Positions 1 through 64,000 of a stretch of 64,000 nucleotides of DNA are shown here, one piece after another. A program made the translations under genes and the position numbers. The notes beneath the pieces are model-generated. The model saw nothing but the letters and a program-made list of their open reading frames with translations, was not told the DNA's origin and did not search any database. Positions within the stretch are counted from its first letter, which is position 1. Each line of letters starts with the position of its first letter. Location of the stretch: contig MCFH01000007.1 of the NCBI GenBank assembly GCA_002104945.1, positions 868,001 through 932,000 on the forward strand. The letters run 5' to 3'. The DNA comes from Piromyces finnis finn (taxonomy: Eukaryota; Fungi; Neocallimastigomycota).

Positions 1-53
1 GTAATTTTAAATTTTAAAAAAAGAATTTAAACTTTAAAATCGATATATAAACA

Positions 54-906
54 ATGATAGGAAATAATATCGAAAAAAAAAAGGGAAAAAGATTTCCAAA
101 AGTAGAAAGATTATTTTGTTGCTTTAACTGTTGCTATTCTATATCTCAAAAAAAGTCTGTTTATTTAAGTAATATTTTAATAATGGTAAGTAAATGGTAT
201 AAATGATATATAGTTTTTATTATTAATTAAGGAAATAATAAATAAAACAAATAAAAAAAAATAAGAAATTAAATTATTAATTTATATTTCAATACTATAA
301 AATAATTAAAGACTTGGTTATTATATATAATGGTTATTTCTACAATTTCAATATCTTCAAAGTCATTTTATTTTAATCTTTTATATAAAATATATACAAT
401 AGTACATAATTTAATTGGTATTTTATCCATATTATTCTGTACTATTGGTATTAAAAAGGTTATTCTTTCTTATATAAAGCAATTTAAATATACATTTTTC
501 ATTTATTGCCTTTCTATCTCAATTAGACAAGTTTTTTTAATTTATGAATATATAGAAATTGTACCAAATGAATATATAGACAAAGAAGAAATAAGATTAC
601 ATGGTGGAAATATAATAGTATTTCTTATTTTAGTTCCATTTCATATGATATTTATGGTAAGTTTTAATTACTATTTTTTCTTTTTTTTTTTGAAAACATT
701 ATTTTATTTTTATAAGTTAGGGCAGTAAAAGTTATTAATAGAGTTTATTTGTTTTGGAAATAAATCTAAATTATAATCTACATATTTTTTTTATTATAAA
801 GCTTTATTATTATTTATATGTAGGTTCATATGTAGAGGATATTGAAATGAGTCTTAAAGAAGAAAAGAATGATGATATAGAATTTGTAGTAAAATGTGAT
901 GCCTAG
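54..906 (+). CDS. Host gene, small four-helix membrane protein with Cys-rich N-terminus (paralog 1); exons 54-185, 312-656, 802-906 (~193 aa)
   Basis: ATG at 54; GTAAGT donors at 186 and 657; AG acceptors at 310-311 and 800-801; all phase 0. Spliced product MIGNNIEKKKGKRFPKVERLFCCFNCC...LYYYLYVGSYVEDIE aligns by eye with the gene at 2209. Confidence 0.7.
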
Positions 907-2208
907 ATATTATTTTTTTTTTTCAACAAAAATTAATTTTTATAAATTTATACAGAAAATTCATGAAGTATCATTTGTGAAAAGGATGATAACTTTATAT
1001 TCAAAAAAGTTTTAATGAATATTTTTTGTAAAAATAATATGAATTAATATACTATATCAGTAAATCGATTCATATTGTAGAAACATATAGTAAGATTTCT
1101 ATTCGTTTTGCCTTTCAATTTTTTTCCTATCATGACATTAATAGAGTAAAGAAAAAAAAAAAAAAAAAAAAGTCATATTATAAAGCTAAAACTAAATATA
1201 AAAAATAAAATATAATGTTTATTACTTGAAACAACAATAATATTAGATTAGTGTTGTATAAAATTGGTGTAATATTTCATTATGACTTTATCAGTAAAGT
1301 GTTCTTTTATAATAATGATGACTTTAATATTAAATAAAGTTTTTATTATTTTGGATCTTAAAACTTTTTAATATACAAAACAATAAAATAATATATTTTA
1401 ATTTATTATCAGAATTTTGGAAAACTTTAATAATTAATAAAAATAAAATATTCTGAATTATGAAATTGGAAAAAATAATTAAAAAAAAAAAAAAAAATTG
1501 TGAATCAATTAACATTAATAAACGGATAGAGATAGCCCAGGTTGAAATAAAATTTTTTTATTTTATGTTATAAAATTGTTAAAAAGAAAAGCAAATAAAC
1601 ATTACATTTATAATGATAAGCATATTCCTATCTTTTATTATTGTTTAACATTCATACTAAATAAAAATTGGTTAAATAAATGTTATAAATAAACTAAAAA
1701 TAAATTTTTTGAATTTTCTATTTTTTTTTGTGCTTATGAGTTGGGTTACACAGCATAAATTAGAAAAAACTTTTTTTTATGTATAAATTAAATAATACGA
1801 AAAAAAAAATATATATATATAAATAAAATTTACTTTTATTTATTTACTTTGAAAAAAAAAAAATTAAACTTTATGATACCTTTATAAAACATCAGATTAA
1901 AACAATTATTACAAATAAAATTATAAAATAAAATCTCTTTTAAAAATATAAAAATTATACTCATTATAATAAAATTATAAAAAGAAAAAATTATATAACT
2001 ATATAAAAAGTTATTTTATAAATATTGGTATATAAATATTGATATATAATAATAATAATCAACTATTTAATGCAATATTAATTTTTAAAAAAGAAAAGAA
2101 AATAAATTGATTATTTTAATTTTTATTAAATGTTTTTATTTTTCTTTAGAAAATAAATAAATAAATAATAAATATATCAATACAATAAATGAAAATATAA
2201 AAACAAAT

Positions 2209-3241
2209 ATGGGTTCAATTGAAAAAGAAAGAAGAATTTATCCAAAAATTGGACAATGTTGCTGCTGCTGTTGTTTATCACCAGAATCGTCGTTTTCAAT
2301 GTGTAATGCATTAATGATAGTAAGTAAAAAAAAAAAAAAAAAAAAAAAAAATAATAATAATATATATATATATATAAAAAGGGAGAAGATATTTCTTTTC
2401 TTTATTTTACAAGAAAGTAATAATAATTATAAATCTTTATTTTACAAAAAGATATACCTTTTAGGTAGTCCAATAGTAATGTACATTTTAGAGTTTAACA
2501 TAAAAAATATTTTTAATATTTCCTTGCTTGTGTGTTTTAGTATATCTGTTATAGCAGCTGTATCTATAATAATGTTAACAATAGGTGCTAGTAAGGTAAA
2601 TATATATATATAAATATAAAAGAGAATATTATTTTTAGTATATTAAAAAATTATTTTTACTTAATAATATTTATATATATATATTTTATTGATAAAAAAT
2701 AAACATTAAAAAAAAAATAAAGGTGAATTTATCTCATATGAATCAATTTAAAATTGTATTTTTAATATATATTTTGTTAATTCTTGCTAGTAGTATTGTT
2801 ACTTTTTGTCAAAGTTTCAATGAAACCTATTTAGAAAATGGATTAATAGAATATAGGAAAGAAAAAAATTATAACCATATGAAAGACAATGAAGTTAAAG
2901 ATTATATTAAAAAAAATTCCTTGATTATGTCGGGAATTATATTTGGATTATTTTTAGTATTGGTAAACAAAAATAGTTTTTATAATTAATATAATATTAA
3001 TACCCTTATATATATATATAATATTTCATTTTTCATTCTATTTACTAATTAAAAAATAAATATATAATATATATTTATACATTGATTGTTATTTTAATAT
3101 TAAAAGGCATATTATTATTTATGCACATGCTCTTATATTGAGGATATAGAAAGTAATATCAAGGAAGAGTTTAATATTAGAAAAATGGAAAGTAATCAGA
3201 ATTATCCTCAACAAGATCAACCCTATTTATTTATGAAATAA
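2209..3241 (+). CDS. Host gene, small four-helix membrane protein with CCCCCC N-terminal motif (paralog 2); exons 2209-2319, 2452-2595, 2723-2962, 3107-3241 (~209 aa)
   Basis: GT donors at 2320, 2596, 2963; AG acceptors before 2452, 2723, 3107; exon lengths are multiples of 3; last exon AYYYLCTCSYIEDIE matches paralog 1; hydrophobic segments. Confidence 0.75.
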
Positions 3242-3774
3242 AAAATTTTAAATTTATTCTTTATTTAAATAATAGAGAAGAAAAAAAAAAAATTAAATAC
3301 ATACAATTTATTTATTATTTAAATAAGAAAAATATTTATCAATTACTATTATTGACATCATCATAATTATTATTTTATAATAATAATAATAATACCTGTA
3401 ATAATAAAAGAAAATATAATTTATTTTTCATTTTTATTATTGTTAATAATAGAAATAAAAAGTATAAAGAAAAGAAAAAACATTAGATTATTGAAATACC
3501 TTGACAATGAAAAAAAAGTATGATAAAATGTTAATACATTAAATTATTTTAAAAAAATAAAATAATTTTTAAAAATAAAAATATTAAAAAGTATAGTTAA
3601 AAAAAAAAGGAAAAACAAAACACTAATTCAAAAGTAATAAACATGAACATTAAATATATGTGTACAGCTAAATAAATATATCATAGTTATTTATTTAGTT
3701 TTATTTAGTTATATTTCTTATTTTATCAATTATCAACTTCTTATACATTATAATATAGTTGTGAAATAAGTTTA

Positions 3775-3807
<33 letters not shown>

Positions 3808-4224
3808 TTTTAAACCAATTTATAATATATATATAGATTTAGATGTAAAATAAAATATAATAATTGTTAAAGTTGCATAATAGTTCTATAAACTATGGAA
3901 TTTGTATTATGTGGAATTGGTCCTTACCTAATAAATTTAATGATATAAATAAAAAAAAAAGATATTATGTTAATATTATGTTAGAGGTGTAGTATCCACT
4001 AAACTCTTTCATGAGTTCTTGTTTTTATTCGAAGAAATACTGATATTGAGTCTTATTTACCGAACATTATGAATGTTCCTTTGCCATATAGATACGATAT
4101 ATATTGACTTCTCTGATTACATTAGGTGTCGTACCAAACCTATCAAAAAATAACTTTATTGAATTACTAATGATAGTATTAAGAAAAGCTAAGAGACCCT
4201 CTATATATAGAATATGAGATCTTG

Positions 4225-4476
4225 TAAAATTGTAAACCTATTCATTTAATACTGAAATTTTAGAAGTAATACATTCAGATGTAATTGGTCCAATTCAAAA
4301 ATCATTTAAGGGTAAAATTTATGTATTAACCTTTATAGATGAATTTACTAGAAAAAGTTGGATTTTTTTACTAGAAGGAAAATCTGAAATTCCTAGGCCA
4401 ATTATTAATCTTTTTAACAAATCAATTTAAGTATAAAACTAAAACATTTCATTCTGATCAGGGTATTGAATATAAT
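4225..4476 (+). pseudogene. Ty1/copia integrase (rve) relic
   Basis: Translates to EILEVIHSDVIGP...YVLTFIDEFTRKSW...FHSDQGIEYN, a copia-type integrase core; frameshifted and cut by an LTR at 4477. Confidence 0.75.
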
Positions 4477-4515
4477 TGTAACGTATAAAGGTTTTGTACC
4501 TTTTCCAAGAAATTG
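4477..4515 (+). repeat. 5' end of a family-D-like LTR
   Basis: TGTAACGTATAAAGGTTTTGTACCTTTT matches the start of LTR-D at 20841 and 42352(-); it diverges after ~30 nt and its right end is unresolved. Confidence 0.5.
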
Positions 4516-5005
4516 TTGACACAATTTCAAATATACCTTAATTCTAAATAGGCTTAGAAAGTGGTATATTTGTGTGTAATTAAATGATTTATTTTTACTT
4601 GCTCATTCTACAAGTTTTATATAATTAATGAATAAAATTTAAAATTCTAAAATACATCTTGTTTTATAATATTAGTTTATTTATTTAAAATAAATATATA
4701 ATACATCTCGCTATGTATTATAAAAATATACTAATTTATTATTTTATTATTAAAATATTCTAATTTTCTTGGCTAATTAGTAACAATCTTTAAAAATAAT
4801 ATTTTCTATTTCTATTTATACTATTTAATTACATTTAAGTTTGTTTATATACAGAAATTGTTATATTTTTAAAATTTAATTAAATATTTATATTTTACAT
4901 TATTTTAATTATTTACTATTATTTTAATTTATATTAAGTTTATATAATTTCAAAATTAACTATTCTATTAATTTATTATTTATAAATTTCATTCTTTATC
5001 ATTGC

Positions 5006-5460
5006 TGTAATAATTATTATTATATAAGATATAATAATAATTATTATCTACAATTTAATAATAATTAATATTATTAAACTGAAAAATCAAAATAAAAATT
5101 TATACTTATCTTGAAAAGAGTTTATTATAAGGAAATATAATAAACAACACGGCTTTAATATTATTTTATTTAAAATATATATATATTTTAATATTCTTTT
5201 TAATAAAGGTTATTTATTATAATTGTTCTTATAATAATAACTCTGGATTCTTTAGTGTAATTCCAGAGTTCTTTTATTTATAGTTTTTTAATAGTTTAAA
5301 GTTTAATAAAGAATTTCTAATCTTAACAAATAATCTTTTTAGGAAAAGACTAGGAGAAAAACCTAAAAAGATATTCGATTGATAACTAATATATCAATCA
5401 TCGTAATATTAAGTAAAATCGATTTTATATGTTTCTTTTATAAGCCAGTCGAGACTTTTA
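5006..5460 (+). mobile_element. Diverged family-H LTR (right end unresolved)
   Basis: Starts TGTAATAATT; blocks at 5100-5420 are similar to 57464-57890, including two hairpins. Confidence 0.5.
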
Positions 5461-6031
5461 ATCTGTTGGAATTTTTAGGATTTTAATATTTACTTATGTT
5501 TCATTACAAAGATTTAATTAACTACTAAAATTTATGGCTTATGCTAAAGTACATATTATTAATACATTACATTATATTAACTACATTTTACTAATTAATA
5601 AAGTTTATAATAAAATATGAGATTTTCTAACATTAAGTCTATATATTAAATAAAAAAATATATGATATTGAAAAAATATAATTTAACTAAAACCTTAATC
5701 ACTATTAAAATTTTAAATTACTTATATTAGACTTTAATTAATAATAAAATTATAATATAAAGTACAATGTAAAGATTATTCTAAGAATAATCGTACTTTT
5801 AATTATTGAGAAAAATTATAATATTGTTTTTAATATATACTTTATTTATTAATATTATTAATAAAAAGGTAATTACAAAGTACATAAATAGTTCATAAAT
5901 TTATTCTCTATTTATACTAAGAATTGTGGCGTATTATTTATCATGAGAATATTCTATGACTAAATATATTAGTAATACATAATTCTATTCTACATATTTC
6001 TAGATTTAAGTTAAATTATTAATGTTTAACA

Positions 6032-7011
6032 TTCCCCCCCCCCCTCAAATTTGTTTTTTATGAAAAGTAAAAATTAAATTTGAAGAGATTAAGAAATTGA
6101 AAAATATAAATAGTTGAATGTAAAATATAATATATAAGATATTAATAAAATAAAGTTGATTATAAGTTTTTTTTTTTTTTTTTTTTTAAATTTTGTTATT
6201 TTTTAAATATAATGTCAGTGAACTTTTGTATTTTTGATCCATTAATATTTTTTGTTAAAAAGTCTGCTAGCATATTATTTGTATCAATATATTCTAGTTT
6301 AATTTTGTTATTTTTAATATTGTCTCTATTAAAATGGAATTTTATATTTATGTGTTTAGGTTTGGAATTTAATTCACCATTTTCAATTGCTCTTTTACTT
6401 GCTAAGTTGTCAGTATAAATAGTTATTGGTTCGTTGAATTTGAATAATTCTTCTAGGATATTTCTAAAGTATAAAATTTTCTTTGTGCATTCTGTAGTGC
6501 TGATATATTCGGCTTCAGCAGTAGAAGTAGCAACAATTTGTTGTTTATTTGAGCACCAACATATTAGATTATTTTCCATAAGAATTATATATCCTGATGT
6601 TGATTTTCCATCCGTCTTATCTCCCCCAAAATCAGCATCAGTGAATGCAATGATTTTTCCATTACCATCATAAGTAATTTTGTAGTCTATAGTGGTTTTA
6701 AGATACTTGATAATATTTATAACTTTATTGTAGTCAGAAATAGTAGGTTGTTCAGATTTTCGAGCAGCTTTGTCTTTGTGAACAGCAAAAGAAATTTCTG
6801 GTCTTGTACATCTAGCAATGTAAATAAGAGAACCAATTAAGCTTTTGTAAATGGTAGTATCAAATGGTTTAGTGTTTTTGGAATCATTGTCACCAGTACA
6901 TGGTGTTTTTCGAGATCTGCAGTTATTAAGATTATATTGGTCTAAAATATTTTCAATAACGCGCTTTTGTGAAATAGAATAAGAAAAATTATTGTTTTCA
7001 ATTTTAATACC
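6032..7011 (-). pseudogene. Ty1/copia RT C-terminus/RNase H relic with PPT
   Basis: ORF 6196-7011 has YKSLIGSLIY...RPEISFAV, FTDADFGG, STAEAEY, KHINIKFHF, MLADFLTK. A G-run PPT (6034-6045, minus strand) is followed by TGTTAAACA (LTR start at 6031). The first 72 nt of the called ORF (7012-7083) are LTR-I sequence. Confidence 0.85.
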
Positions 7012-7497
7012 TGTAAAGAAATGTGCCTTTAACAATAAAAACAAATTATAATATTTACTAAATAACTTAGTAATATTACCCATTTTAAAATATTCTGTAA
7101 ATTATTAATTTTTAAAAATATCATTAAAAACACATAGAATTTAAAATATTCTGTAAATTATTAATTTTTAAAAATATCATTAAAAACACATAGAATTTAA
7201 CTTAATAAGTTAGTGTTTAATAATATAATTATTTATTAATAAAATCTCGATTCTTTAAAATATTTTGGAAAATTCATTCGTATTTATACTAAAATTTTTT
7301 TAAATTAATTTATAAAATTTTTTCAACTTAAAATTTTTAGCCAATCAATAATCTTCATATAAAATAAAATTTAAAAATAAAATAAAATTATAATTTTTTA
7401 AAATAGTATCTATGAGGTCTCTAACTAGTGTCATTCAGACTCAAAGTCTTAGCTACTAACCACTAAGACAATTTAGTTATTTCTAGTATTCGTTACA
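7012..7497 (+). mobile_element. LTR-I copy 1, followed by TGGTCTTCC (possible tRNA-type PBS stub)
   Basis: TGTAAAG...CGTTACA; near-identical to 14497-15294; interrupts the copia ORF. Confidence 0.75.
7085..7196. repeat. 56-bp tandem duplication inside LTR-I copy 1
   Basis: 7085-7140 is repeated at 7141-7196; LTR-I copy 2 has a single unit. Confidence 0.9.
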
Positions 7498-8473
7498 TGG
7501 TCTTCCTGTAAAATATTCTAAACTAAGTTCAGGTTTGTATACACTAAATTAAACTTACACAAACTATGTTTTATTTTTAATAATACTTTTATTTATTTTA
7601 AACTATATTAACAACCGTTAATTACTTTACCGTGAAGGTTATTCCACCAGAGCCCTCACTAGGTAATCAATTAATAATTTTTATTATTTAAAAAAAAAAC
7701 AACTAAACTAATTATAAACTAATGTTAATTTATCTAAACAAAATTAACCTATACGATTTTCCAACTATTGTTTCAATAGTTGAAAAATTTTCATTATTTA
7801 TACTTTTTAAATAAATTGAATAAATTCTAATATACATGTTTTAATATTATAATTTTACATTGTTTACATTTATACATTTATTAAAAGAAATTATTTGTAT
7901 TAAACTATTTAAATTCAATTTATTTACTAAAGAATTTTCTAAACTTAAAATAAAGTTTTGATTTATTTACTATATGGTTGATTATATTTCAAACATCTAT
8001 TCAATTTATTTATTTCCAATTTTGAGGCTTAGATTATAAAAAAAATCTTTTATTATCTAAAATATTTATTGGTTAAAAATTATTTAATTTAAAATTTTAT
8101 CTTATCATCAAAAACTTTATCTTATCATAAAATTATATTTTACATAAATTTATGTTAATGTATTGTGATATAAATTTTTGTAATTAAAATAAAATTTACA
8201 TAAATTTATGATAATGTATTGTGATATAAATTTTATGAAAATTTACGGTACATTAATTTAATACATTATACATTATTTTAAATACGTATTAAATACATTA
8301 TTCTATTAATACAATATTTTACACCTCCTCCAGGATTCGGATACCAGACGAATCTAGAATTTTAATATTTAAATATATATATCTTTCTTTTTAATAAACT
8401 AAACTAAGGAGTGAATTTTCTTAATTATAAAAATGCATTTAATACAATAAAATACATTTTTTTTTAATATTAA

Positions 8474-9078
8474 TGTAATGCTGAACGCTGAAAGAATAGA
8501 TTAGGATATCTATTCTATTACAATAACACAAAAATTTGAAAAATAAAATAAAAAATTGTTTTATAAAATATCTTTTATTATAATAGAATTTTAATAATAA
8601 CAATTACATCGATAAAATGATGAAAAATATCTTCTATTTATATTTTTCCTAAATACATTTATATTATATTATAACTATTTATTTCTTATATATTATTATT
8701 TAAAATCTACACTAAAATCTTAATTATTAATAAATATTTAAACTATAACTATTTTTAGTAAAATACAATTGGCAATTCAAATTAAGTACCATTTAATTTG
8801 AATATGTGCCCATGTATTATTGATATATTAATCATTTATTATTTATCTATTTCTATAAAAAAACAATACTAAAACTAGGGATTTAAATTGAGAATATTAA
8901 TTTACTTGTTAAACATTAAAAATAAATTAATAATTTATTTTGTTTTAAACTTTAATTATTAATAAATAAATTATGTCTCATTTTCTTTTTCTGAATATAA
9001 TTTGTGTAACTTAAACAATAATACTTGTGGCTTAAGTTACATTAAAGATATCAAACAGAGGCGTTTGATATCTTTACA
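8474..9078 (-). mobile_element. Solo LTR-A in the 3' UTR of element B
   Basis: 605 bp, TG...CA, TSD ATTAA (8469-73 / 9079-83). Confidence 0.95.
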
Positions 9079-9239
9079 ATTAATAAAGTTAAAAATAAAA
9101 ATATTGATAAATTTGATATTAATAAATTGTTTAATAATAAAGTTGATATTGATAATGATATTAATAAGTTTTGATAATAATAATAAAAATTGTAATTTTA
9201 ATATTAATAATAAATATAATATGAATTTTTAACTATTTT

Positions 9240-12200
9240 TTATTTCTTTCTACTAAATTTTTTAAGTAGCTCCTTGCAATTTAGATTTTCTTCAGGCTCC
9301 CACGAAGCTTCATTGATTGAATACCCTTTCCATTTAATCAGGTATTGTATTTTTCCGTAATGTCTTCTTTTATCCAGAATTTCTTCAACTTCATTGTCAA
9401 CGGTAATAGGTGACGGTGGCGGTTGAGATCTTCCAAATTTATCTTCGACATATTTCTCGAGATTGGATACATGAATAACTGGATGAATCTTAATAGATTT
9501 TGGGAGACTTAACTTAAATGTGACATTTGATATTTTTTCCAAGATTTTGTATGGGCCGAGTTTTCTTGGCTTAAATTTTTTATTTCCTTTGTGGATAATT
9601 AAAGAACTATCCAACCAAACTTTGTCACCAACTTTAAAATTCGGAGCTTCTTTTCTAAGTTTGTCAGCATGCTTCTTCTGGGTTTCCATGGCAGATTTTA
9701 AATTTTCTTTTAAGGTATTAATTAAAGTTTTAAAATCTCTTGTAAACTCTTCTGCTCTCGGAACTTTAGATAAGTCTGGAATAACTGGTGAATATTTTGG
9801 ATGAAAGCCGTAATTCAAAAAGAATGGAGAAAATTTGGATGATTCTTGGACCACGTTGTTATAACTAAATTCTGCAAGACTAAGAAAACTTTTCCAATTT
9901 GAACCTTTATAATTTGAGAAACATCTTAAATATTGTTCTATAACAGAGTTCACCCTCTCCGTCTGACCGTTTGATTGATGATGAAAAGGAGTAGACAACT
10001 TAAGTTCAATGCCAAGGGAGGAACAGATGGATTGGAAGAATTTAGAGGTAAATTGAGAACCTCTATCCGAGACAATAGATTCAGGTAGGCCATGAAGACG
10101 GAAAATATTATCAATAAAGGCCGTAGCTGTTTCGGCGGCGGAAGGAATACTTTTGAACGGAATGAGATGAATCATTTTTGTAAGACGATCAACAACAACA
10201 AGAATGCAAGTGAAACCAGAAGATGAAGGCAAATCTGTAATGAAATCCATTGAAATGGATGACCAGGGACGTTCAGCAATATCAAGAGGATTCAGAAGAC
10301 CATAAGGTTTATGACGAAAGGTTTTTGAACGACAACAAACTTCACAAGAACGAACGTAGTCTTTAACATCAGAAGAAATAGAAGGCCACCAGAAGTCTCT
10401 AGCAATAAGAGAAGATGTTTTCTTTATACCGAAATGACCAGCTGAAGGAGAGTCGTGACAGAGCTTTAGAATTGAAAGACGACAATTTGGAGGAACATAG
10501 ATTCTGTCAGTAAAAAGGAGAAAACTATTGCTTAAGGAAAATTTGTCAATTTGAGGATGAGGTATTGGAGGTTTCTTACAATCAAGATATTCACAGATTT
10601 TATTGTAAAAGTCATCATTTATATATTCGGAAAGAAAAGAATCACTAATGGACGAAACAGAAGTTACAATGGCACAAAATTTTTCAGGGCGAAGAACATT
10701 AAAAGGAACATCAGAAGAGGAATTAGAATTGATAGCATAATCAGGACGACGAGATAGAGCATCAGGCTTACCGTTAGAAGAACCAGAACGATAAATAATA
10801 ACAAAGTTAAATTCAGAGAGAAACAAAGCCCAGCGAACAAGACGTTGAGACATTTTTTCAGGTTTCTTTTAATAGAGTAAATTACGATGATCCGAGTAAA
10901 TCTTAAAAGTGGAAGAAGAGCCTTTAAGTAGATGACGCCAAGTTTCAAGAGCAGCAACGATAGCTAAGAGCTCTTTATCATATATTGGATAATTACGTTC
11001 AGGACCAGTAAGAGAGCGAGAAAAGAAAGCAACCGGATGAGTCATATTATAATTGGAGAGACTTGCGAGAGAATAGCACCAATGGCAAAGTTACTTGAAT
11101 CAGTTTCGACTATGAACGGAAGTTCACGATTAGGAAATATAAGAACAGGAGCAGAAACAAATAAGGACTTGAGTGAATCGAAAGCATCTTGAGCTTCATT
11201 AGACCATACAAATTTAACATTTTTCTTCAAAAGTTTATGCAAAGGGTGAGCGATCTTTGCAAAATTTGGAATAAATCGACGGTAGTAGTTCGCAAGACCA
11301 AGAAAAGATTGAACCTTTTTAACATTAGATGGAGTAGGCCAGTTTAAGATAGAAGAAACTTTATTTGGGTCCATGTGAATACCATCAGTAGAAATCCTGT
11401 GACCAAGGAAATCAATAAAAGAAACAAAGAACTCGCATTTTTCCAATTTAGCATAGAGCCCAGCATCCCTCAGGAGTTTCAAAACAGTTTTGACATGAGA
11501 TATATGAGATTTATAATCAGAGGAAAAAATAATAATATCATCTATGTAAGAGAAAGCGAATTTACCAAGAACGTCTTCAAGAACATCATTGATGAAATGT
11601 TGAAAAACAGCAGGTGCATTTTTCAACCCAAAAGGCATCACACAATATTCAAAATGACCTAACTTGCAAGTAAAAGCGGTTTTATATTCATCACCACTTT
11701 TAATCCTGACTAAGTTATATATAAGAGGAAGGGGATAAGAATCACGAATAGTTATGGAGTTTAATTGGCGATAGTCAACACACATACGAAGTTGACCATT
11801 TTTCTTAGGTACAAACAGAATAGGAGCTCCCGCAGGCGATTTTGATTTTCTAATAAATCCTTTCTTGAGATTTTCTTTTATATATTCTTCTAAAGCAATT
11901 GATTCGGTTTCTGTTAAGGGATAAATCGGTCCATAAAACAGTTTTGAATTCTCTTTGAGTTTTATTTTACAATCGTATGGACGGTGTGGAGGAAGTTTTT
12001 CGGCATTAGATTCATTGAAGACATCAGCAAAGTCAGAGAGAACATCCGGAAGTATAATAGAAGAATTGGGTTCTGATTTAGAGTTTGAATCGGATTTGAG
12101 AATAGAATTGGATTGAATATTAGAATCAGAAAAAGAAGTCAAAACAGAAGTTGGTTCTTGATTAGAGAGAGACGAAGTAGAAAAGTTAACAGAAGACTTC

Positions 12201-13606
12201 TTAGAAACAGAATTGTTAATATTTTTTGAAGAACCCGAACAGAGAATAGTACAAGTATGATTAGTTTCGTTTTGAGATTGGATGTTTTGTTTATCGACAA
12301 ATATAGGGTAAGCGAATGAATCATGCGGAGGTTCGTAGGAAGGATCTTCCATTACAGGAAAAGCAGATCTTTCTTCAGGAAATTCAGGGACATTATTGGA
12401 GAGTGTTATACAACGATTATAACAGTAATCGGATACAAATGAAATTTTGTTCTTTGTGAAATCGATAGAAGGATTGTGTTCTTTAAGCCAGTCTATTCCA
12501 AGAATACAAGGATAATAAGGTAGATCAGTTACATAGAATTGTGTTCGACAGAGATGATCTTTGTAGCGAAGATTCAAAGGAGATGTAATTCCAAAAAGAG
12601 ATTGTCGACCACCGATACCAACGATATTTGGGAGGTTACCGTCATCATGATAAGGAATGTTATTGTCGTTACAGTAATCTACATCAATTAAATTAAGTTT
12701 GGATCCTGAGTCAATAAGAATATCCGTATTTAGTTCATAAGAAAGTTTAAATTTAGTTGTCATTTTATTATGAGTTTTGTTTTCTTCTTTAGGAGCGGAT
12801 ATAAGTGTGGGAATAGATATTAGTGAAGGATTTTTACGATCTTTATTCTTTCTTTTTGGACAATTATTAAGCTTATAACCTGAAGCACCACAATACACAC
12901 AAAGATTTTCTTTCTTTCTTCTTTCCTTTTCTTCGTTTGAGATAGGGCCATGGTTATTCCTGTTTGTAATGGACTTTGTTATTTTTGAAGAGTGATGAAA
13001 AGATCTTTTCTTTCGGTTTTGGTCATTGTTTGAACCAGAAGGGAAAAAGGTATGGTGTGTAGATAATCTTGAATCAATTCTTGAAGCAATAGTCTGTAAT
13101 GAAAGAAGATCCCTAGGACCCGGAAACATTTCCAAAATACGAACGGCAACTTGTTGATTAAGGCCGGCTATAAATGCATCCATTTTGGCTTGTTCATTCC
13201 AGTTTGATTCATCAGCATAGCGATTAAATTCCAAGATATAGCCTCTAATTCCTCCTAATCGGCGTTGTTTTAAGGTTCTAAGCATTTGATTTGCAACATA
13301 GGTAGCATCGTTATATCCATAAAAAGCCTTAAACCTGTCAACAAAAGCTTGGTAGTTATTAAGACACGGATCATGGTTGTTTATAAGAGTAGCAGCCCAG
13401 TTCATAGCGTCCCCATAAAGTCTTGATATTATATAGAGAATTTTGGTTGCGTCGTCTTGATACCGTTCAGGATATAGCATAAACACTAGCTCCACCTTAG
13501 CTAAGAAACCCTTCAGATATCTGCGATCCCCTGCAAAACCATCCTTAAGAGTTGCGTTTTCGAAAATATTATTATTATCCATGTGGTTGTTTTCGTTCTC
13601 TTCCAT
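9240..13606 (-). pseudogene. gag-pol: Family B gag-pol with chromodomain; disabled
   Basis: CCHC knuckle-like motif, DSGS protease, YIDD, HHCC/DDE integrase, C-terminal [16 protein letters not shown] chromodomain. In-frame loss of ~21 codons (PLI^YNLV) removes the first RT Asp; frameshift near 11045. Confidence 0.92.
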
Positions 13607-14496
13607 AGTACTTATGATGTTTTCTTTAATAAGCTTTAATAAATTTGTAAAAATAATAGAATAAAGTATTTAATTATATTTATTAATTGAGTAAATCTTT
13701 TTATTAAATAATAATATAAACCAGATTATATAGTGTTAAACCATCAAATATATAACCTGTTTTATTCTTTATAATAAGTCCTTCGTAGCTCTTCACGATA
13801 ACACGTATAAAGTCGATTGTTAATATTAATTAAATTAATAAAAGAAAGGAACGGTGTAAAAATTTTTTTAGTGTCTAACTTATTGTTAGCAATAAAAATT
13901 ATTACAGGTTTTCTTTCCCTATATCAACCTTATCCGAACGTAGAAGTATTATTTATAAGAGTTTAACTTCTCACGCTAAAGGAGTTATAAAGAATATTAT
14001 TTTATATTATTACAATTTTAATAAATTGTCTTAACAATTAATAATTATAATTAAAAATTAGAAATTGTTTTATTAGAAAACTTAATTTTAAAATGTATTA
14101 ATTAAGAAATATTATTTTATTAAAGTAAGGCATTTCCGGCTATTTTCCGGTCTATAATCAAACAGCAAAAGATAGTATACAACTATAAATCTCACGCCAG
14201 CTTGCTTATTACAGCGTCATGTACGTGGTGTACCTCGGATTCTCCTACTTCCTTATTCAAAGTAGAATAGCTCAGAGCCTGCCAACCCAATTATTGTACA
14301 GGTTAAACTCGATCCCGTTAATCTTTTACTTTTTATAGTTTGAATTATATACCGCTTCTAAAGCGTACTAATTCTACTACTTTAAGTAAAAATATTTCTT
14401 TAAAGAAAAGCTTCAACAATAAAACATAAATGTTTTATCTATAACAATTTCTTAAACACTAAGGTATTAAGCTTTTATATTATAAGGAGATTTTAT

Positions 14497-15294
14497 TGTA
14501 AAGAAATGTGTCTTTAACAATAAAAACAAATTATAATATTTACTAAATAACTTAGTAATATTAACACTTTAAAATATTCTGTAAATTATTAATTTATAAA
14601 AATATCATTAAAAACATATAGAATTTAACTTAATAAGTTAGTGTTTAATAATATAATTATTTATTAATAAAATCTCGATTCTTTAAAATATTTGGGAAAA
14701 TTCATTCGTATTTATACTAAAATTTTTTTAAATTAATTTATAAAATTTTTTCAACTTAAAATTTTTAGCCAATCAATAATCTTCATATTGTAATGAGGTA
14801 TATCTAATGATAAGGGTTAGACTAGAAAATCATTAAGGTTAGATTAATGAAAATTTCATAATTATATTTTTATAACCAATCATTAAGTAATTAATTCACT
14901 TATCAAATTGTATTAAAAAAAAAAAAATAATTTTCATGTATAAAAGAGAGAATAAGAAAGATAAAATAGTTCTTTAGTGTTTTTATTAATAATTAATAAA
15001 AATTAGTTTTTTTGTTTCGTCTTTAGTTTGATAATACACTGACCTAGCGAGTTAGTCGTATTATAATAATAAATTTAATAAATAAACATTATTAAAAAAA
15101 TACATATATATTTGATACATTAGAGTGTGTGTGTTTATTATTATAATATTTCGTTACACATATAAAATAAAATTTAAAAATAAAATAAAATTATAATTTT
15201 TTAAAATAGTATCTATGAGGTCTCTAACTAGTGTCATTCAGACTCAAAGTCTTAGCTACTAACCACTAAGACAATTTAGTTATTTCTAGTATTC
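14497..15294 (+). mobile_element. LTR-I copy 2 (interrupted by solo LTR-J; right end cut by an insertion at 15295)
   Basis: Matches 7012-7491 once the J insertion is removed. Confidence 0.8.
14789..15158 (+). mobile_element. Solo LTR-J
   Basis: 370 bp TG...CA, TSD CATAT; reverse complement of 49125-49491. Confidence 0.95.
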
Positions 15295-16831
15295 TGATAC
15301 GCTACTCACATAAAAACATGATAAAAACTAGCTGAATAAACACGATGTCATGAATATTAGTGGATTCATGATAATTTATTTAATTAGTATTTTATTCGTT
15401 TAATTAATTAGAAATATTTTATTATAAAACATAATTAAATAATATTTTAAGAAATATTAATTAATTATAATTATTAAGATTTTATATTTATTAAAGTTTG
15501 AATTAATATTTCTTTGTTCATTTGATTAAGAAGGAAATTAAAACTAAATTATAAAATAATCATTCCTTCTACAAATGATTGATAATATGACTTTTATAAT
15601 TATTAAATTTAACACGAGTGAAAAGTCATATATAATTAATATATAATTAATTTATAGAATAGTTAATTAATATAAATAATTAGTCATGTATTAAATTTAA
15701 AATGTATTCCTTAATATTAGATATAGTATAAATACTCGAGAAAATTCCTATCATTAGGAATTTCGAGAGTTCATTACATTTAATATTTACTCTAATTATA
15801 ATAATAACTAATAAATAAAGATTTTTCTTTAAATAAAAATTTATTAATAAATAAAGTTAATAAAATATTATTTATTTAAAAATTTACTAATTCAATTATT
15901 TAATTAATTGATAAACTTAGGGTAAATATGTACGTTCCGACCTAACTGAAGTGAAATCCTTAACACACGACTTAACCCATAGTAACTTATAATAAAAATA
16001 AACAATAATAACCCTTAAAGATGAATGAATAATAATTTTATGAAAATATAACCCTTTCTTTAAATAAATAATATTATCTTTATTTTATAATAAATTCTGA
16101 GTAAAAACGACCTAATAGTGATAATAATAAAATAAATTATTAAATAAAATAAAACGACTTAATCCAATAATGTACTAAAATAATAAAATAATAATAAATA
16201 AATAAAAATGAATAAATAAACTAAAAATAAAATGATATACATCAAATTATTAATTCTAGTGTTTATCCAAGTGTTCTTTAGAAATTCTCTTAAACTTATA
16301 AATTAATAAATAACTAATTGAGTAATTATTACTAAAATGATAAACTTAAAACCTGGAAATAGAACAATAATAACAATTCCAAAGATAAAATACAGAACTC
16401 TTTTATGTTTCTGTATAAAATGAGTGTTTATAATAATTGATACTTTTAATATTTTAATTTTGTTAAATTTTTATTTTAATTTTATTTTAATTTTATTTTA
16501 ATATTATTTTAATTTTAAATTTTAATTATTTTATTCAAGGTATTATACATTTAATGATAGTCAATGATAATTTATAATAATTTTTCTAAATTTAAACATT
16601 TTGAAGTAATAAGAAAATCAAATAAGTAATATTCTATAATATTTTATAATACTAAGACATAATTTTAATTTATTCTTTTAATTTTAATAAATAATAACAA
16701 TAGTAATAATAACATTTAATAGTTAAAAATAATAATACATGTAATAAATGAAAATGTATAAAAGGAAGATAAAATTCTTCTTTATAAAGGGGGGACAATA
16801 AATAGAGAATAAAAAGACCATAAACAGATAA
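15295..16831. mobile_element. Unresolved LTR-like insertion (starts TGATAC)
   Basis: Interrupts LTR-I 6 nt before its end; AT-rich; purine run AAAGGGGGGA near 16786; right boundary not identified. Confidence 0.35.
15346..15965 (+). mobile_element. Solo LTR-O
   Basis: TGTCATG...CCTTAACA, TSD CACGA; diverged inverted copy at 27835-28463. Confidence 0.9.
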
Positions 16832-19800
16832 TGTAAAGATATCAAACGCCTCTGTTTGATATCTTTAATGTAACTTAAGCCACAAGTATTATTGTTTAAG
16901 TTACACAAATTATATTCAGAAAAAGAAAATGAGACATAATATATTTATTAATAATTAAAGTTTAAAAAAAAATAAATTATTAGTTTATTCTTAATGTTTA
17001 ACAAATAAATTAATATTCTCAATTTAAATTCCTAGTTTTAGTATTGTTTTTTCATAGAAATAAATAAATAATAAATGATTAATATATCAATAATACATGG
17101 GCACATATTCAAATTGAATAGTACTTAATTTGAATTGCCAATTGTATTTTACTAAAAATAGTTATAGTTTAAATATTTATTAATAATTAAGATTTTAGTG
17201 TAGATTTTAAATAATAATATATAAGAAATAAATAGTTATAATATAATATAAATGTATTTAGGAAAAATATAAATAGAAGATGTTTTTCATCATTTTATCG
17301 ATGTAATTGTTATTATTAAAATTCTATTATAATAAAAGATATTTTATTAAACAATTTTTTATTTTATTTTTTCAAATTTTTGTGTTATTGTAATAGAATA
17401 GATATCCTAATCTATTCTTTCAGTGTTCAACATTACAATAACAATTACCCAACGAAGATAGAGAATACGTTAGGGTATCTACCGCCGGGTACAAAAAGCA
17501 AGAAAGAACTTTAATTACCGGTTAGAATTGGAAACTACCGCCGAATAAGAAGAAAGAAGAAATTTTGACTACTGGTTAGAATTAGAAACTACTACCGAGT
17601 GCAAGAAGAAAGAAGAATTAACCAATATTAATTAGTAATACAAAACTTGTTCGACACTGCTTTGCAGAACGCGTTTGAATAACTTTTGTATTAGGATAAA
17701 TTGTAGTAGTGTAATTAAAAAAAAAAAAAATTTAAGATTATTTACTTGAAATAGTAGTAAGAAACCATTTTAATTTTATATTATATATTATATTTTGAAT
17801 TGGAGGATTTAATTAGTGAGTTTGAAAATTTAAATTTAGAAATGGGTGATAGGAATGTGGGTGTTTCCGGGAACTCGGGGAACATTATTAATGCTCCACC
17901 GACATTTTCTGGTAAACAAAGAGAATTGGATGGATTTTTAACTAGAGTGGAGTTGGTATTTCGTACTCGACCGACACTGTATAATACAGATCGAGTCAAG
18001 GTCGACTTCGTTATATCATACTTTTCTGGTAAACCTTTGGAATGGGCTTCAGTGTTGATGAAGAATAATAGTGGGGTTTTAAACCATTATGATGAATTTG
18101 TAGATAGGTTGAAGGCTAATTTTGGCAGTTATAGATACGATACCGTTGTAGCTAACGGTAAATTAGATAATCTTCGCCAAAGGAAACTTGGTCAGGTATT
18201 AGATTACATTACCGATTTTCAACGTATTAGCCAAAATTCAAGCTTTAATGATAGCGCAAAAATCTACATGTTTCTGAAAGGTTTATTACCACCACTTAGG
18301 GAGAAGTTGGCTTTCATTGAATCAAACCCAACTTCAATTGAACAATTGATTTCTTCAACTATTTTAGTTGAAGATATGATGAAAAGGAATTCTCTAAGTG
18401 AATTTTATTTTAATGGTAGAAGGGCTAACGATCCTATGGATGTGGATGTATTTAAAATTAGTAGAGAGAATAAACGAAAAAGGTATGTGAATATTCAAGG
18501 ATCAAGTAAAAATTACAATGAGAACATAGATAACTTTGAAGAAGAAAAGAAAAAAGGGTTATGTTTTCTTTGTAAACAACCGGGTCATTTAAAATTTAAT
18601 TGTCCTAATAGAGTAAAGCCCAGAAAAGTGTTAAGAATTGTTAAAGAAAGGACTCCAAAAATTGTTAATCCAAAAATTTACAAAGTTGGAGTCAAGGGAG
18701 TGAAAAGTGATTTAAACCTTGTGGACTTTTACTTGAGTACCAATGAAGTTTCGGAAGTTAAAATTAAGGTTTTAATTGATTCCGGTTCTGAATTAAATTT
18801 CATTAATCCAAGTCTTGCTGAAGAACTTGGTATTAATTTGGAAAAAGTGGAACCATTCCGTGTTTCAGGTGTTAGTGATGGAGTTGTTAGTGTTTGGGAA
18901 AGGACTGAGAAGTGCATGCTCCGTTGCAAAAATCACTTCGAAGTAATTCAACTTTATGGATTACAAGTCCCCGGTGTTGATGTTATTCTTGGTTTGCCGT
19001 GGATAAAGAAGCATAATCCAAATGCTTTCTACGACTCTAAGAAAATCGCTTTTAGTTCTGGTTATTGTGCCAGACATTGTAATAAAGGCAAAAGAAAGAG
19101 AAAACCAAGAAAGAAGTCAAAGAATGATCAGTTAGATCATGATGTTCTCAACCGAAGCTTGACCAAAAAACCGAAAGAAGATCCCTCTGTCCCAAACAAT
19201 GAAAAAAAGAATATGTTAAAGGCCGCCTTGTTAGAACCATCAATGATGAAGATGATAGCGATGATGAATATATTAGTTTTAATAAAAAAAGTTAAATGTA
19301 TTGTAACAAAAATTAATGAAACATGTAATAATGATAACGAATCATGTAGTAATAATGATAATGAAAAAGATATTAATAAAGATAAATTGGTCGCCGTACC
19401 AACCCAATATTTAGAATTTAGTGAAGTGTTTAATGAAAAAAATTGTGAAGTGTTACCTCCTCATAGACCTTATGATTGTGAAATCAAGCTTAAGGATGAT
19501 TCAACTTTATTTTATGGACCTTTGTATCCATTAACTGAAGTTGAAAGAGAGGAACTTAAAAAAATATATTGATGATAATTTAAACAAAGGTTTTATCAGG
19601 AAATCATCGTCTCCCGCTGGTGCCCCAATTTTATTTGTTAAAAAGAAGGATGGCTCCCTAAGACTTTGTATCGATTATAGGAAGCTGAATGATATTACAA
19701 TTCGTAATTCATATCCTTCACCTTTAATTAGTGACCTTTTGGATAGGGTGAAAAATGCAAAGATTTTTACTAAATTAGACCTTAAATCCGCTTATAATCT

Positions 19801-20542
19801 TGTTCATATTAAAGAAGGTGATGAATACAAAACGGCTTTTCGTACTAGATATGGACATTTTGAATATCTGGTTATGCCTTTTGGATTAAAGAATGCACCT
19901 GCAACTTTTCAACACTTCATTAACGATGTCCTTAGTGACTATTTAGACGATTTTGTTATCTCATATATTGATGATATTCTTATTTATTCTAATAATATTG
20001 AAGAACATCATGAGCATGTTAAAAAGGTACTTAAGAAACTACTTAAAAATAACCTCTATGTTAAATTAGAAAAATGTGAGTTTGACGTTGAGAAAACCAC
20101 TTTTCTTGGATATGTCATTTCAAAAGATGGATTACAAATGGACGAAAATAAAGTTAAAGCAATTCTCGATTGGCCAGTGCCCAAGAATGTTAAAGAGGTT
20201 CAGTCTTTTATTGGTCTTTGTAACTATTACAGAATTTTTATTAAAGACTTTGCTAAAATTGCAAACCCTCTTCACAAACTCACTAGAAAGAATGTTATCT
20301 TCAATTGGGTGAAAGAAGATCAAGACGCTTTTATTTTATTAAAAAATTTGTTCACGTCAGCTCCTATTCTGAAACATTCGGATAGTAATAAGCAATTTGT
20401 TGTAGAAACTGATGCTAGTAATTATGCTGTTGGTGCTATTCTCTCTCAAGAATTCGACGGCAAATTACATCCTATTGCATTTCTTTCTAAAAGTTTGACG
20501 AGTTGTCAAAGAAACTATCCTATATATGACAAGGAACTTTTA
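16832..20542 (+). mobile_element. Family A copy 1 (5' LTR 16832-17437, gag-PR-RT-part RH), 3'-truncated
   Basis: Near-identical to the full-length A; +1 frameshift in an A-run near 19560; fused at ~20543 to an inverted A2 gag. Confidence 0.93.
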
Positions 20543-22002
20543 GCACTAATTCTAAAAACGTCAACATCCATAGGATCATTAGCCCTTCTATTATTAAAAT
20601 AAAATTCACTCAAAGAATTCCTTTTCATCATATCTTCAACTAATATGGTTGAAGATATTAACTGTTCCAAAGATGATGGGTTTGTTTCAACAAACGCCAA
20701 TTTTTCTCTGAGTAATGGATTTAAACCTTTCAGAAACATATAGATCTTAGCACTTTCGTTGAAGCTAGAATTTTGGCTAACTCGTTGAAACTCGGTAATA
20801 TAATCAACTACTTGACCAAGTTTTCTTTGTCTAATGTTATTGTAACGTATAAAGGTTTTATACCTTTTGTAAAATATTGTATTAATAGAATAATGTATTA
20901 ATACGTATTTAAAATAATGTATAATGTATTAAATTAATGTACCGTAAATTTTATTCTTTAATTACAAAAATTTATATCACAATACATTAACATAAATTTA
21001 TGTAAAATTTAATTTTATGATAAGATAAAGTTTTTGATGATAAAATAAAATTTTAAATTAAATAAATTTTAACCAATAAATATTTTAGATAAAAAAAAAT
21101 TTTTTTATAAACTAAGCCTCAAAATTAGAAATAAATAAATTGAATAGATGTTTGAAATATAATCAACCATATAGTAAATAAATCAAAACTTTATTTTAAG
21201 TTTAGAAAATTCTTTAGTAAATAAATTGAATTTAAATAGTTTAATACAAATAATTTCTTTTAATAAATGTATAAATGTAAACAATGTAAAATTATAATAT
21301 TAAAACATGTATATTAGAATTTATTCAATTTATTTAAAAAGTATAAATAAAGAAAATTTTTCAACTATTGAAACGATAGTTGGAAAATCGTATAGGTGTA
21401 AAGATATCAAACGCCTCTGTTTGATATCTTTAATGTAACTTAAGTCACAAGTATTATTGTTTAAGTTACACAAATTATATTCAGAAAAAGAAAATGAGAC
21501 ATAATTTATTTATTAATAATTAAAGTTTAAAACAAAATAAATTATTAATTTATTTTTAATGTTTAACAAGTAAATTAATATTCTCAATTTAAATCCCTAG
21601 TTTTAGTATTGTTTTTTTATAGAAATAGATAAATAATAAATGATTAATATATCAATAATACATGGGCACATATTCAAATTAAATAGTACTTAATTTGAAT
21701 TGCCAATTGTATTTTACTAAAAATAGTTATAGTTTAAATATTTATTAATAATTAAGATTTTAGTGTAGATTTTAAATAATAATATATAAGAAATAAATAG
21801 TTATAATATAATATAAATGTATTTAGGAAAAATATAAATAGAAGATATTTTTCATCATTTTATCGATGTAATTGTTATTATTAAAATTCTATTATAATAA
21901 AAGATATTTTATAAAACAATTTTTTATTTTATTTTTTCAAATTTTTGTGTTATTGTAATAGAATAGATATCCTAATCTATTCTTTCAGTGTTCAACATTA
22001 CA

Positions 22003-22013
22003 ATAACAATTAC
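22003..22013 (+). promoter_or_regulatory. Family A self-priming PBS (ATAACAATTAC)
   Basis: Exact reverse complement of LTR 21868-21878, which starts 35 nt after TATAAATA (21833). Confidence 0.8.
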
Positions 22014-22054
22014 CTAACTACTTCAAGAGTACGTTAGGATATCTACTACTGTCA

Positions 22055-22139
22055 GAAGAAGAATTTATAGAAGAACTTGGTTGCTACCATAGAAGAAGAA
22101 TTTATAGAAGAACTTGGTTGCTACCATAGAAGAAGAATT
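22055..22139. repeat. 37-bp tandem repeat (2.3 units) in the A leader
   Basis: AGAAGAAGAATTTATAGAAGAACTTGGTTGCTACCAT twice plus a partial unit. Confidence 0.85.
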
Positions 22140-22283
22140 ACTGAAACAATTATAGGTTAAACTCTGTTGCTGCCCTTGTTAAAGGAATTCTACCGAAGGA
22201 ATCAATATATAGATACAAAACTTGTTCGACACTGCTTTGCAGAACGCGTTTGAATAACTTTTGTATTTAAATAGATTGTATTA

Positions 22284-22318
<35 letters not shown>

Positions 22319-22378
22319 AAGATTACTTACTTGAAACAGTAGTAAGAAAACATTTTTTATTTTATTTAATAGTTTACG

Positions 22379-25300
22379 TTGGAGGCCTTAATTAGTGAGT
22401 TTGAAAGTTTAAATTTAGAGATGGGTGATAGGACTGTGGGTGTTTCTGGGAATTCGGGGAACATTATTAATGCTCCACCGACATTTTCTGGTAAACAAAG
22501 AGAATTGGATGGATTTTTAACTAGAGTGGAGTTGGTATTTCGTACTCGACCGACACTGTATAATACAGATCGAGTCAAGGTCGACTTCGTTATATCATAC
22601 TTCTCTGGTAAACCTTTGGAATGGGCTTCAGTGTTGATGAAGAATAATAGTGGGGTTTTAAATCATTATGATGAATTTGTAGATAGGTTGAAGGCTAATT
22701 TTGGCAGTTATAGATACGATACCGTTGTAGCTAACGGTAAATTAGATAATCTTCGCCAAAGGAAACTTGGTCAGGTATTAGATTACATTACCGATTTTCA
22801 ACGTATTAGCCAAAATTCAAGCTTTAATGATAGCGCAAAAATCTACATGTTTCTGAAAGGTTTATTACCACCACTTAGGGAGAAGTTGGCTTTCATTGAA
22901 TCAAACCCAACTTCAATTGAACAATTGATTTCTTCAACTATTTTAGTTGAAGATATGATGAAAAGGAATTCTTTAAGTGAATTTTATTTTAATGGTAGAA
23001 GGGCTAACGATCCTATGGATGTGGATGTATTTAGAATTAGTAGAGAAAATAAACACAAAAGGTATGTGAATATCCAAGGATCAAGTAAAAATTACAATGA
23101 AAACATAGATAACTTTGAAGAAGAAAAGAAAAAAGGGTTATGTTTTCTTTGTAAACAACCGGGTCATTTAAAATTTAATTGTCCTAATAGAGTAAAGCCC
23201 AGAAAAGTGTTAAGAATTGTTAAAGAAAGGACTCCAAAAATTGTTAATCCAAAAATTTACAAAGTTGGAGTCAAGGGAGTGAAAAGTGATTTAAACCTTG
23301 TGGATTTTTACTTGAGTACCAATGAAGTTTCGGAAGTTAAAATTAAGGTTTTAATTGATTCCGGTTCTGAATTAAATTTCATTAATCCAAGTCTTGCTGA
23401 AGACCTTGGTATTAATTTGGAAAAAGTAGAACCATTCCGTGTATCTGGTGTTAGTGATGGAGTTGTTAGTGTTTGGGAAAGGACTGAGAAGTGCATGCTC
23501 CGTTGCAAAAATCACTTCGAAGTAATTCAACTTTATGGATTACAAGTCCCCGGTGTTGATGTTATTCTTGGTTTGCCGTGGATAAAGAAGCATAATCCAA
23601 ATGCTTTCTACGACTCTAAGAAAATCGCTTTTAGTTCTGGTTATTGTGCCAGACATTGTAATAAAGGCAAAAGAAAGAGAAAACCAAGAAAGAAGTCAAA
23701 GAATGATCAGTTAGATCATGATGTTCTCGACCGAAGCTTGACCAAAAAACCGAAAGAAGATCCCTCTGTCCCAAACAATGAAAAAAAGAATATGTTAAAG
23801 GCCGCCTTGTTAGAACCATCAATGATGAAGATGATAGCGATGATGAATATATTAGTTTTAATAAAAAAAGTTAAATGTATTGTAACAAAAATTAATGAAA
23901 CATGTAATAATGATAACGAATCATGTAGTAATAATGATAATGAAAAAGATATTAATAAAGATAAATTGGTCGCCGTACCAACCCAATATTTAGAATTTAA
24001 TGAAGTGTTTAATGAAAAAAATTGTGAAGTGTTACCTCCTCATAGACCTTATGATTGTGAAATCAAACTTAAAGATGATTCGACTTTATTTTATGGACCT
24101 TTGTATCCATTAACTGAAGTTGAAAGAGAGGAACTTAAAAAATATATTGATGATAATTTAAATAAAGGTTTTATTAGGAAATCATCGTCTCCTGCTGGTG
24201 CCCCAATTTTATTTGTTAAAAAGAAGGATGGCTCCCTAAGACTTTGCATCGATTATAGAAAGTTGAATGATATTACAATTCGTAATTCATATCCTTTACC
24301 TTTAATTAGTGACCTTTTGGATAGGGTGAAAAATGCAAAGATTTTTACTAAATTAGACCTTAAATCCGCTTATAATCTTGTTCGTATTAAAGAAAGTGAT
24401 GAATACAAAACGGCTTTTCGTACTAGATATGGACATTTTGAATATCTGGTTATGCCTTTTGGATTAAAGAATGCACCTGCAACTTTTCAACACTTCATTA
24501 ACGATGTCCTTAGTGACTATTTAGACGATTTTGTTATCTCATATATTGATGATATTCTTATTTATTCTAATAATATCGAAGAACATCATGAGCATGTTAA
24601 AAAGGTACTTAAGAAACTACTTAAAAATAACCTCTATGTTAAATTAGAAAAATGTGAGTTTGACGTTGAGAAAACCACTTTTCTTGGTTATGTCATTTCA
24701 AAAGATGGATTGCAAATGGATGAGAATAAAGTTAAAGCAATTCTCGATTGGCCGGTTCCCAAGAATGTTAAAGAGGTTCAGTCTTTTATTGGTTTATGCA
24801 ACTATTACAGAATTTTTATTAAAGACTTTGCTAAAATTGCAAACCCTCTTCACAAACTCACTAGAAAGAATGTTGCTTTTAACTGGGTGAAAGAAGATCA
24901 GGACGCTTTTATTTTATTAAAATCTCTGTTCACGTCAGCTCCTATTCTGAAACATGCGGATAGTAATAATCAATTTATTGTAGAAACTGATGCTAGTAAT
25001 TATGCTGTCGGTGCTATTCTCTCTCAAGAATTTGATGGCAAATTACATCCTATTGCATTTCTTTCTAAAAGTTTGACGAGTTGTCAAAGAAACTATCCTA
25101 TATATGACAAGGAACTTTTAGCTATTGTAGTTGCTCTTGAAGAATGGCGTCATTATTTAGAAGGTGCACGCCATCCGTTCATAATTTATACTGATCACAA
25201 GAATTTAACATTTCCTAGAAAACCTGAAATGTTATCTCAGAGACAAATTAGATGGAATTTGTTCTTATCCAGATTTGATTTTAAACTCATTTATAGAGCT

Positions 25301-26968
25301 GGAAAGAAATCCGGTAAGCCTGATATCCTGTCTCGTAGAAGTGACCATTTAGAGAATAATATTAATTCTGATGTTTCTTGTCTTACTATTTCGTTTCATC
25401 ATAGCGATAACAAACCGTTAATCGATTCTATTTTATTAGAACTTAAAAATGACGATTTGTATAATTCTATTGTCCAATTTAAAATGAATGGTTCTGCATG
25501 TAATGCACCTATTAAAAATATTGATAAAGTTATTATTGATAACGAAGGATTTTTGTTATATAATAATCTTATTTATGTTCCTAAATCTCTTAGGACAAGA
25601 GTTTTGGAACTTCATCATGATTCTGTTGCTGCTGGTCATTTCGGTATTAAGAAAACCACTGAACTGATTTCCAGAAACTTTTGGTGGCCAAGGTTTCATT
25701 CAGACGTTAAATCTTTTATCAAATCTTGCGTGACTTGTTGCAAATCCAAAGTCCCCAGACATAAGCCTTATGGATTGTTATCCCCTTTGGACACTCCCAG
25801 TAGGCCCTGGTCTGATATTTCTATTGATTTTATTGTTGATCTTCCTAAGTCCAGAGATATGACAACTCTCATGGTTGTTGTCGATAGATTTACTAAATTT
25901 GCTCACGCCATTCCTTTACGTTGTCTTCCTACTGCTTCGATTGCTGCTGATGCTTTTATTGCTAATGTCTTCCGTTTGCATGGTCTTCCTGATTCCATCA
26001 TTTCTGATAGAGGCTCGCAATTTACCTCTGACTTTTGGTCAAGACTTTGTGACCTTCTTAATATCAATCATTCATTATCAACTGCTAACCATCCGCAGAC
26101 AGATGGTCAAACGGAGAGGGTGAACGGCATATTAGAACAATATTTCCGTTGTTTTATAAATAAAAAGCAGAATAACTGGGTTGATCTTATCCCATTTGCT
26201 GAATTTGCATATAATAATACTTTACAACAATCTATAAATCAATCCCCATTCTTTGCTAATTATGGTTTTCATCCAAAGTTCAGCTTAGAAATTCCAGCTA
26301 ATGATAGACCTAGTAGAGCTGAACAAAGAGTAATTGATATGAATGAAAACTTTAAATTATTAAAAGAAAACTTAGAAAAAGCAAAAGAAACATATAAGAA
26401 ATATGCCGATATGAAGAGAATGATTCCCCCGGAGTTCGAAGTGGGAAAGAAGGTATGGTTATTGAAAGATTCTCCTGGAACTAACCTAAAGAGAAAATTA
26501 GCACCTCAAATGCTTGGCCCATTTGAGATAATTGGAAAAGTTAGTTCTCTCGCTTTCAAATTGAAACTTCCAAAGACAATGAGATGTCATCCAGTCTTTC
26601 ATGTTTCATTGTTAGAACCATATTTTGAAAACAAGTTTAACGACAGGTCTAATCGTAGGAAGAGGAACATTCACCTTAACACAGATTTAATTGAAAAAAT
26701 TCCAGAGAAAATTGAAAAGATGAAATCTGTTAATGGTGAAACATTTTATAAGTTATCATGGAAAGGATTTGACAAATCCACTTGGATTTCTGAAGATCAG
26801 ATTCCAGATAAACAATTAATACAAGAGTTTGAAAGAAACTCTAAAAAGTCAAAATATAAGTCGAACGACTCCTCCATGAAAATTAGAAAGAATAAAGTTG
26901 GTAATCTAATCAAGCACAGATACCAACCATTTGTAATTGAAATTCCTTCGAGAAAAGATTCCTTATAA
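22379..26968 (+). CDS. gag-pol: Family A Gag-PR-RT-RH-IN polyprotein with degenerate chromodomain (first ATG at 22421)
   Basis: CFLCKQPGHLKFNC knuckle, LIDSGS, YIDD, HDSVAAGH..C..C, DFIVDL/SDRG/TERVN, YKLSWKGF. Confidence 0.95.
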   Translation: MEALISEFESLNLEMGDRTVGVSGNSGNIINAPPTFSGKQRELDGFLTRVELVFRTRPTLYNTDRVKVDFVISYFSGKPLEWASVLMKNNSGVLNHYDEFVDRLKANFGSYRYDTVVANGKLDNLRQRKLGQVLDYITDFQRISQNSSFNDSAKIYMFLKGLLPPLREKLAFIESNPTSIEQLISSTILVEDMMKRNSLSEFYFNGRRANDPMDVDVFRISRENKHKRYVNIQGSSKNYNENIDNFEEEKKKGLCFLCKQPGHLKFNCPNRVKPRKVLRIVKERTPKIVNPKIYKVGVKGVKSDLNLVDFYLSTNEVSEVKIKVLIDSGSELNFINPSLAEDLGINLEKVEPFRVSGVSDGVVSVWERTEKCMLRCKNHFEVIQLYGLQVPGVDVILGLPWIKKHNPNAFYDSKKIAFSSGYCARHCNKGKRKRKPRKKSKNDQLDHDVLDRSLTKKPKEDPSVPNNEKKNMLKAALLEPSMMKMIAMMNILVLIKKVKCIVTKINETCNNDNESCSNNDNEKDINKDKLVAVPTQYLEFNEVFNEKNCEVLPPHRPYDCEIKLKDDSTLFYGPLYPLTEVEREELKKYIDDNLNKGFIRKSSSPAGAPILFVKKKDGSLRLCIDYRKLNDITIRNSYPLPLISDLLDRVKNAKIFTKLDLKSAYNLVRIKESDEYKTAFRTRYGHFEYLVMPFGLKNAPATFQHFINDVLSDYLDDFVISYIDDILIYSNNIEEHHEHVKKVLKKLLKNNLYVKLEKCEFDVEKTTFLGYVISKDGLQMDENKVKAILDWPVPKNVKEVQSFIGLCNYYRIFIKDFAKIANPLHKLTRKNVAFNWVKEDQDAFILLKSLFTSAPILKHADSNNQFIVETDASNYAVGAILSQEFDGKLHPIAFLSKSLTSCQRNYPIYDKELLAIVVALEEWRHYLEGARHPFIIYTDHKNLTFPRKPEMLSQRQIRWNLFLSRFDFKLIYRAGKKSGKPDILSRRSDHLENNINSDVSCLTISFHHSDNKPLIDSILLELKNDDLYNSIVQFKMNGSACNAPIKNIDKVIIDNEGFLLYNNLIYVPKSLRTRVLELHHDSVAAGHFGIKKTTELISRNFWWPRFHSDVKSFIKSCVTCCKSKVPRHKPYGLLSPLDTPSRPWSDISIDFIVDLPKSRDMTTLMVVVDRFTKFAHAIPLRCLPTASIAADAFIANVFRLHGLPDSIISDRGSQFTSDFWSRLCDLLNINHSLSTANHPQTDGQTERVNGILEQYFRCFINKKQNNWVDLIPFAEFAYNNTLQQSINQSPFFANYGFHPKFSLEIPANDRPSRAEQRVIDMNENFKLLKENLEKAKETYKKYADMKRMIPPEFEVGKKVWLLKDSPGTNLKRKLAPQMLGPFEIIGKVSSLAFKLKLPKTMRCHPVFHVSLLEPYFENKFNDRSNRRKRNIHLNTDLIEKIPEKIEKMKSVNGETFYKLSWKGFDKSTWISEDQIPDKQLIQEFERNSKKSKYKSNDSSMKIRKNKVGNLIKHRYQPFVIEIPSRKDSL

Positions 26969-27834
26969 ATTAATCTCGCAGGAGCTCGACTTAGAGAGAG
27001 AGATTGTAAAGATATCAAACGCCTCTGTTTGATATCTTTAATGTAACTTAAGCCACAAGTATTATTGTTTAAGTTACACAAATTATATTCAGAAAAAGAA
27101 AATGAGACATAATTTATTTATTAATAATTAAAGTTTAAAACAAAATAAATTATTAATTTATTTTTAATGTTTAACAAGTAAATTAATATTCTCAATTTAA
27201 ATCCCTAGTTTTAGTATTGTTTTTTTATAGAAATAGATAAATAATAAATGATTAATATATAAATAATACATGGGCACATATTCAAATTAAATAGTACTTA
27301 ATTTGAATTGCCAATTGTATTTTACTAAAAATAGTTATAGTTTAAATATTTATTAATAATTAAGATTTTAGTGTAGATTTTAAATAATAATATATAAGAA
27401 ATAAATAGTTATAATATAATATAAATGTATTTAGGAAAAATATAAATAGAAGATATTTTTCATCATTTTATCGATGTAATTGTTATTATTAAAATTCTAT
27501 TATAATAAAAGATATTTTATAAAACAATTTTTTATTTTATTTTTTCAAATTTTTGTGTTATTGTAATAGAATAGATATCCTAATCTATTCTTTCAGTGTT
27601 CAACATTACAATAGGTTAATTTTGTTTAGATAAATTAACATTAGTTTATAATTAGTTTAGTTGTTTTTTTTTTTAATAATAAATATTGATTACCTAGTGA
27701 GGGCTCTGGTAAAATATCCTTCACGGTAAAGTAATCAACGGTTGTTTTAGTTTAGTTATTTTAAAATAATTTAATAAATAAAATATAAAAAATTAAAAAT
27801 AATTTAAAGTGTAGTTTAGAATATTGAGTGTATA

Positions 27835-28463
27835 TGTTAAGGATTTAAGGTGATTTGAGGTAAGTTAGGTTAGAATGCCCTAACCCTACTTATTAAATTA
27901 ATATAAATTATGTTTTTTTTTTTCAAACTTTTATTTATTAATAAATTTATTAATACATTTTATTAATCAAATATGTTATTAATCATTAAGTAGAGTTATA
28001 AAACTTAATGATTTCTCCAAAAATTAAATTGTTGAATTAATTTCGAGTATTTATAATTTTTTAAATCAATTAATAAATAATTATTCTATTTAATAAAGTT
28101 ACATTAATTATAAAATACATGATTCCAATTTTAATATAATTAACTATTCTATAAATTAAAATATATTAAATATTTATATAATGACTTTAAGCTTATGACT
28201 TATCTTTATTACTTGCTTAAGTCATTTTGATCATTTGAGGGAGGAATGACTAACTATTTCATTTATTTAAATTTCCTTCCACATCAAATGAATAAAGAGA
28301 TATTATTTAAACTTTAATAAATATAAAATCTTAATAATTATAATTAATAAATATCTCTAAAAATATTATTAAATAATGTTTTTATAAAATATTATTTCTT
28401 ATTAATTAAATGAATAAAACATTATTTAAATAAATTATCATGAATTCACTAATATTCATGACA
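27835..28463 (-). mobile_element. Solo LTR-O inside solo LTR-B
   Basis: TSD GTATA; homologous to 15346-15965. Confidence 0.9.
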
Positions 28464-29273
28464 GTATACAAACCTGAACTTAGTTTAGAATATTTTACAC
28501 CTTTTCACCAAAATTGTATTTCGGGGTTTCCCAAGCTGGCTTCGCCATCAGGTTGTTGGACACTGACCTACTTGTCATGTGTTCGACTCAGGGTTCTCTA
28601 TATTATGGATTAAATATAGCGATTGCTATATTTAATCCATAATATTTGTCTATTCCTATTTCTTCTTTTTTATTTAAATAATTGAAGTTACTAATCAATA
28701 TGAATAATGTTTATTCAAAATTATTAAATAAGAATATTTATAAATAGTAAATATAAATAATTTATAAAATTCATGTAAATTTAGTCTTTAGAATTAGTAT
28801 TAAGGTTAATTTGTATTAATAATATTAAATAATCAAATTATTAATAAAATATACTATTAATACAAAAAATAGTTAATTAGTATTGTGTTAACCTGAGTCT
28901 CTCGCGTTGTTACAGTTATCGAGTTTACCGTTTGCAACAACGGTGTCATATCGATCACTACCGAAATTAGCCCTGAGTCGATCTATAAATTCATCATAAC
29001 GGTTCAATACATTACTATTATTCCTCATAAGTGATTATGCCCACTCCAGGGGTCTACCAGAGAAGTAGGAAATAACGAAATCAACCCGGACGCGATCTGT
29101 ATTGTACAGTGCCGGTCGAGTTCAAAATACCAATTCTACTCTAGTTAAAAACCCATCTAAATCTCTATGCCTACCAGTAAACAACGGGGGAGCATTAATA
29201 ATGTTCCCTGAATTTACTGAAGAACCATCACCTCTTGCTTCCATTCCTTCTAAATTTAAATTATCAAAAGTAT

Positions 29274-29878
29274 TGTAAAGATATCAAACGCCTCTGTTTG
29301 ATATCTTTAATGTAACTTAAGCCACAAGTATTATTGTTTAAGTTACACAAATTATATTCAGAAAAAGAAAATGAGACATAATTTATTTATTAATAATTAA
29401 AGTTTAAAACAAAATAAATTATTAATTTATTTTTAATGTTTAACAAGTAAATTAATATTCTCAATTTAAATCCCTAGTTTTAGTATTGTTTTTTTATAGA
29501 AATAGATAAATAATAAATGATTAATATATCAATAATACATGGGCACATATTCAAATTGAATAGTACTTAATTTGAATTGCCAATTGTATTTTACTAAAAA
29601 TAGTTATAGTTTAAATATTTATTAATAATTAAGATTTTAGTGTAGATTTTAAATAATAATATATAAGAAATAAATAGTTATAATATAATATAAATGTATT
29701 TAGGAAAAATATAAATAGAAGATATTTTTCATCATTTTATCGATGTAATTGTTATTATTAAAATTCTATTATAATAAAAGATATTTTATAAAACAATTTT
29801 TTATTTTATTTTTCAAATTTTTGTGTTATTGTAATAGAATAGATATCCTAATCTATTCTTTCAGTGTTCAACATTACA
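29274..29878 (+). mobile_element. Solo LTR-A in the A2 gag 5' end
   Basis: TSD AGTAT. Confidence 0.95.
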
Positions 29879-30025
29879 AGTATAAATTAATTCCTCAAAC
29901 TCTAATTCAAAACACAGAGAATTAAAAATTTAAAAAATAAAAACGTATGTTTCTTACTATTATTCCAAGTAAGTAATATATTTTTTTTTTTTAACTAAAA
30001 TTTTCGTATTCTAACAATAAGTTAA

Positions 30026-32922
30026 TGTAAAGATATCAAACGCCTCAGCTTGATATCTTTAATGTAACTTTAGCCACAAGTATTATTGTTTAAGTTATAC
30101 AAATTATATTACAGAAAAAGAAAAAGAGACATAATTTATTTATTAATAATTAAAGTTTGAAACAAAATAAATTAGTAATTTATTTTTAATGTTTTACAAA
30201 TAAATTAAATTTCTCAATTTAATTTCTTAGTTTTAGTATTGTTTTTTTCATAGAAATAGATAAATAGTATATAAATAATAAATGATTAATATATAAATAA
30301 TACATGGGCACATATTCAAATTAAATAGTATTTGATTTGAATTGCCTATTTAATTTTACTAAAATAGTTATAGTTTAAATATTCTATTAATAATTAAGAT
30401 TTTAGTGTAGGTTTTAAATAATAATATATTTTAAATAAATAGTTATAATATAATATAAATGTATATAGGAAAAATATAAATAGAAGATATTTTTCATCAT
30501 TTTATCAATGTAATTGTTATTAATAAAATTTCTATTATAATAAAAGATATTTTTTAATAAAACAATTTTTATTTTTATTTTAATTTTAGTGTTATTGTAA
30601 TAGAATAGATATCCTAATCTATTCTTTTAGTGTCAACATTACAATAACAATTACCTAACGAAAACCAAGAATATGTTAGGGTATCTACCGCCGAGTAAAA
30701 GAAGAAAAAAGAAGGAATAACTACTGGGTTGAAATTGAATCTACCGCCGCCGAGTGGGAAGAAAGGACCAAAAATAATCATTAAGGATTGATTAGTAGTA
30801 CAAAACTTGTTCGACACTGCTTTTGCAGAACGCGTCTGAATAACTTTTGTATTGTTTGATATACTAAAATTATCTTTTGTAAATAATTAAAAAAAAAAAT
30901 TACTTGAAATAGTAGTAAGAAAACATTTTATTTATTTTAGTAAGTTGGAGGGTTTAATTAGTGAATTTGAAAATTTGAATTTGGAAATGGGTGATAGGAC
31001 TGTGGGTGTTTCCGGGAACTCGGGGAACATTATTAATGCTCCACCGATATTCTCTGGTAAACAACGTGAATTGGATGGATTTTTAACTAGAGTGGAGTTG
31101 GTATTTCGTACTCGACCGACACTGTATAATACAGATCGAGTCAAGGTCGACTTCGTTATATCATACTTCTCTGGTAAACCTTTGGAATGGGCTTCAGTAT
31201 TGATGAAGAATAATAGTGGGGTTTTAAACCATTATGATGAATTTGTAGATAGGTTGAAGGCTAATTTTGGCAGTTATAGATACGATACCGTTGTAGCTAA
31301 CGGTAAATTAGATAATCTTCGCCAAAGGAAACTTGGTCAGGTATTAGATTACATTACCGATTTTCAACGTATTAGCCAAAATTCAAGCTTTAATGATAGC
31401 GCAAAAATCTACATGTTTCTGAAAGGTTTATTACCACCACTTAGGGAGAAGTTGGCTTTCATTGAATCAAACCCAACTTCAATTGAACAATTGATTTCTT
31501 CAACTATTTTAGTTGAAGATATGATGAAAAGGAATTCTTTAAGTGAATTTTATTTTAATGGTAGAAGGGCTAACGATCCTATGGATGTGGATGTATTTAG
31601 AATTAGTAGAGAAAATAAACACAAAAGGTATGTGAATATCCAAGGATCAAGTAAAAATTACAATGAAAACATAGACAACTTTGAAGAAGAAAAGAAAAAG
31701 GGGTTATGTTTTCTTTGTAAACAGCCAGGACATTTAAAATTTAATTGTCCTAATAGAGTAAAGCCCAGAAAAGTGTTAAGAATTGTTAAAGAAAGGACTC
31801 CAAAAATTGTTAATCCAAAAATTTACAAAGTTGGAGTCAAGGGAGTGAAAAGTGATTTAAACCTTGTGGACTTTTACTTGAGTACCAATGAAGTTTCGGA
31901 AGTTAAAATTAAGGTTTTAATTGATTCCGGTTCTGAATTAAATTTCATTAATCCAAGTCTTGCTGAAGAACTTGGTATTAATTTGGAAAAAGTGGAACCA
32001 TTCCGTGTTTCAGGTGTTAGTGATGGAGTTGTTAGTGTTTGGGAAAGGACTGAGAAGTGCATGCTCCGTTGCAAAAATCACTTCGAAGTAATTCAACTTT
32101 ATGGATTACAAGTCCCCGGTGTTGATGTTATTCTTGGTTTGCCGTGGATAAAGAAGCATAATCCAAATGCTTTCTACGACTCTAAGAAAATCGCTTTTAG
32201 TTCTGGTTATTGTGCCAGACATTGTAATAAAGGCAAAAGAAAGAGAAAACCAAGAAAGAAGTTAAAGAATGATCAGTTAGATCATGATGTTCTCGACCGA
32301 AGCTTAACCAAAAAACCGAAAGAAGATCCCTCTGTCCTAAACAATGAAGAAAAAGAATATGTTAAAGGCCGCCTTGTTAGAACCATCAATGATGAAGATG
32401 ATAGCGATGATGAATATATTAGTTTTAATAAAAAAGTCAAATGTATCGTAACAAAAATTAATGAAACATGTAATAATGATAACGAATCATGTAGTAATAA
32501 TGATAATGAAAAAGATATTAATAAAGATAAATTGGTCGCCGTACCAACCCAATATTTAGAATTTAGTGAAGTGTTTAATGAAAAAAATTGTGAAGTGTTA
32601 CCTCCTCATAGACCTTATGATTGTGAAATCAAGCTTAAGGATGATTCAACTTTATTTTATGGACCTTTGTATCCATTAACTGAAGTTGAAAGAGAGGAAA
32701 TTAAAAAATATATTGATGATAATTTAAATAAAGGTTTTATTAGGAAATCATCGTCTCCTGCTGGTGCCCCAATTTTATTTGTTAAAAAGAAGGATGGCTC
32801 CCTAAGACTTTGTATCGATTATAGGAAGCTGAATGATATTACAATTCGTAATTCATATCCTTCATCTTTAATTAGTGACCCTTTGGATAGGGTGAAAAAT
32901 GCAAAGATTTTTACTAAATTAG
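30026..32922 (+). mobile_element. Family A copy 3 (5' LTR 30026-30643, gag-PR-start of RT), truncated at LTR-C
   Basis: ORF 30945 matches A up to KIFTKLD, then LTR-C sequence begins. Confidence 0.93.
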
Positions 32923-35900
32923 ATTATCCTATTAATTATGTCCTTTTTTAGACAAAAAGATTAATTTTTATGTAAAGGTATCTTCTGTTATTTGTGTAAC
33001 AATTACCTTTCTTAGTAATTAAATTATAGTTAAAATTCATTTAATATTTTTAATTTAGGAATATTATATAATAAAGTTAATTAATAAAATAAATCTTAAT
33101 TATTAATAAAATATCATTGATTATTTTAATAATAAAATTCAATTAAACTTTTTCAAAGTATAAGTTATTATACTTAGGTATAGTAATAAAATATAATTAC
33201 TGACTATAAAGAATATTATAACTATATAATAAATTATAAAGAATTAATAGAGAAATGTACAAAAATTATAAAGATATAATTTTTATAATTTAAAAATCGA
33301 GTTAAACAACATTAAGGAATATAAATAGTTGATGGTTGAATTTCTATAATTCTGGCAAATTCAACTATTTAGGTTCATTCCTTAACAGAATGCCCTCCGT
33401 TAAAACTCAAGCTACTCCATAGCTGAGTTATATTTAACAATATTTTTAAAGTGTACATTTCTATTCATTAGTACACCAGTAGTTGGGTCAGCTAACACTA
33501 CTGTATTAAACTGTTTCTGAACCACTTTGAGAGGTCCCACAAAATAAGGCTCTAACTTTGCTCTACTAAAATTCCGTACTAGAACTAAGTCACCTATCTT
33601 TATTTTCTTAGCTTTACTCATACTTAACTTTTCCTCTCTTCTTGTAGACCAATATTTACTAGCCGTTTTGACATTCTCAGCAGCTTCCAAGGTCCACCGG
33701 TAGTGATTGATGAATTTTTCTAAAAGAATTTCATCGGAAGTTTTATTTTGATCTTTCGTAGGTCTGGCAGCAATATCAAAAGGTTGCTGATCCTCCCTAC
33801 CATAAACTAACTCAAAACTAGAATGGTTAGTTACTGTATTCTTGGATGTTCTTAGCGCCAAAAAAGCAGAAGGCAAAACTTCATCCCAATCCTTATTTTC
33901 TTTTCCTAACAGTCGCAGTAACTTTCCAATTTCCTTATTCCTATTCTCTGTTAGTCCGTTACTTTCTGGATGGTAGGGGACTGTGAATTTAACATATACA
34001 TCATATAAATCCAAAAATATCTTGGTCATATCAGAAGTAAACTGTGCTCCATTATCAGTAGTGATAATTTGGGGTATTCCATGACTTGCGAAAACGTTTA
34101 TTAAAAACTTTATTACATCTAAGGAAGTAATAGATTCTACCGCTTCGGCTTCTACCCACTTAATGAAATAGTCCACTGTAACTATTATATATTGTTTATT
34201 GTTCTTTGTCTTTGGTAGTGGTCCAATAATATCCAAACCTAAATGTACAAAGGGGCCTTCTACTTGTGTTGGACGGTTTTCTGTTGGCTCAGGATAAGGT
34301 TGGGGCCGATTTAACTGACATTTTTCACATTTACTAATAATCCTTTTGATGTCAGTTATCATATCATTCCAATAATAGCTCTTCTTCAGTCTTTGGTAAG
34401 TTTTATAGTAACCTTCATGTCCCACATTATGAGCTTGGTATATAAGTTTCACTTTTTCTTCTACAGTAGTAACCAACTGACGTAGGTTACTACCATCAAT
34501 AAAATAATCTTTTCCATCCACAGTGGTAAATTTTTCCTCAACAAAATCTTTAATAGCCTTAGACAATAATTCTTCATTACTGTTCTTTGTAATTTTGGTG
34601 ACCAATATTTTTCGTTCTTCTTTATTCTTCATTCTTGATAGTGCATCAGCTATAACATTATTCTTTCCTTTTTCATATTGAATATCAATACCTAGCTGAC
34701 TTACCGTTAGACACCAACGATTATGACGTGCACTATTATGTTCTTTATTTTTAAATAACCCTAAAAGTGGTTTATGGTCCGTATATACAGTAGTTACAAA
34801 TGGGTTTCCTAATATATACGGTTTTAATTTACTTACGCAAAAGAATAACGCGGCACCTTCTAACTCCGTTATTCCATAATTTCTCTCTGCCTTACTCAGA
34901 ATACGACTGATATAATGTACTGGGAGTTCCTTTCTAGTATTCTCATCCTCTTGAAGAAGAACACCTCCCACACCATCATATGAAGCATCAGTACGTATAA
35001 CAAAAGGCTTATCAAACTCCGGAAATTTTAAAATTGGAGCATTTATCAGTTTTTCTTTTAATATTGTAAATGCTTTTTCGTGTCTTTCTTCCCATTTATA
35101 TTGAACTTTCTTCTTTAGTAGTTCACATAAAGGTGCTGTTATTTGAGAGTACTTAGCTATAAAGTTCCTATAATATCCTACAGCACCCAGAAATGAACGT
35201 AGCTCATGGATATTCTTTGGAGCTTCCCACTTCTTTATAGCTTCTATTTTACTTTCCAATGGACTTAACCCTTTGGTGGAAAGTCTATGTCCTAGAACTT
35301 CCATTTCTTCCTGTACAAAGTGACATTTTTCAATGTTTATTTTAAGTTCATTTTCTTTAAATATTGATAATACTTTCCTTACATATGTTCTATATGTTCT
35401 TCTATGCTCTTAGAGTATATAAGAATGTCATCAATGAAATTATATACACATTCTCCTATTAAAGGAAATAATATTTTGTTCATTTCCCTTTGGAACGTGG
35501 CTGGGGCATTAGTTAACCCAAACGGCATAACCTTAAACTGGTAGTTCCCAAATTTGGTAGTAAAACTTGTAACTTCTGTACTTTCTTCATGCATGGATAT
35601 TTGGTGATATCCAGAGTATAAATCTAAAGTGGTAAAAATTTTTGCGCCGTTTAAACTATCAAATATTTCATCAATATATGGTAGTGAGTAGGAGTCTTTT
35701 TCTGTAACTTCGTTGACTTTCCTATAGTCAACATACATTCTCCATTTGCCATTATGTTTTGGAACAAGAACCACAGGAAAAGACCATTCAAAATAGGACG
35801 GCTCTATTAACCTTTTCTCTATTAGCTTAGTTAGTTCTTCCTTTAATATGTCTGACTTAAATTTAGTTAACCTATAAGCTCTTTGCTTAACAGGTTTAAT

Positions 35901-36127
35901 ACCAGCCTTTAAATTTATTTTGTGAGGTGCTAACTTAGAAGGTGTTTGTAATAACGCGAGAGACTCAGGTTAACACAATACTAATTAACTATTTTTTGTA
36001 TTAATAGTATATTTTATTAATAATTTGATTATTTAATATTATTAATACAAATTAACCTTAATACTAATTCTAAAGATTAAATTTACATGAATTCTATAAA
36101 TTATTTATATTTACTATTTATAAATAT

Positions 36128-36905
36128 TGTAAAAGTATAAAATTTAAAACAGATTTCATACTTAAAACAAAACAATTTTTATTAACACAAAAATAAAAAA
36201 ATAAAACATTAAATTTTTATTTTAAAAATCATTTTATTTAAAACTCTTAAAAATATTATTAACTATATAATAGTTAATAATTAAAAAATTGAAAATAACA
36301 ATTACATCGATTTAATAAACAAAAATTACATGTATTTATATTTTTTCATGATTATATTCTAATATATTATTCTATTTAAATAAACATATATTTAATATAA
36401 AATAAACAAAACTAATTTAATTAAATAATAAAATAACAGAACTAAACTAATTCATTATACTTTTAATTCAATTTGAGTAAACTCAAAATTGAATAAAGCC
36501 CATGTATTTTCTATGAATTAATTTAATATTATCAATACTATTCTTAATATATTTCCTATTGAAATATAAATAAATCTATTTTTAAAACTAAGTTAAAATT
36601 ATTAAACTATTCTAAATTTAAATAAAAAAGTATAATCTATTCTAAAATTAAATAAAAAGTATTTAAAAAATATTTTAATTATTTTAAATATTTGAAATAT
36701 TTAAATTTAATTAAAATTCTTTTATTCCTTAAATTTAAATATTTATCTTAATTTTAACGGAATTATTATAAAACAATTTATTATTAAATTATTCCATAAA
36801 ATTTATTCAAAAATTTTATAATAAGTTTTACTAAATATTAATTTATTATTTAATAATTAATAATTAATTATTAAATAATCTAAAGATATATCTTATATCT
36901 TTACA
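36128..36905 (-). mobile_element. Solo LTR-P (distant relative of LTR-A)
   Basis: 778 bp TG...CA, TSD AATAT; begins TGTAAAGATAT on the minus strand and retains GTAATTGTTAT. Confidence 0.88.
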
Positions 36906-37657
36906 AATATTCTTATTTAATAATTATGAATAAACATTATTCATATTGATTAGTAACTTCAATTATTTAAATAAAAAAGAAGAAATAGAAATAGACAAAT
37001 ATTATGGATTAAATATAGCGATTGCTATATTTAATCCATAATATAGAGAACCCGGAGTCGAACACATGACAAGTAGGTCAGTGTCCAACAACCTATCAAT
37101 ACGTTACATTACGTTAAGAAAATTTTTTTGTTATAATTAACTCTAATTAATATTAAATAATAAAATAATTTTTGTAGAAGAATCTTAATTATTAATAAAT
37201 TAGTTATTAGTAATAAATAGAAAAATTTAGAAGAATAAATAGTTTAGTTTAGTAAAAGAATTATAACACCTTCTCGAAGTAATATTAATTTTATAATCTT
37301 TATTATTAATTATTTTTATTTAATTAGTAATTATTAGTAATTATTATTAATAAAAAATTAAAATAATTGTAAAGCCTCAATTGAAGCTTTAGTATAAATA
37401 GTTAAAGAAAAAATAATTAGTTAAGCTTCAATTGAGAATTATTTTCAAATTCTATAAAAACCTTTTTTATTATTCTGACTTATAAAAAGTCCACTTTTCA
37501 ATGTTAATAAAAGATCAAATATAATTTTAAACTTAAATTATTAATAAAAGAGTCTTGTGTAAATTTTTTAAATAAATTTCTATTATTGTCTTTTCTAAAT
37601 TTTTATCAAACCTTATTTAATAATAAATAATTCAACCTATTCGCCAAATCCCTGATA

Positions 37658-37670
37658 ATAATTCTCAATT
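37658..37670 (+). promoter_or_regulatory. Family F self-priming PBS (ATAATTCTCAATT)
   Basis: Exact reverse complement of LTR 37430-37442, 37 nt after TATAAATA (37393). Confidence 0.8.
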
Positions 37671-37737
37671 CTATTTTAACAGAATACCTTGGATTATTAT
37701 AACTACTGTACATTTAACTATTCTTAGTAAGATCAAA

Positions 37738-40700
37738 ATGAGTCGCAATAATAATGACGTCTATGTAGCCTATGCTGCTGCCGATATGGAAGAACAAGAA
37801 CCTCTACTTGATGATTCAGGATCCGTTAGAGAAGAAGCTGAGCCAATGGATGCTGATGATAATATGAGACGTCCACCAAGATTTTTTGGAGATAGAGTTA
37901 TGGTGGAATCTTACATTGCTCATTGTAAAACAAACTTCGCAAATTATTCTCATCGCTTCTCTACCCCGGATAGGCAAGTAAGCTACCTTTTAAACAATAT
38001 GGGAGGACAAGCCTATCAATGGGCTAGTAAACATTTGGAAAGATATCCGTTACTTAAGCAAGATACTGAAGGATTCATCAAGAGAATCCGTAACACCTTT
38101 GGTGACCCCGATTTAGAATATCACTACCAACGTCAGTTCAGACGTTTACGCCAACATGGAATTGGTAATGTGTTAGATTACGTTAACGAATTCCGTCGTC
38201 TCGCTGTATTTATAGATACTGACGAAACCCTTTTAACTGACAACTTTTACCAAGGCTTAGATAGTCGTTTACAAGAAAGAATCGACAATATTTTCCCTCC
38301 TCCAGAAACCCTAGATGATCTTGCTCAACTTGCAGTCCGACTTGATCGTCATTTACTCCAACAAATGAATCACCGACAAAGAAAAAATAACCAGAGAAAT
38401 TACAAAACCCCTCCATCTAGGCCTATTCCAAATCATTCTCGTGAAACTCCAGTTGTTATCCGTAACCGAAACTCTAACTTTGAACGCTGTGGTTATTGTA
38501 AAAGAATTGGTCATAATGAAGATAATTGTTTTAAACGTCAAAACGACATTAGACACCAACAAGACCATCCTACCAATATTTCTACTATTAGTGCTGAAGC
38601 CCAAGAAGAAAAGACATGTCCTGTAGTTACTTTTGAATTAATCAATAATAGTAAAACTATACCTACCCCATTTTTAATCGACACTGGTGCTTTTGCCTGT
38701 TTCCTTGATAAGAACTATGCTGAGCGACATGGAATCCAATACACCCTAGATCCTGAGATTAAATTTGTCCATGGCATTAATGGAAAATCTACCGTGTTTG
38801 GAAAGACTTCAGAGATACCTATCCATTATCAAAACTACTATAGTTCTATCACATTCCTTGTTATTAACTTAAATAACTATTCAGGCATCATTGGGTACAA
38901 TTGGCTTAAGGGTAATAAAGCCACCTTTAACTTTAATAAGGAAATTATCTTAGAATTTCCGACATTAACTCCTAATTTAGATGAAGAACAATGTATTGAA
39001 GTCAATGTAATTAGGGACTTCACAGAACAAGATTTACTTTTTAGTGAAGAAGATAATAATCAAAAGGAACCCAGAATCCCAAATGAATTAATGGAAATTA
39101 AAGAGATTTTTGATGAAAAGCTACCAGAAGAATTACCACCACACAGAGTGTATGACTGCGCCATTGATTTAAAACCAAATTCAGTGCCATTCTATGGACC
39201 CTTATATTCGTTAACCCTTCAGGAACAAGAAACTTTAAAGGAATATATCGAAGAGAACTTGAGAAAAGGATTTATTAAGCCTTCTAAATCTCCTTATGGT
39301 GCTCCAGTATTATTTGTACCAAAGAAAGATGGTACGCTCCGCCTTTGTATTGACTATAGAAAACTTAATCAAGCCACAATTAGAAATTCATATCCGTTGC
39401 CATTAATCAAGGACTTACTCGACCGTGTTCAAGGATGCTCCTACTTTACTAAGCTAGATCTACCAGGTGCTTATAATTTAGTACGTATCAAGGATGGTGA
39501 TCAAGCAAAAACTGCTTTTCGTACTAGATTCGGCCACTTTGAATATGAAGTAATGCCCTTTGGTCTTACCAATGCTCCAGCCACATTTCAATATTTCCTT
39601 AACGATATTTTAACTCCTGTATTGGATAAATTCGCCTTCTCCTATATAGATGATATACTAATTTTCTCAAAAACACGTGAAGAACACATTAGTCATGTCA
39701 AGAAAGTCTTGAGAATATTACTTGATAATGGACTTTATTGTAAATTAAAAAAATGTGAATTTTTTAAATCCTCTGTAGAATTTCTTGGATATCAAATTTC
39801 TGATAAAGGTATATCAATGTGTCAAGACAAAGTAGCCGCCATTCGGGATTGGCCTCGTCCAAAAACCGTGAACGAAGTTCAGCAGTTTCTAGGTTTAGCA
39901 AATTTCTACCGCCGATTCATTTGCAATTTTTCAAAAATTGTTCAACCTTTGACAAAATTAACAAGAAAAGGTCAGGAATTTCACTGGAATAAAGAACAAG
40001 AAGCAGCCTTTACTATGCTCAAGGGTGCCTTTACCACCGACCCTATATTAATGATACCAGACCCTATTCAACCTTTTATAGTAGAAACCGATGCTAGCAA
40101 TTACGCTGTGGGAGCTGTTTTATCTCAATACGATAAGAATAATAAATTACACCCTTGTGCTTTCATGTCAAAAGGACTAAAAAATGCGGAAGTACGATAC
40201 GACATTTATGACAAAGAACTACTAGCCATAATCTCGGCCCTTAAAGAATGGCGTAATTATTTACAAGGATCTAAGGAACCATTCAAAATATTTTGTGACC
40301 ATAAGAACCTTAAATTTCCAAAGAAACCTGAAGTACTCTCCGACAGACAAATTCGTTGGTTTGAATTTCTTTCAAAGTTTAATTATGAAATTGTCTACCG
40401 CAGTGGAGCCTCAAACAAGAAAGCCGATATACTATCAAGACGACCTGATTTATTTATTGGACTTATTACTTCTTTTAACGATAATGAACTATTCTTTGAT
40501 GAAATCAAAAAACAATATCAATTTGATCTTGAAATTCAAAATATTATAAATTCAATTAAAGTAAAGGGTGAGTTTAATAAAAATTATGAAATTATTAACG
40601 ATATTCTTTATTATAATAATAGGATTTATTTGCCTTTAAACATGAGAATTCCCACTATTCAAAAATATCATGCTACGCCAGTTGCCGGTCATTTTGGTAC

Positions 40701-41679
40701 AAAGAAGACAGAAGAATTAATTACCAGATACTACTATTGGCCTAAGTTGCATGACGATGTTGATCTGTTTATCAAGAAATGTTTTATATGCGCCACTAGA
40801 AAAGAAACAACACATTCTCCATACGGACTGAACCAACTTACAGAAACTCCTTCTTTACCATGGACCTTCATCAACGTTGATTTTATTACAGACTTACCAG
40901 AATCGTCAGGCTATACTACCATTATGAATGTTGTTGACCAATTTAGCAAGATGATTCATTTAATTCCCGTTACTGGTACTCCCTCTGCCGAAGACGTTGC
41001 CAATTTGTTTCTTCAAAATATCTTCCGTATTCATGGCTTACCACATTCTATTACTTCTGATCGTGGAAGTCAATTTACTTCTCATTTTTGGAAAAAGCTT
41101 CTCAACCTACTCAAGATTGAATGCAAATATTCGACTGCTCATCATCACCAAAGCAATGGCCAAGTAGAAAGACTAAACGGTATTGTAACCCAAACACTTA
41201 GATGTTTTGCTCATGACGAACCTCATTTATGGTCCTATTATCTTCCTCTTGTGGAATTTTCTATTAATAATTCTATTAATGCTACTACGAAAAAGTCTCC
41301 TTTTGAAATTGTTTATGGATATAATCTTAGTTTTGATCCAGATCTTAGCTTTACTAGTGCTTCAAATCATGCGGAATTCACAACCCTTGACTGGAAAGTT
41401 CATTTTAATTCTATTTACAATAATATTAATTCAAGTAAACTTTTATATAAAGAAAACGCTGATAAACATCGCTCTGAAGGACCTTTATTTAAAATTGGTG
41501 ATTTCGTTTGGGTCAAACAAATTCCATCGTTGAAGAAATTGAAAAAATTTGCCTCCAGAAGAATTGGACCTTTTAAAATCTTGGAAATATTATCCCCTGT
41601 TACATTTAAGTTAGAACTCCCGCCTAATTCCAAAGCCTCAGATGTTGTGCATATAGAAAGACTTGAAAAATTCCTTTAG
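37738..41679 (+). CDS. gag-pol: Family F Gag-PR-RT-RH-IN polyprotein, no chromodomain
   Basis: CGYCKRIGHNEDNC, LIDTGA, YIDD, HATPVAGH..CFIC, DFITDL/SDRG/VERLN; ends after the GPF motif. Confidence 0.95.
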   Translation: MSRNNNDVYVAYAAADMEEQEPLLDDSGSVREEAEPMDADDNMRRPPRFFGDRVMVESYIAHCKTNFANYSHRFSTPDRQVSYLLNNMGGQAYQWASKHLERYPLLKQDTEGFIKRIRNTFGDPDLEYHYQRQFRRLRQHGIGNVLDYVNEFRRLAVFIDTDETLLTDNFYQGLDSRLQERIDNIFPPPETLDDLAQLAVRLDRHLLQQMNHRQRKNNQRNYKTPPSRPIPNHSRETPVVIRNRNSNFERCGYCKRIGHNEDNCFKRQNDIRHQQDHPTNISTISAEAQEEKTCPVVTFELINNSKTIPTPFLIDTGAFACFLDKNYAERHGIQYTLDPEIKFVHGINGKSTVFGKTSEIPIHYQNYYSSITFLVINLNNYSGIIGYNWLKGNKATFNFNKEIILEFPTLTPNLDEEQCIEVNVIRDFTEQDLLFSEEDNNQKEPRIPNELMEIKEIFDEKLPEELPPHRVYDCAIDLKPNSVPFYGPLYSLTLQEQETLKEYIEENLRKGFIKPSKSPYGAPVLFVPKKDGTLRLCIDYRKLNQATIRNSYPLPLIKDLLDRVQGCSYFTKLDLPGAYNLVRIKDGDQAKTAFRTRFGHFEYEVMPFGLTNAPATFQYFLNDILTPVLDKFAFSYIDDILIFSKTREEHISHVKKVLRILLDNGLYCKLKKCEFFKSSVEFLGYQISDKGISMCQDKVAAIRDWPRPKTVNEVQQFLGLANFYRRFICNFSKIVQPLTKLTRKGQEFHWNKEQEAAFTMLKGAFTTDPILMIPDPIQPFIVETDASNYAVGAVLSQYDKNNKLHPCAFMSKGLKNAEVRYDIYDKELLAIISALKEWRNYLQGSKEPFKIFCDHKNLKFPKKPEVLSDRQIRWFEFLSKFNYEIVYRSGASNKKADILSRRPDLFIGLITSFNDNELFFDEIKKQYQFDLEIQNIINSIKVKGEFNKNYEIINDILYYNNRIYLPLNMRIPTIQKYHATPVAGHFGTKKTEELITRYYYWPKLHDDVDLFIKKCFICATRKETTHSPYGLNQLTETPSLPWTFINVDFITDLPESSGYTTIMNVVDQFSKMIHLIPVTGTPSAEDVANLFLQNIFRIHGLPHSITSDRGSQFTSHFWKKLLNLLKIECKYSTAHHHQSNGQVERLNGIVTQTLRCFAHDEPHLWSYYLPLVEFSINNSINATTKKSPFEIVYGYNLSFDPDLSFTSASNHAEFTTLDWKVHFNSIYNNINSSKLLYKENADKHRSEGPLFKIGDFVWVKQIPSLKKLKKFASRRIGPFKILEILSPVTFKLELPPNSKASDVVHIERLEKFL

Positions 41680-43748
41680 ACGTCTGGAATCCGTCTTTGA
41701 GAAGGGACCTTATCAATACGTTACATTACGTTAAGAAAATTTTTTTGTTATAATTAACTCTAATTAATATTAAATAATAAAATAATTTTTGTAGAAGAAT
41801 CTTAATTATTAATAAATTAGTTATTAGTAATAAATAGAAAAATTTAGAAGAATAAATAGTTTAGTTTAGTAAAAGAATTATAACACCTTCTCGAAGTAAT
41901 ATTAATTTTATAATCTTTATTATTAATTATTTTTATTTAATTAGTAATTATTAGTAATTATTATTAATAAAAAATTAAAATAATTGTAAAGCCTCAATTG
42001 AAGCTTTAGTATAAATAGTTAAAGAAAAAATAATTAGTTAAGCTTCAATTGAGAATTATTTTCAAATTCTATAAAAACCTTTTTTATTATTCTGACTTAT
42101 AAAAAGTCCACTTTTCAATGTTAATAAAAGATCAAATATAATTTTAAACTTAAATTATTAATAAAAGAGTCTTGTGTAAATTTTTTAAATAAATTTCTAT
42201 TATTGTCTTTTCTAAATTTTTATCAAACCTTATTTAATAATAAATAATTCAACCTATTCGCCAAACCCCTGATACAACCTGACGGCGAAGCCAGCTTGGG
42301 GAACCCCGAAATACAATTTTGGTGAAAAGGTACAAAACCTTTATACGTTACAGTGTTAATTCTTCTGAAGACGTAGCAATGATATCTAAGTTCTCTTCTA
42401 ATAGCTGGAGTATTTCTTTTCGTTTGTCTTCTGGTATAGTTTTTAAAAATATTTCACTATGTATGTATTCATTAGGTGGCAGACCTTCAATGGATTTCAG
42501 ACTATTCAAATTTCCTTCTGAAATCTTCCTAATGGTACATACCACTTTTTCTTCATTATAATATTGATTATTTATTGGCAATATCTTTTCTGCTTCTCCA
42601 CGTTTATTTACTTTACATAAACTTTCACTAATTGGATCTATGTATAATAAATTATCTATTTGTGTTTTATAATTTATTAACATATCATAAAATGGTTCTT
42701 CCTTTTCAATTATCCGGAAGTCAACCACTATTTCTAGACTTCCTATTTGTACCGGTATACGTACTATAGCGCCTTCAGAGTAGTTATCATCTGTGGTAGC
42801 TAGTCTAATACGTCCGCTACTTATTCCTACTACATCATAATCCTTAGGTAATTTCTGGTAAAAGGAAGAAGTAATAACGTTTAAGTTACTACATGTGTCC
42901 ACTAATAATTTGCCTGGTACACCATCCACCATAGCGTCAACCATAACTATATCATCTTCTGATGTTTCCTGATTTTTACTGATATAGTCATGGTGAATAT
43001 TATTCAATAGGGTGGTTGTGGCTACTATATTATTTATAGTACCTGTAACTTTTGTTGGGGCTTTTTCCAGTTTTAATCCATGAGAAAGTTGGGTTCTTAT
43101 CTTTGGACACACATTAAACAGCTGTCCATATGTAATATCACACTTGGTAGTATTTAAGCTTTCAAAGATATCGTGGTCGCTAGTAGTACCCAACATTTGT
43201 ATTTTCCTGGAAATCTTTTCTGGCTTATTTTTATCTTTTTCCCTATCTCTCTTCATGTTAATTAAGGTGGGAAGTATTCCAGAACTTTTCTTCTTAAGAG
43301 TTTCTACCTCCTCTTCGTCTTCAGTGTCCGTATAAAGAATAACATCCATATCTTCTTCTTCTTTCTGGTTAGTAGTAGACATACTTCTTTGTTTATTTCT
43401 GACGCTTTTGCTTTTCACTTTCTCTTTTTCAATACTAGGTTGGCTCAATATAGATACGTCTAGTTGTTTCCTAGATTGAGAAGTTGTTCCTTTTTCCAGA
43501 TTCTCATTTCTCATATCATTTTCTTTTTTTTTCTAATAGCAGGTGTAGTTATAAGCTGAGGATTTTCTTTTAAGGTTCGTGACTTCCTTTTATTTGCAGT
43601 ATCATCTTCATCTTCATCATTTGCTTTCCTTCTTGCGGCGGCTATAACATGCTCATAGTTAGAGTACTCTTCTTCTTCGCATTCAGACAAGTTAGAATAT
43701 TTGAAATTTTCTAATTCTTCTTTCTCATTATCTTGATAATAATTAAGT

Positions 43749-43801
43749 GAAGCTATTTTTGAGGTACTGGGAGTGCTTCCCCTCCCATTACCTAGTTTAA
43801 A
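43749..43801 (-). promoter_or_regulatory. Predicted -1 ribosomal frameshift signal (U UUA AAC + H-type pseudoknot)
   Basis: Slippery heptamer in the gag frame directly before TAG; stems TGGGAG/CTCCCA and GAAGC/GCTTC; the -1 frame is open. Confidence 0.75.
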
Positions 43802-44679
43802 TGCTTTTCCCTAATTTTCTTTTTATTCTCTTCTACAATAGCATTTAACTTAGGACAATGGTACTGATAATGACCCTTTTCATTACAAAAGAAGCAAGTC
43901 TTGATAGAAAGGTTCTTCATTTTCTTAGTTAATTCCTCCATAGGATCCGTATTATTACTACTGGAATTATTAATTTGAAATTTATTGTTCTTCTCATAGA
44001 TATCCATCTTCCTTTCATTCTTGAATTTATTTCTTCTATCATGACGGGAAAAATTTGATATATCCTGGTTACTAACTCTGGAGCGGTTCCTCAAGTTCAG
44101 TCTGTCACCATCTTCGGCAAGTTTATATGCTACTGATAAGGAAGCCTCTTTAGCTCTTCGTACATTTTCCCAAGCCTTATAGTTAGGCTCAATAGAATCC
44201 AAGTAATCTTCTACATCAATTTTTCTCCTACGTTTCTTATCCAGTTTTACATATAAGGAGCGGTATCTAATGTTAAAATCTTTGACCTTCTCGTTTTTTC
44301 CTATTTTCATATCTCTAAGTTCTTTAAGGAGTTCTACCTGGTCTTCTTTAACTCCATAAAACTCTTCTAAGATATCAACGACTTCCTTAAGAGAAAGATA
44401 TTTTAAGTTTTGTACTTCATCCTCGTCTTCTGATTCACTATCCTCTTCATCCACCCTGTTTGGATTTAAGTCTTGGATAAGTTCGTTAGGTGTTCCTACT
44501 GTAGTAAATAAACACGTTAAGAATATCATCCTTGGACTCTTGATTTCTTGTAACATAGCCCAATACTTGAGTTGGCTATGCCAAGTCTTTATATCTAAAT
44601 TTTCTTCTGATAATCTTGTAACATGCTTGAGTTCTTTCATTAACTTAGCAAAATCGATGGATTCTGAAGAACTGGTCAT
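43792..44679 (-). CDS. gag: Element C Gag
   Basis: 295 aa with CFFCNEKGHYQYHC zinc knuckle, upstream of C pol. Confidence 0.85.
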   Translation of the reverse strand: MTSSSESIDFAKLMKELKHVTRLSEENLDIKTWHSQLKYWAMLQEIKSPRMIFLTCLFTTVGTPNELIQDLNPNRVDEEDSESEDEDEVQNLKYLSLKEVVDILEEFYGVKEDQVELLKELRDMKIGKNEKVKDFNIRYRSLYVKLDKKRRRKIDVEDYLDSIEPNYKAWENVRRAKEASLSVAYKLAEDGDRLNLRNRSRVSNQDISNFSRHDRRNKFKNERKMDIYEKNNKFQINNSSSNNTDPMEELTKKMKNLSIKTCFFCNEKGHYQYHCPKLNAIVEENKKKIREKHLN

Positions 44680-44996
44680 TTTTTTTTTTTTTTTTTTTTT
44701 TTTTTATGAATATTTTATTTTATTATTACTAATATTTTATTATTTATTAATACTGAAATTTTGATTTATTAATAATAATAAAATATTATATTTAATTTCA
44801 AATATAATATTTTTTAATCGAAAGTATATTAGAATATATTAAAAACATAAAATTTAAATTTTTTAACTCATTTAAATTTTTTTTTTTGTAATTTTACCTA
44901 AGATTAATCATGCCTTTATATATATATACTTTATTATTTATTATTTTTTATATATATTCTTTATCTTAATGTTTATCATTTTTAAATAGCATATTT

Positions 44997-45305
44997 TTAA
45001 CAATATTTCTTAAATTTACAGTAATCTCTGTCATCGAATTTATGCATACAGCAATTACATGCAGAAACTGGATAACAAACAGGTAAACCTCCATTATGAT
45101 AACATTCTATACAACTGTTCTTACTTCCAATGATTTGTTGGTGTAAAGTTTCTACATCTTTAGATAAAATTATTTTGCTTTCATTTTTAGATTCATCGAC
45201 AGTAGAAATGTTTTTATTTTCAGCATTGATATTTTCAGAATCAATACTCTTTGATAAAACGGCTAAAGTATTAACGGCAGCAAGTAATAAATAAGCTAAT
45301 TTCAT
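44997..45305 (-). CDS. Secreted cysteine-rich peptide precursor (signal peptide, acidic spacer, 8-Cys C-terminal domain)
   Basis: ATG-initiated, intronless 102-aa ORF; MKLAYLLLAAVNTLAVLS is signal-like; SCIEC...C...CNCC...C...C; coding-like composition within AT-rich flanks. Confidence 0.75.
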   Translation of the reverse strand: MKLAYLLLAAVNTLAVLSKSIDSENINAENKNISTVDESKNESKIILSKDVETLHQQIIGSKNSCIECYHNGGLPVCYPVSACNCCMHKFDDRDYCKFKKYC

Positions 45306-46530
45306 TTTGAGTAGATTTATTTAATTATTTTGATTTATTAATTGTTTTTGATATTTTATTTATTTATTTTTTTTTTAATTTATTTATTTATTTATTTGCT
45401 AGGTTTACTTAATTGTATTTTTCGTTTAGAATTTATTATCGTTATTAATTATTATTTTATTTGATTATAATTTTTACTTGTATCTTTTAATTTATATGTT
45501 TACTTAAATTTTTATCTTTTGTTAAATTAGTAATACTATGTTACAATGCTTCTTCAACTACATCAATTAACAATATTAATATATATTTCTTTTTTTTTTT
45601 ATTTTTAATTATTTTAATTGTGCAACAAAGCAATTAACTTTATTACTATTTTTAACACTCCCATAAAAAATTTTTAAGTCTAACTGTTAACAATTATTAT
45701 AATTAATATATGCTATTATAATAAAACTACTATGATATTCTTAATTATCCCCGATATCTCCACCATTAATTATGTTACGGTTCGAATAAGATATCATAAT
45801 TTTAAATAATAGTAATATTTTATTTTATTTTATTTTGTTTTGTTTTGTTTTATTTTATTTTATTTTTTTTTTTTATTTTATTTTATTTTTTTTTTTTTAT
45901 ATATTCAATTTTTAGTAATTTTTTTTAAAAACTTGCGTACATTTTGAAACTATCCATCTTTTGGAATTTAATGATTTTGGATAGCTAAAATTTTAAATTA
46001 ATTCCATTCGTAATATATGGATCATTCATTGTAACATATATTAATTAAGTCATTAATATATATTATGAATCATCTATTAATATTAGAACAGATAAATTTT
46101 TAATTTATATTTAATAAATTTTTAATTTGCTTTACCTTTAGTATTTTTAATTTCATATATTAACTAATAGACTTAAAGCATATAATAAATTTATATTATC
46201 CTATTAATTATGTCCTTTTTTAGACAAAAAGATTAATTTTTATGTAAAGGTATCTTCTGTTATTTGTGTAACAATTTATCAATACGTTACATTACGTTAA
46301 GTGAAATTTTTGTTATAATTAACTTTAATTAATAATAAATAATAAAATAATTTTTGTAGAAGAATCTTAATTATTAATAAATTAATTATTAGTAATAAAT
46401 AGAAAAATTTAGAAGAATAAATAGTTTAGTTTAGTAAAAGAATTATAACACCTTCTCGAAGTAATATTAATTGTAAAGATATCAAACGCCTCAGCTTGAT
46501 ATCTTTAATGTAACTTAAGCCACAAGTATT

Positions 46531-47960
46531 TGTAAAGTCGACACAAAAGAATAGATTAGGATATCTATTCTATTACAATAACACTAAAGATTTATATAAA
46601 ATTGTTTTGTTAAAAAAATATCTTTTATTATAATAGAAATTATATTAATAACAATTACATCGATAAAATGATGAAAAATATCTTCTATTTATATTTTTCC
46701 TAAATACATTTATATTATATTATAACTATTTATTTAAAATATATTATTATTTAAAATCTACACTAAAATCTTAATTATTAATAAATATTTAAACTATAAC
46801 TATTTTTAGTAAAATACAATTGGCAATTCAAATTAAGTACTATTCAATTTGAATATGTGCCCATGTATTATTGATATATTAAACATTTAATAATTATATA
46901 CTAGATGTCTATTTCTATTACAAAACAATACTAAAACTAGGGGTTTGAATTGAGAATTTTAATTTATTTGTTAAACATTAAGAATAAACTAATAATTTAT
47001 TTTGTTTTAAACTTTAATTATTAATAAATAAATTATGTCCCATTTTCTTTTTCTGTAATATAATTCGTGTAACTTAAACAATAATATTTATGGCTTAAGT
47101 TACATTAAAGATATCAATCTGTGGCGTTTGATATCTTTACAATCTCTCTCTCTAAGTCGAGCTCCTGCGAGATTAATTTATAAAGAATCCTTTCTCGAAG
47201 GAATTTCAATTACAAATGGTTGGTATCTATGCTTAATTAGATTGCCAACTTTATTCTTTCTTATTCTCATGGAGGAGTCATTCAACTTATGTTTTGACTT
47301 TTTAGAGTTTCTTTCGAACTCTTGTATTAATTGTTTGTCCGGGATCTGATCTTCAGAAACCCAAGTGGATTTGTCAAATCCTTTCCACGATAACTTATAA
47401 AATGTCTCACCATTAACAGATTTCATCTTCTCAATTTTTTCTGGAATTTTTTCAATTAAATCTGTGTTAAGATGAATATTTCTTTTCCTACTATTAGACC
47501 TATCTATAAACTCGTTTTCAAAGTATGGTTCTAACAATGAGACATGAAAGACTGGATGACATCTCATTGTCTTTGGGAGTTTCAATTTAAAAGCGAGAGA
47601 ACTAACTTTTTCAATTATTTCAAATGGACCAAGCATTTGAGGTGCTAATTTCTTCTTCAAGTTAGTTCCCGGAGAATCTTTCAATAACCATACCTTCTTT
47701 CCCACTTCAAATTCCGGGGGACTCATTCTTTTCATATCGGCATATTTCTTATATGTTTCTTTTGCTTTTTCTAAGCTTTCTTTTAATAATTTAAAGTTTT
47801 TATTCATATCAATTACTCTTTGTTCAGCTCTACTAGGTCTATCATTAGCCGGGATTTCCAAGCTGAACTTTGGATGAAAACCATAATTAGCAAAGAATGG
47901 GGATTGATTTATAGATTGCTGTAAAGTGTTATTATATGCAAATTCAGCAAATGGAATAAG
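46531..47960 (-). mobile_element. Family A copy 5, inverted 3' fragment (3' LTR 46531-47141)
   Basis: Inserted in the 5' LTR of copy 4; fused to copy 4 pol at an AAGAT microhomology (47958-62). Confidence 0.88.
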
Positions 47961-49536
47961 ATTTTTACTAAATTAGACCTTAAATCCGCTTATAATTTTG
48001 TTCGTATTAAAGAAGGTGATGAATACAAAACGGCTTTTCGTACTAGATATAGGCATTTTGAATATCTGGTTATGCCTTTTGGATTAAAGAATGCACCTGC
48101 AACTTTTCAACACTTTATTAACGATGTTCTTAGTGACTATTTAGACGATTTTGTTATCTCATATATTGATGATATTCTTATTTATTCTAATAATATCGAA
48201 GAACATCATGAGCATGTTAAAAAGGTACTTAAGAAACTACTTGAAAATAATCTTTATGTTAAATTAGAAAAATGTGAGTTTGATGTTGAGAAAACCACTT
48301 TTCTTGGTTATGTCATTTCAAAGAATGGATTGCAAATGGATGAAAATAAAGTTAAAGCAATTCTCGATTGGCCGGTTCCTAAGAATGTTAAAGAGGTTCA
48401 GTCTTTTATTGGTTTATGTAACTATTACAGAATTTTTATTAAAGACTTTGCTAAAATTGTAAACCCTCTTCACAAACTCACTAGAAAGAATGTTGCTTTT
48501 AACTGGGTGAAAGAAGATCAGGACGCTTTTATTTTATTAAAATCTCTGTTCACGTCAGCTCCTATTCTGAAACATGCGGATAGTAATAATCAATTTATTG
48601 TAGAAACTGATGCTAGTAATTATGCTGTCGGTGCTATTCTCTCTCAAGAATTTGATGGCAAATTACATCCTATTGCATTTCTTTCTAAAAGTTTGACGAG
48701 TTGTCAAAGAAACTATCCTATATATGACAAGGAACTTTTAGCTATTGTAGTTGCTCTTGAAGAATGGCGTCATTATTTAGAAGGTGCACGCCATCCGTTC
48801 ATAATTTATACTGATCACAAGAATTTAACATTTCCTAGAAAACCTGAAATGTTATCTCAGAAACAAATTAGATGGAATTTGTTCTTATCCAGATTTGATT
48901 TTAAACTCATTTATAAAGCTGGAAAGAAATCCGGTAAGCCTGATATCCTGTCTCGTAGAAGTGACCATTTAGAGAATAATATTAATTCTGATGTTTCTTG
49001 TCTTACTATTTCGTTTCATCATAGCGATAACAAACCGTTAATCGATTCTATTTTATTAGAACTTAAAAATGACGATTTGTTTAATTCTATTGTCCAATTT
49101 AAAATGAATGGTTCTACATGTAATTGTAACGAAATATTATAATAATAAACACACACACTCCAATGTATCAAATATATATATATATTTTTTAATAATGTTT
49201 ATTTATTAAATTTATTATTATAATACGACTAACTCGCTAGGTCAGTGTATTATCAAACTAAAGACGAAATAAAAAAACTAATTTTTATCAATTATTAATA
49301 AAAACACTAAAGAACTATTTTATCTTTCTTATTCTCTCTTTTATACATGAAAATTATTTTTTTTTAATACAATTTGATAAGTGAATTAATTACTTAATGA
49401 TTGGTTATAAAAATATAATTATGAAATTTTCATTAATCTAACCTTAATGATTTTCTAGTCTAACCCTTATCATTAGATATACTTCATTACAAGCTCCTCC
49501 TCTAAATTCGGATTCCAGACGAATTTATAAGCTAAT

Positions 49537-49566
<30 letters not shown>

Positions 49567-49571
<5 letters not shown>

Positions 49572-52500
49572 GGGTCTTGTTGAATTCTCTTAGCTTTGCT
49601 GGACAGTTCAGATTTTCTTCGGGTTCCCATGAGGCTTCTGAAATAGGATATCCTTTCCATTTGATCAAGTACTGAGTTTTGTTATAGCGTCTTCTTTTGT
49701 CCAGAATTTCTTCTACTTCGTATTCCTCCTCTTCGTTTATAATGACAGGTGGTGGAGGTTGAACTTTTCGGTTTGTACTTTTCCCTTCGAAGTAAGGCTC
49801 GAGAGATGATTTATGGAATACCGGATCAATCTTCATGTTACCAGGGAGTTTCAATTTGAATGAGACTTCTGATATTTGTTGTTCAATTTCATAGGGACCG
49901 AGTTTCCGAGGGGTGAATTTTTTATTTCCCTTAACTAAATTATTATTGATTAACCATACCTTTTCTCCTGGTTTGAATGACGGGCCTGGTTGTCTATGTC
50001 TATTGGCGAAATGTTCTTGTTTCTTTTGGGCTTCCGAAAGGTTTTTCTTGAGGGTGCTGATAATTTCTTTTAATTCTTTTGTGTATTCTTCAGCTCTTGG
50101 AACTTCACTTGTTGTTGGAATTGTTGGATTAAAATTAGGATGGAAACCATAGTTCAAGAAGAAGGGTGTTTGTTTTGCAGATTCTTGAACTGAATTATTG
50201 TAACTAAATTCAGCTAGGCTTAAGTATTCGATCCAGTTAGTGCCTTTGTAATTTGAGAAGCAGCGTAGATATTGTTCTACAACGGAGTTCACTCTCTCCG
50301 TCTGGCCATTGGATTGGTGGTGATAAGCAGAAGAGTATTTCAAATCAATCTTGAGGGTAGCAAAGAATTTCTTCCAAAACTTTGAAGTGAACTGAGAACC
50401 TTGGTCGAGAACAATGTCGGAGGGGCATCCATGAAGTTTGAAGACGTTGTTAATGAAAGCTTCGGCAGCACGTTCAGCAGTGGGAACTTTTTCAAGAGGG
50501 ATAAAGTGAGCCATTTTTGTCAATCGATCAATGACAACGAAGATACAGGTAAATCCACGAGAAGAGGGGAGGTCAGTGATAAAATCCATAGCAATGGAAG
50601 ACCAGGGACGTTCACCTAAAGGAAGAGTGGATAATAACCCGTAAGGTTTATGTCTAGAGGATTTCGAACGACAGCAGACCTCACAAGAACGGACATAGTC
50701 CTTAACATCCTGATACATTTTGGGCCACCAGTAGTTACGGGAAATCAAGGATAAAGTTTTTGAAATACCAAAATGGCCGGCAGCAGGGGAGTCATGACAA
50801 GAAGACAGAATTTCAACTCGGCAATCATTAGGAACATAGATTTTATCTTGGAAAAGGAGGACGTTGTTACTAAGTTTGTAGTCAGAAGAACAATTATCAT
50901 TGAGAAGTTGATTAGAAGTCTCAATGAAGAATTTGTCAAGTTTACAAGAGAGAGCAATTTTTTCAAGAAGAGAAGAAGGAGTGGATGAAGCAAAGCAGGA
51001 GCTGAAATTTTCGGGACGAAAGACAGAGTTATTAGAATCGGAATTGCAAGAGTGATCAAGATAGTCAGGTCTTCTTGACAAGGCATCGGTTTTCCCGTTC
51101 GAGGAACCAGGGCGATATTCAATGACAAAATCGAATTCAGCAAGGAAAAGGGACCATCTAATTAATCTCTGAGTCATCTTCTCCGGTTTCTTCTGAAAAA
51201 GGAGGTTTCTGTGGTCTGATATAATTTTGAAAGGATGATTCGCACCTTTCAAAAAATGTCTCCACACTTCTAAGGACGCGACGATAGCCAAAAGTTCTTT
51301 ATCATAGATAGGGTAGTTCTTCTCCGGGTTTGTAAGGGATCTAGAAAAGAACGCAACAGGGTGAAGAATATTGTCGAACTTGTTGACTTGAGACAATACA
51401 GCACCTATAGCGAAGTTACTTGCATCGGTTTCGACAACGAAAGGTAGGTCAACATCAGGATATGCAAGGATAGGCTGACTAATAAAATGCTTAACCAAAG
51501 CATCAAAAGCATCTTGAGCGGTATCGTTCCAAACGAAGGCGGTGTTCTTCTTGCAAAGTTGGTGGAGTGGGTGAGCATAGGCAGGAATAAATCTACGATA
51601 ATAGTTGGCTAAGCCTAGGAAAGATTGTAGTTCATGGACCGATTTAGGAGTCGGCCATTCCGCAATGGCTTTCACCTTATTAGGATCCATTCCGATACCA
51701 GAGGCAGAGATTCTATGACCAAGGAAGTCAAGACAAGGAGAGTCGAATAGACATTTTTCAAGTTTAGCGTACAGTCCGGCTTCTTCGAGTCTACGAAGGA
51801 CTTCATTGACGTGTTCATGATGTTCGGCTATATTATCAGAAAAAATGATAATATCGTCAATATACGAAAAGACGAATTTACCGATAATGCCTTCAAGAAC
51901 GTCGTTAATAAAATGTTGGAAGACTGCAGGAGCGTTCTTGAGACCGAAAGGCATTACCAGATATTCGAAATGGCCAAATTGACAGGTGAAGGCGGTCTTA
52001 TATTCATCGCCTTCTTTGATTCTTACCAAGTTATAGGCGGATCGAAGATCTAGCTTCGAGAACACCTAAGCTTTTCCTAGATGATCCAACATGTCTTGGA
52101 TCAATGGGAGAGGGTACGAGTTCCTAATGGTGATTTCGTTCAAGCGGCGGTAGTCGATACACATACGAAGTTCTCCACTCTTCTTCGGGACAAACAGAAC
52201 GGGAGCACCAGCTGGCGATTTGGATTTGCGGATAAACCCCTTTTTTAAATTTTCATTAATGGTTTCTTCTAATACCTTTGATTCTTTCTCAGTAAGTCGG
52301 TAGATTGGACCATAAAACAAGTTGCTATTTGGTCTCAGGTTGATCTCACAGTCGTACGGGCGATGAGGAGGGAGTTTATCAGCGAGCCTTTCCTCGAACA
52401 CTTTGGAGTGTTGAGAGTAGTGAATTGGAATTTGGGGTGACTCAACTTCAGGTTCTTCTAAACAAGTGAATACATTGAAAGGGTATTCAGGTGTATTTCC

Positions 52501-54377
52501 AACTGACATTTCGTCCTTCGATTGGTCTTCGAGTTCAGAAGTGGTAGAGCTAGCAGATTCTTTCCTTAAGCAATTTTCCTTACAGTATTCAGAATGATAG
52601 GAAACGTCCTTACTAGCAAAATTGATTGTCGGATTGTGAAGGGCTAGCCAATCAGAGCCAAGAATACAACAGTAAGAAGGCAATTCTACGACGTAAAATT
52701 GTAACTGGCATGAGTGATTCATGTGTTCCACAGTTATAGGCCAAGTCTGGCCGATAATCTTTTGGTGACCTCCGATACCTATAATTTGTGGGCATTTTAC
52801 TTTGGTAATTATAGGGATCTCATGGGCCTTAACAAAGGCGTGGTCTATCAAACAGAATTGTGAACCACTATCTAAGAGAACTTTAGTTCCGACAGATTTG
52901 TATGGAAGAACAACATCAACATCGATAACCGTTTGAGGTAAAGAGGAGTTATCCGAAAGTCGAGTGGATTTTTCTTGTTCATTCAAAACATGGACCCCAG
53001 CTGTAAAGATATCAAACGCCACAGATTGATATCTTTAATGTAACTTAAGCCATAAATATTATTGTTTAAGTTACACGAATTATATTACAGAAAAAGAAAA
53101 TGGGACATAATTTATTTATTAATAATTAAAGTTTAAAACAAAATAAATTATTAATTTATTCTTAATGTTTAACAATAAATTAAAATTCTCAATTCAAACC
53201 CCTAGTTTTAGTATTGTTTTGTAATAGAAATAGACATCTAGTATATAATTATTAAATGTTTAATATATCAATAATACATGGGCACATATTCAAATTGAAT
53301 AGTACTTAATTTGAATTGCCAATTGTATTTTACTAAAAAATAGTTATAGTTTAAATATTTATTAATAATTAAGATTTTAGTGTAGATTTTAAATAATAAT
53401 ATATAAGAAATAAATAGTTAAATATAATATAAATGTATTTAGGAAAAATATAAATAGAAGATATTTTTCATCATTTCATCGATGTAATTGTTATTAATAA
53501 AATTTCTATTATAATAAAAAATATTTTTAACAAAACAATTTTATTTTTATTTAATTTTTTGGTGTTATTGTAATAGAATAGATATCCTAATCTATTCTTT
53601 CTGAGTCAGCATTACACCAGCATTATTAGTATGGTTTTCCTTTTTGGTTCTAATAGGGCATTCAGATAATCGGTGACCAGGTTTACCACAATATAAGCAG
53701 AGATTCTCTTTCATTCGGCGGCTACGTTCTTCACTTGAAATGGGGCCAAAATTATTTTCCTTCTTGGGCTGAGTGGATTTACTTGTAGATCTTTCTGAGG
53801 AGCGGGATTGGAAGATTTGTTTAGAACGGAAACTTCTATTGGATCTTCTGTTTATTTCCTCTTGGTGGCATGCCAATCTACTTCCTATACGACTGGCTAT
53901 TGTTTGTAAGTTTATCAAGGTAGAAGGGCCAGGAAACATCTGAAGGATATGGGTGGCGATTCTATCGTCCAACCCATCAACAAAAGCATCCATCTTGGCT
54001 TGTTCATTCCAAGTGGATTCATCAGCATAGTAGTTAAATTCCTTGATATACTCTTGAGTATTGGATAGGCCATGTTGTTTGATCTTCTTGAGCTTTTGGT
54101 TGGCAGTATAGACCATATCCTGAAAACCAAAAGCAGCCTTCAGCTTTCCAACAAAGGCGCCATAATCCTGTAAGCAAGGATCATGGTTGTTAATCAAGGT
54201 AGCAGCCCAATTCATTGCATCCCCGTAGAGGCGACTAACGACGTAGAAGACCTTTTCTCCATCGTCCCTTCCTATTTCAGGATGGATCATAAAGATCATG
54301 TCCATTTTGGCTAAGAATCCCTTCAGGTAGCGACGGTTGCCATCAAAACCGTTCTTCAAATCAGCAGAGTTATCCAT
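49567..54377 (-). pseudogene. gag-pol: Family J gag-pol with chromodomain; disabled
   Basis: gag 53617-54377 rejoins PR across solo LTR-A; TAG in LGKA*VFSKLD near 52067; intact-looking chromodomain [11 protein letters not shown]. Confidence 0.92.
53002..53616 (+). mobile_element. Solo LTR-A inside element J
   Basis: TSD CCAGC. Confidence 0.95.
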
Positions 54378-54437
54378 AAAAAAAAATTAGAAGTAAGCAA
54401 ATAAACGAGGCACTGAGGTAGCGATCTTTTTTCTTAG

Positions 54438-54448
54438 AGTGTTTTTAT
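54438..54448 (-). promoter_or_regulatory. Family J self-priming PBS (ATAAAAACACT)
   Basis: Abuts the LTR-terminal CA; complementary to AGTGTTTTTAT in LTR-J (14976-14986), 37 nt after TATAAAA (14939). Confidence 0.75.
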
Positions 54449-57400
54449 TGTATTAATACAATTTGATAAGTGAATTAATTACTTAATGATTGGTTATAAA
54501 AATATAATTATGAAATTTTCATTAATCTAACCTTAATGATTTTCTAGTCTAACCCTTATCATTAGATATACTTCATTACAGTAATGCACCTATTAAAAAT
54601 ATTGATAAAGTTATTATTGATAATGAAGGATTTTTATTATATAATAATCTTATTTATGTTCCTAAATCTCTTAGGACAAGAGTTTTGGAACTTCATCATG
54701 ATTCTGTTGCTGCTGGTCATTTCGGTATTAAGATAACCACTGAACTGATTTCCAGAAACTTTTGGTGGCCAAGGTTTCATTCAGACGTTAAATCTTTTAT
54801 CAAATCTTGCGTGACTTGTTGCAAATCCAAAGTCCCCAGACATAAGCCTTATGGATTGTTATCCCCTTTGGACACTCCCAGTAGGCCCTGGTCTGATATT
54901 TCTATTGATTTTATTGTTGATCTTCCTAAGTCCAGAGATATGACAACTCTCATTGTTGTTGTCGATAGATTTACTAAATTTGCTCACGCCATTCCTTTAC
55001 GTTGTCTTCCTACTGCTTCGATTGCTGCTGATGCTTTTATTGCTAATGTCTTCCGTTTGTATGGTCTTCCTGATTCCATCATTTCTGATAGAGGCTCGCA
55101 ATTTACTTCTGACTTTTGGTCAAGACTTTGTGACCTTCTTAATATCAATCATTCATTATCAACTGCTAACCATCCGCAGACAGATGGTCAAACGGAGAGG
55201 GTGAACGGCATATTAGAACAATATTTCCGTTGTTTTATAAATAAAAAGCAGAATAACTGGGTTGATCTTATCCCATTTGCTGAATTTGCATATAATAATA
55301 CTTTACAACAATCTATAAATCAATCCCCATTCTTTGCTAATTATGGTTTTCATCCAAAGTTCAGCTTAGAAATTCCAGCTAATGATAGACCTAGTAGAGC
55401 TGAACAAAGAGTAATTGATATGAATGAAAACTTTAAATTATTAAAAGAAAATTTAGAAAAAGCTAAGGAAACATATAAGAAATATGCCGATATGAAAAGA
55501 ATGATTCCTCCAGAGTTCGAAATGGGAAAGAAGGTATGGTTATTGAAAGATTCTCCTGGAACCAACTTAAAGAAAAAATTAGCACCTCAAATGCTTGGTC
55601 CATTTGAAATAATTGAAAAAGTTAGTTCTCTCGCTTTTAAATTGAAACTTCCAAAGACAATGAGATGTCATCCAGTTTTTCATGTCTCATTGTTAGAACC
55701 ATACTTTGAAAACGAGTTTAACGATAGGTCTAATCGTAGGAAGAGAAATATTCACCTTAACACAGATTTGATTGAAAAAATCCCAGAGAAAATTGAGAAG
55801 ATGAAATCTGTTAATGGTGAAACATTTTATAAGTTATCGTGGAAAGGATTTGACAAATCCACCTGGATTTCTGAAGATCAGATTCCAGATAAACAATTAG
55901 TACAAGAGTTTGAAAGAAACTCTAAAAAGTCAAAACATAAGTCAAACGACACCTCCATGAAAATTAAAAAGAATAAAGTTGGTAATCTAATCAAGCACAG
56001 ATACCAACCATTTGTAATTGAAATTCCTTCGAGAAAAGATTCCCTATAAATTAATCTCGCAGGAGCTCGACTTAGAGAGAGAGATTGTAAAGATATCAAA
56101 CGCCTCAGCTTGATATCTTTAATGTAACTTAAGCCACAAGTATTATTGTTTAAGTTACACAATTTATATTACAGAAAAAGAAAATGAGACATAATTTATT
56201 TATTAATAATTAAAGTTTGAAACAAAATAAATTATTAATTTATTTTTAATGTTTTACAAATAAATTAAATTTCTCAATTTAATTTCTTAGTTTTAGAATT
56301 GTTTTTTGATAGAAAAAGATGAATAGTATATAAATAATAAATGATTAATATATAAATAATACATGGGCACATATTCAAATTAAATAGTATTTGATTTGAA
56401 TTGCCTATTTAATTTTACTAAAATAGTTATAGTTTAAATATTTATTAATAATTAAGATTTTAGTGTAGGTTTTAAATAATAATATATTTTAAATAAATAG
56501 TTATAATATAATATAAATGTATTTAGGAAAAATATAAATAGAAAATATTTTTCATCATTTTATCAATGTAATTGTTATTAATAAAATTTCTATTATAATA
56601 AAAGATATTTTATAAAACAATTTTTTATTTTATTTTTCAAATTTTTGTGTTATTGTAATAGAATAGATATCCTAATCTATTCTTTCTGTGTCAGCATTAC
56701 ATTAATTTTATAATTTTTATTATTAATTATTTTTATTTAATTAGTAATTATTAGTAATTATTGTTAATAAAAAATTAAAATAATTGTAAAGCCTCAATTG
56801 AAGCTTTAGTATAAATAGTTAAAGAAAAAATAATTAGTTAAGCTTCAATTGAGAATTATTTTCAATTTTATATAAAACCTTTTATTATCTGACTTATAAA
56901 AAAGTCCACTTTTAAATGTTAATAAAAAATCAAATTTAATTCTAAATTCAAATTATTAATAAAAAACTCTTAAATAAATTTTTAATAAATTTTTACTATT
57001 GTCTTTTCTAAAATTTTTATCAAACTTTATTTAATAATAAAATAATTCAACCTATTCTACAAACTCCTGATACAATTACCTTTCTTAGTAATTAAATTAT
57101 AGTTAAAATTCATTTAATATTTTTAATTTAGGAATATTATATAATAAAGTTAATTAATAAAATAAATCTTAATTATTAATAAAATATCATTGATTATTTT
57201 AATAATAAAATTCAATTAAACTTTTTCAAAGTATAAGTTATTATACTTAGGTATAGTAATAAAATATAATTACTGACTATAAAGAATATTATAACTATAT
57301 AATAAATTATAAAGAATTAATAGAGAAATGTACAAAAATTATAAAGATATAATTTTTATAATTTAAAAATCGAGTTAAACAACATTAAGGAATATAAATA

Positions 57401-57463
57401 GTTAATGGTTGAATTTCTATAATTCTGGCAAATTCAACTATTTAGGTTCATTCCTTAACAATT

Positions 57464-58263
57464 TGTAATAATTCCATTATAAATTATTATATAATAGAAT
57501 TATTAACTACAATTTATTGATAAATTGAGAATAAAAAGAAAATAAATATTAATACTTATCTTTAAGTTCGAGTTTATTATAAGAGTAGAAATAATTTTAC
57601 ACTTTAATAAGTTAATATGTTTTATTATAACTAAGTTAAGTAAAATAAAATTAAAAACGCTTTTATTATTATAATTTGTTTCTTATAATAATAACTCTTG
57701 ATTCCTTAGAAGAGAATCAAGAGTCTTTATTTATATTATTTAATAAATTTAAAGTTTAAATTAAAATTTTATCTAATCTTAACAAAATAATTTTTTTTTT
57801 AGGAAAAGATTAGAAGAAAAACCTAAACAAAGTTCGATCAACATTCTATACATATTGATCATCGTATATTTTAAGTAAAACCAATTATTTTAGAAATTGG
57901 AAAAAACCTTAAAATATCGATTCCTAAACAATGAATAATTATTTTAAAGTAATTAATTAAATAAATAATTAAATATATTTGATAAAAATATAAAGTTAAA
58001 TAAAAGTAATTAATTAAATTAATTAATTAAATGAATAAATATAATTAATAAAAATATTAAATAAAATATTAATGAATAATATAATTAAATGGCTAAATGT
58101 AATTTAAGATATTAAAATTAAGTGAAAATAAATAATTAAAATAAATTTAAATGAGAATAATTATTTAAATAAACTAATATTAATAACATTAATTAATGAT
58201 TAATAATTAATGATTTTAACTAAGAAATATTAATTATATATCAAATAATTATTATTTCTTACA
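57464..58263 (+). mobile_element. Solo LTR-H
   Basis: TGTAATA...CTTACA, 800 bp, near-TSD CAATT/CAATC. Confidence 0.7.
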
Positions 58264-59083
58264 CAATCGTGATATAATTTGATAATAATCTTAATTTTGA
58301 ATTTTACTTCAAAAAGTGATTATTATATTATATCTTTTGTTATAACTATATAAGTTATATTGATTAAGATTTAAAATCGTTTTTATAAAAATTAATAAAA
58401 TTGTTTTGTTAAAACACTAAATTGTTTTATTAGAAACACTTGTTTTTCTAATATTTAAATATTTAAAATTTTTATTTATTTATGTATAAAAGTGATTATT
58501 AAAATTATAAAATATTAATCTAACTATATAATATTTCTTTAATAATAATAATAATAATGATTAAAATAAGAATATTTACATGTATTTATATTTTCTTTTA
58601 GATTTAAACTATTTACATTAAAACAATAAAATTAATAACTATTTACAATAAAAGTAATAAAAGTAATTAGAAATAACAATAAAAGAAATAATTAAAAGTT
58701 AAAGAATATAAAAAGTTGTTTATTTTACAATTAATTAAAGTAATAATTATTTTTAATGTTTTAATAAAGGTGTTTAATTATATTATTTTATAACATGAAT
58801 TATTATATTTGTTTACTTTTAAAGTGTAATTTACTAACGAAGTTATTAAATATTTAATTTAACAATTAATTTAACAAAAGTTATATATTTTGATCTCGAT
58901 TAATTAAAGTTTATTATTTTCTTTCAATAATCAAAATATATGCAGTGTTTAGGATTAATTTTATTTAAGAATTTTGGTAAAGTACTTAATTAAACTATAA
59001 CTTGTTTTAAGTTACTTTTAGGGTTAACTTAAAAATCAGGTTTAATAATAATTTTATATTTATTAATTTCATTATTTATCAAT
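58264..59083 (+). mobile_element. LTR-L copy 1 (both ends damaged)
   Basis: 58270-58785 is near-identical to 61041-61556. Confidence 0.65.
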
Positions 59084-59483
59084 TGTATTTCGGGGTTTGC
59101 CAAGCTGGCTTCGCCGTCAGGTTTTTGGACACTGACCTACTTGTCATGTTTTCGACTCCGGGTTCTCTATATTATGGATTAAATATAGCAATCGCTATAT
59201 TTAATCCATAATATTTGTCTATTTCTATTTCTTCTTTTTTATTTAAATAATTGAAGTTACCAATCAATATGAATAATGTTTATTCATAATTATTAAATAA
59301 GAATATTTATAAATAGTAAATATAAATAATTTATAAAATTCATGTAAATTTAGTCTTTAGAATTAGTATTAAGGTTAATTTGTATTAATAATATTAAATA
59401 ATCAAATCATTAATAAAATATACTATTAATACAAAAAATAGTTAATTAGTATTGTGTTAACCTGAGTCTCTTGTGTTGTTACA
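59084..59483 (+). mobile_element. LTR-D lacking its first ~40 nt
   Basis: Matches 28515-28914; no TSD; its right end abuts a truncated LTR-A. Confidence 0.85.
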
Positions 59484-61029
59484 ATTACATTGATAAAATG
59501 ATGAAAAATATCTTCTATTTATATTTTTCCTAAATACATTTATATTATATTATAACTATTTATTTAAAATATATTATTATTTAAAATCTAGACTAAAATC
59601 TTAATTATTAATAAATATTTAAACTATAACTATTTTTAGTAAAATACAATTGGCAATTCAAATTAAGTACTATTCAATTTGAATATGTGCCCATGTATTA
59701 TTGATATATTAATCATTTATTATTTATATATTATTTATCTATTTCTATGAAAAAAACAATACTAAAACTAAGAAATTAAATTGAGAAAGTTAATTTATTT
59801 GTAAAACATTAAAAATAAATTACTAATTTATTTTGTTTCAAACTTTAATTATTAATAAATAAATTATGTCTCATTTTCTTTTTCTGAATATAATTTGTGT
59901 AACTTAAACAATAATACTTGTGGCTTAAGTTACATTAAAGATATCAAACAGAGGCGTTTGATATCTTTACAATCTCTCTCTCTAAGTCGAGCTCCTGCGA
60001 GATTAATTTATAAGGAATCTTTTCTCGAAGGAATTTCAATTACAAATGGTTGGTATCTGTGCTTGATTAGATTACCAACTTTATTCTTTTTAATTTTCAT
60101 GGAGGTGTCGTTTGACTTATGTTTTGACTTTTTAGAGTTTCTTTCAAACTCTTGTACTAATTGTTTATCTGGAATCTGATCTTCAGAAATCCAGGTGGAT
60201 TTGTCAAATCCTTTCCACGATAACTTATAAAATGTTTCACCTTTGATAGATTTCATCTTCTCAATTTTCTCTGGAATTTTTTCAATTAAATCTGTGTTAA
60301 GATGAATGTTCCTCTTCCTACGGTTAGACCTATCGTTAAACTCGTTTTCAAAGTATGGTTCTAACAATGAGACATGAAAAACTGGATGACATCTCATTGT
60401 CTTTGGAAGTTTCAATTTAAAAGCGAGAGAACTAACTTTTTCAATAATTTCAAATGGACCAAGCATTTGAGGTGCTAATTTTTTCTTTAAGTTGGTTCCA
60501 GGAGAATCTTTCAATAACCATACCTTCTTTCCCACTTCGAACTCTGGAGGAATCATTCTTTTCATATCGGCATATTTCTTATATGTTTCCTTAGCTTTTT
60601 CTAAATTTTCTTTTAATAATTTAAAGTTTTCATTTATATCAATTACTCTTTGTTCAGCTCTACTAGGTCTATCATTAGTTGGAATTTCTAGGCTGAACTT
60701 TGGATGAAAACCATAATTAGCAAAGAATGGGGATTGATTTATAGATTGCTGTAGAGTATTATTATATGCAAATTCAGCAAATGGGATAAGATTAACCCAG
60801 TTATTCTGCTTTTTATTTATAAAACAACGGAAATATTGTTCTAATATGCCGTTCACCCTCTCCGTTTGACCATCTGTCTGCGGATGGTTAGCAGTCGATA
60901 ATGAATGATTAATATTAAGAAGGTCACAAAGTCTTAACCAAAAATCAGAAGTAAATTGCGAGCCTCTATCAGAAATGATGGAATCAGGAAGACCATGCAA
61001 ACGGAAGACATAAGCAATAAAAGCATCAG
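59484..61029 (-). mobile_element. Family A copy 6, 3' fragment (partial 3' LTR 59484-59971, IN C-terminus)
   Basis: ORF 60008-61000 matches A integrase/chromodomain. Confidence 0.9.
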
Positions 61030-61556
61030 TGTAACGAATCTGATATAATTTGGTAATAATCTTAATTTTGAATTTTACTTCAAAAAGTGATTATTATATT
61101 ATATCTTTTGTTATAACTATATAAGTTATATTGATTAAGATTTAAAATCGTTTTTATAAAAATTAATAAAATTGTTTTGTTAAAACACTAAATTGTTTTA
61201 TTAGAAACACTTGTTTTTCTAATATTTAAATATTTAAAATTTTTATTTATTTATGTATAAAAGTGATTATTAAAATTATAAAATATTAATCTAACTATAT
61301 AATATTTCTTTAATAATAATAATAATGATGATTAAAATAAGAATATTTACATGTATTTATATTTTCTTTTAAATTTAAACTATTTACATTAAAACAATAA
61401 AATTAATAACTATTTACAATAAAAGTAATAAAAGTAATTAGAAATAACAATAAAAGAAATAATTAAAAGTTAAAGAATATAAAAAGTTGTTTATTTTACA
61501 ATTAATTAAAGTAATAATTATTTTTAATGTTTTAATAAAGGTGTTTAATTATATTA
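61030..61556 (+). mobile_element. LTR-L copy 2, right-truncated
   Basis: Starts TGTAACGAATC inside A pol; fused to K pol at ~61557. Confidence 0.7.
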
Positions 61557-63996
61557 AGGATTAATTACTCCTTCTCACTCTCCATGGTCATTTCCAGTTT
61601 TACTTGTACAAAAGAAAAATGGTAAATGGAGAATGTGTATTGATTATAGAAGACTTAATGAAATTACTATTAAGGATTCTTATGCACTTCCTTTTATTGA
61701 TGAATTAATATCTTCTGTTAATGGTGCAAAAATATTTTATGCTTTAGATTTATATTCTGGCTACCACCAAATTCCTATGAACCCAAATGATATTGAAAAA
61801 ACTGCTTTTACAACGAAATTTGGTAATTATAATTTTAAAGTAATGCCATTTGGTTTAACTAATGCTCCCGCTACTTTCCAGCGAGAAATGAATAGGATTC
61901 TCTTACCATTAATTGGTAAATGTCTTTTTGTTTACATTGATGATATTGTTGTTTATTCTAAATCACCAGAAGAACATCTTTATCATTTACAACAAGTTTT
62001 TGAAATATTATCTAAATATAATCTTTCTCTTAATTTACAAAAATGTAAATTCTTTCAAGAAAAGGTAGAAGTACTAGGACATGTACTTACACCTAACGGA
62101 TTAAAAACTGTTCCTTCTAAAGTTCAAAGTATTGCTTTATGGAATGCTCCAAGAAATGTTAATGAACTAAGATCATTCCTAGGTTTAGCTAGTTACTACC
62201 GCAAATTTGTTCAAAATTTTTCTATTAGAGCAAGCTCTCTTTTTAATTTATTAAAGAAAGACCAAGAATATATTTGGTCACAAGAATGTAATAATGCTTT
62301 TGAAGATATCCGACAATGTCTATTAAGTGATCCTATTTTAAGTTATCCTGATTTTGATAAAGAATTTATTATTCGTACTGATGCATCAACTAATGGCATT
62401 GGTGCTGTACTCTTACAGGTGGAGGGGGACAAATTGGAACATCCAATTTGTTGTATTAGTCGTACTTTATCTACTTCAGAAAAGAATTATTCTGTTACTG
62501 ACCTTGAAGGATTAGCTATTTATTATGCAATTCTACAATTTCGTCAATATATTATAAGTAATAAAAATCCTACCATATTAATTACCGATCATAAACCATT
62601 ACTTGGATTCTATAAAAAGAATATTCCATCAAAAGGTAGACATGCAAGATGGATTGAAGAATTTAATAAATATAAAATTGAATTAAAATATGATAAAGGA
62701 AAGAAAAATGTTTTTGCTGATGCCCTTTCAAGATTACCTTCTAAAAATTCTGATGAAATAGTAAATTGTGCTTATGCAATTTTGTCTGATTTTAATCCAA
62801 GAGATTTAGACCTACCTGAAGGAATAAAAAAATATTTTACTAAAAATTATCAAGTTGTTGATAATACTCTTTATTATAAAAAAGATGAATTATATCTTAA
62901 AGTTATTTATAAAGATGAAGATAAAAAAGATATTATTAGTCGTGCTCATTCTGTTGGTCATGAAGGTGCTGAAAAGACCACAAATAGAATTTTAAAATCT
63001 TATTATTGGCCTGGTATTTGGAATGATGTTAGAATGTGGGTAAAGTCCTGTAGAAAATGTCAACTTTGTAGACCTAAGCCTTTACCTAAAAATACTGAAG
63101 ATAATATAACCCCAATTGAACAACCATTTACTAGAGTCGGATTAGATATAGTTGGCCCATTACCACTTACTAAACATGGAAATTCTTATATTATTACCCT
63201 TGTTGATTATTTCACTAAATGGGTTGAAGCTAAAGCAATTCCAAATATGAAATCAGAAGAAGTAATAAAATTTTTAATAGAAGTAATAACAAGACATGGT
63301 CCACCAGAAATAATTGTTACTGATAATGGAAGTTCATTTATTTCTGATATTACTAAAATGATGATTGATTTATATGGATCATGGGTTCATTTTGTTTCTC
63401 CTCATCACCCACAATCTAATGGTATGATTGAGAATAGAAACAAAGAAATAGGAAAAGCTTTAAGACTCTTAATTGAAAATGAATCTGAATGGGATGAATA
63501 TCTACCATCTGCATTATGGTCACTTAGAACTACCAAAAATTCAAAAACAAAGTTTAGTAGTTTCGAATTATTATATGGTAGAAGAGACACATGGCCATTA
63601 GAAATAATGTTTCCCGATATTTATAAAGATCCTAATGAAACAGAAGAAGAATATATTTTTAGAAGATTTTTAAGGCATCAAAATTGGGTAAAACAAGCTA
63701 CTGAATATTCTAATCATGCTAATCAATATTGGGAACATAGAATAGGTTTATCCAAAGCTTTAAAGAAGACTTATAAACCGGGTGATTATGTTATGATAAG
63801 ATTAATAGGAAGAAGTAAATTAATTCCTTATTTTTATGGTCCTTATAAAGTTGTTAATAAACAAAAATTTAATACTGTTGTACTTGAAGATCCACATACA
63901 GGAAAACTACTTGATAGAAATGTACATATTAAAAATATTTTTCCTTACGTTCTACCAGAACAAAATTTAACTTCAAGGGACGAAGTTAATTCTTAA
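61557..63996 (+). CDS. pol: Family K (C-like clade) RT-RH-IN, 5'-truncated, open to the stop; PPT begins at the window edge
   Basis: WSFPVLLV..WRMCIDY, YIDD, GHEG..CRKC, GLDIVG, VTDNG, ENRN. Confidence 0.9.
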
Positions 63997-64000
63997 AAGG

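Follow-up and report, generated by a model that had tools for sequence, protein, structure and literature searches.

The window, by which we mean the whole stretch of 64,000 nucleotides analysed here (positions 868,001 to 932,000 of contig MCFH01000007.1 in the Piromyces finnis assembly GCA_002104945.1), is a dense nest of Ty3/gypsy elements with 11-17% GC between the coding stretches; the parent record, MCFH00000000, represents P. finnis Pirfi3, which comes from horse (PMC6712302). On the minus strand lies one such element, here called C, whose parts are listed in Table 1 together with those of a small peptide gene, and whose affiliation is given by the zinc knuckle of its gag and by the pol order PR-RT-RH-INT. 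The gag reading frame is intact and 39-50% identical to the gag of related elements; the databases hold no closer match than 50% identity, and the exact C gag sequence corresponds to no called gene on record. Its pol is disrupted by a single frameshift and a single nested insertion; the aligned stretches hold zero in-frame stops. When the two pol pieces were compared separately, with the nests left in place, they matched the intact pol (1307 aa) of a related element from a metagenome at 45-82% identity, and since residue 466 of that relative is matched on either side of the insertion, both pieces belong to one gene and, with gag, to one element. The intact-looking element X that sits inside the insertion has LTRs with 1 difference in 564 (99.8%), an 80-nt leader and an uninterrupted gag-PR-RT-RH-INT frame.

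Table 1. Features of element C, of the peptide gene in its leader and of the nested insertions (positions in the window).
Feature	Positions	Strand	Description
C 3' LTR copy, 465 nt	32923..33387	-	probably truncated from about 887 nt; abuts truncated A-type RT
Gap from pol stop to 3' LTR	33388..33411	-	short purine-rich (PPT-like) run beside the LTR, from sequence
C pol, PR-RT-RH-INT, broken	33412..43514	-	one frameshift and one 6.4-kb nested insertion
Insertion in C pol, LTR-like unit Y	35947..42352	.	TGTAA...TTACA termini, TSD GTGTT; carries element X and one more insert
Element X, Ty3/gypsy, intact-looking	37094..42274	+	564-bp LTRs, TSD CAACC, 1313-aa gag-pol ORF
C gag, intact 295-aa ORF	43792..44679	-	CX2CX4HX4C zinc knuckle; from ORF and comparison
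Leader, peptide stop to gag ATG, 317 nt	44680..44996	-	8.8% GC
Peptide gene (protein P0001)	44997-45305	-	single exon, 102-aa prepropeptide
C-terminal 42-aa domain of P0001	45000..45125	-	residues 61-102; 8 Cys, net charge +2
Signal-peptide-like residues 1-20 of P0001	45246..45305	-	hydrophobicity heuristic; conserved in P0034
Leader, PBS to peptide ATG, 442 nt	45306..45747	-	14% GC, 2 upstream ATGs
tRNA-type PBS, 18-mer starting TGG	45748..45765	-	unique in the window; after 7-nt spacer 45766-45772
C 5' LTR, 3'-side part	45773..46276	-	46195-46276 exact repeat of 3' copy 32923-33004
Nest splitting the C 5' LTR, 10.8 kb	46277..57072	+	X-type solo LTR interrupted by rearranged pieces of A-type and other gypsy elements
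C 5' LTR, 5'-side part	57073..57460	-	57072-57460 matches 32999-33387, 1 mismatch in 389 bp

As the preliminary description had stated, C has no target-site duplication (TSD): the flanks at its outer ends differ, which a truncated 3' LTR would explain. Beyond that LTR copy, an A-type element running from 30026 breaks off within its RT at 32922/3; this RT continues from 47958, the two parts overlapping by 20 bp (32904-32923 and 47958-47977), inside the nest that splits the C 5' LTR, where an inverted A-type INT-plus-LTR piece (46530-47962) adjoins it. The break reflects either recombination between copies or an assembly problem. The 82-bp repeat shared by the two sides of C, which an ungapped repeat comparison had led us to consider as a piece of A-type RT, was rejected as such, the alignment ending A-type homology at 32922/3. 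Two further observations concern the coding content of the window. A second element of the C lineage (61561-63996, plus strand), with a pol 46-50% identical to C and its relatives, runs off the window end; and a 295-aa frame at 6196-7083 (minus strand) shares its length with C gag by coincidence, being unrelated to it and giving a faint copia-type RT match (E 0.007).

The upstream end of C is more intricate. The two LTR copies differ at one of 465 positions (32923-33387 against 46195-46276 plus 57072-57460), in keeping with the earlier claim of about one difference, although the repeat ends at 46195 and not at 46211. The 5' LTR that had been placed from about 46211 onward is likewise real, but it is contiguous there for 82 bp, and its other 388 bp stand at 57073-57460 behind the 10.8-kb nest. 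We had predicted the remainder beyond the adjoining X-type LTR fragment, and it was found there, at 57072-57460. That fragment belongs to a solo LTR (46277-46472 plus 56701-57072, TSD CAATT), which is of the same family as element X (92-96% identical). The segment 45773-46194 has no counterpart in the 3' copy, and the simplest reading is that the C LTR measures about 887 nt and that its 3' copy was cut after 465 nt; alternatively, the LTR measures 465 nt and is separated from the primer-binding site (PBS) by an additional segment of 422 nt. We also considered, and rejected, an insertion of 430 nt lying between two copies of a duplicated 11-nt motif, for the 3' LTR copy shares nine bases beyond that motif. 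This 11-nt motif occurs twice on the minus strand, at 46201-46211 near the end of the LTR repeat and at 45766-45776 across the true LTR end and spacer, and could be an old internal duplication or the trace of a recombination. LTR pairs were sought in metagenome relatives (L002-L007, L021, L027 and L046) and none were found, probably because repeats collapse in assembly.

The PBS-like segment described earlier as following the LTR repeat has no TGG and is not conserved, and the PBS lies instead 429 nt further in, at the position given in Table 1. An identical 18-mer stands upstream of gag in eight related loci (L007, L015, L021, L024, L027, L030, L033, L046), the last six of which are AT-rich metagenome loci found by scanning for the PBS 18-mer; in L007 and L015 the PBS is preceded, upstream of a C-like gag, by an LTR-end block resembling that of C. 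A tRNA scan found no tRNA gene in the window, and Rfam searches of the leader and the window likewise gave nothing.

Between this PBS and gag lies the peptide gene. It has the PBS upstream and gag downstream, shares their strand and so falls within the internal region of C; under either reading of the LTR it is downstream of the PBS. The leader, counted from the PBS, is 1068 nt long and not 1.5 kb as first described, and since leaders of 483-1765 nt occur in the nine relatives examined, a long leader is normal for this lineage and the gene does not amount to a large net insertion. These facts argue against the caveat raised at the outset that a host gene might simply lie between two C fragments. 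Under that explanation the LTR/PBS side and the gag-pol side would come from different C copies or fragments with a host gene caught between them, and the missing TSD, the truncated 3' LTR copy, the illegitimate junctions in the surrounding nest and the failure of 45773-46194 to match the 3' LTR copy are what it would lead one to expect. However, it needs two breakpoints that spared the LTR end, the PBS, a complete gag, the common orientation and a spacing usual for the lineage; a terminal inverted repeat, matching at 7 of 8 positions, is formed by the LTR start (57460) and the LTR end (45773), and the LTR copies retain their single difference in 465. We therefore regard a composite origin as quite unlikely.

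The leader holds one more conspicuous feature, a run of 26 A residues (44680-44705) that directly abuts the gag ATG. We considered it as the tail of a captured mRNA and rejected it as evidence, because the related locus L046, which has no ORF in its leader, carries a run of 30 A residues 3 nt from its gag ATG, and A-type elements carry a run of 29 in theirs (22288-22316). Runs of 26-30 A residues at or near the start of gag thus recur in unrelated gypsy families of these fungi, where they may have a role in translation downstream of a long leader.

That the peptide frame is a gene at all is supported from several sides. The preliminary description of an intact, intronless frame of 102 aa on the same strand as C gag (ATG 44679) was borne out on checking the sequence and its ORFs, and so was the layout of its product: a signal-like N-terminus, an acidic spacer and eight cysteines in the arrangement C-x2-C-x8-C-x5-C-x-CC-x9-C-x5-C. 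The signal was judged by a hydrophobicity heuristic, residues 3-17 having a mean Kyte-Doolittle value of 2.19 and small residues standing at positions 18 and 20, after the hydrophobic core; residues 21-60 form the acidic spacer, with a net charge of -4 and two N-glycosylation sequons. A TATA-like motif near 45495 is present as described, but is uninformative in DNA that is there 86% A+T. The frame itself is a GC island (27.8% against 8.8-14% in its flanks) in which GC falls by codon position in the manner of coding DNA (34/32/17.5%), and in the deposited annotation (NCBI, UniRef) it is the sole called gene within 10 kb on either side. Could it nevertheless be a chance frame without a product? 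A frame of 102 codons was reached in 10 of 2000 shuffles of the 1.5-kb stretch, often enough to give this idea some footing while still favoring a gene, and neither Pfam nor PDB sequences or folds hold a match. On the other hand, the codon-position pattern, the annotated gene model and a homologue aligning over the full length with conserved cysteines all speak against chance, which we consider very improbable indeed. Thus 44997-45305 is a genuine gene for a small cysteine-rich peptide, predicted to be secreted.

The peptide, P0001, has very little company. Its exact sequence occurs once among about 15 billion proteins, a singleton on contig MCFH01000007.1 of GCA_002104945.1, and an exhaustive HMMER search yielded a single true relative, P0034, which is 100 aa long, aligns over its whole length at 36% identity (E 6e-4) and is accompanied by two near-identical variants, whereas the matches P0032 and P0033 were rejected as repeat-protein artefacts. 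The putative signal peptide and seven cysteines are conserved between P0001 and P0034. The three P0034 variants differ by 1-2 codons, all non-synonymous and too few to interpret. Word-based and profile searches and a metagenome back-translation scan gave no relatives beyond the P0034 cluster, and the exhaustive HMMER search found no annotated paralogue across the annotated genomes. Pfam, searched up to E 10, returned nothing save a match to RXLR confined to the signal peptide (E 0.11), and the PDB sequences returned nothing below E 0.8. Structure prediction with AF2 gave a poor model of the full-length protein (pLDDT 43); for the 42-aa domain the best model reached pLDDT 78.6, with five models spanning 39 to 79, and was predicted as a beta-hairpin with two short helices. 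A Foldseek search of PDB with this domain model, read in the light of a confidence of 39-79 across the five models, had a best E of 6.3. On sequence grounds, P0001 and its homologue constitute a tiny orphan cysteine-rich family of anaerobic gut fungi.

The defensin-, toxin- or effector-like function first proposed therefore finds no support in Pfam, PDB sequences or folds. Defensin-like, knottin-like and fungal antifungal proteins are built on a similar plan, in which a signal peptide and an acidic pro-region precede a short, basic C-terminal domain whose cysteines are even in number; P0001 is alike in architecture only, with no profile or structure-sequence match and no fold match at E below 6. 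Any function we might ascribe to the peptide would be deduced from that architecture.

The surroundings of the homologue are instructive. The contigs bearing P0034 (L011-L013, three samples) extend up to 1565 nt upstream of it at 12-15% GC, and this upstream DNA holds no PBS, LTR end, gag, GC island or TE ORF; nor do these contigs have anything in common with the gag-bearing loci. They stop 130-220 nt past the stop codon of the homologue (one of them within a long run of A residues), so that "free-standing" describes the view upstream. The longest, L011, has long A runs at both ends (L011:1-35 and L011:2015-2090).

The relatives of C tell the complementary story. In the nine relatives that share the PBS and have a gag like that of C, the leaders contain no sense ORF of at least 40 aa, and tblastn of P0001 and its homologue against these nine gave no match. 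A further branch, seen in four contigs from four samples (L002-L005), has a 6.16-kb gag-pol unit that is 99% identical among these contigs and a leader of about 1.06 kb without the PBS 18-mer; it may use another primer, or its contigs may begin downstream of the PBS. GC at third codon positions (GC3) is 17.5% in the peptide ORF, 26-34% in C gag and pol, 11.9% in the homologue and 11.7% in the C-like ORF at 61561-63996.

Taken together, these findings lead us to favor, at somewhat better than an even chance, the explanation that a host-type gene was acquired, either by the C lineage or by the C copy present here. Its host-type nature is suggested by the free-standing homologue; that it was acquired and is not ancestral is indicated by the nine ORF-free leaders and the failing tblastn matches, and we infer that the acquisition took place after C had diverged from these relatives. 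The homologue contigs, with no PBS, GC island or TE ORF upstream, argue in the same direction, as does, weakly, the difference in GC3 between the peptide ORF and C gag/pol. Several points weigh on the other side. One copy is known, which fits a cargo of the whole family and a one-off capture alike; no donor was found in P. finnis, the protein searches having given no annotated paralogue; the edges of any captured segment are undefinable because the leaders of the relatives cannot be aligned beyond the PBS block; and the transfer between element and host could have run in either direction. The region is, moreover, rearranged (no TSD, a truncated 3' LTR, the break in A-type RT), leaving room for misassembly or recombination, and the A run beside gag is shared with the ORF-free L046.

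How might the gene have come in? Acquisition could have proceeded through template switching by reverse transcriptase onto a cellular transcript, or through insertion or replacement within the leader at the DNA level. Today it would behave as an ordinary resident gene, read from a minus-strand transcript starting in U5 or the leader, or in LTR pieces further upstream; its product would be translated as the first long ORF past the PBS, two ATGs preceding it, and enter the secretory path, where removal of the acidic pro-region would leave a mildly basic 42-residue peptide with four disulfides. The C copy found here is dead and rearranged, and presumably cannot carry the gene elsewhere by itself.

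The opposite view, and the one from which this study set out, is that the gene is cargo of C: that the whole C family carries and has multiplied it, so that a retroelement spreads a secreted peptide. One part of this view stands, for the gene is internal and co-oriented, while the nine ORF-free leaders and the free-standing homologue tell against the other. That the ORF is undamaged although C pol has suffered a frameshift and a nested insertion was confirmed as well, the LTR copies are 99.8% identical, as expected of a young insertion, and extra ORFs upstream of gag exist elsewhere, as ORF0 of Retrosat2, RIRE3 and RIRE8 (PMC3485330). Against it count that the protein is a singleton, for which exhaustive HMMER revealed no paralogue in annotated genomes, that the databases hold no close C gag, that the ORF is absent from nine relatives, and that neither a second copy of C nor one of its leader occurs within the 64 kb of TE-rich sequence in the window. 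With single copies of both C and the peptide gene within reach, no evidence supports a spread of the gene by the element, and a family-wide cargo seems to us rather unlikely; that the family acquired an entire secreted-peptide gene within its leader and distributed it over several loci we rate as unlikely to a slightly greater degree. Were the latter true, retrotransposition would set the copy number, and perhaps the dosage, of a secreted competitive or signalling peptide.

A further possibility reverses the relation between element and homologue. The gene might be an accessory gene that this lineage has had since its ancestors, or might have arisen de novo as a leader ORF, and in either case an element would be the source of the free-standing homologue; in this lineage the leaders reach 1.8 kb, and ORFs could arise in them. 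Yet leader ORFs are absent from all nine relatives, the DNA around the homologue bears no sign of PBS, LTR end or gag, and the conservation of the putative signal peptide and cysteine framework at 36% identity points to an older protein family. An origin within the element is accordingly, in our judgement, decidedly improbable.

Acquisition of a host-type gene, the explanation we prefer, is of a kind already known from Bs1 and, as regards position, from the ORF0 of Retrosat2, and is new for anaerobic fungi. The capture of host genes by LTR elements of plants is documented (PMC13317346). In Bs1-type capture, for which template switching or read-through is accepted as the route, a host-type coding sequence stands between LTRs, as it probably does in C. 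In Bs1 and in most plant examples, however, the captured sequences are gene fragments that often replace gag-pol, whereas C has a complete small gene in the leader between PBS and gag, beside a full gag-pol, in an anaerobic gut fungus. The ORF0 of Retrosat2, RIRE3 and RIRE8 resembles the present case as a co-oriented extra ORF between 5' LTR and gag; it is large and non-secretory, and is conserved among family members as well as between species (PMC3485330). The leader ORF of C, in contrast, encodes 102 aa, is predicted to be secretory, and is absent from the nine relatives examined.

Capture of host sequence by LTR retrotransposons has been documented mainly in plants and mostly as fragments, and a fungal Ty3/gypsy element with an intact, annotated secretory gene between its PBS and gag would provide a clean example of the pick-up of a whole small gene. 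If other copies were found to carry it, they would show how the repertoires of secreted peptides could expand in anaerobic gut fungi. More practically, the block formed by LTR end and PBS offers a simple marker by which this retroelement lineage can be recognised in gut metagenomes. Within that block, a conserved CGAACC segment lies among the closing bases of U5 beside the PBS, in C (45773-45786, minus strand) as well as in L007 (L007:100-118), L015 (L015:290-308), L019, L027 and L030. The usual sequence of the tRNA T-arm is GGTTCG, to which CGAACC is complementary, and this complementarity suggests an extended contact with the primer.
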